In this document: positions 1 to 64,000 of the stretch, piece by piece | Position numbering within the stretch: the first letter of the stretch is position 1 | Layout: the number at the start of each line of letters is the position of its first letter | Source of the DNA: Escherichia coli | Lineage (GTDB): Bacteria > Pseudomonadota > Gammaproteobacteria > Enterobacterales > Enterobacteriaceae | Assembly (NCBI RefSeq): GCF_003334335.1 | Contig: NZ_QOWQ01000025.1 | Direction: 5' to 3' (one strand) | Length of the DNA: 64,000 bases | Program-made: the position numbers and the translations under genes | The notes under the pieces: generated by a model | Told to the model about the DNA's origin: nothing | The model's database searches: none | What the model saw: only the letters and a program-made list of their open reading frames with translations

Positions 1-1155
1 CCGCACAACGCCAAGCTGAAAACCTTTATCCGTGACCTGAAACCGGTGGTGGAAATGGGGCCGGATGCGCTGATTATGTCCGATCCAGGGCTGATTATGC
101 TGGTGCGTGAGCACTTCCCTGAAATGCCGATCCACCTTTCGGTGCAGGCTAACGCCGTGAACTGGGCGACGGTGAAATTCTGGCAGCAAATGGGCCTGAC
201 CCGCGTGATCCTCTCTCGCGAGCTGTCGCTGGAAGAGATTGAAGAGATCCGCAATCAGGTGCCGGATATGGAGATCGAGATCTTCGTTCACGGCGCGCTG
301 TGCATGGCCTACTCCGGTCGCTGCCTGCTCTCTGGCTATATCAACAAGCGCGACCCGAACCAGGGCACCTGCACCAACGCCTGCCGCTGGGAGTACAACG
401 TCCAGGAAGGGAAAGAAGATGATGTTGGCAACATCGTACACAAGTACGAGCCGATTCCGGTGCAAAATGTTGAGCCGACGCTGGGTATCGGCGCACCAAC
501 CGACAAAGTGTTTATGATCGAAGAGGCCCAGCGTCCGGGCGAGTATATGACCGCGTTTGAAGATGAGCACGGCACTTACATCATGAACTCGAAAGATCTG
601 CGCGCCATCGCCCATGTAGAACGCCTGACCAAAATGGGCGTGCATTCGCTGAAAATCGAAGGTCGTACCAAATCTTTCTACTATTGTGCACGCACCGCAC
701 AGGTTTACCGCAAAGCTATCGATGACGCCGCTGCGGGAAAACCGTTCGATACCAGCCTGCTGGAAACTCTGGAAGGTCTGGCGCATCGTGGCTATACCGA
801 AGGTTTCCTGCGTCGTCATACTCACGACGATTATCAGAACTACGAATACGGTTATTCAGTTTCTGACCGCCAGCAGTTTGTTGGTGAGTTTACCGGTGAG
901 CGCAAGGGGGACCTCGCGGCGGTAGCGGTGAAAAATAAATTCTCCGTTGGCGACAGCCTTGAGCTGATGACGCCGCAAGGCAACATTAATTTTACCCTTG
1001 AGCACATGGAAAACGCCAAAGGCGAAGCTATGCCGATAGCACCAGGCGATGGTTATACTGTGTGGCTCCCGGTCCCGCAGGATCTTGAGCTCAATTACGC
1101 GCTGCTGATGCGTAATTTCTCCGGGGAAACCACGCGTAATCCCCACGGTAAGTGA
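1..1155 (+). CDS. yegQ: U32-family peptidase YegQ (TrhP), 5'-truncated by window edge
   Basis: ORF 46-1155 is in frame with position 1; protein matches the C-terminal part of E. coli YegQ as I recall it; lies immediately upstream of cyaR as in E. coli. Confidence 0.85.
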   Translation, partial: PHNAKLKTFIRDLKPVVEMGPDALIMSDPGLIMLVREHFPEMPIHLSVQANAVNWATVKFWQQMGLTRVILSRELSLEEIEEIRNQVPDMEIEIFVHGALCMAYSGRCLLSGYINKRDPNQGTCTNACRWEYNVQEGKEDDVGNIVHKYEPIPVQNVEPTLGIGAPTDKVFMIEEAQRPGEYMTAFEDEHGTYIMNSKDLRAIAHVERLTKMGVHSLKIEGRTKSFYYCARTAQVYRKAIDDAAAGKPFDTSLLETLEGLAHRGYTEGFLRRHTHDDYQNYEYGYSVSDRQQFVGEFTGERKGDLAAVAVKNKFSVGDSLELMTPQGNINFTLEHMENAKGEAMPIAPGDGYTVWLPVPQDLELNYALLMRNFSGETTRNPHGK

Positions 1156-1239
1156 TTAATTTCGATTATTTTTCCCGGATGGAAAATTCTTAGAAACCGA
1201 TCACATACAGCTGCATTTATTAAGGTTATCATCCGTTTC

Positions 1240-1326
1240 GCTGAAAAACATAACCCATAAAATGCTAGCTGTACCAGGAACCACCTCCTTAGCCTGTGTA
1301 ATCTCCCTTACACGGGCTTATTTTTT
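1240..1326 (+). ncRNA. cyaR: CyaR (RyeE) small RNA; its 3' end coincides with the prophage att core
   Basis: Sequence GCTGAAAAACATAACCCATAAAATGCTAGC...CACCTCCTTAGCC...CCCTTACACGGGCTTATTTTTT recognised as CyaR with terminal hairpin and U-run; located between yegQ and ogr. Confidence 0.8.
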
Positions 1327-1327
1327 A
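1300..1327. repeat. attL core (direct repeat AATCTCCCTTACACGGGCTTATTTTTTA)
   Basis: Identical 28-bp sequence found again at 34981-35008 immediately after int. Confidence 0.85.
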
Positions 1328-1390
1328 CGTACAATAAATTGAAATAAAAGGATTTATTTCTGGTCACGTCCACACATTGACCACATCGAC

Positions 1391-1414
1391 AAAAAAGCCC
1401 CTCGACTGAGGGGC
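1391..1414 (-). terminator. Rho-independent terminator downstream of ogr
   Basis: Minus-strand hairpin GCCCCTC-AGTC-GAGGGGC followed by TTTTTT. Confidence 0.55.
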
Positions 1415-1427
1415 TTCCTGTTTGTAA

Positions 1428-1646
1428 TTACATCCACATAATTTGCTGCCCTGACGGCAACGGGTGCGGTCTTACGGCGTGGACTTCTCCCGGCTTCACG
1501 ATGTATCGCTGTACCGACTCATAAGTGATGAACGTGGCGCTGCAATTCACGTTCTGACACTGGTGATAACGCTCTTTTGTCGTGTCAGTGATATAGCGGC
1601 TTGTACGCGCATGTGCGGCATGCTGGCATAAAGGACAATGAAACAT
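1428..1646 (-). CDS. ogr: Ogr zinc-finger late-gene transcription activator (72 aa)
   Basis: MFHCPLCQHAAHARTSRYI...CQNVNCSATF four-Cys zinc finger; start trimmed to the Met giving the 72-aa P2 Ogr length. Confidence 0.9.
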   Translation of the reverse strand: MFHCPLCQHAAHARTSRYITDTTKERYHQCQNVNCSATFITYESVQRYIVKPGEVHAVRPHPLPSGQQIMWM

Positions 1647-1727
1647 CGCGAGCACCTCTTCCGGTTTTGTTGATGTTGCCATTTTAGTTAATTTATCCTT
1701 ATAAAACAAACAGATAAATAAAACACA

Positions 1728-2891
1728 TCACTCATCATCTTCTGTTTCGTACTCCACATCAGAAAGCCTTACCTCAAGCTCCAAAGACGTCGTGAAGCCG
1801 CTATTATTCAGAAAATGTGTCACCTTAGTGATTGTCCAGTCCTGCTCGTCTATGACGCGCTTAAAGCCTGACACTTTAACCGGTGTTTCCGTGTAAATAT
1901 CTGCCCGACCGGTAGCCAGGCTGATGGAGAACTCCGCGACGCCCCGTTGCAGTTTGTCCCACTTAGCCTGAGCGGCGCGCATGGCCTGCGCTTTTGTGGC
2001 ATATACCGTGGTCAGGGCAAAAACGTTGTCAGCCTCACCGGCCATGTATTCACCTTCGCGCGCTTCCGGTACTTTTGGCGCTTTCTTCTGCGTGACTGGT
2101 TTCGCTTTCGGGTGCTCCAGTGCGCGCAGGTGTTTCTCTTTCTTTTTGCGCTTCAGTTTTACCTTCTGCTTTTGTGGCTTCGGGTCTTTGGTGTGTAACC
2201 ACTTTGCCGTTACGCCGGTATAGGCTCCACGGTCAGCAATCGCAAAATGATGGCGGTCGCCGTCGCTGCGGGTGATGGTAATCTGCGGGATTTTTTTACC
2301 GCTGGCCGTCACCCCCTGCCCCGCTTTGAGAAACAGCAGTTTTCCCATTTTTACCGACACCTCGCCGCCGTTGCGTTCAGCAAGGCGGGTCAGGAATTTT
2401 GCATCAGACTCCTGCGACTGGTCGATGTGCGGGATTTTAATTCCGGCCAGTGACGGAGCGACACTGGCTTCCAGCCTGTTACGGGAGGCTATCGCCTCAA
2501 CAATCGCACCGAGCGTGGTGTCATGCCAGGAGCCTTCCCGGCGGGAATTGAGCGTCCCGCGGAAATCTGCACTCCGGGCGCGGATGGTGACCACATCCGG
2601 CGCGCCCCGGTGTTCAACCTCATCAACGGTGAATTTCCCTTTGCATACCAGGGCAAAACCTTTCCAGCCGATATACACCGTCAGGACAGCGCCACGAACC
2701 GGCAGCCCGACCTGCCCGTCGGCATCGTTCAGTTCAATATCAAGCTGGTCAGCTTCAAAGCCCCGGTTATCCGTCAGAGTCATGCTCATCAGACGGTCGC
2801 TGATATTGCCGGTAATATCCCTGCTGTCGAGCATCAGCATGTAATCCGGCGTCAGCGTACTGCCTGCATCAAATGTCAGCGCATCCAGCAT
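1728..2891 (-). CDS. D: Tail protein D (late control gene D)
   Basis: 387-aa ORF, same length and position as P2 gpD next to ogr. Confidence 0.85.
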   Translation of the reverse strand: MLDALTFDAGSTLTPDYMLMLDSRDITGNISDRLMSMTLTDNRGFEADQLDIELNDADGQVGLPVRGAVLTVYIGWKGFALVCKGKFTVDEVEHRGAPDVVTIRARSADFRGTLNSRREGSWHDTTLGAIVEAIASRNRLEASVAPSLAGIKIPHIDQSQESDAKFLTRLAERNGGEVSVKMGKLLFLKAGQGVTASGKKIPQITITRSDGDRHHFAIADRGAYTGVTAKWLHTKDPKPQKQKVKLKRKKKEKHLRALEHPKAKPVTQKKAPKVPEAREGEYMAGEADNVFALTTVYATKAQAMRAAQAKWDKLQRGVAEFSISLATGRADIYTETPVKVSGFKRVIDEQDWTITKVTHFLNNSGFTTSLELEVRLSDVEYETEDDE

Positions 2892-3370
2892 TATCCCGCC
2901 CCCATCATACCTGTGAATCTGGTCGCCAGACTGCCGGCCTTACCGATGAGCGATTCCGCCTGTTTACCAATATCGCCATAAAGCGCGGCCAGTGATTCAT
3001 CAACGCGGGTGAGCGACAGCGTAAAATCAATTTTCCGGGGTGTGCCGTCTGCAAAGAAAATACTCCCTGTTTCACTCACCCTGCTGATGACATACATACC
3101 GTAAATCATGCCGGTGCCATCCAGCAACGGCCACGCCCGGCCTTCCTCTGCCATCAGCCTGAGCGTGGTCATCGTCAGCTTCCCGCCGGTCAGTTCGGGA
3201 TAAAGCACACCGGCAAGCGTGATGTTTTCCTCGCCCACACCGAGAAACTGAAGGGCATCCCGTTTACCGATACGGGAATTTGACGGCCAGCGATAATCTG
3301 ATTCACGCTGCATGGTCTGGTGTGGCAGCGTCTGGCGCATAAAAACAAACATACCTAACGCGAGCATCAT
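2891..3370 (-). CDS. U: Tail protein U
   Basis: 159-aa ORF between T and D, as in P2. Confidence 0.8.
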   Translation of the reverse strand: MMLALGMFVFMRQTLPHQTMQRESDYRWPSNSRIGKRDALQFLGVGEENITLAGVLYPELTGGKLTMTTLRLMAEEGRAWPLLDGTGMIYGMYVISRVSETGSIFFADGTPRKIDFTLSLTRVDESLAALYGDIGKQAESLIGKAGSLATRFTGMMGAG

Positions 3371-3384
3371 TTTTCGTCACCTCC

Positions 3385-5832
3385 TTAACCGTCATGCATC
3401 ATGCTGGCACGGGCGCGCGCACGTTTATCCCGCTCGTATTTTTCGAGCGCATCCTGTAACTGGCGGTCGAGCTGAGTCCCCGGCGCAGTACCGCCCGTCA
3501 GACTGATGTGATATTCGTTTTTACTCTGGTCCACATAAGAGCGGCCAGCCGGTGCCGTAACCGGCTGATAAGCCTGATAACCTGCATAAGAGCTGGTCGC
3601 CGGAATATAACCACCGGTGCCATACGTGGCGGCATGAGTTCTGGCGGCGGTCTGGTCAAGTGTGTCTGACTCTTTGTTGATAACACCGAGTTTTTCCAGT
3701 ACCCAGTCAATACCGCTGCGCAGTTTGTTGAACGCATTAAGCGGCAGCATCAGCGCGTCAGCCAGTGCCTGCCCGAACATGACGCCCGTGTCACGGCAAC
3801 GGTTCAGGGTGTCCCGGGTGGCTTTGACCGGGGCAATCAGGTTTTTAAACCACTGCCACGCGGCCTGTAACTTTTCACCCAGCCAGTTAAACAGCGGCTT
3901 AAGTGGCGTGAACAGTTCCCCCACCGGCGCAAATGCCGCTTTCAGCCCTTCAACCACACCGCCAAAGAATGCGCTGACAGGCTCCCAGTATTTACGGATA
4001 AGCAACGCCCCGGCGACAATGGCAGCCACCACGGCCACAACCGGCCAGCTAATCGCACTGATGGCCGTCATAACGGCACTACCAACCGTCGTGAAGATTG
4101 CCCCCATTGCGCCTGCTGCCGCGATAATGGCATTGATGCCGGTGATAACCGGCCAGGCTACGAGGCCAATGGCACCGATGACACCAATCAGCGCCAGTGC
4201 ACCACCGACAATGATGCCGATGGTTGACGCCAGTGATTTGTTTTTCTGTATCCAGCCGTCGAGTTTTAACACATACTTTGTGGCCGTCTGCGTGAGCTTA
4301 CGCAGTGCGCCTTCCTGCTGGTCAAACAGGTCAGTCCCCACCGCCTCATAAGCGGACTGAAACTCCTTAAAGTCACCGCCGAGGTTGTCCTGCATGATAT
4401 TTACCAGCTCAGCGGTCTTCCCGTCTGAGGCTTTAAACGCAGCGGTCAGTTTGTCCAGCTTTCCAGTTGAGGCGGCAGTCATCAGCACGGCGGCGGCTGA
4501 GCTGGCCTCCTCCCCGAAAATAGTTTTCATGTATTCAGCCTGCTGGGCAGTACCGAGCCGGTTTTTCTCAAAACTGGCCTGCATTTCTTTCAGAATGGTA
4601 AATACTGGTCGGGTGTTTCCCTTGCTGTCTGAGGTTTTCACACCAAGCTCTTTGAGTGCATCCCATGCTTTTCCCGTCGGTGCCTGCAGGCGGCTTAACA
4701 CGGCACGGCTTCCCGTCCCCGCCATTGAACCAGTAATTTTTGCGTCATGCAGCGCCCCGACCATTGCGGCGGTTTCTTCAATGCTGACACCGGCATTTTT
4801 TGCCACTGGTGCGGCATAGGTCAGCGCATCGCTCATACCGTCAAAATCGGCGGCGGTTTTGTTCATCGTCATGGAGAGAACATCCCCGATATGAGCGACC
4901 TTATCGTTTGAAAGCTGAAAGGCGGATTTCATCCCCATCAGCAGGGCGGCGTTTTCTTCCATCGTGCGACGGTTCGCCAGCGCCATATTCAGCGTGACCG
5001 GCGTTGCCGCCTGAATGGCATCAACATCCCCACCGGCTTTCGCAATAATAATCTGCGCACCGGCTGCATCATCTGCCGAGGCTGCGGTATTGTCGCCGAG
5101 CTGGCGCGCCTGCTTGCGTAGTGCAGCCATTTCGGCGGAGTCTTTTGCCACACCGAGCACGGCCTGCAATTCTGAGTTTTTCTGCGCAAACTCATAACCG
5201 GGCATCAGCAACTTAACTCCGGCCATCGTTCCCGCAGCAGCAATCCCCACACCGGCAGCGCCCACTGAGGCCATATTTCCGGCCAGTTCCTTTCCGGCCT
5301 GATAACGCTGTTTGACTGCGTTAAGTTTTGCCTGTTGTGCGCTGACACGCGCCAGTGCATCGCGCTGACGGTTAAGTTGTGCGGTGGTTTCACTGATACG
5401 GTTTTTCAGCCCCTGCTCATCATGTGCAAGATTGCGGGTATTAATTCCCACAGCGGCCAGTTCCCGCTGCTGGCGTTTAACAGAATCCGTCAGGCGGTTA
5501 TATTTCGCCTGTAAGTCCTCCGCCGCACGCTTTGCGGATTCCAGCACTTTCGCCTGAGCACGGGTTGGACGTTCGGTGTTTTTAAACTGTGTGGCAAGGG
5601 CTTCGGCCTCCTGCCGTGCCTTTTCAAGTGCATGACCAGTCACGGCGAGCTGTGCACTGGTCTTGCGGAATCCCTCAATACGGGATGCGTGACCGTTCAG
5701 CTCGCGCAGTGATTTTTGTGTTTCCCGGATATCCCCCGACAGCGACCTGCTCGCTGTACGGATGGATTTAAACGGGCGGGATGCCTGGTCAACAGCCCTG
5801 AGCAATACCTGTAATTTTACATTGTTACTCAT
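3385..5832 (-). CDS. T: Tail tape measure protein T
   Basis: 815-aa ORF with coiled-coil N-terminus, Ala/Gly-rich hydrophobic central region; P2 gpT length and position. Confidence 0.9.
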   Translation of the reverse strand: MSNNVKLQVLLRAVDQASRPFKSIRTASRSLSGDIRETQKSLRELNGHASRIEGFRKTSAQLAVTGHALEKARQEAEALATQFKNTERPTRAQAKVLESAKRAAEDLQAKYNRLTDSVKRQQRELAAVGINTRNLAHDEQGLKNRISETTAQLNRQRDALARVSAQQAKLNAVKQRYQAGKELAGNMASVGAAGVGIAAAGTMAGVKLLMPGYEFAQKNSELQAVLGVAKDSAEMAALRKQARQLGDNTAASADDAAGAQIIIAKAGGDVDAIQAATPVTLNMALANRRTMEENAALLMGMKSAFQLSNDKVAHIGDVLSMTMNKTAADFDGMSDALTYAAPVAKNAGVSIEETAAMVGALHDAKITGSMAGTGSRAVLSRLQAPTGKAWDALKELGVKTSDSKGNTRPVFTILKEMQASFEKNRLGTAQQAEYMKTIFGEEASSAAAVLMTAASTGKLDKLTAAFKASDGKTAELVNIMQDNLGGDFKEFQSAYEAVGTDLFDQQEGALRKLTQTATKYVLKLDGWIQKNKSLASTIGIIVGGALALIGVIGAIGLVAWPVITGINAIIAAAGAMGAIFTTVGSAVMTAISAISWPVVAVVAAIVAGALLIRKYWEPVSAFFGGVVEGLKAAFAPVGELFTPLKPLFNWLGEKLQAAWQWFKNLIAPVKATRDTLNRCRDTGVMFGQALADALMLPLNAFNKLRSGIDWVLEKLGVINKESDTLDQTAARTHAATYGTGGYIPATSSYAGYQAYQPVTAPAGRSYVDQSKNEYHISLTGGTAPGTQLDRQLQDALEKYERDKRARARASMMHDG

Positions 5833-6252
5833 TCGTGTTTCCGCTTCGCCGGAGTGCCTTTTCGCGCCATGTGATGAGTTCGGTCAGGCTCATGGGATAC
5901 AGTTCTGATGGCGGCCAGTGAAATATCACTGCCACATCCGCCATCAGGTCATCGACCGAGAGATTTTTCGGAAACGTTACTGCACCGAGTTCGGCGACAA
6001 AAAACCGACCACCTTACCGGCCAGCGCCACAAGGTCAGGCAGTTCCAGCGCGGCGACCTCCTGCTCGGTCAGCATCGGTGCCGTCATGCGCGGCAGTACC
6101 TTAATCAGTGCATCGACTTCGGAGTTTGCAACCGCAGCCAGACTGACACCGCGCAGCGTCCCCGCACTGGGTTTCATCAGCGTGACCTGTTCGATAACCT
6201 GCTCACCACGCTTGACCGGATTGTCCAGGGTAATCACATTTTCTTTGTTCAT
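5825..6252 (-). CDS. Tail assembly chaperone E+E' (programmed -1 frameshift product)
   Basis: Slippery heptamer T TTT TTG at minus-strand 6004-5998; my manual translation of the -1 frame runs to TAA at 5827-5825, overlapping the T start codon. Confidence 0.7.
5977..6252 (-). CDS. E: Tail assembly chaperone E
   Basis: 91-aa ORF directly upstream of T; contains TTTTTTG slippery site. Confidence 0.85.
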   Translation of the reverse strand: MNKENVITLDNPVKRGEQVIEQVTLMKPSAGTLRGVSLAAVANSEVDALIKVLPRMTAPMLTEQEVAALELPDLVALAGKVVGFLSPNSVQ

Positions 6253-6308
6253 GGTTTTCTCACTTCTGAATCAGGGTTAACCGGTCAGCCAGGCTGACCG
6301 GATGAAAA

Positions 6309-6827
6309 TCACAGGCCGATATTTCGGCGGTGTTGCTCCAGCCGGTCGACGCCGTTCACCTTCTCAATCATGTTGATGGTGTCGATTTCGACCAGCTCCT
6401 TACCGTCCATCGTCAGCCGGAAATAGGTGCAGACCACGGAGATTTTCGACTCGGTGTCTTCTCCCTGTTTACCCTCGCCGGTGTCGATTTCTTTCTGACG
6501 TCCACGCATGACCACTTCGACGGCCACCGTTTCGCCGGTATCGTCGCGCTGGTAAGAACCGGCAAAACGAATCGGCACGGCATCCACACCGGTTGCGGCG
6601 TAAAGCTCCCAGATAACCGAATCCGGGAAGCCACCGAGCGACCACTCCATTGACAGCGCATCGTCATCAAGGCCGAGGTCTACCGGTGCGCTTCCGTTCA
6701 TCCCCGCACCGCGATAGTTTTCGAGCTTACGGGTCAGTTTTGGCAGCGTGACGGACTTTGCAACGCCCTGATAGCTGTAGCCGTTCAGAAAGACGTTCAT
6801 TAACTTGAGTTTGCGCGGCATTGCCAT
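6309..6827 (-). CDS. FII: Tail tube protein FII
   Basis: 172-aa ORF, P2 gpFII length and position. Confidence 0.85.
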   Translation of the reverse strand: MAMPRKLKLMNVFLNGYSYQGVAKSVTLPKLTRKLENYRGAGMNGSAPVDLGLDDDALSMEWSLGGFPDSVIWELYAATGVDAVPIRFAGSYQRDDTGETVAVEVVMRGRQKEIDTGEGKQGEDTESKISVVCTYFRLTMDGKELVEIDTINMIEKVNGVDRLEQHRRNIGL

Positions 6828-6839
6828 CGGTCAGGCTCC

Positions 6840-8030
6840 TTAATTGCTGTTAACCGAAGTGACCAGATTTGCCAGGTATTTATCGGTAATACGCTGGCGC
6901 AGGGTCAGGTTTTCAAGAGGAGGCACCGGGGTATAGTCGTAGTCGATATACAGTTTTCCGGCCTTGAGGGTTTCCGCATCGTTGGATTCTTCGCTGAACC
7001 AGCAGGTCGCATCCACGATATAGCCGTTTGTTTTCAGCTCACGGAATTTGGCATTGATGCCGTCAACGATGTCGCGAATCAGCGTTGCGGTGATGGGCTT
7101 GTCCACCGCCCACATGTGCGCCTCAGCCATCGTGTCGGCCAGCACCTGCGCGGTGCGGGTGTAGTTTTCAAAGAGGAACAGCGGGTCATCCGAGCAGGTA
7201 CGGTTACCCCAGAAGCGGAAACCGTCACGGCGAATCAGCGTTGTGACACCTGACTCATTAAGCAGGTCAGCATCGGTGCCGGACTCCTGCAAATCCCAGA
7301 ATACAGAGGCACTGATGCCGGTAACACCGTTTACCCCGACATTGGACAGCGTTTTATGCCATCCCTGCTCCTGGTCGATTCTGGCACGCAACCCCAGCGC
7401 ACGGGCGGTGGCATACGCGGTGGCGGTGGTACTGGTGACCGTATCCCATGCGAGGAAATCCGGCCAGATGACCATCAGCTCACGCTGGCTGAAATTCTGG
7501 CGGTAGGCTTTCACCTCGGAAATGGTCTTACAGCCCCATGCGCTGATATATCCGAAAGCACGCAGCTTCTGACAGACGGATGCCAGTGCAACAGCCACCT
7601 CTTTGGTATCCAGTCCCGGCACACCGAGAATACGCGGTTTAACACCGGTTACCGACTCCGCCGCCAGCAGGGCTTTCAGTCCGGTGTACTGACCGTTTTC
7701 GTCGGTGGTGCCGATGATATTGGAAACGGTCTGCGCGAGTTTCGTTTCCTCGTCGTCGCCGGTGCCGTCTTCCACACGCACGACAACGGTGACCGGTTTT
7801 GACTGGTCGGCGATGGCCTGCAACGATGCCGCCAGCGTGCCTTTTTTACCGGCCTTTGCAATTGCGCTCTGTACATTGGTTATCAGCACCGGTTTATTGA
7901 GGGGGAAGGTTTCCGCATCCGCATCGCTGGCCGTGCAGACCATGCCGACAATGGCCGTGGATACGGTGGAAATGACGCGGGTGCCGTCGTTAATCTCCAG
8001 CACCTGCACGCCGTGATGATAGTCACTCAT
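6840..8030 (-). CDS. FI: Contractile tail sheath protein FI
   Basis: 396-aa ORF, P2 gpFI length and position. Confidence 0.9.
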   Translation of the reverse strand: MSDYHHGVQVLEINDGTRVISTVSTAIVGMVCTASDADAETFPLNKPVLITNVQSAIAKAGKKGTLAASLQAIADQSKPVTVVVRVEDGTGDDEETKLAQTVSNIIGTTDENGQYTGLKALLAAESVTGVKPRILGVPGLDTKEVAVALASVCQKLRAFGYISAWGCKTISEVKAYRQNFSQRELMVIWPDFLAWDTVTSTTATAYATARALGLRARIDQEQGWHKTLSNVGVNGVTGISASVFWDLQESGTDADLLNESGVTTLIRRDGFRFWGNRTCSDDPLFLFENYTRTAQVLADTMAEAHMWAVDKPITATLIRDIVDGINAKFRELKTNGYIVDATCWFSEESNDAETLKAGKLYIDYDYTPVPPLENLTLRQRITDKYLANLVTSVNSN

Positions 8031-8130
8031 CCGTTTAACTCCGTGGTTAATGGGTGCAACTATTTTCTGTTGTGCAGAGTATGAGGCGCTATTTGACCTG
8101 GCTGGTCAGTGGATGAAACAACAGATAAAG

Positions 8131-8165
8131 AAAAGGCGGGCAATTCGCCCGCCTGTCCTGATTTG
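8131..8165 (-). terminator. Putative rho-independent terminator between the cargo locus and FI
   Basis: Minus-strand hairpin GGCGGGC-GAATT-GCCCGCC followed by TTTTCTTTAT. Confidence 0.45.
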
Positions 8166-8430
8166 TACTCACTCATTTTCCGCCTGACAATTTACATAGC
8201 CCAAATGCTATCAAATCTGACAGCCTGCTTTGAGCGAGTAACTAAATTTGATTTAAATAAATTATAAGGATTCAAATGTTATTGGCACAAATTCCTGAGA
8301 TGCAAACAGTCACACTAAGTGTTCAAACAAGGTTCTGGACTACGGCTAACTCATCAGTTAAGTTTGTTTCCGACCTGTCGTTTCTTCCCTGTCAGGAGTC
8401 ACTTTTCGTGTTATTTTTTAAGGATGTTTT

Positions 8431-9210
8431 ATGAGTAATGAAACACAATCATTCCTTAGTCAATTGCTAATATCCATAATCTCTATATCTTTAGGGTCAT
8501 TTCTTTTTGCTGGAATCCTAGAGAGCTACAAAAAAGACCAAGATCTTCAGGAGGAGTTTATAAAGGATTACTTTAGGCCAATGATGAAATTACAAAGTTC
8601 TTGTTCATCTTCACATAATGAACTATTTCTAAAGTATGGAGAGTTATCTGCTTCTTATCAGCTCATGTATAATGAAATAGTACATATGGCAATGAGCCCT
8701 GATTCAGAATTAGGACAACATTATGAAGTTCTCCCGATATCTCTTATTAAAACAAATGAAGAGTTAAAAAAAAGAGTTGAAGATCTTGAAATGACGGTAA
8801 AAAAATGCAATGTCGATTTATTCCTTAAGTACGAAGAGCTTGCATTAGTTACTGGTTCATATCCAGAGTTTAAGAGGCTGGCGAAAAAACACACTGACAC
8901 AATTAACTCCATCTATTCAGAAAGACAAAAAAAAGCAAAGGGAAATGCAAAAAATATAGACCCTGATCAACTAATTCCATTGATGCGGAAATATATTGCC
9001 ATGGATCCACACACCAATGTAAACAAATCCATGCTTGCCAGTGAAATTGATAACATATCTAAACTAACAACACAGCATAATTTGATAATGGCAGAATATG
9101 AGGAGTTAATTTTCAAAGAAGATAATGATTTATTTATAACTCTTCATGATCTTTATGCAATCAAAATTAGTGAAAAGTATTCAGGTGGATTTATCAGTTG
9201 GATATTTTAA
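8431..9210 (+). CDS. Cargo protein at the Z/fun position: N-terminal TM anchor plus coiled-coil domain, function unknown
   Basis: 259-aa ORF, SD AAGGA 7 nt upstream of ATG, about 33% GC versus about 55% in flanking tail genes, opposite strand to flanking phage genes; hydrophobic segment LLISIISISLGSFLFAGIL. Confidence 0.7.
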   Translation: MSNETQSFLSQLLISIISISLGSFLFAGILESYKKDQDLQEEFIKDYFRPMMKLQSSCSSSHNELFLKYGELSASYQLMYNEIVHMAMSPDSELGQHYEVLPISLIKTNEELKKRVEDLEMTVKKCNVDLFLKYEELALVTGSYPEFKRLAKKHTDTINSIYSERQKKAKGNAKNIDPDQLIPLMRKYIAMDPHTNVNKSMLASEIDNISKLTTQHNLIMAEYEELIFKEDNDLFITLHDLYAIKISEKYSGGFISWIF

Positions 9211-9361
9211 AACATGATAACTCATCAGATACAATGCTAACTATGTAGAACGCGTAAATCTGTGAAGGTTACCAATGTGTTAGGTAATGTCCGCTCCTTG
9301 CACAGAGCGGACTGTCAGATTAGGCTTTACTCTGTGCTATAGATATGTCAGCTCATACAAC

Positions 9362-9889
9362 TTATTGCGGCATTTCCGGCCATTCAGGATTTGCAGGATC
9401 CACACGGCTGACCAGAACACTGTAGCGTTCCCATGCTTCCAGTCGGCTACGCTCCTCATCTGTTGCCATGTTCAGCCTGACAGCGCGCTCCAGTGGCTGA
9501 ATAACGCTTTCCGCTTCGGAAAGTAACGCGGCCTTTTGTGATTCTGCCTGTTGTTGCTGTTCGTCTGCCGTATAAATCCGCTTAATCACGGCACCATCCT
9601 TAAACATCCATTTACCTGAGTCATCAGCACGTCGGTTGGCGGTAATATCAGGAACCTCGACAACGTTAAAACCTTCAGGGTTAAGCGTTGAAGCATCTCT
9701 GGTGATGCCGACAATTATATTATTCTCGTCGTAAACAATCTTTATCGTGTCTTCCTGAAAATTACTTACTTCCTCATACCAGTTTTTTCCCTCTTCGGAC
9801 CATAACCAGATAACATCAAAATTTTTTGTCAGTTGATATTGGGCAACAGTTTTTGGATTACCCGCAGTAATATTTTTTAAATGCTGCAT
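9362..9889 (-). CDS. G: Tail fiber assembly protein G
   Basis: 175-aa ORF directly downstream of tail fiber H. Confidence 0.8.
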
Positions 9890-9892
9890 AAA

Positions 9893-18510: not shown

Positions 18511-19008
18511 TTAAGCCGGTACGCCGCCAGCGGTACGCCAGACTGTGACCAGTTTTTCCAGTGAATGCTCACGCTGACCGTAACCGGCACCCGGCAGGGA
18601 CGCCCAGATATTGCGACAGCGTGAAATGGCGCGCTCAATGCGCCCCGCCCGGATGTCATCCAGTGCACCGCGTTCGCGGATCAACTGAATGGCAAGTCTG
18701 TCCTGTGACAACGGACTGAAATCCGGCAGGGCAAGCTGTTTGCGGTAGTGCGGCCAGAACAGGTAAAGCTGCTGATAGCGACCGGAAGCCGTGGACTTTT
18801 CACCGCGACGGTTAAATACCTTCGCCGGTCGGCCATGCGCGAACGGGTGGTCACTGTAGTCGGTGAAAATTTCCGGCTTCCCGTCCAGTCCGGTGACTAT
18901 CACGTCATAGCCCCGGTTTTTCGTCAGCGGATGATTCGCCGTCCCTTCGGACACGGCCAGCATGTCGAGAAAGGCGGCGATATTCTGATGCGTGTTAATT
19001 ACCGGCAT
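18511..19008 (-). CDS. K: Endolysin K
   Basis: 165-aa ORF, P2 gpK length, downstream of holin. Confidence 0.85.
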   Translation of the reverse strand: MPVINTHQNIAAFLDMLAVSEGTANHPLTKNRGYDVIVTGLDGKPEIFTDYSDHPFAHGRPAKVFNRRGEKSTASGRYQQLYLFWPHYRKQLALPDFSPLSQDRLAIQLIRERGALDDIRAGRIERAISRCRNIWASLPGAGYGQREHSLEKLVTVWRTAGGVPA

Positions 19009-19289
19009 TACTGTTTCCCCCTGCCCTTAAAGCGGCGCTGAATGGCAATCTCAATCACCTGATAACCGGCGATACCCAGCATGGAGCCAATGCCGCACAC
19101 CGCAGGCAGTGACAGGTCAGGAAACTGCACCAGAACAACACCGGCAACCATTGAGACAAAACCACCGAGCAACATGCGCCCGATAAACAGACGCGGGGTG
19201 ATGGGTTCACCACCGGCAAGCACCTTGCCGACAACAATCAGCACCCCAATCATGAAAAGCGACAGGACGCTTTTTTCTTCTGCTGTCAT
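19008..19289 (-). CDS. Y: Holin Y
   Basis: 93-aa ORF with TM helices and charged C-terminus. Confidence 0.85.
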   Translation of the reverse strand: MTAEEKSVLSLFMIGVLIVVGKVLAGGEPITPRLFIGRMLLGGFVSMVAGVVLVQFPDLSLPAVCGIGSMLGIAGYQVIEIAIQRRFKGRGKQ

Positions 19290-19292
19290 GCG

Positions 19293-19496
19293 TTACTCCC
19301 ACAGATTGACAGTTTCAGCCACGGGCGCGGTCTGAACGTCGGGCAGTTCGACGGCGGTGCCGTGTGGCAGCACCGCACCCAGTTCAGCCAGTCCCGGATT
19401 TGCGGCGAGCACGGTCTCAACCACGCCCTCAGAGCGCCCGTAATACCGGACACAAATGGCGTCGAGCGTGTCGCCCTGTAGCGCAAAGGTCTTCAT
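19293..19496 (-). CDS. X: Tail protein X
   Basis: Trimmed to the 67-aa P2 gpX length, starting MKTFALQGDTLDAICVRYYGR. Confidence 0.75.
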   Translation of the reverse strand: MKTFALQGDTLDAICVRYYGRSEGVVETVLAANPGLAELGAVLPHGTAVELPDVQTAPVAETVNLWE

Positions 19497-20005
19497 CAGA
19501 TTTGACTCACGATGCAGCGCGGCTTGTCCTGGATGCGCGCCACTGCCCAGCGCATATCCCGCCACAGCTCATCAATGGTGCTGTCAATGCTGTCGGCCTT
19601 CTTGTCTCCTTTCGCACTGGCATCCACGCCGCGGTAACGCTCATAAAGCGACGCGGTCGCCATCGCACACACGGCGCGCTCGTAGTAAAAAACTTTGATA
19701 CTTTCACCGTCGATGTCGTCCGCCGGAACGTCCGCCAGACGCGTAAAACCGGCGGCAATTTTCTGTTCGCGGTACTCGTACAGCTCCGCATTTGTTTCCG
19801 CCATGCCTGACTTGATGGCCTCACGCAGACGGGCGGGGGCGACGGTCTGCTCAAGGCGCATACGTTCCCGGACGCGCTTCGGGTCGATATCGGGAAAAAA
19901 GAACGTGTTTTTAATCACCGGCTCGTCGCCTGCCGGTTGCGGGATGACCACCGTACCCTCACCGGACACGGGAGCCTCCTTTCGCGGAATAATCAGCGTC
20001 ATCAT
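19496..20005 (-). CDS. L: Head completion protein L
   Basis: Trimmed to the Met giving 169 aa as in P2 gpL. Confidence 0.75.
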   Translation of the reverse strand: MMTLIIPRKEAPVSGEGTVVIPQPAGDEPVIKNTFFFPDIDPKRVRERMRLEQTVAPARLREAIKSGMAETNAELYEYREQKIAAGFTRLADVPADDIDGESIKVFYYERAVCAMATASLYERYRGVDASAKGDKKADSIDSTIDELWRDMRWAVARIQDKPRCIVSQI

Positions 20006-20104
20006 GACTACCTCTGAAAAGTCGGGCGGTGGACGCCGGTACAGCGTCAGGTGATTCACCCTCACTGACCGGCGTGCCGCCCTGGCGCGGGGCGCATTCG
20101 GTTG

Positions 20105-20848
20105 TTAACTGGCTTTCTTTTTCGGGCGTCCACGTTTTGCCGGTGTCACGCTCCGGGTCTTACGCGGGGCGCGGGTGGCCGCTTTGGGCTGCGGCTCCGG
20201 CTTCGGTTTCAGCTCCCGCTCCAGTCGTTCAATCTCTTTTTTGACGCCTGCCTGACAGTCGAGCTGTGTCGCACGTTGCAGGTGAGCCAGCGCACCGGCG
20301 GCATCACCAGCGTCACGCAGAAACAGACCGGTGATTTTGTGCAGCTTTGCGCGCACTTCATCAGGCATGTCAGCCGTGGCGGTCAGTTCAATGGTCTCCG
20401 TCAGCAGGCGGGTATCCACAGACTCACCGGCAGCGTGAGCACGCATGGCCGCGAGCGCCACCTCCTCGGTGAACATGTACGGCGGGGGGCGGCGGTGTTT
20501 ACCCGGCATGGTCAGACCGTACTTCAGGGCATAACGGGCAATCTCCAGCGCACCGGCAATATCGCCGGTATCCAGACGCCACAGCATGACCGTCATCAGA
20601 ATGTCATCCTGTGCACCTTTGCCCTGCTCCAGCACGCCGTTCACCCACGGCAACCAGAACGGCAGCAGTTCGCGTTTTTTCGCGGCCTTCAGCTCTTTTG
20701 AATAAATCGCTTTCAGTGTGCGCTGGTCTGCGGCCAGCTTGACCAGCATCTGCTCATAGACAGTTGCATGTCGCAGCGGGGCGGCTTCCCGCTGCGCGGT
20801 CATCGCTGCCGAGACCCGCATCATGTGGCGCTGTGCGGGACTCGTCAT
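20105..20848 (-). CDS. M: Terminase small (endonuclease) subunit M
   Basis: 247-aa ORF, P2 gpM length and position. Confidence 0.85.
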   Translation of the reverse strand: MTSPAQRHMMRVSAAMTAQREAAPLRHATVYEQMLVKLAADQRTLKAIYSKELKAAKKRELLPFWLPWVNGVLEQGKGAQDDILMTVMLWRLDTGDIAGALEIARYALKYGLTMPGKHRRPPPYMFTEEVALAAMRAHAAGESVDTRLLTETIELTATADMPDEVRAKLHKITGLFLRDAGDAAGALAHLQRATQLDCQAGVKKEIERLERELKPKPEPQPKAATRAPRKTRSVTPAKRGRPKKKAS

Positions 20849-20851
20849 CGG

Positions 20852-21925
20852 TCACGCTCCCGGCTCTGCGGTCGCCTTAGCCGGTGTGGAGAAATCACCG
20901 ACCTTAATTTTTTCCACCAGACAACCGGCGGCGTAGTCTTCCACCACGTAATCAATGTTCATTGACTCGTAGTTCTCCACGCGGTCGAGTTTCGGGTTTT
21001 CCACAATCACGCGGCGATGGCTGTCATCCATGTAGTAGATGGACAGGTTTTCCAGCTTCGTGATGAGCATCGCATCCGCCGGAAAGTACGGGACGCGTAC
21101 CGCCGGCAGGTTACCGATGCGTTTCTGGCTGATGATAACGTCAGCGGCCAGCATTTCGCTGCTGTCCTGCTCCTTGTTGACGATGGGGAAATACTTGTCC
21201 GCCAGTAGCTGACGTCCCACAATCACCACAAGGTCAGGGTCTTCCTGATACCACGGCTCAATCAGGTTGTTGGTCGCATCCATCACCAGTGCATCGAGGC
21301 TGGCATAATCACCGCCCTTACCCACGCGGATGACCTCAGAGGTTGTGTGACCTTCCTCGTCAGTAACCTTGCTCATCACGCGCGCCGGGGCTTCATTGCG
21401 GTATTTCTGCAGCCAGCCGACCGCCACATCCTGCAGCATCGGATTGCTGCTGCGGTCAGAGGTTTCGGCACGCTTCACACCGTTAAAACCGGCCATGATG
21501 AAATCAAGGGACTGGCGTTTGATAATGGCGTTACGGACACGGAGCTGGAAATCCTGATAACGCGCCCACAGGTCAAGCGTTTTGTAGCGGATATAAAAAT
21601 CGAAGTTAATCTGGTCGCATTCGTACTTGTTTGACGCCAGCTTCGAGAAGTCCTTCGGCTGACGCTCGGTGCCACCGGCGGTGTCGGTGGTGCTGGCGAT
21701 GGAGCCGGTGACACCGATACCAATTTTTTCCCCTTTCATTTCGCTGACCGGCACAATGTTGATGCGGGTCAGAAAGTCAGAGGACTCCTGCATGGTGTTC
21801 ATCAGGGTCTGGGTGACCGACGGTTCAACGGTGAATTTTTTCGACACATCACCGGCGTCGATGCCGTTCAGTTCGGCAACACGGGACAGGTAGGCATTAA
21901 ATTTAAAGCGGGTTTCCTGGCGCAT
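20852..21925 (-). CDS. N: Major capsid protein N
   Basis: 357-aa ORF, P2 gpN length. Confidence 0.9.
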   Translation of the reverse strand: MRQETRFKFNAYLSRVAELNGIDAGDVSKKFTVEPSVTQTLMNTMQESSDFLTRINIVPVSEMKGEKIGIGVTGSIASTTDTAGGTERQPKDFSKLASNKYECDQINFDFYIRYKTLDLWARYQDFQLRVRNAIIKRQSLDFIMAGFNGVKRAETSDRSSNPMLQDVAVGWLQKYRNEAPARVMSKVTDEEGHTTSEVIRVGKGGDYASLDALVMDATNNLIEPWYQEDPDLVVIVGRQLLADKYFPIVNKEQDSSEMLAADVIISQKRIGNLPAVRVPYFPADAMLITKLENLSIYYMDDSHRRVIVENPKLDRVENYESMNIDYVVEDYAAGCLVEKIKVGDFSTPAKATAEPGA

Positions 21926-21983
21926 AGTTTTTCCTGAAATTAAGGGTTAATCGTGAAGGTTTTCCCGGACTGACTGACGCCGG

Positions 21984-22838
21984 TCAGCAGTTCGTCATCA
22001 GGGCGTCACCGCCACCACCGGTGGCCTTGCTGCGGCGCTGCTGGGTCAGACTTTCGGTGTGGTCGAGACTGTTTTTCAGGCGGGTGAATGCCTGGCTGGT
22101 TTCATCCGCCCTGTCAGTCACCTCCTGCTTAAGTGCGGAAAAGGCGGTTTCCATCTCAGCGAGGCGCTGCTCAGTGGCGCTCAGTTTTTCCTGCACATGT
22201 TCAGCGACAGCGGTCACCGCTTCATGCACATCATTCAGACGGGCGTCATCGCTCGCCTGTTTGCGGCCAAAAATGGATTTCACCTTTTCGGTCAGGGCGG
22301 TGAACACGGTTTCAGGCAGGTCTTCAAATTCCAGCTCAACAGGCGTTGCCACTGAAATCAGGTTTTCAGGGCTTAATTTGAAGCGGTTCAGAGGGTTATG
22401 TTTTGCCGTGCGGCAGAATTCCAGGTATTCCGTGCCGAGGCTTGCCGGGTCATCTGTGACAGCCAGCCCCACCAGATAACATTTGCCGGTGTTGGCAAAG
22501 TTCGGCTGAATTTCCATTGAGGTGTAGACCTTCTGCGCGGCCTTGTTCATCGCGATAAGGTCATCGGTCGGGGTGATTTTCGCAAACAGCGCCCATTTGC
22601 CTTTCAGCGCCGAATCATCGTCAATCTTTTCGGCCTTCAGTTCGGCCACATCGCCATAACGCTTAAAAATACCGTCAGGCAGGATGCCGCGCAGATGTTC
22701 CAGGTTAATGCGGCAACCATAGACTCGCGGGTCAAAGGTTTCGGCCATTTCCTGAATATCCTGCGCACTGATGACACGCCCGTCACAGGTGTCACCCTCA
22801 ACGCCGATACGAAAGAATTTTGAGACTTTTTTTGCCAT
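21984..22838 (-). CDS. O: Capsid scaffolding protein O
   Basis: Start at MAKKVSKFF giving 284 aa as in P2 gpO. Confidence 0.85.
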   Translation of the reverse strand: MAKKVSKFFRIGVEGDTCDGRVISAQDIQEMAETFDPRVYGCRINLEHLRGILPDGIFKRYGDVAELKAEKIDDDSALKGKWALFAKITPTDDLIAMNKAAQKVYTSMEIQPNFANTGKCYLVGLAVTDDPASLGTEYLEFCRTAKHNPLNRFKLSPENLISVATPVELEFEDLPETVFTALTEKVKSIFGRKQASDDARLNDVHEAVTAVAEHVQEKLSATEQRLAEMETAFSALKQEVTDRADETSQAFTRLKNSLDHTESLTQQRRSKATGGGGDALMTNC

Positions 22839-23011
22839 TGTCAGGAGTCCTGAATAGTGATTAGAGGAGTCACATGTCGGCATCAGTTTCCCGACGATGC
22901 GCATCCTCCGCCATCAGTCCCGGATGGCTTATCACTGACACAACAGCACCTTAGCGAATCGCGGGGCGCGACTCAGTAGCCTTGCCGTGTATTCATCACG
23001 GCGAGGTATTC

Positions 23012-24784
23012 ATGACCATCACCACAGACACCACTCTTTTACACGACCCGCGTCGTCAGGCGGCGCTGCTGTACTGGCAGGGGTTTTCCGTGCCGCAGAT
23101 TGCCGCCATGTTGCAGATGAAACGCCCGACGGTGCAGAGCTGGAAACAGCGCGACGGCTGGGACAGCGTTGCCCCCATCAGCCGTGTCGAAATGAGTCTG
23201 GAAGCGCGACTGACCCAGCTCATCATCAAACCGCAGAAAACCGGCGGTGACTTCAAGGAAATTGACCTGCTGGGACGCCAGATTGAACGACTGGCGCGGG
23301 TCAACCGCTACAGTCAGACCGGCAACGAGGCAGACCTTAATCCGAACGTCGCTAACCGCAACAAAGGCGGGCGTCGCAAACCGAAAAAGAATTTTTTCAG
23401 TGACGAAGCCATCGAAAAGCTGGAGCAGATTTTCTTTGAGCAGTCTTTCGACTATCAGTTGCACTGGTATCGCGCCGGGCTTGAGCACCGCATCCGCGAT
23501 ATCCTGAAATCCCGCCAGATTGGCGCAACGTTTTATTTTTCCCGCGAGGCGCTGCTGCGCGCCCTGAAAACCGGCCATAACCAGATTTTTCTGTCGGCCA
23601 GTAAAACGCAGGCGTATGTGTTCCGCGAATACATCATCGCCTTTGCCCGTCTGGTTGACGTTGACCTGACCGGTGACCCGATTGTCCTGGGCAATAACGG
23701 CGCAAAACTAATTTTTCTCGGCACCAACTCCAACACCGCACAGAGCCATAACGGCGACCTGTACGTCGACGAGATTTTCTGGATCCCGAATTTTCAGGTA
23801 CTGCGTAAGGTGGCATCAGGTATGGCCTCACAGAGTCACCTGCGTTCGACCTATTTCTCCACCCCGTCCACGCTGGCGCACGACGCCTACCCGTTCTGGT
23901 CAGGTGAACTGTTCAACCGGGGACGCGCCAGCGCCGCCGAACGCGTGGAAATCGACGTCAGTCATAACGCCCTTGCCGGTGGGCTTCTCTGTGCGGACGG
24001 CCAGTGGCGGCAGATTGTCACCATTGAGGACGCCCTGAAAGGTGGCTGCACGCTGTTCGACATTGAGCAGCTCAAACGTGAAAACAGCGCCGACGATTTT
24101 AAAAACCTGTTCATGTGTGAATTTGTTGACGACAAGGCGTCGGTGTTCCCGTTCGAGGAGCTGCAACGCTGCATGGTCGACACGCTGGAAGAATGGGAAG
24201 ACTATGCGCCGTTTGCCGCGAATCCGTTCGGCTCCCGCCCGGTATGGATTGGTTACGACCCGTCACACCGTGGCGACAGCGCCGGATGCGTGGTACTGGC
24301 ACCGCCGGTGGTGGCCGGTGGCAAATTCAGAATACTTGAGCGCCACCAGTGGAAAGGCATGGACTTTGCCACCCAGGCGGAATCCATCCGCAAACTCACC
24401 GAAAAATACAACGTCGAATACATCGGTATTGATGCCACCGGCCTTGGTGTCGGCGTGTTCCAGCTCGTGCGCTCGTTCTATCCCGCCGCGCGCGACATCC
24501 GCTACACGCCGGAAATGAAAACCGCAATGGTGCTCAAGGCAAAAGACGTCATCCGCCGTGGCTGTCTGGAATATGACGTCAGCGCCACCGACATCACCAG
24601 CTCGTTTATGGCTATCCGCAAGACCATGACCAGCAGCGGACGCAGTGCCACCTATGAGGCCAGCCGCAGCGAGGAAGCCAGCCACGCCGACCTCGCCTGG
24701 GCGACCATGCACGCCCTGTTAAATGAGCCACTCACCGCCGGTATCAGCACCCCGCTGACATCCACCATTCTGGAGTTTTACTGA
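23012..24784 (+). CDS. P: Terminase large (ATPase) subunit P
   Basis: Start at MTITTDTT with SD GAGGT; 590 aa as in P2 gpP; divergent from O. Confidence 0.9.
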   Translation: MTITTDTTLLHDPRRQAALLYWQGFSVPQIAAMLQMKRPTVQSWKQRDGWDSVAPISRVEMSLEARLTQLIIKPQKTGGDFKEIDLLGRQIERLARVNRYSQTGNEADLNPNVANRNKGGRRKPKKNFFSDEAIEKLEQIFFEQSFDYQLHWYRAGLEHRIRDILKSRQIGATFYFSREALLRALKTGHNQIFLSASKTQAYVFREYIIAFARLVDVDLTGDPIVLGNNGAKLIFLGTNSNTAQSHNGDLYVDEIFWIPNFQVLRKVASGMASQSHLRSTYFSTPSTLAHDAYPFWSGELFNRGRASAAERVEIDVSHNALAGGLLCADGQWRQIVTIEDALKGGCTLFDIEQLKRENSADDFKNLFMCEFVDDKASVFPFEELQRCMVDTLEEWEDYAPFAANPFGSRPVWIGYDPSHRGDSAGCVVLAPPVVAGGKFRILERHQWKGMDFATQAESIRKLTEKYNVEYIGIDATGLGVGVFQLVRSFYPAARDIRYTPEMKTAMVLKAKDVIRRGCLEYDVSATDITSSFMAIRKTMTSSGRSATYEASRSEEASHADLAWATMHALLNEPLTAGISTPLTSTILEFY

Positions 24785-25818
24785 TGAGCAAGAAAAAAGG
24801 GAAAACACCGCAACCTGCGGCAAAAACAATCACCGCCAGCGCCCCGAAAATGGAGGCATTCACCTTTGGTGAGCCGGTGCCGGTACTCGACCGCCGTGAC
24901 ATTCTGGATTATGTCGAGTGCATCAGTAACGGCAGATGGTATGAGCCGCCGGTCAGCTTTACCGGTCTGGCAAAAAGCCTGCGTGCTGCCGTGCATCACA
25001 GTTCACCGATTTACGTCAAACGTAATATTCTGGCTTCAACGTTTATCCCGCACCCGTGGCTGTCCCAGCAGGATTTCAGCCGCTTTGTGCTGGATTTTCT
25101 GGTGTTCGGTAATGCGTTTCTGGAAAAGCGTTACAGCACCACCGGTAAGGTCATCAGACTGGAAACCTCACCAGCAAAATATACCCGTCGTGGCGTGGAA
25201 GAGGATGTTTACTGGTGGGTGCCGTCCTTCAACGAGCCGACAGCCTTCGCGCCCGGCTCCGTGTTTCACCTGCTGGAGCCGGATATTAATCAGGAGCTGT
25301 ACGGCCTGCCGGAATATCTCAGCGCCCTTAACTCTGCCTGGCTGAATGAGTCGGCCACGCTGTTCCGCCGCAAGTATTACGAAAATGGCGCACATGCCGG
25401 ATACATCATGTACGTCACCGATGCCGTGCAGGATCGCAACGATATCGAAATGCTTCGCGAAAACATGGTCAAGTCGAAAGGCCGCAACAACTTTAAAAAC
25501 CTGTTTCTCTATGCCCCACAGGGGAAAGCCGACGGCATTAAAATTATCCCCCTCAGTGAAGTGGCGACGAAGGACGATTTTTTTAATATCAAAAAAGCCA
25601 GCGCCGCTGACCTGCTGGACGCGCACCGCATCCCCTTTCAGTTGATGGGTGGCAAGCCGGAGAACGTCGGGTCGCTGGGTGATATTGAGAAAGTGGCAAA
25701 GGTCTTTGTCCGCAATGAGCTTATCCCGTTACAGGACAGGATCCGCGAGATAAACGGCTGGCTCGGTCAGGAGGTCATCCGCTTTAAAAACTACTCACTG
25801 GACACTGACAACGACTGA
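24784..25818 (+). CDS. Q: Portal protein Q
   Basis: 344-aa ORF overlapping the end of P, P2 gpQ length. Confidence 0.9.
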   Translation: MSKKKGKTPQPAAKTITASAPKMEAFTFGEPVPVLDRRDILDYVECISNGRWYEPPVSFTGLAKSLRAAVHHSSPIYVKRNILASTFIPHPWLSQQDFSRFVLDFLVFGNAFLEKRYSTTGKVIRLETSPAKYTRRGVEEDVYWWVPSFNEPTAFAPGSVFHLLEPDINQELYGLPEYLSALNSAWLNESATLFRRKYYENGAHAGYIMYVTDAVQDRNDIEMLRENMVKSKGRNNFKNLFLYAPQGKADGIKIIPLSEVATKDDFFNIKKASAADLLDAHRIPFQLMGGKPENVGSLGDIEKVAKVFVRNELIPLQDRIREINGWLGQEVIRFKNYSLDTDND

Positions 25819-25985
25819 ACATCGCCGCCTGCGGGCGGCTTTTTTACACCCCGTCATCCCCCCTCACACGCTCACCACCGCACAAAACACCCCGCAGACA
25901 CACAACGCCTCAACGGGCAGACTAAGCGCCGTCACGACGCGCTGAGACGCTGAAAAAATACAATCAGCACCACCGTCAGCGCGCA

Positions 25986-26004
25986 GTGCTTTCCCCGCCT
26001 CGCC
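25986..26004. other. cos site (19-nt cohesive end, reverse complement of GGCGAGGCGGGGAAAGCAC)
   Basis: Exact 19-mer GTGCTTTCCCCGCCTCGCC, which I recognise as the P2 cos sequence, between Q and the cargo island. Confidence 0.8.
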
Positions 26005-26141
26005 CGCCCGCTTCATGGGTCGGTTTTAATGCAGTTGCATAAACATAGTACAAGCGCGCCAGTCAAGCCTAGCGCACATACATAGAGAACGTATTTAAAC
26101 ATGCAAAATGATGCACCCTATAGGTGCATTCATATTAAACA

Positions 26142-27143
26142 TCACCGAGCCATCTTGACTGCATAATGAACACAAAAATAATGTTCTCCCGCATATCTAA
26201 AATGATGTTCAATTTTTCTCAAACCTATATATGGAGTCTCCACTTCTTTAATCCCAACTATCTCATGAGATTCTACACCAATATCTACCGGAGTAATCTC
26301 TTTTAGATAATCAATGTATCTCTCACACCAAGCATCAAATTTTGCACCAGTATAATAAGCAATTAAAAACAAGCGTTTAACATTAATAGGATTATAGTTA
26401 CCAATTAGCTTTGAATAATGCTTTAATATGTTAGCTTGATCTAGAGATTTTAAAATCAATGCTTCTATTATAGCAAATAGATTTCCTTTATCTTCAATAA
26501 CAAGATCTAATTCACCCGCACTTTTACCAGATTGAGACTCTCCCTCTCTAGTTTGATCTTTTACCTCATAATTCTTAGCTAATAACATATCCCGTATAAA
26601 ATCATTAAAATCATCTTCACCATATCCTTTAGCAGAGCGACGCCCCAATCTTTGAAGCACCCAAGATAAATCACTATCAAACTTTATAAAATTCAAAGGA
26701 CGCTGCACTCGACCATCCTTTGATATTAAGCTTATACTATTAAGATTTAACAAATTAATCCTTTGCCTGATTAATTCATCAATATATCCAGAGTAACTAT
26801 TATTATCTAACACTACGATATGCTTATCAAAAGTAGTGGCTGCATTAGCAACTGCACAAACAACTATATCCTTAATATCCTCAGAACTATTCGGCACTGG
26901 TGTACGCAATATCTTGCCTGAAGGAGCTTTAGATAACTCAGACTCCCACTTCTTAAAAAACAAAAAAGAATCCTTGTTGTTTCCGCAAGACTTTAAATAA
27001 CCTAAGCGAATTTTTCCATCAGCATCAAGAATCAACTCATTTTCACCATTAACAATGGTTTCAATAAAAAAACCGCTAAAAACTTTAACATCAGAAATAT
27101 TAGCAGCAACAAATTCAGGACACAAACAAACAGCACAAAGCAT
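26142..27143 (-). CDS. Unknown-function partner protein of the ATPase (candidate defence effector)
   Basis: 333-aa ORF, start 1 nt after the ATPase stop, AT-rich; no motif I can assign with confidence. Confidence 0.6.
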   Translation of the reverse strand: MLCAVCLCPEFVAANISDVKVFSGFFIETIVNGENELILDADGKIRLGYLKSCGNNKDSFLFFKKWESELSKAPSGKILRTPVPNSSEDIKDIVVCAVANAATTFDKHIVVLDNNSYSGYIDELIRQRINLLNLNSISLISKDGRVQRPLNFIKFDSDLSWVLQRLGRRSAKGYGEDDFNDFIRDMLLAKNYEVKDQTREGESQSGKSAGELDLVIEDKGNLFAIIEALILKSLDQANILKHYSKLIGNYNPINVKRLFLIAYYTGAKFDAWCERYIDYLKEITPVDIGVESHEIVGIKEVETPYIGLRKIEHHFRYAGEHYFCVHYAVKMAR

Positions 27144-27144
27144 A

Positions 27145-28812
27145 TCAATGAACTCCCTTTGAGTTCATTATTTTTTGTATTTTTAATTCCTGTATTCTAA
27201 TTGTATCCTGAATCTCAACATCCATAAACTCATTTGGCCATGTGATATCTCCATCAGAATTCACAGCCACTCTATTTAGTAAGGTTGATGTTCCCTCTTC
27301 ATCTCGCTCAAGATGATAGATTGCCACATGGTCCTCAGTAAGTTCGCTTGATTCATCAACAATTCTTAATCTAATCCGTCTAACTAATGCATCACTATGT
27401 GTTTCAATAATAAAAATTTTCTTTTCTTGCATAGATATTTTAATTAATGCGTCAGTTAACCATGCCTGCATTTTAGGATGCAAATGTATTTCTGGTTGTT
27501 CTATTATTGTAATCGAGCCCTTTGGTGACAAATAAGCTTGAACCAAGACAGGCAACACTTGTGATATTCCAAACCCTACATCTGTCAATTCTAAATTAAC
27601 AGCATCTTGGTTTATAACTATCTTATGAATTATGTCATTAACTCTAACTATATCAACCGCTAAGTTAAATTCAGCGAGAAGAAGGTTTATGTTTTCTGTT
27701 ATTTTTGTATTTTTCTTCAGAATCTCCGCCAACTCAGAGCCATCAGCAGAATTTAACTGAGCATGATTGACTGTTTTATCTAATAAATAATAACGCTGAG
27801 GAAATGCCCTCAACGGGCTGACATGATTAACATTTTCGCCATCAAACATTTTTGAAAGCATTAATACTCCCAGAGAAACAACATGTGACAAAAAGTTAAC
27901 AACAGGGTTGTAGGAATTTCCAAAAAAAACATAAAAACCACGTCCTTCATTGACAGGGAATAGCCCCAAAGAATAAGGATTCATGATTTCTAAGATATCA
28001 GACTTACATCCTCTAAATACTTCTTGAGGGATAACATCCGACAATACAACGACATTATTCTTTTTGGGTAACAGTTCAACTATTCTTTCATCATTCTTAT
28101 TTAGAAGAACAAATCTCGAAACCTTTACCACACCTTTATTTTTATCATATCTGAAGTCATAACTTATTTTAGATGCAGACAATTTATTTCCTGAAATAGA
28201 AACAACTTTAGTTAGGCAATCTTTGATTCTCTTCAATGGGCATTCATATATAAATCTGCGTAAGTTTTCTGAGGTCGCCCGGCTAAACATAATATTATTA
28301 CCAGCATCTCTAAAAAGCATAATCAACTGGCACAATTTATCAGCAATAATATTTAATTTAGCCTCCTCAAACTCATCAAAATTAACAATAGCATTCAAAG
28401 ATTCATTTATCAAATTATTGGCCTTCGCGACCAACTCATCATTATTTTTTACTGTCTGTATAGTGAATCGCATAATCATAGCAAATGATTCTAAAGTTTC
28501 TCTTCTCAGAGTATCAATGCCATTTTTAACTACACTATTATCAGAAAAATCAAAGCTAAAGTTAAGTGTTTTGGAGTCATCTTTATTTTTTATAATATTT
28601 AATGCTTCCCCCATTCCCACTTTAGGTCCATTCAGCCGTAGAGCAGAGTCAGACAATGACATTGAATCAACTGTCTGAGAAAACATCAACAAAGAGTTAA
28701 TTAGTGCACTTTTTCCACAACTATTTGCACCTAACAATATTGTCAATGGCTTTAAATCTAACTTAAAGCTTTCGTATGCTTTATAATTTTGTCCTGTAAA
28801 AGTTCTCAGCAT
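27145..28812 (-). CDS. ABC-type (AAA_21/AAA_15-like) ATPase, candidate defence-system ATPase
   Basis: Walker A GANSCGKS, Walker B with HP motif ITIIEQPEIHLHP, H-loop IIETHS; 555 aa; AT-rich. Confidence 0.75.
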   Translation of the reverse strand: MLRTFTGQNYKAYESFKLDLKPLTILLGANSCGKSALINSLLMFSQTVDSMSLSDSALRLNGPKVGMGEALNIIKNKDDSKTLNFSFDFSDNSVVKNGIDTLRRETLESFAMIMRFTIQTVKNNDELVAKANNLINESLNAIVNFDEFEEAKLNIIADKLCQLIMLFRDAGNNIMFSRATSENLRRFIYECPLKRIKDCLTKVVSISGNKLSASKISYDFRYDKNKGVVKVSRFVLLNKNDERIVELLPKKNNVVVLSDVIPQEVFRGCKSDILEIMNPYSLGLFPVNEGRGFYVFFGNSYNPVVNFLSHVVSLGVLMLSKMFDGENVNHVSPLRAFPQRYYLLDKTVNHAQLNSADGSELAEILKKNTKITENINLLLAEFNLAVDIVRVNDIIHKIVINQDAVNLELTDVGFGISQVLPVLVQAYLSPKGSITIIEQPEIHLHPKMQAWLTDALIKISMQEKKIFIIETHSDALVRRIRLRIVDESSELTEDHVAIYHLERDEEGTSTLLNRVAVNSDGDITWPNEFMDVEIQDTIRIQELKIQKIMNSKGVH

Positions 28813-38845: not shown

Positions 38846-40201
38846 TTATTCTGCGAGAACGGCTTTCTCTTGTTTAGTAAAACCACGCGCTCTACGCCAG
38901 GTCATGAAAATACCGGTCAGATAAATTGCGCCGATAATAATGAAACCGGGAATATTTTGCGGGGAGAAAACCTGAATCAGTAACCAGGTAATGGGAGAAC
39001 CGCCCTGATCCATTGAAGCCACCATACCCCCGGCTTTTAACGCCCCAGCATTAGCCGCCAGTTGGGTGTGCAAACCAATAGTTTGCGTCGCGATCCACAG
39101 GGTGATGCTCATAATGATGACACCCGAGATTAAGGTGCGGAACAGATTTCCACGATGCACCGCGACCGCCATCGCCACGAAGAAGCCGATAGTGGCAAGA
39201 TCGCCAAACGGCAGTACCTGATTACCCGGAACACAAACAGCAATTAAAATGGTGAGCGGAATAAAAATCAGGCTTGCCGATACCACCGCCGTATGCCCCA
39301 GCAGTAATGCGGGATCCAGGCCAATCAGGAACTCCTGACCGCCGAACTTCTCCTGTAAACGACTACGGGCCTGCTTAGCGATGGGCGTTAAACCATCCAT
39401 GATGGGTTTAATCACCCGTGGCATCAGCAGCATCACCGCCGCCGTTTTTACCGCCAGCTGCAATACACCTTTGACATCGTAACCCGCGAGGATGCCGATA
39501 ATCAGCCCCATCACAAAACCCACGGTGACAGGCTCGCCAAACGGACCAAATTTACGCTGAATATCGTCGGCGCTAAATTTAATTCGGTTAACGCCTGGGA
39601 TTTTCTCGATGATAGTATCGACCAGCACCGCAATCGGCCCCATATACGCCGACGTACCGTGCGGAATAGCAATGCCTTCCAGCTCAAAGAAATTTCGGGT
39701 ATCGCGGGCAAACCAGTCGCCGAGCTTATAAACAAACGCCGCGTGAATTACCACACCCGCCATCCCTATCATCCATGAACCGGTTGCCAGATGCAGCAAC
39801 GCGCCGGTGAAGGTCATATGCCAGATATTCCAGATATCAACATTTACCACCCGCGTCATACGGGTCAGTAACATCGCCACGTTAACCAGAATCGCAATCG
39901 GAATCGCCACCAGCGCAATTTGCGACGCCCAGGTCATTGGTGAAGAGCCCGGCCAGCCGACATCGACCACATGCAGATTCAGGTCGAAATTTTCCGCCAT
40001 CGCTTTCGCCGCCGGACCAATGGAATCCAGCATTAAGCCAATCACAAGGCCAATGCCAACAAAGCCAATCCCGATATGCAGACCCGCTTTAAAGCAATCG
40101 CCTGCCTTCATGCCTAATATTTTATAAAAAATAATGATGACAATCGGCAGCATCACCGTAGGGCCGAGGTCGAGAATATAACGCATGACTTCTGAAAACA
40201 T
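38846..40201 (-). CDS. gatC: PTS galactitol-specific EIIC
   Basis: 451-aa polytopic membrane protein. Confidence 0.9.
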   Translation of the reverse strand: MFSEVMRYILDLGPTVMLPIVIIIFYKILGMKAGDCFKAGLHIGIGFVGIGLVIGLMLDSIGPAAKAMAENFDLNLHVVDVGWPGSSPMTWASQIALVAIPIAILVNVAMLLTRMTRVVNVDIWNIWHMTFTGALLHLATGSWMIGMAGVVIHAAFVYKLGDWFARDTRNFFELEGIAIPHGTSAYMGPIAVLVDTIIEKIPGVNRIKFSADDIQRKFGPFGEPVTVGFVMGLIIGILAGYDVKGVLQLAVKTAAVMLLMPRVIKPIMDGLTPIAKQARSRLQEKFGGQEFLIGLDPALLLGHTAVVSASLIFIPLTILIAVCVPGNQVLPFGDLATIGFFVAMAVAVHRGNLFRTLISGVIIMSITLWIATQTIGLHTQLAANAGALKAGGMVASMDQGGSPITWLLIQVFSPQNIPGFIIIGAIYLTGIFMTWRRARGFTKQEKAVLAE

Positions 40202-40204
40202 AGG

Positions 40205-40489
40205 TCACCCCTGTAAGATAGTCAGAATTTTATTTTGTAATGCTTCGATACCGACACCAGAAACAAAAGGCATGCCGTGAACTAACGGAATATCGCCAAA
40301 ACTACGATCCACCCTGGCAGTGGTACATATCAAATGCACACCATCCATATAGGTTTCTATTTCATTAACCCGACACTGGATTAATTCAACAGGAATATTA
40401 TGACTCTGACACAACTCTTTAATTTCTTCCGCCGCCATCGTAGAGGTCGCAACCGCGCCTCCGCAAGCGACAATAATCTTGCGTTTCAT
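40205..40489 (-). CDS. gatB: PTS galactitol-specific EIIB
   Basis: 94-aa ORF. Confidence 0.9.
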
Positions 40490-40519
40490 AAATAGTCCTT
40501 TTTATTGTTACAGAGGGAT

Positions 40520-40972
40520 TTATTCGTCTGAATCTAAAACATACTTTGTGAAGTATTCCTTTAACTGGGTTTCAGGAAGAGTGATTAGTGTCTCGACGAT
40601 ATCGGGCTGTTGTAACTTGCCAAATAAACAGCGTAAAAGTTTCAATTGCTGCTGCGGATTTTCCACAATCAACGCAATAACCAACGATACCGCCACGTCG
40701 TTATCATCATCCGCTTGCTGAAAATGAACTTTATTTGTTGGCCTTAACAGATAAATGGCTGACGACTTAGCATGAATCGCCTCACAATGCGGTATTGCAA
40801 TGGCGTGCTGCTCAAGCATTATCCCGGTAGGGAATTCTGCTTCTCTGGCAATTAATGCCTGTGGCCAGGTATCATGAACCACACTTTTGGCGAGCATCTC
40901 ATTACCGATATGGGTTAAAACTTCGCTACGATCGACAAAAGAAATTCCGCTACGAACAAACAGGTTAGTCAT
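40520..40972 (-). CDS. gatA: PTS galactitol-specific EIIA
   Basis: 150-aa ORF. Confidence 0.9.
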   Translation of the reverse strand: MTNLFVRSGISFVDRSEVLTHIGNEMLAKSVVHDTWPQALIAREAEFPTGIMLEQHAIAIPHCEAIHAKSSAIYLLRPTNKVHFQQADDDNDVAVSLVIALIVENPQQQLKLLRCLFGKLQQPDIVETLITLPETQLKEYFTKYVLDSDE

Positions 40973-40981
40973 ATACCGTCC

Positions 40982-42244
<1,263 letters not shown>

Positions 42245-42245
42245 A

Positions 42246-43136
<891 letters not shown>

Positions 43137-43274
43137 CTATCGTTTATTTTCGATTTCAAAACATAATGAAATTATTTGTTTTTAAATGTCGAGATAACGA
43201 TCACAAAAACGACAATATGAAAATTAATCCAGAATGACAGGCAAAAAAACGGCCTCCCGGGGGAAGCCGTAACG

Positions 43275-43425
43275 AAGTGTGCGTGTTTTTATGCCGGATG
43301 CGGTGTAAACATACGTGGCAGCGCTGTGTAGGCATGATAAGACGCTTCAGCGTCGCATCAGGCATAGGTTGCCGGATGCAGTGTAAACGCCTTATCCGTC
43401 CTACGGGGTGGTGCTGTTCGTATGA
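43275..43425. repeat. REP/BIME cluster
   Basis: Several inverted GCCGGATGCGGTGTAAAC-type palindromic units between gatY and fbaB. Confidence 0.7.
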
Positions 43426-43431
43426 GGCGTA

Positions 43432-44484
43432 TCAGGCAATAGTAATTTTGCTATCGAGATAAACGTCCTGCACGGCGTTAATCAGTTTCACGCCGTCAGC
43501 CATCGATTTCTTGAACGCCTTACGTCCAAGAATCAGCCCCATTCCGCCAGCGCGTTTGTTGATAACCGCAGTACGCACTGCATCACTGAGGTCAGTTTCA
43601 CCGCCTGCAGCACCGCCGGAGTTAATCAGCCCTGCGCGCCCCATATAGCAGTTAGCTAACTGATAACGCACCAGATCAATCGGGTTTTCGCTGGTTAACT
43701 TGCTGTACACGCGATCGTCGGTATAACCGTAATTAATTGCTTTATAGCCGCCGTTATTTTCCGCCATTTTTTGTTTGACGATATCTGCACCGATGGTTGC
43801 CGCCAGATGGTTTGCCTGACCGGTCAGGTCGGCGGAAACATGGTAATCAACGCCATCTTTCTTAAAGGCGGAGTTACGCAAATAGGCCCACAGCACTGTC
43901 ACCATACCCAGCTCGTGCGCACGTTCAAAAGCCGCAGAAATTTCTTCAATCTGGCGACGTGACTCTTCCGAGCCAAAATAGATAGTCGCACCAACCGCAA
44001 CCGCGCCCATGTTGAACGCCTGCTCCACGCTGGCATACAGCGTTTGATCGTAGGTATTCGGGTAACTTAGCGTCTCGTTGTGATTAAGTTTGACGAGGAA
44101 TGGAATGCGATGCGCATAACGCCGCGATACCGACGCCAGCACGCCGTAAGTTGACGCCACACAGTTACAGCCCGCTTCGATCGCCAGTTCAACAATGTTT
44201 TTCGGGTCAAAGTAGAGCGGGTTAGCAGCAAATGAAGCTCCGGCAGAGTGCTCAACGCCCTGGTCAACCGGCAGAATAGAAAGATATCCTGTGCCAGCCA
44301 GACGCCCGGTGTTGTACAACGTCTGCATATTACGTAACACCGCAGGCGGGCGATTATTGTCAATCATCACGCGGTCTACGTAGTCATGTCCGGGGAGATA
44401 AAGCTGGTCAGAAGGAATAGTCATACAACGGTGCTGTAAAAGGTTGTCGGCGTCTTTGCCAAGCAACTGCGCAATATCTGTCAT
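43432..44484 (-). CDS. fbaB: Fructose-bisphosphate aldolase class I
   Basis: Start at [18 protein letters not shown] giving 350 aa. Confidence 0.9.
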
Positions 44485-44740
44485 TACTATGCTCCCGTAA
44501 ATTCCGATTGGATATCGGCTATGGATTGTCCTGGCCCGCCTTTTGCGGGCAATCATAATCCTGGTCGTTACGGGCGAGTTTTTCCATCTTTTGGATGTTT
44601 TTTCAGCGTTTTCTGTTGGCTCGATTCATCAGAAAAAATGTTAGCGCGGTCAAGTTTTCACCGCAAAGGTATTTAAAAGGTATTATTAAGTGGTATTGTC
44701 ATCGCGTACCTTACATTACCTGTCATGAAGGAATTAAAAG

Positions 44741-46018
44741 ATGAAAACAACAGCAAAGCTGTCGTTCATGATGTTTGTTGAATGGTTTATCTGGGGCGCG
44801 TGGTTTGTGCCATTGTGGTTGTGGTTAAGTAAAAGCGGTTTTAGTGCCGGAGAAATTGGCTGGTCGTATGCCTGTACCGCCATTGCGGCGATCCTGTCGC
44901 CAATTCTGGTTGGCTCCATCACTGACCGCTTTTTCTCGGCGCAAAAAGTGCTGGCGGTATTGATGTTCGCTGGTGCTGTGCTGATGTATTTCGCTGCGCA
45001 ACAGACCACTTTTGCCGGGTTCTTCCCGTTACTGCTGGCCTACTCGCTAACCTATATGCCGACCATTGCGCTGACTAACAGCATCGCTTTTGCCAACGTG
45101 CCGGATGTTGAGCGTGATTTCCCGCGCATTCGTGTGATGGGCACTATCGGCTGGATTGCCTCCGGTCTGGCATGTGGTTTCTTGCCGCAAATACTGGGGT
45201 ATGCCGATATCTCACCGACTAACATCCCGCTGCTGATTACCGCCGGAAGTTCTGCTCTGCTCGGTGTGTTTGCGTTTTTCCTGCCCGACACGCCGCCAAA
45301 AAGCACCGGCAAAATGGACATTAAAGTCATGCTCGGCCTGGATGCGCTGATCCTGCTGCGCGATAAAAACTTCCTCGTCTTTTTCTTCTGTTCATTCCTG
45401 TTTGCGATGCCACTGGCGTTCTATTACATCTTTGCCAACGGTTATCTGACCGAAGTTGGCATGAAAAACGCCACCGGCTGGATGACGCTCGGCCAGTTCT
45501 CTGAAATATTCTTTATGCTGGCATTACCGTTTTTCACTAAACGCTTTGGTATCAAAAAGGTATTATTGCTTGGTCTGGTCACCGCTGCGATCCGCTATGG
45601 CTTCTTTATTTACGGTAGTGCGGATGAATATTTCACCTACGCGTTACTGTTCCTCGGTATTTTGCTTCACGGCGTAAGTTACGATTTTTACTACGTTACC
45701 GCTTACATCTATGTCGATAAAAAAGCCCCCGTGCATATGCGTACCGCCGCGCAGGGGCTGATCACGCTCTGCTGCCAGGGCTTCGGCAGTTTGCTCGGCT
45801 ATCGTCTTGGCGGTGTGATGATGGAAAAGATGTTCGCTTATCAGGAACCGGTAAACGGACTGACTTTCAACTGGTCCGGGATGTGGACTTTTGGCGCGGT
45901 GATGATTGCCATTATCGCCGTGCTGTTCATGATTTTTTTCCGCGAATCCGACAACGAAATTACGGCTATCAAGGTCGATGATCGCGATATTGCGTTGACA
46001 CAAGGGGAAGTTAAATGA
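44741..46018 (+). CDS. yegT: MFS nucleoside transporter YegT
   Basis: 425-aa polytopic ORF. Confidence 0.85.
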   Translation: MKTTAKLSFMMFVEWFIWGAWFVPLWLWLSKSGFSAGEIGWSYACTAIAAILSPILVGSITDRFFSAQKVLAVLMFAGAVLMYFAAQQTTFAGFFPLLLAYSLTYMPTIALTNSIAFANVPDVERDFPRIRVMGTIGWIASGLACGFLPQILGYADISPTNIPLLITAGSSALLGVFAFFLPDTPPKSTGKMDIKVMLGLDALILLRDKNFLVFFFCSFLFAMPLAFYYIFANGYLTEVGMKNATGWMTLGQFSEIFFMLALPFFTKRFGIKKVLLLGLVTAAIRYGFFIYGSADEYFTYALLFLGILLHGVSYDFYYVTAYIYVDKKAPVHMRTAAQGLITLCCQGFGSLLGYRLGGVMMEKMFAYQEPVNGLTFNWSGMWTFGAVMIAIIAVLFMIFFRESDNEITAIKVDDRDIALTQGEVK

Positions 46019-47019
46019 AAACAGAACGTATTCTCGGTGCTCTTTATGGGCAGGCGTTAGGGGATGCGATGGGGATGCCCTCCGAGCTTTGGCCACGCAG
46101 CCGCGTTAAAGCACACTTTGGCTGGATTGACCGTTTTCTTCCTGGACCAAAGGAGAATAACGCGGCCTGTTATTTTAACCGCGCCGAATTCACCGACGAT
46201 ACCTCGATGGCGCTGTGTCTGGCGGATGCGTTACTGGAACGTGAAGGCAAGATCGATCCGAATCTGATTGGGCGTAATATTCTCGACTGGGCGCTGCGTT
46301 TCGACGCCTTTAACAAAAACGTACTTGGTCCGACCTCGAAGATTGCGCTTAACGCCATTCGCGACGGTAAACCCATTGCTGAACTGGAAAACAACGGCGT
46401 GACCAACGGCGCAGCGATGCGCGTCTCGCCATTAGGTTGTTTGCTTCCGGCGCACGATGTTGATTCCTTTATTGATGATGTGGCGCTGGCGTCCAGCCCG
46501 ACCCATAAATCCGATCTGGCGGTTGCAGGCGCGGTAGTCATCGCATGGGCGATTTCTCGTGCCATTGACGGAGAAAGCTGGTCAGCGATTGTAGATTCAC
46601 TGCCTTCAATTGCGCGACATGCACAGCAAAAACGCATCACCACGTTCAGCGCCTCACTGGCAGCACGTCTGGAGATTGCGCTGAAAATTGTGCGCAATGC
46701 CGACGGCACCGAATCCGCCAGCGAACAGCTTTACCAGGTCGTTGGCGCAGGTACCAGCACTATTGAGTCCGTTCCGTGCGCCATTGCGCTGGTTGAACTG
46801 GCACAAACCGACCCGAATCGCTGCGCCGTCCTGTGCGCTAACCTTGGCGGCGACACAGACACCATCGGCGCTATGGCGACGGCGATTTGCGGCGCGTTGC
46901 ATGGCGTTAACGCTATCGATCCTGCATTAAAGGCGGAACTGGATGCGGTAAATCAGCTTGATTTCAACCGCTATGCCACAGCGCTGGCGAAATATCGTCA
47001 ACAACGGGAGGCGGTATGA
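46015..47019 (+). CDS. yegU: ADP-ribosylglycohydrolase-family protein YegU
   Basis: 334-aa ORF overlapping yegT stop. Confidence 0.85.
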   Translation: MKTERILGALYGQALGDAMGMPSELWPRSRVKAHFGWIDRFLPGPKENNAACYFNRAEFTDDTSMALCLADALLEREGKIDPNLIGRNILDWALRFDAFNKNVLGPTSKIALNAIRDGKPIAELENNGVTNGAAMRVSPLGCLLPAHDVDSFIDDVALASSPTHKSDLAVAGAVVIAWAISRAIDGESWSAIVDSLPSIARHAQQKRITTFSASLAARLEIALKIVRNADGTESASEQLYQVVGAGTSTIESVPCAIALVELAQTDPNRCAVLCANLGGDTDTIGAMATAICGALHGVNAIDPALKAELDAVNQLDFNRYATALAKYRQQREAV

Positions 47020-47981
47020 GCGGCGCTCGATTACACACGCTGCTGCCTGAATTAACCTCGCGTCAGCCGGTGATGGTCGTCGGCGCGGCGGTCATTGATG
47101 TGATCGCCGACGCTTATGCCCTCCCCTGGCGTGGGTGCGATATCGAACTGAAGCAGCAGAGCGTTAACGTTGGCGGCTGCGCACTGAATATTGCCGTGGC
47201 GTTAAAGCGCCTCGGCATCGAAGCGGGTAATGCCTTGCCGCTCGGTCAGGGCGTGTGGGCGGAGATTATTCGCAACCGGATGGCGAAAGAGGGGTTAATC
47301 AGCCTGATCGATAACGCCGAAGGCGATAACGGCTGGTGTCTGGCGCTGGTTGAGCCGGATGGCGAACGCACTTTTATGTCATTCAGCGGTGTGGAAAATC
47401 AGTGGAATCGCCAGTGGCTGGCGCGATTAACCGTTGCGCCTGGCAGCCTGCTCTATTTTTCCGGTTATCAACTGGCCTCGCCCTGCGGCGAATTGTTAGT
47501 GGAATGGCTGGAAAAGCTGCAAGACGTGACGCCGTTTATCGATTTTGGCCCACGTATCGGCGATATCCCGGACGCATTACTGGCGCGGATCATGGCCTGT
47601 CGACCTTTAGTATCACTCAATCGTCAAGAGGCTGAGATTGCCGCCGAACGTTTTGCTTTATCCGCAGAGATAACAACACTTGGCAAGCAATGGCAGGAGA
47701 AATTTGCCGCGCCGTTGATCGTTCGTCTCGATAAAGAGGGTGCATGGTATTTCAGCAACGACGCTTCTGGCTGCATTCCGGCATTTCCAACGCAAGTTGT
47801 AGACACCATTGGGGCGGGCGACAGTCATGCAGGTGGCGTACTTGCCGGGCTGGCCTCTGGTCTGCCACTGGCGGATGCCGTATTACTGGGCAATGCAGTG
47901 GCGTCGTGGGTTGTCGGGCATCGGGGCGGTGATTGTGCGCCAACGCGCGAGGAACTACTCCTCGCACACAAAAACGTATAG
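47016..47981 (+). CDS. yegV: PfkB-family sugar kinase YegV
   Basis: 321-aa ORF with GAGD motif. Confidence 0.85.
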   Translation: MSGARLHTLLPELTSRQPVMVVGAAVIDVIADAYALPWRGCDIELKQQSVNVGGCALNIAVALKRLGIEAGNALPLGQGVWAEIIRNRMAKEGLISLIDNAEGDNGWCLALVEPDGERTFMSFSGVENQWNRQWLARLTVAPGSLLYFSGYQLASPCGELLVEWLEKLQDVTPFIDFGPRIGDIPDALLARIMACRPLVSLNRQEAEIAAERFALSAEITTLGKQWQEKFAAPLIVRLDKEGAWYFSNDASGCIPAFPTQVVDTIGAGDSHAGGVLAGLASGLPLADAVLLGNAVASWVVGHRGGDCAPTREELLLAHKNV

Positions 47982-48701
47982 ATCGCTGCGACAGTGGCTA
48001 ATGCTGTACTCAATAGGCCGTTGCTGTTGGTCAAGCGCCACTTGCTTGATCACCAGCACCGGTATTTTGCTATCTAACTGAATATGTGACTGAAACTCGG
48101 CATCCGGCATCCGGGCGCTAACGCGGGAACGCGTACGTTGTGGGTAAATGTGCTGGCTGCGGAAATAGTCATAAAGTGAAATCCCGATGGCATCAACATC
48201 ATGAATTAAATGCGCCGGAACCCACGATTCCTCAATCGATACCGCTTCTTCATCGACATAGCGAATACGCTTAAGCAAAAAGACATCACTTCCTGCTTCG
48301 ACCGCCAGCTGCTGCGCGACTTCTTCGGGACATTTCACGACACGCTTGTTAACCCATAGCGTATCGGGCTTTTTCCCGCGCAATACCACCTGCTGAGAAA
48401 AACCTCGCGCTTCTTTCAACGAGTATTCGAAGATGTTGTTGATCTGCGTGCCGTAACCGCGCGAACGCGTCACCACACCCTCTTCTTCCAGCGCCTGCAT
48501 CGCCTTGCGCACCGTAATGCGCGAAACGCCGGTTAACTGACTTAAATCACGCTCACCGGGCAAAATATTGCCATGCTCCAGCACCCCGCTGCGCACGGCA
48601 TTTTTTACCGTTTCGGCAAACTTAATATAAAGCGGCGTGTTATCCGCCGCTAAAATACGCTCGTTCAGTTGGGCAATCAGCTGGGTATGCGCTTGTTCCA
48701 T
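47955..48701 (-). CDS. yegW: GntR-family transcriptional regulator YegW
   Basis: 248-aa ORF with N-terminal HTH. Confidence 0.85.
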   Translation of the reverse strand: MEQAHTQLIAQLNERILAADNTPLYIKFAETVKNAVRSGVLEHGNILPGERDLSQLTGVSRITVRKAMQALEEEGVVTRSRGYGTQINNIFEYSLKEARGFSQQVVLRGKKPDTLWVNKRVVKCPEEVAQQLAVEAGSDVFLLKRIRYVDEEAVSIEESWVPAHLIHDVDAIGISLYDYFRSQHIYPQRTRSRVSARMPDAEFQSHIQLDSKIPVLVIKQVALDQQQRPIEYSISHCRSDLYVFVCEE

Positions 48702-48752
48702 TTGTCTTTTTCCTGCCGGGGAGTCTGGTGGGAGTATATCACTGCTTCTTAT

Positions 48753-49580
48753 TTAAGGCGTTTCTTTAATCCCATCAACGAATGCCTGCAACTCCTCCAC
48801 CGTGCCATTAAATACATTAAAATCCACCGGACCATTGATGCCATCTACCTGTCCACGGTCGGAATGCTGCCAGAAGCGCCAGGCCATGCCGTCATTGTCC
48901 GGACGACGTTGATAGTAGTGAGCCACCCACCACGGATATTCATTGAAATAGCCCGCCAGATTGGTGTGATAAAAAACGGCTCCTGAGTAAATAATCGGCT
49001 TTTTTCCCGTACTTTTTTCGACCATTTTTAGCCACTGACTTACTCGTTTGCGTAATTCTTTTGCCGATAATTTTCCCCGTTCTTCTACGTCCAGTACCGC
49101 AGGGAAATCGCCTTGTGAGAAATCCACCGTTTGCAGAAATAATCGTGCCTGAACCGGCGCTGCTACCGACGGGGAGAAATAATGATACGCCCCGCGCAGC
49201 AGGCCATTTTCGCGGCTTAGTTGCCAGTTACGCGAAAAATACGGGTCCACCAGCTTTTCGCCTTCCGTCGCCTTAATAAAAGCAAACTGTAAGCGGATAC
49301 CGTTGTCGCGCATTTTTGCCACCCGCTGCCAGTCGATCCGCTCCTGCCAGCGAGAAACATCTATTCCGTGAATGGTGTAACTGGCAGGAATGCGAATAGC
49401 GAAAGATTTAACCGGGCGATAACCGTAGAAATGGATGTAGTCTGTAATCTGAACTGCTGTCGAATAGAAAAAATTCACCGTCTGACGCGGATAAATTGCA
49501 ACGATGGAAATTAGCCCAAGAGCGCATAATAGAGAGGTGAGTTTTTTTCGACTGGTAATTCTTAGCTGCATTGGTTTCAT
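48753..49580 (-). CDS. yegX: GH25-family lysozyme-like protein YegX
   Basis: 275-aa ORF with signal/TM N-terminus. Confidence 0.8.
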   Translation of the reverse strand: MKPMQLRITSRKKLTSLLCALGLISIVAIYPRQTVNFFYSTAVQITDYIHFYGYRPVKSFAIRIPASYTIHGIDVSRWQERIDWQRVAKMRDNGIRLQFAFIKATEGEKLVDPYFSRNWQLSRENGLLRGAYHYFSPSVAAPVQARLFLQTVDFSQGDFPAVLDVEERGKLSAKELRKRVSQWLKMVEKSTGKKPIIYSGAVFYHTNLAGYFNEYPWWVAHYYQRRPDNDGMAWRFWQHSDRGQVDGINGPVDFNVFNGTVEELQAFVDGIKETP

Positions 49581-49635
49581 CCCTGAATGTCAGTGCCAAA
49601 GGCTGACAATAACCAAAGCAGCTATAGTACGGTGC

Positions 49636-50436
49636 TCACCACCAGGCGTGGAAGTGGTGAACCGGACCAATACCGTGACCAACTTCCAGCGTGTCGGCCT
49701 GGGCTAATGCTGATGAAAGCCAGCTTTTTGCCTCCTGTACGGTGTCAGCCCAGTTTGTATGGCGCGGGCGTAGTGCAGCCAACGCCGCAGAGAGCGTACA
49801 ACCAGTGCCGTGGGTGTTTTTGGTCATAATGCGCGGTGCGGTAAACCGTTGTTCACCCTCGCGGGTAAACAGCCAGTCCGGGCTTTGCTCATCATCCAGA
49901 TGACCACCTTTCATTAGCACTGCGCCACAGCCCATCGCCAACAGCGATCGCCCTTGTTCCAGCATTTCCTGTTCGGTGCGCGCGTGTGGCGCGTCGAGCA
50001 AGGCGGCAGCTTCGGGCAAGTTTGGCGTTATTAATGAAACCTGTGGCAATAATCGACTGCGCAGCGTAGCAACCGCCGAAGGTGAAAGCAGCGGGTCGCC
50101 GCTTTTTGCCAGCATAACGGTGTCGAGTACCACGTTTTGGATCTGATAACGTTGCAACCGTTCTGCCACCGCTTCAACAATATCGGTTTCCGCCAACATA
50201 CCGATTTTAGTGGTGTCGATTCGCACATCGCTGAACACCGAATCGAGCTGGGCGGCGACAAAATCAGGCTCAATGCGATACACCGACTGTACGCCACGGG
50301 TATTTTGCGCCACCAGTGCAGTAATAACTGAGCAACCATAAGCGCCAAGTGCCGAGAAGGTTTTAAGATCGGCCTGAATCCCCGCACCACCACTCGGATC
50401 AGTACCGGCAATCGTCAGAGCGTTAATTCGTTTCAT
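49636..50436 (-). CDS. thiD: Hydroxymethylpyrimidine/phosphomethylpyrimidine kinase
   Basis: 266-aa ORF downstream of thiM. Confidence 0.9.
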
Positions 50437-51221
50437 GCCTGCACCTCCTGCGTCAATTGCCAGAGCGCATCAAGGAAATGTGGAACAAAACTGCCTGGCC
50501 CCTCGCTTCTGGCGACTGCGCGCTCTCCGGCTTGTTTCATCCAGTGACAGGCAGATGCGACATTTTCCAGCATATCGCCTGGTAACGCACAACAGGCAGC
50601 AACAACCGCCGATAATGCACAGCCAGTTCCTACCACTTTGGTCATTAGCGGATCGCCACCGTGAATGCCAACGATATGATGCCCATCGGTAACATAATCC
50701 ACCTCGCCTGTGACCACGACGATTGCGCCAGTTTCCCGTGCCAGTGTTTGTGCAGCGGGTATTGCGTTAGCTGCGGCGTCAGTGGTATCCACTCCCCGTC
50801 CACCATTAGCAACGCCAGCTAATGCCATGATTTCCGAAGCATTACCACGTATGGCGGTTGGCTTATGAGACAGAAGTTCCAGACAAAAACGGCGGCGATA
50901 ATCGAGTGCACCCACCGCTACTGGATCAAGCGTCCAGGGCGTTTGAGAGCTTTTTGCTTGCTCAACGGCGGCACGCATCGCCTGTGCGCGTGGCTGCGTC
51001 AGCGTGCCAACGTTAATCAGCAACGCACTAGCAATAGCCGCAAACTGACTGGCCTCTTCGGTTTCGATAACCATCGCTGGCGATGCACCGAGCGCCAGCA
51101 AGGTATTGGCGGTAAAGGTTTGCACCACATCGTTGGTCATGCAGTGCACAAGAGGGGAATGTTGGTGAAAAAGGTGTAACGCGTGCGCAGATTGCGCTGA
51201 ACTCAGCAGGTCGACTTGCAT
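50433..51221 (-). CDS. thiM: Hydroxyethylthiazole kinase
   Basis: 262-aa ORF preceded by TPP riboswitch. Confidence 0.9.
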
Positions 51222-51345
51222 AGTTTGCTCCTGCCATAACGTGAAGAAGCAATGACCTGGTGGTCCGTGACTTCCCTACGCTGGCATTATCCAGATCAGG
51301 TGATACGGGTATTTCTCAGCCTTCACGCAGAAGGGCACCCCGAGT
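51222..51345 (-). promoter_or_regulatory. TPP (thi-box) riboswitch in the thiMD leader
   Basis: Minus-strand GGCTGAGAAATACCCGTATCACCTGATCTGGATAATGCCAGCGTAGGGAA recognised as the thiM thi-box. Confidence 0.85.
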
Positions 51346-51443
51346 CGTTTGGTTGCGATGATAAATCGCAGAGGAGGATGGTAATGTCCAGCGCACGCGT
51401 TGTAAACGAGGAAAAACGGCAGTTTTACAATCGCGTTAATAAA

Positions 51444-51716
51444 TTATTTGATATATGAATCCAGCACCTTCAGAACGACATCCAGATCTTCTTCACGTTT
51501 TAGCTCATCCCCCTGGTGAACGATGTGTTCCGTCAGATGACCTTTAATCACTTCCCGCATCAGACCGTTTACCGCGCCACGGATAGCAGCAATCTGTTGT
51601 AAAACTGCAGCGCATTCGTGCGGCTCGTCGAGCATTTTCTTGAGCGCCACGACCTGGCCCTGAATCTTACTGGCACGCGCTTTCAGTTTCTGTTTATCAC
51701 GGATTGTATGAGACAT
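51444..51716 (-). CDS. rcnR: Ni/Co-responsive repressor RcnR
   Basis: 90-aa ORF divergent from rcnA. Confidence 0.9.
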
Positions 51717-51764
51717 GGCAACACCTGGTTAACAAGAATATGAAAAATCATAGCACTATTAATC

Positions 51765-51799
51765 TACTGGGGGGTAGTATCAGGTACTGGGGGGGAGTA
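51765..51799. promoter_or_regulatory. Two RcnR operator sites (TACT-G6/7-AGTA) in the rcnR-rcnA intergenic region
   Basis: TACTGGGGGGTAGTA at 51765-51779 and TACTGGGGGGGAGTA at 51785-51799. Confidence 0.8.
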
Positions 51800-51836
51800 G
51801 AATCAGATTGCCGAATTAATACTAAGAATTATTATC

Positions 51837-52661
51837 ATGACCGAATTTACAACTCTTCTTCAGCAAGGAAACGCCTGGTTCTTCATCCCCAGCGCCATCT
51901 TACTTGGTGCGCTTCATGGCCTGGAACCAGGGCACTCAAAAACGATGATGGCGGCGTTTATCATCGCCATCAAAGGCACCATTAAACAGGCGGTGATGCT
52001 CGGACTGGCAGCAACTATTTCGCATACCGCAGTGGTCTGGTTAATTGCCTTTGGCGGGATGGTGATCAGCAAGCGCTTTACTGCTCAATCAGCAGAACCG
52101 TGGCTCCAGCTGATTTCCGCAGTGATCATTATTGGCACCGCGTTCTGGATGTTCTGGCGTACCTGGCGCGGCGAACGCAACTGGCTGGAGAATATGCACG
52201 AGTATGATCATGAACATCATCACCACGATCACGAAGATCACCACGACCATGGACATCATCACCATCACGAACATGGCGAGTATCAGGATGCCCATGCACG
52301 AGCCCATGCCAATGATATTAAACGACGCTTTGATGGTAGAGAGGTCACCAACTGGCAAATTTTGTTATTTGGCTTAACAGGTGGTCTTATCCCCTGTCCG
52401 GCAGCAATTACCGTGCTGTTGATTTGCATTCAGTTGAAAGCCCTGACACTGGGCGCAACACTGGTCGTCAGTTTCAGCATTGGCCTGGCGTTAACGCTTG
52501 TCACCGTAGGCGTTGGCGCAGCAATCAGCGTTCAGCAGGTCGCAAAACGCTGGAGCGGATTTAACACTCTCGCTAAACGCGCCCCCTATTTTTCCAGTCT
52601 GTTGATTGGCTTAGTCGGTGTGTATATGGGCGTACATGGCTTCATGGGCATAATGCGATAA
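51837..52661 (+). CDS. rcnA: Ni/Co efflux protein RcnA (His-rich loop)
   Basis: 274-aa membrane ORF with HEHHHHDHEDHHDHGHHHHHEH stretch. Confidence 0.9.
   Translation: MTEFTTLLQQGNAWFFIPSAILLGALHGLEPGHSKTMMAAFIIAIKGTIKQAVMLGLAATISHTAVVWLIAFGGMVISKRFTAQSAEPWLQLISAVIIIGTAFWMFWRTWRGERNWLENMHEYDHEHHHHDHEDHHDHGHHHHHEHGEYQDAHARAHANDIKRRFDGREVTNWQILLFGLTGGLIPCPAAITVLLICIQLKALTLGATLVVSFSIGLALTLVTVGVGAAISVQQVAKRWSGFNTLAKRAPYFSSLLIGLVGVYMGVHGFMGIMR

Positions 52662-64000: not shown

Follow-up and report, generated by a model that had tools for sequence, protein, structure and literature searches.

The E/E+E′ tail gene pair of a P2-type Escherichia coli prophage very probably carries a programmed –1 ribosomal frameshift site

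Does the small tail gene E of a prophage in Escherichia coli encode one protein or two? Its locus lies in a 64,000-nucleotide stretch of contig NZ_QOWQ01000025.1, referred to here as the window, and the minus strand at 5998..6004 reads TTTTTTG within a 91-amino-acid open reading frame (6252..5977). A sequence-only reading of the region had proposed that this heptamer directs a –1 frameshift producing an extended tail chaperone. We consider it almost certain that the heptamer marks the site at which the tail gene pair E / E+E′ of a P2-type (Peduovirus) prophage undergoes programmed –1 ribosomal frameshifting, and we saw no sequence evidence against this interpretation. The site is already known: it is an ordinary copy of the P2 recoding site.

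Gene E (5977..6252, minus strand) was defined by its open reading frame and translation. Its zero-frame product gpE is of the tail assembly chaperone type, with matches to PHROG 103 “tail protein” (E 6e-45) and, over residues 7–85, to the Pfam family Phage_TAC_7 (PF10109; i-Evalue 9e-12). All neighboring genes considered here share its orientation. Immediately upstream lies FII (6309..6827, minus), which encodes the tail tube protein (TIGR01611, E 1e-49) and is itself preceded by FI (6840..8030, minus). Downstream follow the full-length gene T (3385..5832, minus), encoding the 815-residue tail tape measure protein (TIGR01760, E 2e-105; PHROG 28), and the genes U (2891..3370, minus) and D (1728..2891, minus). 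The order sheath, tube, E/E′, tape measure is that of P2, with E/E′ placed between FII and T in the FI-FII-E-T-U-D operon. A hairpin occupies the FII-E intergenic region (6281..6301, minus); it consists of a 9-bp stem (CCGGUCAGC/GCUGACCGG) and a 3-nt loop and folds at –16.8 kcal/mol (z –2.6 versus shuffles). This hairpin is context only and no part of the frameshift signal. Its homolog in phage 186 is annotated as “tI; partial terminator”.

Within gene E, the heptamer stands in the X_XXY_YYZ register required of a slippery site, as T_TTT_TTG across codons 83–85 (GGT TTT TTG; 5998..6004, minus), and six codons separate it from the stop codon of E (TAA 5979..5977). Starting from the re-read G5998, the –1 frame comprises 57 open codons (VAELGAVTFPKNLSVDDLMADVAVIFHWPPSELYPMSLTELITWREKALRRSGNTNE) and remains open up to a TAA at 5827..5825, with no early stop behind the heptamer. 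This E′ extension (5825..5998, minus) completes an E+E′ coding region (5825..6252, minus; join 6252..5998, 5998..5825) for a fusion protein of 142 amino acids, in line with the extended product that had been expected from a –1 shift. The C-terminal part of the fusion contains the conserved E′ domain, Pfam Phage_P2_GpE (PF06528; residues 104–139, 5837..5944, minus; i-Evalue 2e-21), and the extension also matches PHROG 1756 and 6416, both “tail protein”. The Phage_TAC_7 and Phage_P2_GpE domains of the fusion thus sit in two different reading frames. NCBIfam held no model matching gpE or the fusion, and a sequence search of the PDB returned no solved relative, its sole match being spurious (E 0.88). 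At its 3′ end, the E′ reading frame overlaps the start of gene T by 8 nt (ATGAGTAA; 5825..5832, minus). The terminal TAA had been described as overlapping the start codon of T; the overlap with the gene is real, but the ATG occupies 5832..5830, and the TAA falls on codons 2 and 3, taking the third base of the former and the first two of the latter.

A heptamer of this kind could be followed by an open –1 frame by coincidence, leaving gpE as the sole product. TTTTTTG is indeed common, with 31 copies in the window when both strands are counted, and a stimulatory structure was not found (see below). However, only the copy at 5998..6004 combines a real zero-frame gene upstream (89 open codons) with a zero-frame stop no more than 10 codons away and at least 50 open codons in the –1 frame, and this –1 frame encodes a Pfam domain. 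What exceeds chance is the context of the heptamer together with its conservation, not the heptamer alone. Coincidence is further opposed by the retention of heptamer, codon phase and homologous –1 reading frame in relatives whose fusion proteins are only 35–50% identical to that of the window, and by experimental evidence in P2, for which a 142-residue fusion has been reported and which has exactly the same slippery site and protein products as the window. We regard this explanation as virtually untenable.

The DNA of the region is 98–99% identical to that of P2, and all of the 8 differences in 446 bases are silent in both frames; one of them changes the E stop codon (TAA here, TGA in P2), which the E′ frame reads as GTA or GTG, both valine. 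At the protein level, gpE and the E+E′ fusion are 100% identical to P2 gpE and gpE+E′, as is gpFII to its P2 counterpart, while gpT is 98.2% identical over residues 1–815. The conserved E/E′ arrangement recognized by the sequence-only reading is therefore that of the P2 E/E+E′ locus itself. The efficiency of the P2 frameshift is reportedly about 10%, a value said to come from the 2002 study by Christie et al. (J Bacteriol 184:6522). The P2 GenBank record AF063097 annotates gpE, a joined gpE+E′ CDS with the remark “-1 frameshift; essential tail protein”, and a “site of -1 translational frameshift”, whose homologous base in the window is position 5997, immediately 3′ of the heptamer. The joined product (AAD03292.1), annotated as a two-piece join, has the same length and sequence as the fusion deduced here. 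According to two later papers that cite Christie et al. 2002, the P2 frameshift has been demonstrated experimentally and E′ is essential (PMC3091744, PMC5009743); the –1 shift occurs at TTTTTTG and yields E of 91 and E+E′ of 142 amino acids (PMC3091744), with an efficiency in P2 and its relatives that is 2–3 times that of lambda G-T (PMC5009743). The two loci, that of P2 belonging to the FETUD tail operon, agree in the heptamer, its phase, the six codons to the E stop, the 57-codon E′ extension, the 8-nt overlap with T, both protein products and the neighbors FI, FII, T, U and D. They differ in that the window copy is part of an integrated prophage with other cargo genes and another immunity repressor. 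From the identity of the slippery site and of both products with those of P2, we infer that frameshifting also takes place in this prophage.

According to the mechanism we propose, most ribosomes would read E to its TAA and release the 91-residue gpE, while a minority would slip. In these, the P-site tRNA-Phe (on UUU) and the A-site tRNA-Leu (on UUG) would both step back by a single base within U_UUU_UUG and pair anew, with UUU_UUU. Decoded a second time, the G would now be the first base of GUC, resulting in the 142-residue gpE+E′ with the junction VVGFL/VAELG and the 37-residue GpE domain at its C-terminus; for such tandem –1 slippage by the ribosome, the predicted junction peptide is VVGFLVAELGAVTFPK. 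The site would thereby set the ratio of gpE to gpE+E′ from a single mRNA. If lambda gpG/gpGT is taken as the model, both gpE and gpE+E′ would presumably act as chaperones: the N-terminal chaperone domain common to the two would coat gpT, the tape-measure protein, and tube subunits would be recruited by the E′ domain of the rarer fusion. In our literature search, we found no statement on P2 products binding the tape-measure protein, recruiting tube subunits or being absent from the virion, and a review of phage assembly (PMC3185693) does not mention P2 gpE.

A shift of frame might also arise during transcription, if RNA polymerase adds one U within the U6 run and the edited mRNA is then translated normally. 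The junction would in this case read GFFV instead of GFLV, and an extra-U transcript, like slippage in the P site only, would give the junction peptide VVGFFVAELGAVTFPK. In favor of this, six consecutive T form a homopolymeric run at the site, and a terminator scan flagged a weak terminator-like hairpin followed by a T-run, a possible pause site, at 6025..6004 (minus). However, efficient slippage of bacterial RNA polymerase is usually associated with runs of about 8–9 bases or more, and six U fall short of this length. Moreover, four of the eight pairs in the flagged hairpin are G-U, its folding hardly differs from that of shuffles (z –0.35 and –0.96), and it is not conserved in 186, PSP3, RSA1 and others.

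Further evidence on this point comes from a panel of 17 related phages, namely P2 and 16 others, most of them Peduoviridae. Fourteen of their fusion proteins were aligned to that of the window and are 35–79% identical to it. In every panel phage (17/17), gene E carries an X_XXY_YYZ heptamer in register close to its end, and a –1 reading frame of 51–71 codons homologous to E′ follows it. The heptamer is TTTTTTG in 13 and TTTTTTC in one, and the bases flanking it vary among relatives while the heptamer itself is constant. The remaining three carry AAATTTT, CCCTTTC or GGGAAAG, which contain no long homopolymer but still obey the rule of tandem tRNA re-pairing. In addition, all 14 T6 sites occur in one codon phase, and phase matters to tRNA re-pairing but not to a polymerase. 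We therefore consider transcriptional slippage highly improbable and retain ribosomal frameshifting as the explanation.

The same conservation is seen on a larger scale. A tblastn search of the fusion protein against 50,697 phage records matched 418 of them. In 401 of these, one place accounted for 80% or more of the query; all 57 such rows among the matches listed show the query aligned in two pieces. Phages 186 and PSP3 (orf51-orf52, gene H; gp23/gp23.5) share with the window the TTTTTTG heptamer in the same phase, six codons before the stop, a 57-codon –1 extension and an 8-nt overlap with the tape-measure gene, whereas their proteins are ∼72% identical and the N-terminus of the E homolog is 20 residues longer. 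Both records annotate a probable –1 frameshift. The 8-nt overlap of E′ and the tape-measure gene is present not only in P2, 186 and PSP3, but also in YenM06.16-2, Kp4LV2017 and Kp4886-2. An alignment of 15 proteins revealed a conserved block in the E′ domain, (V/I)(D/E)D.xADIAxIFHWPP...EL..WR..A..RSG.

Could E′ instead be an independent small gene of ∼39 amino acids, translated without any frameshift from the ATG within DDL-M-ADVAVIF? The extension does contain such an ATG as its codon 19; located 54 nt beyond the shift site, it is the first start codon of the –1 frame. In identical E. coli prophages, RefSeq/PGAP list a separate CDS of 120 nt for a “GpE family phage tail protein”, and several phage records do likewise. 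No Shine-Dalgarno-like sequence precedes this ATG, however, the 14 nt upstream being cggtcgatgacctg. The methionine is found in 9 of the 15 aligned homologs, while the others have V, A, I or W at this position, and in RSA1, Alfacinha3, Ec503458 and ST16phi5.4 the first ATG past the shift site is reached only within the conserved domain or after it. By contrast, the –1 frame can be read without a break from the heptamer on in each of the 17 panel phages, and the P2 record as well as PMC3091744 and PMC5009743 give E′ as a frameshift extension of E. An independent E′ gene thus appears very unlikely.

We also searched the surroundings of the heptamer for stimulatory elements. The 60 and 80 nt that follow it fold no better than shuffles (z +0.09 and +0.06), and the homologous downstream fold of phage 186 behaves in the same way (z 0.00). 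Efficient –1 frameshifting without a stimulator is, in general, unusual. P2 has likewise been reported without a stimulatory element (PMC3091744). Upstream, the hairpin with T-run at 6025..6004 was rejected as a frameshift modulator as well as a terminator or pause site. A Shine-Dalgarno-like sequence, UAAGGUGGU (6016..6008), pairs with the anti-Shine-Dalgarno at –8.1 kcal/mol and lies 3 nt from the heptamer. If it were a selected rRNA-pairing element, it could tune the efficiency of the shift, and such pairing might explain why P2-type sites shift 2–3 times as often as lambda without a downstream structure; we think this improbable. A GGU(G) core occurs 5–12 nt upstream in most relatives of the TTTTTTG type but is absent or weak in several. 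Where present, the GGUG core tracks a K/Q/E-V-V/I amino acid motif, and its spacing to the heptamer varies by one codon. The evidence favors the view that the Shine-Dalgarno-like motif is probably no more than a consequence of the K/E/Q-V-V/I-G residues conserved where the chaperone domain ends.

Frameshifts in tail assembly chaperone genes of the lambda G/GT type are said to form a functional class delineated by Xu, Hendrix and Duda in 2004. As in the window, the lambda gene pair is located between the genes for the major tail protein and the tape-measure protein; we re-derived its layout for comparison and found G_GGA_AAG five codons ahead of the G stop, with a –1 reading frame that overlaps the tape-measure gene H by 8 nt. 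The likeness to lambda invoked by the sequence-only reading thus extends to the arrangement, but not to detectable sequence similarity: blastp of E+E′ against lambda GT gave no match even at E values up to 100. Because of this missing homology to lambda gpG/gpGT, the membership of E/E+E′ in the class is functional and positional and does not place it in the lambda protein family. Further differences are the heptamer (G_GGA_AAG versus T_TTT_TTG), the length of the extension (144 codons for T of lambda versus 57), the non-contractile tail of lambda and, according to PMC5009743, a frameshift efficiency 2–3 times below that of P2. For lambda, PMC5009743 describes long and short products that are needed in a fixed ratio for tail assembly, that attach to the tape-measure protein and bring in tube subunits, and that the finished virion does not contain. 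The dnaX gene of E. coli (A_AAA_AAG) resembles the site in its tandem-slippage –1 shift on an X_XXY_YYZ heptamer and in producing two proteins in a fixed ratio, but it relies on flanking stimulators (PMC5009743); these are a Shine-Dalgarno-like sequence on the upstream side and a hairpin on the downstream side. The stable structure 5–9 nt downstream of the heptamer that characterizes sites of the dnaX / IS911 type is absent here, where no fold beats shuffles. In the window, UAAGGUGGU is 3 nt from the heptamer, and the position of this motif in relatives follows the amino acid alignment rather than a fixed spacing.

The prophage spans about 1300..35008 of the window and adjoins yegQ/trhP. Every essential P2 gene is full length, which, together with the intact frameshift site, suggests that the prophage may still be able to build tails. 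We found the site in 1583 of 5426 complete E. coli genomes (about 29%). In biological terms it offers nothing new, being another copy of a textbook recoding site. Its value lies in annotation: automated pipelines record E′ as a separate 39-residue “GpE family phage tail protein” beside a “phage tail assembly protein” and not as a joined E+E′ CDS, and a scan for the heptamer and the –1 reading frame can correct such split records. The more unusual features of the window are the cargo genes of the prophage, among them a Pycsar defence pair that occupies the orf30 slot.

Gene E lies on the minus strand (6252..5977), and its open reading frame translates to 91 amino acids. The slippery heptamer T_TTT_TTG that the sequence-only reading had placed on this strand inside E is present at 6004..5998, with GGT TTT TTG as E codons 83-85, and its X_XXY_YYZ register is the one required for tandem –1 slippage. 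The E stop codon (TAA, 5979..5977) follows six codons 3′ of the heptamer. An early stop codon in the –1 frame would have argued against the proposed extended product; translation past the heptamer instead revealed 57 sense codons from the re-read G5998 up to a TAA at 5827..5825, so this objection falls away and an E+E′ fusion of 142 amino acids is predicted. The same reading let this TAA overlap the start codon of the tape-measure gene T. The E′ frame does overlap the T open reading frame by 8 nt (common string ATGAGTAA), but the TAA lies across T codons 2-3 and leaves the ATG (5832..5830, minus strand) untouched. At a related locus in another strain (E. coli 50579417, 9079..9506), an internal stop codon makes the adjacent tape-measure gene a pseudogene, which is not the case here.

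A 581-nt segment spanning the site matches 74 phage records with 95-99% identity, including phage P2 (AF063097) with 98.1%. The P2 record annotates gpE and a two-piece gpE+E′ coding sequence described as [quoted passage not shown], and its annotated “site of -1 translational frameshift” aligns with base 5997, directly 3′ of the heptamer. At the site, 8 of 446 aligned bases differ from P2, all of them silent because neither gpE nor the fusion differs from its P2 counterpart (100% identity); one converts the E stop codon from TGA to TAA, where the E′ frame reads GTG or GTA, both Val. The feature is already known, its slippery site and protein products being identical to those of the experimentally characterised P2 site. 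Two Pfam domains encoded in different reading frames were found in the fusion: Phage_TAC_7 (tail assembly chaperone E/41/14; residues 7-85) and Phage_P2_GpE (residues 104-139). PHROGs likewise returned “tail protein” families for both the E and the E′ half. The gene neighborhood corresponds to the P2 F operon: FI (sheath, 6840..8030), FII (tube, 6309..6827), T (3385..5832), U (2891..3370), and D (1728..2891).

The heptamer itself is not rare, since TTTTTTG occurs 31 times on the two strands of the window together. Only the copy at 6004..5998 combines an upstream 0-frame gene with 89 open codons, a stop in that frame within 10 codons, and a long open –1 frame; where other copies have a long –1 frame, no gene occupies the “0 frame”. 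The non-chance signal is the context of the heptamer and the conservation of that context. A tblastn search with the fusion against 50,697 phage records matched 418, of which 401 cover at least 80% of the query at one place, and among the matches listed all 57 with such coverage align in two pieces, that is, in two reading frames. We compared P2 and 16 relatives, mostly Peduoviridae, from E. coli, Salmonella, Yersinia, Klebsiella, Burkholderia, Ralstonia, Pseudomonas, Aeromonas, Vibrio, Acidovorax, and Mannheimia. In all 17 phages, the last 4-22 codons of the E homologue include an in-register X_XXY_YYZ heptamer, and a –1 open reading frame of 51-71 codons that aligns with E′ comes after it. 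Together with the identity to P2, this supports both the conserved E/E′ arrangement proposed earlier and the frameshift reading of the locus. The fusions (14 aligned) show 35-79% identity to the one studied here. Their chaperone domain is conserved and ends in F-L at the shift site; a variable linker separates it from the conserved E′ block (V/I)(D/E)D.xADIAxIFHWPP...EL..WR..A..RSG. The heptamer stays constant while its flanking bases vary freely among the relatives compared. The 8-nt overlap with the tape-measure gene recurs in 6 of the 17 phages; the others show overlaps of 4, 11, 23, or 26 nt, none, or a gap.

The heptamer is TTTTTTG in 13 phages, TTTTTTC in one, and AAATTTT, CCCTTTC, or GGGAAAG in three. 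This distribution makes it unlikely that the extended product arises by transcriptional slippage on the U6 run: the last three heptamers are not homopolymeric, yet they obey the tRNA re-pairing rule, and all 14 T6 sites occupy one codon phase, although phase makes no difference to RNA polymerase. Tandem tRNA slippage is the best-supported mechanism. The tRNA-Phe paired with UUU (P site) and the tRNA-Leu paired with UUG (A site) would both move one base 5′ and form new pairs with UUU_UUU, after which decoding would restart at GUC, joining GFL to VAELG. Published work on P2 agrees with this mechanism. No downstream stimulatory structure was detected, as the 60-80 nt past the heptamer fold no better than shuffled sequences (z about 0). 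A P2 study from 2002 reportedly arrived at a shift of about 10% and is said to have found E′ essential by complementation. An upstream hairpin with a T-run, flagged by a terminator scan, was discarded as a stimulator because it is weak, insignificant, and unconserved. The Shine-Dalgarno-like sequence UAAGGUGGU (6008..6016, minus strand), which can pair with the 16S 3′ end (–8.1 kcal/mol), is separated from the heptamer by only 3 nt on its upstream side, and most relatives show a GGU(G) core upstream of the heptamer. The position of the GGUG core in relatives tracks the amino acid alignment and its spacing is not fixed, which favours conservation of the protein sequence over a selected stimulator.

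Automated annotation of RefSeq E. coli genomes and several phage records has E′ starting independently as a peptide of ∼39 amino acids. For at least the 12 identical copies that were listed from E. coli, PGAP gives a separate 120-nt “GpE family phage tail protein” beside a “phage tail assembly protein” and no joined, frameshifted coding sequence. Such a start is unlikely because its ATG lacks a preceding Shine-Dalgarno sequence, only 9 of 15 homologues have the Met, and the first ATG of some relatives falls within or past the conserved domain.

We re-derived the phage lambda arrangement from NC_001416, and its geometry closely parallels that of P2: G_GGA_AAG, a heptamer also found among the 17 phages, lies five codons before the G stop, and a 144-codon –1 open reading frame overlaps the tape-measure gene H by 8 nt. 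However, blastp of E+E′ against lambda GT found no similarity, even at E values up to 100; by sequence, this places the locus in the P2 gpE family, and it belongs to the lambda G/GT class in a functional and positional sense only. Lambda G/T/H (1210..1650 of the lambda locus) and E/E′/T (5825..6004) thus share fine geometry without sequence kinship: the heptamer precedes the first stop by 5-6 codons, and the –1 frame extends into the tape-measure gene by exactly 8 nt. In lambda, G and GT are made at a 30:1 ratio, both bind the tape-measure protein, and the T domain recruits the tube protein (PMC5009743).

The window is E. coli chromosome, and alignment to P2 delimits a P2-type prophage at about 1300..35008, adjoining yegQ/trhP beside ogr, with the attP core region mapping to 1300 and 35008. 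None of the essential P2 genes is missing or truncated (gpT, 815/815 residues), so the tail operon that contains the frameshift site is apparently functional. Of 5426 complete E. coli genomes, 1583 carry the same E/E′ segment. Between FII and E lies a stable hairpin (6281..6301, minus strand; 9-bp stem, –16.8 kcal/mol, z –2.6) that no T-tract follows. Its homologue in phage 186 is annotated as “tI; partial terminator of pJ transcript”, and the hairpin may reduce the expression of E, T, U, and D compared with that of sheath and tube. Differences from P2 fall at known variable slots (orf30, fun(Z), and tin/old), in the immunity repressor, and at the tail-fibre tip. Repressor C (65% identity), Cox (84%), and gpS (57%) have diverged, and the alignment of tail fibre H is limited to residues 1-251; judged from these comparisons, immunity and receptor specificity therefore probably differ from those of P2.

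The fun(Z) slot, which separates G from FI, contains an open reading frame for 259 amino acids (8431..9210, plus strand, opposite to the tail genes); it found no match in PADLOC, NCBIfam, or Pfam and is a candidate cargo or defence gene. Other prophages with a 100% identical E/E′ segment hold different genes in this slot. A two-gene cassette (26142..28812, minus strand) takes the place of P2 orf91, tin, and old. It encodes a 555-amino acid ATPase (27145..28812) matching PADLOC NsnB (2e-51), HEC-03B, PDC-M55A, and AriA, and a 333-amino acid partner (26142..27143) for which PADLOC, NCBIfam, and Pfam all gave no match, even at E values up to 10. The cassette is probably a defence system with an uncharacterised second component. 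Between V (13975..14610) and S (16629..17090), where P2 carries the unrelated, nonessential orf30, lies a Pycsar anti-phage pair (14711..16613, minus strand) consisting of the PycC cyclase (14711..16099; 462 amino acids; PADLOC PDLC00764, E 1e-128) and the PycTM effector (16074..16613; 179 amino acids; PADLOC match, E 9e-28). Its DNA has no megablast match among the 50,697 phage records and occurs in only 6 of the 5426 complete E. coli genomes, each with 99.7% identity.

Follow-up and report, generated by a model that had tools for sequence, protein, structure and literature searches.

A rare cassette in the Z/fun slot of P2-type prophages encodes a predicted membrane-anchored helical bundle, a candidate envelope-level defence or lysogenic-conversion protein

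The window analysed was a stretch of 64,000 nucleotides from an Escherichia coli contig (NZ_QOWQ01000025.1, assembly GCF_003334335.1). In the list of its open reading frames (ORFs), one long ORF is found at 8431–9210 on the plus strand. It starts with ATG, encodes 259 amino acids and has its stop codon inside these coordinates. The ORF is located among the tail genes of a P2-type prophage, between genes G and FI, and is preceded by a Shine-Dalgarno sequence (Table 1). This motif and the GTTATnTTTTAAGG context in front of it are unchanged across six homologous loci. The initial annotation, made from the letters of the window, had described a single 259-aa ORF with its own Shine-Dalgarno sequence on the strand opposite to the tail genes, and the locus was found to be so organized. 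The G+C content is 0.31–0.37 over positions 8150–9350 versus 0.55–0.59 in the tail genes, and is about 32% in the ORF. At the base composition of the ORF, about 7.6% of the codons would be stop codons and the probability of an open run of 259 codons was calculated to be about 1e-9. The ORF is therefore not due to chance. Pairwise dN/dS ratios among its homologues are between 0.08 and 0.33. It is a real protein-coding gene under purifying selection.

Table 1. Features of the Z/fun slot and of its cassette. Positions are those of the window; a dot stands for features given without strand.
Feature	Position	Strand	Remarks
Gene FI (tail sheath), flanking	6840..8030	-	Name from the L-413C record and the RefSeq E. 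coli record
Left boundary (left inverted-repeat arm)	8214..8238	.	Ends in the core TGAGCGAG at 8231-8238
Variable cargo segment of the Z/fun slot	8239..9285	.	Homology with P2, Wphi and P2-EC67 ends at 8238 and restarts at 9286-9290
Conserved upstream non-coding block	8322..8380	+	Present in the E. coli, Enterobacter, P. carotovorum and P. parmentieri copies
Shine-Dalgarno sequence AAGGA	8420..8424	+	Six bases 5′ of the ATG; within the invariant GTTATnTTTTAAGG block
Equivalents of the ORF product	8431..9210	+	L-413Cp20 / NP_839869.1, WP_065275707.1
Transmembrane helix LLISIISISLGSFLFAGIL (predicted), codons 12-30	8464..8520	+	Followed by invariant E31 and near-invariant K34
Cys58 codon, helix 1	8602..8604	+	Evolutionarily paired with Cys126
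Cys126 codon, helix 2	8806..8808	+	Evolutionarily paired with Cys58
Right boundary hairpin GTCCGCTCCTTGCACAGAGCGGAC	9289..9312	.	Overlaps the right inverted-repeat arm 9297-9321
Gene G (tail fibre assembly), flanking	9362..9889	-	Name from the L-413C and RefSeq records
Gene H (tail fibre), beyond G	9893..12187	-	Name from the L-413C and RefSeq records

An AT-rich upstream region of about 390 bp had also been attributed to the ORF. Of this region, positions 8031–8238 are conserved P2 backbone and only positions 8239–8430 belong to the cassette. A terminator-like hairpin of the minus strand (8134–8154) is located inside this backbone part. No sigma-70 consensus promoter was found upstream of the ORF on the plus strand. 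The conserved non-coding block located between the left boundary and the ORF has no match in Rfam; it could possibly serve as a promoter or an operator. A structured 5′ leader in this block was considered and rejected (MFE z-score of +0.71; RNAalifold energy of −6.5 kcal/mol, with two compensatory pairs in four sequences). A two-gene cassette was considered as well, on account of a 52-aa ORF (8276–8434) that has its own Shine-Dalgarno sequence and an ATGA overlap with the main start codon. This hypothesis was discarded on the reading frame, which is not conserved: the ATG is ATA in L-413C, an in-frame stop is present in Enterobacter and the frame is broken in Pectobacterium. The 259-aa ORF is the sole conserved gene of the 1.05-kb cassette (8239–9285).

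The cassette is flanked by an inverted repeat (arms at 8214–8238 and 9297–9321). Both arms match the features annotated as 'left/right inverted repeat' in the record of the P2-EC67 Z region. The first seven bases of the core that ends the left arm, TGAGCGA, are the same in 5/5 aligned sequences. The full 8-mer TGAGCGAG is present in four of these five, including the non-P2 loci of Enterobacter and P. carotovorum, and P2-EC67 has TGAGCGAA. At the other end, the hairpin GTCCGCT-N10-AGCGGAC has a single occurrence in the window and is found again at the right end of the copy in the Enterobacter chromosome. The Enterobacter chromosome matches positions 8227–9312 at 87.7% nucleotide identity, and Pectobacterium carotovorum matches positions 8215–9233 at 77.6%. 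In the latter species the cassette is bounded by 17-bp direct repeats that contain the TGAGCGAG core. This junction pattern looks like site-specific cassette exchange. No integrase adjoins the cassette in the prophage. Integron cassettes move as single units between short sites that are palindromic or repeated, and the same holds for this gene. Cassette 2 of the chromosomal integron of Vibrio sp. DAT722, which consists of a single promoterless gene, encodes one homologue (Q2FA10, 30% identity; PMC1382264). The boundary sites of the present cassette are the TGAGCGAG core and the GTCCGCT...AGCGGAC hairpin, in place of established attC sites.

Yersinia phage L-413C has the whole cassette at 98.6% identity; its copy of the ORF, L-413Cp20, is annotated as 'hypothetical protein'. 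L-413C is the only encoder of the protein among 50,697 phage records. The cassette was found in 2/68 phage records having the same flanks and in 13 of the 5426 complete E. coli genomes; in this genome set, the FI-side (FI-Z) junction was found at 1961 places in 1691 genomes. Roughly 1% of the P2-type slots therefore hold the cassette, which makes it a rare cargo. Six P2-size IMG/VR contigs hold it in the same slot and colinear with the window, their backbones being 94–99% identical to that of the window, some of them with a different fibre gene. The same cassette is thus carried by P2 backbones that differ by 1–6% and have different fibre genes. A scan for loci with the single protein returned only near-identical P2 copies. 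The slot between G and FI had been recognized at the outset as the variable Z/fun position, and this was supported. The gene is a rare, AT-rich, non-core cargo gene.

Inserts of this type in the Z region were reportedly first described by Nilsson et al. in 2004. In P2, Z/fun is described as a second locus enriched in defence genes, holding fun and three validated systems (Vassallo et al., 2022, PMC9519451). P2 fun(Z), Wphi gp44, P2-EC67 ORF1 and the systems of Vassallo et al. (2022) are located in the same G–FI slot as the cassette described here. As with other Z/fun cargo, the junctions are 8238/9286, the composition is AT-rich, a single non-core gene is carried and the same inverted-repeat sites are present. 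The initial annotation had proposed that the content of the slot be compared across P2-like prophages, and the cargo was found to differ. The 299-aa proteins of P2 and Wphi and the 303-aa protein of P2-EC67 have no sequence relation to the ORF product (hhalign probability of 0.3% or less). No homology to Fun(Z) itself, which is expressed from the prophage and excludes phage T5, was detected (hhalign probability of 0.3%). In addition, the Z-slot genes of P2, Wphi and P2-EC67 are on the strand opposite to that of the ORF.

The structure of the protein was predicted with AlphaFold2 using an alignment of 46 sequences (pLDDT 90.2, pTM 0.79). The modelled helices are 8–88, 100–141, 144–172, 178–190, 196–250 and 254–258. 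A closed intramolecular antiparallel up-down four-helix bundle is predicted for the soluble part. In the model, the membrane helix 12–30 is continuous with the first helix of the bundle, loops 89–99 and 191–195 form the distal tip and the aromatic C-terminal tail is back at the membrane end. The hydrophobic segment 12–30 has a mean Kyte-Doolittle value of 2.36, and the helix is conserved in 46/46 members. No second hydrophobic segment was found, the best other 19-residue window having a hydrophobicity of 0.5. Outside this segment, the protein has 28% charged residues and a pI of 5.6. According to the model, it is a bitopic protein, anchored in the cytoplasmic membrane by this single helix. One N-terminal hydrophobic helix followed by a highly charged coiled-coil domain had been expected from the sequence. 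The helix and the charge were retrieved; the coiled coil was not, and the all-helical bundle obtained by structure prediction is not a classical coiled coil. The lack of any recognizable catalytic motif was confirmed, the all-helical soluble domain having no catalytic signature. Conservation peaks in the transmembrane helix, the juxtamembrane motif (G28, invariant E31, K34), the 134–144 turn and the C-terminal tail. It is minimal at the distal tip.

An up-down four-helix bundle continuous with the first transmembrane helix is also the arrangement of the periplasmic 4HB_MCP sensor modules of chemoreceptors and histidine kinases (ligand-binding domain of Tsr/Tar, QseE). These sensors have a second transmembrane helix and a cytoplasmic signalling domain, whereas the protein described here has neither, ends at residue 259 and belongs to a set of 46 sequences of which none matches the Pfam model of these sensors. 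A hemerythrin-like domain was also considered. It was rejected since conserved His/Glu/Asp di-iron ligands are lacking and the cut-off of TIGR02481 was not reached.

Two cysteines of the bundle vary together. Cys58 and Cys126 are both present in 43/46 aligned members and both absent in the three others, and no member has one of them alone. No other cysteine aligns to the soluble part in 45/46 members; the exception (P0095) is without the pair and carries a single cysteine close to the tip. A four-ligand metal site made of Cys58, His62, Cys126 and Glu224 is unlikely, position 62 being Gln in 11/46 members. Moreover, H62 and E224 are kept in the three members without the cysteine pair. Because these two residues are retained where the cysteines are lost, a disulfide is likelier than a four-ligand metal site. 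From this covariation, a Cys58–Cys126 disulfide probably braces the bundle.

The net charge of the N-terminal flank of the membrane helix is higher than that of the C-terminal flank in 40/46 members, and the reverse was observed in 0/46. The long N-terminal extensions of some homologues are rich in K and R (for example, 13/39 and 12/46 residues). The plain count of K + R points in the opposite direction, with 1.7 on the N side versus 2.8 on the C side. From the net-charge bias, the basic N-terminal extensions and the co-varying cysteine pair, we infer that the N-terminus is likely to be cytoplasmic and the bundle periplasmic.

The predicted topology and the location of the gene among tail genes were examined with respect to a structural or lysis component of the phage, either a tail or fibre accessory or an i-spanin-like protein. 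The i-spanins combine a membrane helix at the N-terminus with a helical, cysteine-containing domain in the periplasm, and the topology class of the protein recalls them. The i-spanins of the Rz or P2 LysB type are encoded in the lysis cassette together with an o-spanin lipoprotein partner, whereas the ORF is located among tail genes, outside the lysis module, and has no partner ORF; its product is predicted to be a closed monomeric bundle. Of the P2-type prophages that share the junction, >98% lack the gene, and L-413C is the one phage record that has it. It is AT-rich, is on the strand opposite to the tail genes and is found without nearby phage genes in chromosomes, integron cassettes and plasmids. 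According to the initial annotation, homology with a tail or fibre component conserved across P2-like phages would have spoken against its proposal of a superinfection-exclusion or abortive-infection factor; no such homology was found, and the gene also occurs outside phages. On account of the rarity, strand, composition and non-phage contexts of the gene, a tail or structural role was set aside as extremely improbable.

Homologues were grouped into 45 clusters after a word-indexed search and into about 68–70 clusters at 50% identity after an exhaustive HMMER search. The full-length members are all 250–300 aa long, with identities down to about 22% and no domain fusions. The named hosts are Enterobacterales, Vibrio, Teredinibacter, Marinomonas, Alcanivorax, Burkholderia, Paraburkholderia, Ralstonia, Duganella and one Flavobacteriaceae MAG, all of which are diderms, in line with a periplasmic location of the bundle. 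The gene has a G+C content of 31–35% whatever the host. The protein has no family match in Pfam or NCBIfam. In PHROGs, it corresponds to the unnamed phrog_7729, which covers residues 79–259 only. In PADLOC-DB 2.0, the protein of the window was unmatched at E-values up to 1 and the distant member P0118 at E-values up to 0.01. The 299-aa P2/Wphi-type and 303-aa P2-EC67 Z-slot proteins have no model in PADLOC-DB 2.0 either; the missing match is therefore no evidence against a defence role. By sequence comparison, the protein is unrelated to the Z-slot cargo examined (299-aa P2/Wphi and 303-aa P2-EC67 proteins) and to any catalogued defence protein. A search by accession of the literature collection used returned no paper naming it. 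Since the L-413C record entered GenBank, the gene has remained without an assigned function.

The genomic contexts outside P2 are diverse. The Enterobacter copy adjoins an Mrr_cat nuclease. The P. carotovorum copy is located between an array of Rhs and orphan immunity genes (PAAR-Rhs-Imm26-DUF4303) and a gene for a Shedu-like nuclease protein, whose N-terminal domain matches the PDC-M68A, CBASS endonuclease and Shedu models. In P. parmentieri, the gene is in an integrase islet beside Hcp-VgrG-Rhs. The Teredinibacter copy is part of a cassette-like array adjoining an IS110 transposase, and IS110 also adjoins the gene on a short metagenomic Vibrio contig (L019). Another Vibrio copy shares an islet with genes for a resolvase, VspR and a ResIII helicase, and with a neighbour that gives a weak AbiD-like match. 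The Alcanivorax copy is in the mutS-recA gap, one copy is on a Burkholderia conjugative plasmid and one is flanked by LysR genes on a Burkholderiales chromosome. A plasmid-like contig carries the gene with SMC_N/AAA_23, a Schlafen-like AlbA_2 protein and methylases. A metagenomic contig carries a complete type III CBASS (TRIP13, two HORMA proteins, cyclase, NucC) preceded by a DrmB-like gene, and the gene comes directly after the NucC of this system. No recurrent partner gene was found across about 12 distinct contexts. Defence genes are present in about half of the non-P2 contexts, an association drawn from a small sample of about a dozen loci. As judged from these neighbourhoods, a defence role fits the genomic context.

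Since two Pectobacterium copies are near T6SS/Rhs loci, an orphan immunity protein against a periplasm- or membrane-acting toxin (colicin, T6SS/Rhs or CDI effector) was considered. An inner-membrane anchor followed by a disulfide-braced periplasmic domain is a known immunity architecture, for example in colicin M immunity proteins, and the protein may be built in the same way. However, the gene is directly downstream of a toxin gene in none of the 12 or so contexts, and the association is confined to one genus. In P. carotovorum, about 4 kb separate the copy from the Rhs gene, and the copy has its own direct repeats; it is therefore an independent insertion. An immunity function is improbable.

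In another hypothesis, the gene is generic cargo with no link to phages, a lysogenic-conversion gene whose envelope product alters host fitness (stress tolerance, surface or host interaction). The sole name of the family in databases, 'lysogenic conversion protein', was assigned by position. Contexts devoid of defence genes would be in line with such cargo: the LysR neighbours, the mutS-recA gap of Alcanivorax, integron-like arrays of metabolic cassettes and a plasmid accessory region. The P2 hotspots are also known to hold non-defence cargo, such as the cytolethal distending toxin (PMC9122126). Against this, no domain indicates a specific non-defence activity, about half of the contexts are defence-rich and the Z slot has validated defence cargo. 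This non-phage role was judged unlikely, though clearly less so than an immunity function.

The conservation of the membrane part and the position of the gene in defence islands were also examined in terms of abortive infection. In this case, the bundle would sense a phage cue on either side of the membrane, depending on its orientation, the transmembrane helices would self-assemble and the inner membrane would be depolarized or permeabilized, so that the cell would die before phage release. Conservation in the protein is strongest in the transmembrane helix and the juxtamembrane motif (G28, E31, K34), which is odd for a passive anchor and fits an intramembrane assembly. The gene is found beside abortive-infection systems such as type III CBASS, the K + R count would permit a cytoplasmic bundle and membrane effectors are frequent in abortive systems (PMC9122126). 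However, the protein has a single hydrophobic segment and no hidden hydrophobic hairpin (maximum of 0.5 in the other windows), and no PADLOC match to any effector, membrane effectors included, was obtained. The effector of the CBASS locus is already NucC, which makes the gene a neighbour of this system and not a component of it. Finally, the cysteine pair and the net-charge bias favour the periplasm, where there are few phage cues except the entry apparatus. An abortive membrane effector is a doubtful reading, somewhat less so than generic cargo, and is the main rival of the block of genome entry proposed below.

Taken together, the data best support a stand-alone factor of the envelope, acting either in defence or in lysogenic conversion. 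With only 11 residues predicted in the cytoplasm, no catalytic signature and a bundle that is probably periplasmic, the protein would be expected to act by a membrane block or a membrane disturbance. T4 Sp and Imm, lactococcal Sie2009, HK97 gp15 and P22 SieA are membrane-anchored superinfection-exclusion proteins. Classical exclusion proteins are mostly phage-borne and have a narrow range. Like them, the protein described here is prophage-borne, small, single and anchored in the inner membrane, with a domain probably outside the cytoplasm (in part from PMC10461980 and PMC11436027). Searches of the PDB and of the BFVD viral library gave no match by sequence or fold to any exclusion protein described so far, and no such relationship to a described abortive-infection protein was found. 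The family is widespread outside phages, unlike superinfection-exclusion proteins, and its many members in chromosomes, integron arrays and plasmids count against a classical exclusion protein. Our best guess, which we hold tentatively, is that genome entry is blocked by an inner-membrane bitopic protein, a case of superinfection exclusion in the broad sense.

For such an exclusion protein, the following mechanism can be proposed. The prophage would express the protein in the lysogen. The N-terminal signal-anchor helix (12–30) would run straight into the bundle, about 85 Å long as calculated from the helix lengths, and the short aromatic C-terminal tail, GGFISWIF, would return to the membrane surface. 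The protein would act alone at the envelope as an anti-phage factor. Most likely, it would block the entry of the genomes of superinfecting phages at a step that takes place in the periplasm or at the inner membrane. The conserved region made up of the transmembrane helix and the stretch next to the membrane may engage either itself or a conserved inner-membrane component, and the hypervariable membrane-distal tip may set the specificity. A broader scenario joins this blocking of genome entry, by a new stand-alone disulfide-braced periplasmic bundle, to the mobility of the gene. The cassette would move back and forth between enterobacterial chromosomes and the Z/fun slot through an integron-like exchange at hairpin sites (TGAGCGAG core, GTCCGCT...AGCGGAC hairpin). 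This combination is possible and was judged rather less probable than the block of genome entry taken by itself.

The swapping of cargo at the P2 hotspots is still unexplained according to a 2026 preprint (10.64898/2026.02.27.708500). The junction sites common to P2 prophages and to the Enterobacter and Pectobacterium chromosomes provide a handle on this exchange. The high-confidence structural model designates E31, K34, C58/C126 and the variable tip as targets for mutagenesis. L-413C, a phage used in the diagnosis of plague, has the gene, as do prophages of several human E. coli isolates; effects on phage typing and phage therapy are therefore conceivable. If the protein excludes phages, it would represent a new family of single-gene, envelope-level defences missed by current catalogues and, if the proposed block is true, one of the few defences acting before or at genome entry.

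The profile of the main ORF family in PHROG (phrog_7729) has 181 positions and covers only residues 79-259 of the 259-aa protein. Annotation of the underlying phage entries probably began at an internal Met, so that they lack the membrane helix. Upstream of the main ORF, a non-coding block is kept in E. coli, Enterobacter and two Pectobacterium species, and the sequences surrounding it diverge. No stable fold of this block and no match to it in Rfam were found; it could serve as a promoter or an operator. A 52-aa ORF was also considered in this region and was rejected as unconserved: its start is gone in the Yersinia phage L-413C, which carries the same cassette, and an in-frame stop interrupts it in Enterobacter. 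Coordinates of all features are collected in the table.

Features of the prophage and of loci carrying homologues or the cassette
Feature	Location	Strand	Remarks
Z-slot cassette boundary sites	window 8214-8238 and 9289-9321; L012 5789-5804 and 6859-6882; L015 5791 and 6862		L012 and L015, loci for the junctions in the Enterobacter chromosome and P. carotovorum
52-aa ORF	window 8276-8434	+	SD present; overlaps main start codon (ATGA)
Conserved non-coding block	window 8322-8380	+	~50-110 nt 5' of main ORF
Tandem repeat in tail fibre gene H	window 11186-11629	-	
old/tin-position cargo: 555-aa ABC/AAA ATPase and 333-aa partner gene	window 26142-28812	-	PADLOC, NCBIfam matches of the ATPase
Teredinibacter homologue in gene array	L002 4043-16079		
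Distant family member after CBASS	L025 6434-10813		metagenomic contig

The other P2 hotspot of the same prophage, the old/tin position, is occupied by a 555-aa ABC/AAA ATPase. This protein was matched in PADLOC by NsnB (2e-51) and also by HEC-03B, PDC-M55A and AriA; all its NCBIfam matches were far under the cut-off. Its 333-aa partner gene was without any match. The pair is probably a two-gene defence system. In the same prophage, gene H contains a 132-bp unit repeated 3.4 times with 89% matching, which gives a 44-aa repeat within the fibre shaft, and H varies in this part among related P2 contigs.

On the metagenomic contig L025, a distant family member begins 37 nt (from its second ATG) past NucC, the last gene of a complete type III CBASS (TRIP13, two HORMA proteins, CD-NTase and NucC) that is preceded by a helicase and a DrmB-like protein. 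The Teredinibacter homologue lies within a series of short genes on one strand (ABM, methyltransferase, acetyltransferases, DUF4304 and HEPN), which resembles the array of a chromosomal integron. An IS110 transposase adjoins the homologue both there and on a short metagenomic Vibrio contig (L019).

The Z-slot cassette itself is limited by a core, TGAGCGAG, and a hairpin, GTCCGCT-N10-AGCGGAC; the P2-EC67 form of the core is TGAGCGAA instead of TGAGCGAG. Both core and hairpin also edge this cassette where it sits in a chromosome of Enterobacter, and core-containing direct repeats lie on its edges in P. carotovorum. Comparison of these junctions suggests site-specific exchange of the cassette between P2 prophages and chromosomes.

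Follow-up and report, generated by a model that had tools for sequence, protein, structure and literature searches.

The described defence systems closest to the locus analyzed here are Menshen and HEC-03 (Hma-embedded candidate 3). In Menshen, the ATPase NsnB has an EN Walker B motif without the catalytic Glu, an Arg in place of the Q-loop Gln, a GxG rather than an SGG signature, and a short helical DUF3696-type tail, and 15 families have been reported for the C-terminal part of NsnC: nine of the BECR fold, DUF4276, RloB, PB-PLD1 (PLD), DUF4160, PB-UF1 (UF1), and a DUF2103-like family. HEC-03 consists of an ABC ATPase and a VapC-like PIN protein; it is validated, both of its genes are required, and it is toxic on induction.

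The region of P2 phages between cos and gene A is an experimentally established defence hotspot (Rousset et al.). Location in this hotspot is by itself no proof of defence, since five of the eight additional candidates cloned from it were inactive against the phage panel used (Rousset et al.). The cassette that we describe is listed in Table S5 of Rousset 2022 as "AAA_15/AAA_21 + hypothetical" and was not among the systems cloned and tested there, while a 2026 preprint on P2/P4 tested P4 loci only. A literature search by P2-EC5, ORF555, WP_024249462/3, CAJ43152, and AM157364 returned no paper discussing these genes.

We analyzed a stretch of 64,000 nucleotides of an Escherichia coli contig (NZ_QOWQ01000025.1, assembly GCF_003334335.1), hereafter the window. 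Between cos and the replication gene A it contains two ORFs only, in the same orientation, of 555 and 333 codons and 1 nt apart (Table 1). An earlier note, made from the letters of the window, had described two AT-rich genes on the minus strand at this place, the second starting 1 nt after the stop of the first, and we found that the ORFs, their coordinates and the dip in GC content are all as claimed: GC is 31–35% over positions 26000–29000 against 52–60% in the flanks, and 33% for the cassette itself. The 19-nt cos sequence of the window reads as P2 cos, GGCGAGGCGGGGAAAGCAC, in reverse complement, and the mapping of Q, cos and A around the cassette places the pair at the old/tin position of P2, as had been suggested. 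Alignment to other P2-like phages and to E. coli prophages is confined to positions 26000–26063 and 29061–29097 of the window, and the cassette is identical to the GenBank entry AM157364, "P2-EC5 ORF555/ORF333".

Table 1. Features of the Q-A hotspot and of the two genes that it carries, with positions in the window.
Feature	Coordinates	Strand	Basis or remark
Portal gene Q	24784-25818	+	
P2 cos, 19-nt cohesive-end sequence	25986-26004		GTGCTTTCCCCGCCTCGCC, read directly in the window; marks the left side of the hotspot
Low-GC variable cassette (cargo) in the Q-A (old/tin) hotspot	~26064-29060		Borders by alignment to other P2-like phages
Terminator-like hairpin	26111-26129	-	ATGCACCTATAGGGTGCAT then CATTTTGCAT; 13 nt past the ORF333 stop; consensus scan only
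ORF333, candidate effector, 333 aa	26142-27143	-	AlphaFold model, pLDDT 86.5
ORF333 residues 150-333, PD-(D/E)xK (restriction-endonuclease fold) nuclease domain	26145-26696	-	
ORF333 residues 1-140, PIN-like domain	26724-27143	-	Probably catalytically inactive; proposed docking domain for the ATPase
ORF555, OLD-clan ABC ATPase, 555 aa	27145-28812	-	PADLOC, Pfam, Foldseek
C-terminal tail helix (DUF3696-like), ORF555 residues 534-555	27148-27213	-	Model helix 534-551
Walker B ITIIEQPE, ORF555 residues 434-441	27490-27513	-	Translation; Gln439 at the catalytic-Glu position
Hypervariable helical and beta insert, ORF555 residues 91-326 (~230 residues)	27835-28542	-	Candidate sensor surface
Walker A GANSCGKS, ORF555 residues 28-35	28708-28731	-	Translation
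Upstream non-coding region with AAGGAG ribosome-binding site	28813-29051	-	Read from sequence
Replication gene A	29052-31364	-	

That the partner might serve a conserved P2 function in replication or packaging is ruled out by the absence of the cassette from most P2-like phages, in which the flanks alone align; the cassette is moreover low in GC and present outside P2 phages too. Other P2 hotspots carry it in either orientation, which argues for autonomous transcription. A promoter of its own is presumed to lie in the non-coding region upstream of ORF555, where a consensus scan returned no promoter-like site on the minus strand.

Homologues of the two proteins form more than 120 clusters for ORF555 (38–94% identity) and 53 for ORF333, nearly all of the latter being of about 333 aa, and these are therefore real genes rather than chance ORFs. 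The motifs reported earlier for the ATPase (Walker A, a Walker B of the AAA_21/AAA_15 type and an H-loop) translate exactly, and profile searches agree: Pfam matches AAA_15/AAA_21 in separate N- and C-terminal parts of ORF555, and the best of its 93 PADLOC matches is NsnB (2.3e-51), followed by HEC-03B (model PDLC04148, 5.2e-43; a partial match with its best stretch at residues 396–543) and PDC-M55A (4.7e-41). The AriA models match well below NsnB (3.3e-28 and 2.8e-16, with best stretches over residues 362–477 only), and weaker matches are seen to GajA (~1e-10), PtuA (4e-10) and AbiLi (1e-9). In structure, the best Foldseek matches are GajA (top), the retron Eco8 effector and PtuA, and the fold is closest to those of GajA, PtuA and OLD.

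Among 27 homologues, G28, N30, S31, G33, K34 and S35 of Walker A, E438 and Q439 of Walker B, R335, the G413-F-G415 signature and H472 are all invariant. Q439 aligns with the second Glu of the IIEEPE motif in Thermus OLD (6p74), and this replacement of the catalytic Glu suggests a switch that works by binding ATP and hydrolyses it slowly or not at all. The H-loop reads FIIETHS, with H472 as its His, and leaves 83 residues to the C-terminus (about 80 had been estimated), modelled as three strands and a helix; there is thus no room for a fused TOPRIM domain. Two further parts of the protein are of note. The first is a large insert (predicted helices at 93–211 and strands at 215–257) with a mean pairwise identity of 0.18–0.28, against 0.60–0.79 for the ATPase core. 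The second is the tail helix: DUF3696 (PF12476) is matched in four of the 27 family members at E<=1e-3 and in 12 of the 27 at E<=0.1, it lies below the Pfam threshold in ORF555 itself, and the PADLOC NsnB profile aligns to ORF555 through position 338 of its 345.

The second gene does encode a separate partner of 333 aa, and the architecture of an ATPase plus an effector is supported, since the partner carries a nuclease domain of the PD-(D/E)xK class, one of those named for checking in the earlier note. That note could place it neither with DUF4435/TOPRIM nor with HNH; we also found no DUF4435/TOPRIM, HNH or helicase domain by Pfam, PADLOC and fold search, and can add that the protein consists of two domains, PIN-like and nuclease. 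Other searches with ORF333 returned little: no Pfam family even at E<=10, purC matches at chance level only in NCBIfam and PHROGs, nothing in the PDB with the family profile, no match to the PADLOC models of NsnC and of the HEC-03 partner even at E<=0.1, and a weak CARF_PDDEXK (E 0.0076) as sole PADLOC match. Pfam searches with both proteins gave no methyltransferase and no DNA-recognition domain.

The C-terminal domain has the alpha-beta-beta-beta-alpha-beta core fold in the predicted model and by fold search, and is conserved at E176, D196-Q197, D213, E227, H242, K245 and Y250; in 144 distant relatives, the E, D, D, E, H, K and Y residues are 98–100% conserved. D213 and E227 are 99–100% conserved, and two positions further on from E227 the canonical Lys is replaced by L, M or F. 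An invariant Lys (K245) is present with H242 on the next helix; it could substitute for the missing Lys of (D/E)xK, and the predicted nuclease activity depends on this. In the PIN-like domain, two of the four canonical acidic positions are not acidic (Cys/Ser at the end of beta-1, and none conserved after beta-3); the domain retains an invariant D40, a well-conserved D113/N114 and an A101-x-T103 motif. Among the best matches to the PIN fold are PIN-like domains without catalytic activity, e.g. those of Chp1 and SMG5. Alignment and predicted secondary structure point to a domain that is probably catalytically inactive. Among the top 150 hits of a profile search over 1.84 billion representatives, there were no relatives of the PIN-like domain joined to other effectors, and the N-terminal half alone was matched by fragments only.

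The nuclease domain, with the signature E...DQ...D...E-A-L...H-x-x-K...Y, is widespread (1108 representative proteins), and no Pfam family covers it in 22 diverse carriers. It is also present at the C-terminus of a Lamassu LmuA subtype, of Roc-COR LRR GTPases and of a NACHT protein, and as a stand-alone gene inside a type I R-M operon. In the LmuA subtype (PADLOC model PDLC03853), the C-terminal 160 residues are homologous to the nuclease domain of ORF333 (profile E ~1e-24), with E, N, D-Q, S, G, D, E, H, K and Y in common, and this LmuA sits in a complete LmuC-LmuB-LmuA operon (LmuC 1e-66, LmuB 4e-146).

Pairing of the two genes is strict. All 15 viral-contig loci of IMG/VR with the partner have the ATPase immediately upstream, the same pairing is seen in six further genomic contexts, and the identities of ORF555 and ORF333 fall in step (94/89, 77/73, 48/43 and 45/35%). 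The junction is a 1-nt gap here and an 8-nt overlap elsewhere, and in Enterobacter an intact partner gene adjoins an ATPase gene truncated by an IS. The cassette is rare in E. coli (six of 5426 complete genomes), and a second type, 48%/43% identical, is present in five more. No NsnA gene was found in about 25 loci examined, no PF03235 gene in five Pfam-labelled contexts, and the QRxxxW...DGxQR signature is absent from six-frame translations of 27 loci and of the window.

We consider it probable that the cassette is a two-gene anti-phage cargo of a P2-like prophage, made of an NsnB/HEC-03-type ATPase and a PIN-like/PD-(D/E)xK effector. Most likely it is a defence system of the Menshen/HEC-03 kind but sensor-less, its nuclease being gated by the ATPase. 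We infer defence activity, and the complex, trigger, substrate and outcome proposed for it follow by analogy from an AlphaFold 3 model of NsnB4-NsnC2 and from the solved PARIS and Septu complexes. ORF555 would oligomerise through its ATP-binding heads, and its C-terminal tail helices, in pairs, would grip ORF333 by the PIN-like domain so that the nuclease stays silent. Because there is no NsnA sensor, we propose that the hypervariable insert of ORF555 may recognise a phage product, upon which the nucleotide state of the ATPase would change, and the nuclease of ORF333 would be released or activated to cut DNA, stopping infection probably at the cost of the cell.

A different outcome would follow if the pair worked as a restriction system in the manner of McrBC, the NTPase loading or translocating on DNA and the PD-(D/E)xK domain cutting invading (e.g. 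modified or unusual) DNA, so that the host survives. This is unlikely: neither protein has a detected methyltransferase or DNA-recognition domain, the related HEC-03 is toxic when induced, and effector proteins of the NACHT, Roc-COR and Lamassu kinds, which are generally thought to act by cell suicide or growth arrest, carry this nuclease domain at their C-termini.

The roles of the two domains of ORF333 could also be reversed, the PIN-like domain being the true effector, an RNase as proposed for HEC-03, and the PD-(D/E)xK-like domain a nucleic-acid sensor or inactive. The residues retained in the PIN-like domain (D40, D113/N114 and A101-x-T103), the lack of the canonical Lys in the nuclease domain, and the pairing of a related ATPase with a VapC-like PIN protein in HEC-03, where both genes are required, all speak for this reading. 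We nevertheless regard it as quite improbable, given two non-acidic positions of four in the PIN site and fold matches that include the non-catalytic Chp1 and SMG5, whereas the C-terminal core is the best-conserved part of ORF333 (0.63 versus 0.41) and its nuclease residues are near-invariant among the 144 relatives, as expected for a working active site.

Pfam names AAA_21 a "putative AbiEii toxin, type IV TA system", and the tight coupling of the two genes, be it by 1 nt or by overlap, would also suit a toxin-antitoxin or addiction module that stabilises the prophage, with ORF333 as toxin and ORF555 as ATP-dependent antitoxin; alternatively, the pair might exclude P4 satellites or sibling P2 phages, as systems of the P2 hotspot can target related P2 phages. 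Both variants together seem very unlikely to us. The PARIS and HEC-03 pairs need both genes for defence, and deletion of either PARIS gene is non-toxic; in addition, the intact partner beside a truncated ATPase in Enterobacter is hard to fit with an unneutralised toxin, although that partner may be silent.

Finally, that the pair simply belongs to PARIS, Septu, Gabija/OLD or AbiL is highly improbable and indeed already refuted by the fold of the partner: the likeness to PARIS, Septu or AbiL drawn in the earlier note stands for the shared OLD-ABC clan, with the AriA, GajA, PtuA and AbiLi matches and the structural similarity to GajA and PtuA given above, but those matches are partial and far weaker than those to NsnB and HEC-03, Menshen NsnB/NsnC and HEC-03 being the closest systems, the partner has no DUF4435/TOPRIM, HNH or helicase, and the ATPase no fused TOPRIM.

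How, then, does our preferred reading, an NsnB/HEC-03-type ATPase gating a PIN-docked nuclease, compare with known systems? In PARIS, too, a separate nuclease is held by an ABC ATPase of the OLD clan, and the system occurs in cos-proximal hotspots of P2/P4, but AriB is a DUF4435/TOPRIM protein that cuts tRNA, whereas ORF333 is PIN-like plus PD-(D/E)xK, and AriA is the weaker match to ORF555 (3.3e-28, compared with NsnB). P2 Old shares both the hotspot and the ATPase clan, and GajA of Gabija the clan and the top structural match; in both of these, however, ATPase and nuclease form one protein, with a C-terminal TOPRIM domain as the nuclease, whereas ORF333 is separate and of another fold. In Septu and the retron-associated PtuA/PtuB, an ABC ATPase dimer of PtuA, similar in fold to ORF555, clamps one nuclease protomer, but PtuB is an HNH nuclease and sequence similarity between the ATPases is low (4e-10). 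The likeness to Lamassu concerns the effector domain only, through the C-terminus of the LmuA subtype: its controller is the SMC-type LmuB/LmuC instead of an OLD-ABC ATPase, LmuA lacks the PIN-like domain, and no LmuB or LmuC gene is present in the cassette of the window.

HEC-03 is closer: it too has two genes, for an ABC ATPase related to ORF555 (5.2e-43) and for a partner with a PIN fold. However, its partner has been described as a PIN protein resembling ribonucleases of the VapC family; ORF333 does not match the model of that partner, and has a degenerate PIN site and an additional nuclease domain.

The nearest relative of ORF555 is NsnB of Menshen, with which it compares in its EQ Walker B, R335 in place of the Q-loop Gln, GxG signature and DUF3696-like tail helix, and ORF333 follows the plan of NsnC, an N-terminal PIN-like domain without the full acidic tetrad and then a C-terminal nuclease. 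The cassette departs from Menshen in the absence of an NsnA gene (ParB-DUF262 plus ParBDB) upstream of ORF555, in the length of ORF555 (555 residues against the 345 positions of the NsnB model, the excess being the hypervariable insert), and in the PD-(D/E)xK domain of ORF333, which is outside the 15 families reported for NsnC; the link between ORF333 and NsnC is one of fold and architecture, with no sequence match to the NsnC models.

The cassette would fill in one of many "AAA_15/AAA_21 + hypothetical" entries in the catalogue of the P2 hotspot, and would represent a compact natural version (2.7 kb, two proteins, in E. coli) of the logic of an ATPase with a PIN-docked effector. Being compact and free of a third component, it offers a convenient means of studying phage sensing and effector release by NsnB-type ATPases, and defining the Pfam-less nuclease domain would improve the annotation of many "hypothetical" immune proteins. 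A bolder proposal, which we hold plausible but tentative, is that the cassette represents a distinct, unnamed family derived from Menshen, which lost NsnA, moved sensing to the ATPase insert, and was armed with a Pfam-less PD-(D/E)xK "warhead" that is interchangeable on LmuA, Roc-COR and NACHT proteins. If so, it would provide a minimal two-protein model for the gating of PIN-docked effectors by NsnB-type ATPases, and would link Menshen, HEC-03 and Lamassu through shared parts.

The two minus-strand genes that the earlier note had placed between cos and gene A are indeed present, separated by a single nucleotide, and they are AT-rich as it had claimed, with 31-35% GC in the cassette vs 52-60% in both flanks. 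The alignment to other P2-like genomes stops at window position 26063 and resumes from 29061; because these genomes align only outside those limits, the swapped-in cassette can be delimited to ~26064-29060. An inverted repeat of 9-10 bp (AATGAACTCCCTTTGAGTTCATT; window 27146-27170, both strands), known from the terminator scan only, spans the junction between the ORF555 stop and the ORF333 start, and could have an effect on translational coupling or mRNA processing.

Position of the ORF555/ORF333 cassette and of neighbouring P2 features in the window
Feature	Coordinates	Strand
Portal gene Q	end at 25818	
P2 cos sequence	25986-26004	
ORF333	26142-27143	minus
ORF555	27145-28812	minus
Replication gene A	29052-31364	

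ORF555 is an ABC-type ATPase, as had been read from its motifs: GANSCGKS (28708-28731) and ITIIEQPE (27490-27513) are exact translations, and its Pfam matches, AAA_15 and AAA_21, fall in two parts, one N-terminal (6-146) and one C-terminal (359-477). The best of 93 PADLOC matches is to NsnB, the ATPase of Menshen (2.3e-51), followed by HEC-03B (5.2e-43), PDC-M55A (4.7e-41) and AriA (3.3e-28), while the GajA, PtuA and AbiLi models all score near 1e-10, an order in which the previously proposed likeness to PARIS, Septu or AbiL-type systems recedes behind NsnB. The absence of a fused TOPRIM domain is upheld, as the H-loop histidine is residue 472 and the 83 residues left are too few. In an alignment of 27 homologues (38-77% identity), G28, N30, S31, G33, K34 and S35 of the Walker A are invariant, together with R335, G413-F-G415, E438-Q439 and H472. 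In Thermus OLD, the residue aligned with Q439 is the second Glu of IIEEPE; ORF555 therefore lacks the usual catalytic base and may be a switch that binds ATP and hydrolyses it slowly. The AlphaFold model (pLDDT 83, pTM 0.83; final helix 534-551) has GajA, the retron Eco8 OLD effector, PtuA and Thermus OLD as Foldseek neighbours. PF12476 (DUF3696) was not detected in ORF555 itself, but was found in 4 of its 27 relatives at E<=1e-3 and in 12 of them at E<=0.1. ORF555 has 555 residues vs 345 positions in the NsnB model, and the surplus corresponds to an insert (91-326) with a mean pairwise identity of 0.18-0.28, as compared to 0.60-0.79 in the ATPase core.

Concerning ORF333, for which the earlier note had proposed a PADLOC search, no Pfam match was obtained, even at E<=10, and the sole PADLOC match is weak (CARF_PDDEXK, E 0.0076, residues 174-250). 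NCBIfam and PHROG returned nothing meaningful. The protein has 53 homologue clusters in Enterobacterales and Pseudomonas, nearly all of ~333 aa, and its structure model (input of 37 sequences, pLDDT 86.5) has two domains, PIN-like (residues 1-140) and PD-(D/E)xK nuclease (150-333).

The nuclease domain is widely distributed as an immune module. When 1.84 billion representative proteins were searched with a profile, 1108 matched at E<=1e-3; among the matches listed, only a few dozen are full-length relatives, and the remainder contain the C-terminal domain only (profile positions ~130-331), which in most cases forms the C-terminal end of a protein of 200 to 1700 residues. Across 144 domain carriers, E176, D196, Q197, S203, G210, D213, E227, H242, K245 and Y250 are 98-100% conserved, and position E227+2 is L, M or F, not Lys. 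Carriers include 560-residue proteins matching PADLOC LmuA (1e-30 to 1e-43), one of which lies in a complete Lamassu operon (LmuC 1.1e-66, LmuB 3.7e-146), Roc-COR GTPases with leucine-rich repeats, and a NACHT protein resembling antiphage EruA. Stand-alone versions occur in two defence-type settings: flanked by hsdS and hsdR in a type I R-M operon (context of protein P0199, GCA_016648615.1), with DUF3644 and RelB/YafQ genes alongside, and next to a 1271-aa nSTAND3 protein (locus L016). AFDB relatives are mostly uncharacterised, some being named "restriction endonuclease" or Mrr-type restriction endonuclease. Such a pattern of carriers is as expected for an effector domain of immune systems. 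None of 22 diverse carriers has a Pfam family matching over the domain, and a common nuclease domain without a Pfam entry is brought to light.

ORF555 and ORF333 are one unit. In IMG/VR, all 15 viral contigs with the partner have a same-strand ORF555 homologue ending just upstream; 10 of these 15 loci lie between P2-type Q and A genes, and both orientations occur. We also found the pair in Pseudomonas fluorescens, on an island that has integrase, AlpA and DUF927 genes, at a second Pseudomonas locus, in Serratia near an Ogr/Delta gene, in a second E. coli P2 hotspot type, and in Enterobacter, where an IS element has truncated the ATPase. Relative to the window pair, the identities of both proteins drop in parallel (94/89, 77/73, 48/43, 48/41 and 45/35%). 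No ParB-DUF262 (NsnA) gene is present in any Pfam-labelled context of the pair, nor is the QRxxxW...DGxQR signature in any six-frame translation of the loci.

The surroundings of the pair vary. On the P. fluorescens island, which may combine several defence systems on a satellite-like element, the gene immediately upstream of the pair encodes a 1229-aa YobI-ATPase (L003, 1910-5599). At the Pseudomonas locus L013, a three-gene cluster (3006-4894) coding for a 322-aa unknown protein, a DUF4325 protein and a 187-aa PIN protein is located ~1.1 kb upstream, with an HTH gene (1837-2088) intervening, and may be another toxin or defence module. Some copies have neighbourhoods disrupted by IS elements. 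In Enterobacter (L005-L007), an InsA fragment of IS1 type adjoins ATPase genes reduced to 371-410 aa, the partner gene being intact, and in E. coli 7CC (L002, 7198-8360) the ATPase is separated from a truncated gene A by an IS3 element.

In GenBank, AM157364 ("Bacteriophage P2-EC5 proviral ORF555 and ORF333", E. coli ECOR5) matches the cassette DNA at 99.8% identity and has both proteins annotated as hypothetical; in RefSeq, ORF555 is an "AAA family ATPase" (WP_024249463) and ORF333 a "hypothetical protein" (WP_024249462). Exactly this pair appears as "AAA_15/AAA_21 + hypothetical" among P2 hotspot loci (Rousset et al., 2022, Table S5). Its accessions are absent from the table of tested systems in that study, in which three of eight additional P2 candidates were active, and a full-text literature search on gene names and accessions found no paper treating ORF555/ORF333. 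The pair is already catalogued, yet unnamed, and does not overturn expectations for the P2 hotspot. Few genomes carry the cassette: of 5426 complete E. coli genomes, six contain it, with DNA identities of ~99.8% (four genomes) or 88.7% (two), and five others have a second type whose proteins are 48%/43% identical. The partner is encoded in 1 of 50,697 deposited phage records, the P2-EC5 fragment only.

The same prophage carries among its tail genes a second low-GC island (36% GC; window 14711-16613, minus strand), which encodes a complete Pycsar system with a 462-aa PycC cyclase (PADLOC 1.3e-128) overlapped by a 179-aa PycTM membrane effector (9e-28). A 259-aa orphan ORF (8431-9210, plus strand) in a 37% GC island has no PADLOC match; by position, the flanking ORFs of 396 aa (6840-8030) and 175 aa (9362-9889) look like putative tail sheath FI and tail-fibre assembly gene G, and the orphan would be at the putative P2 Z/fun variable locus. 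The window also includes a CyaR sRNA (Rfam, 100.7 bits; 1238-1323, plus strand) upstream of the prophage genes examined and a TPP riboswitch (51256-51352, minus strand) in the chromosomal flank, and has no tRNA genes.

The Menshen analysis described in NsnB a Walker B with EN for DE, an Arg in place of the Q motif and GxG for SGG, the same departures as in ORF555, as well as a C-terminal DUF3696 helix. NsnC consists of an inactive PIN domain, then a nuclease, and in AlphaFold 3 models NsnB is predicted to form a tetramer that grips the PIN-like domain of NsnC with its paired tails, in parallel with PtuA clamping PtuB and AriA holding AriB. The anatomy of our pair matches these two downstream components, NsnB and NsnC, and also HEC-03, an experimentally validated ABC ATPase plus PIN protein of which both genes are needed and whose induction is toxic. 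Domain identities, conserved residues, linkage of the two genes and genomic location are established by the data; for the complex, trigger, substrate and outcome, the matches to Menshen and HEC-03 lead us to infer a gating scheme in which ORF555 would keep ORF333 inactive via a contact between its tail and the PIN-like domain; a phage product would be sensed by the hypervariable insert of ORF555, a role given to it because the NsnA sensor is absent; and a change in nucleotide state would free or activate the ORF333 nuclease.

Membership in Menshen itself is ruled out by the absence of NsnA and by a PD-(D/E)xK effector outside the 15 described NsnC C-terminal families, and membership in HEC-03 by an unmatched partner model and the extra nuclease domain. 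PARIS, Septu, Gabija/OLD and Lamassu were each rejected. The general class, in which an OLD-ABC ATPase is paired with an HNH, restriction-endonuclease-fold or PIN nuclease, is known from earlier computational work. The pair is a minimal E. coli model in which to study NsnB-type gating.
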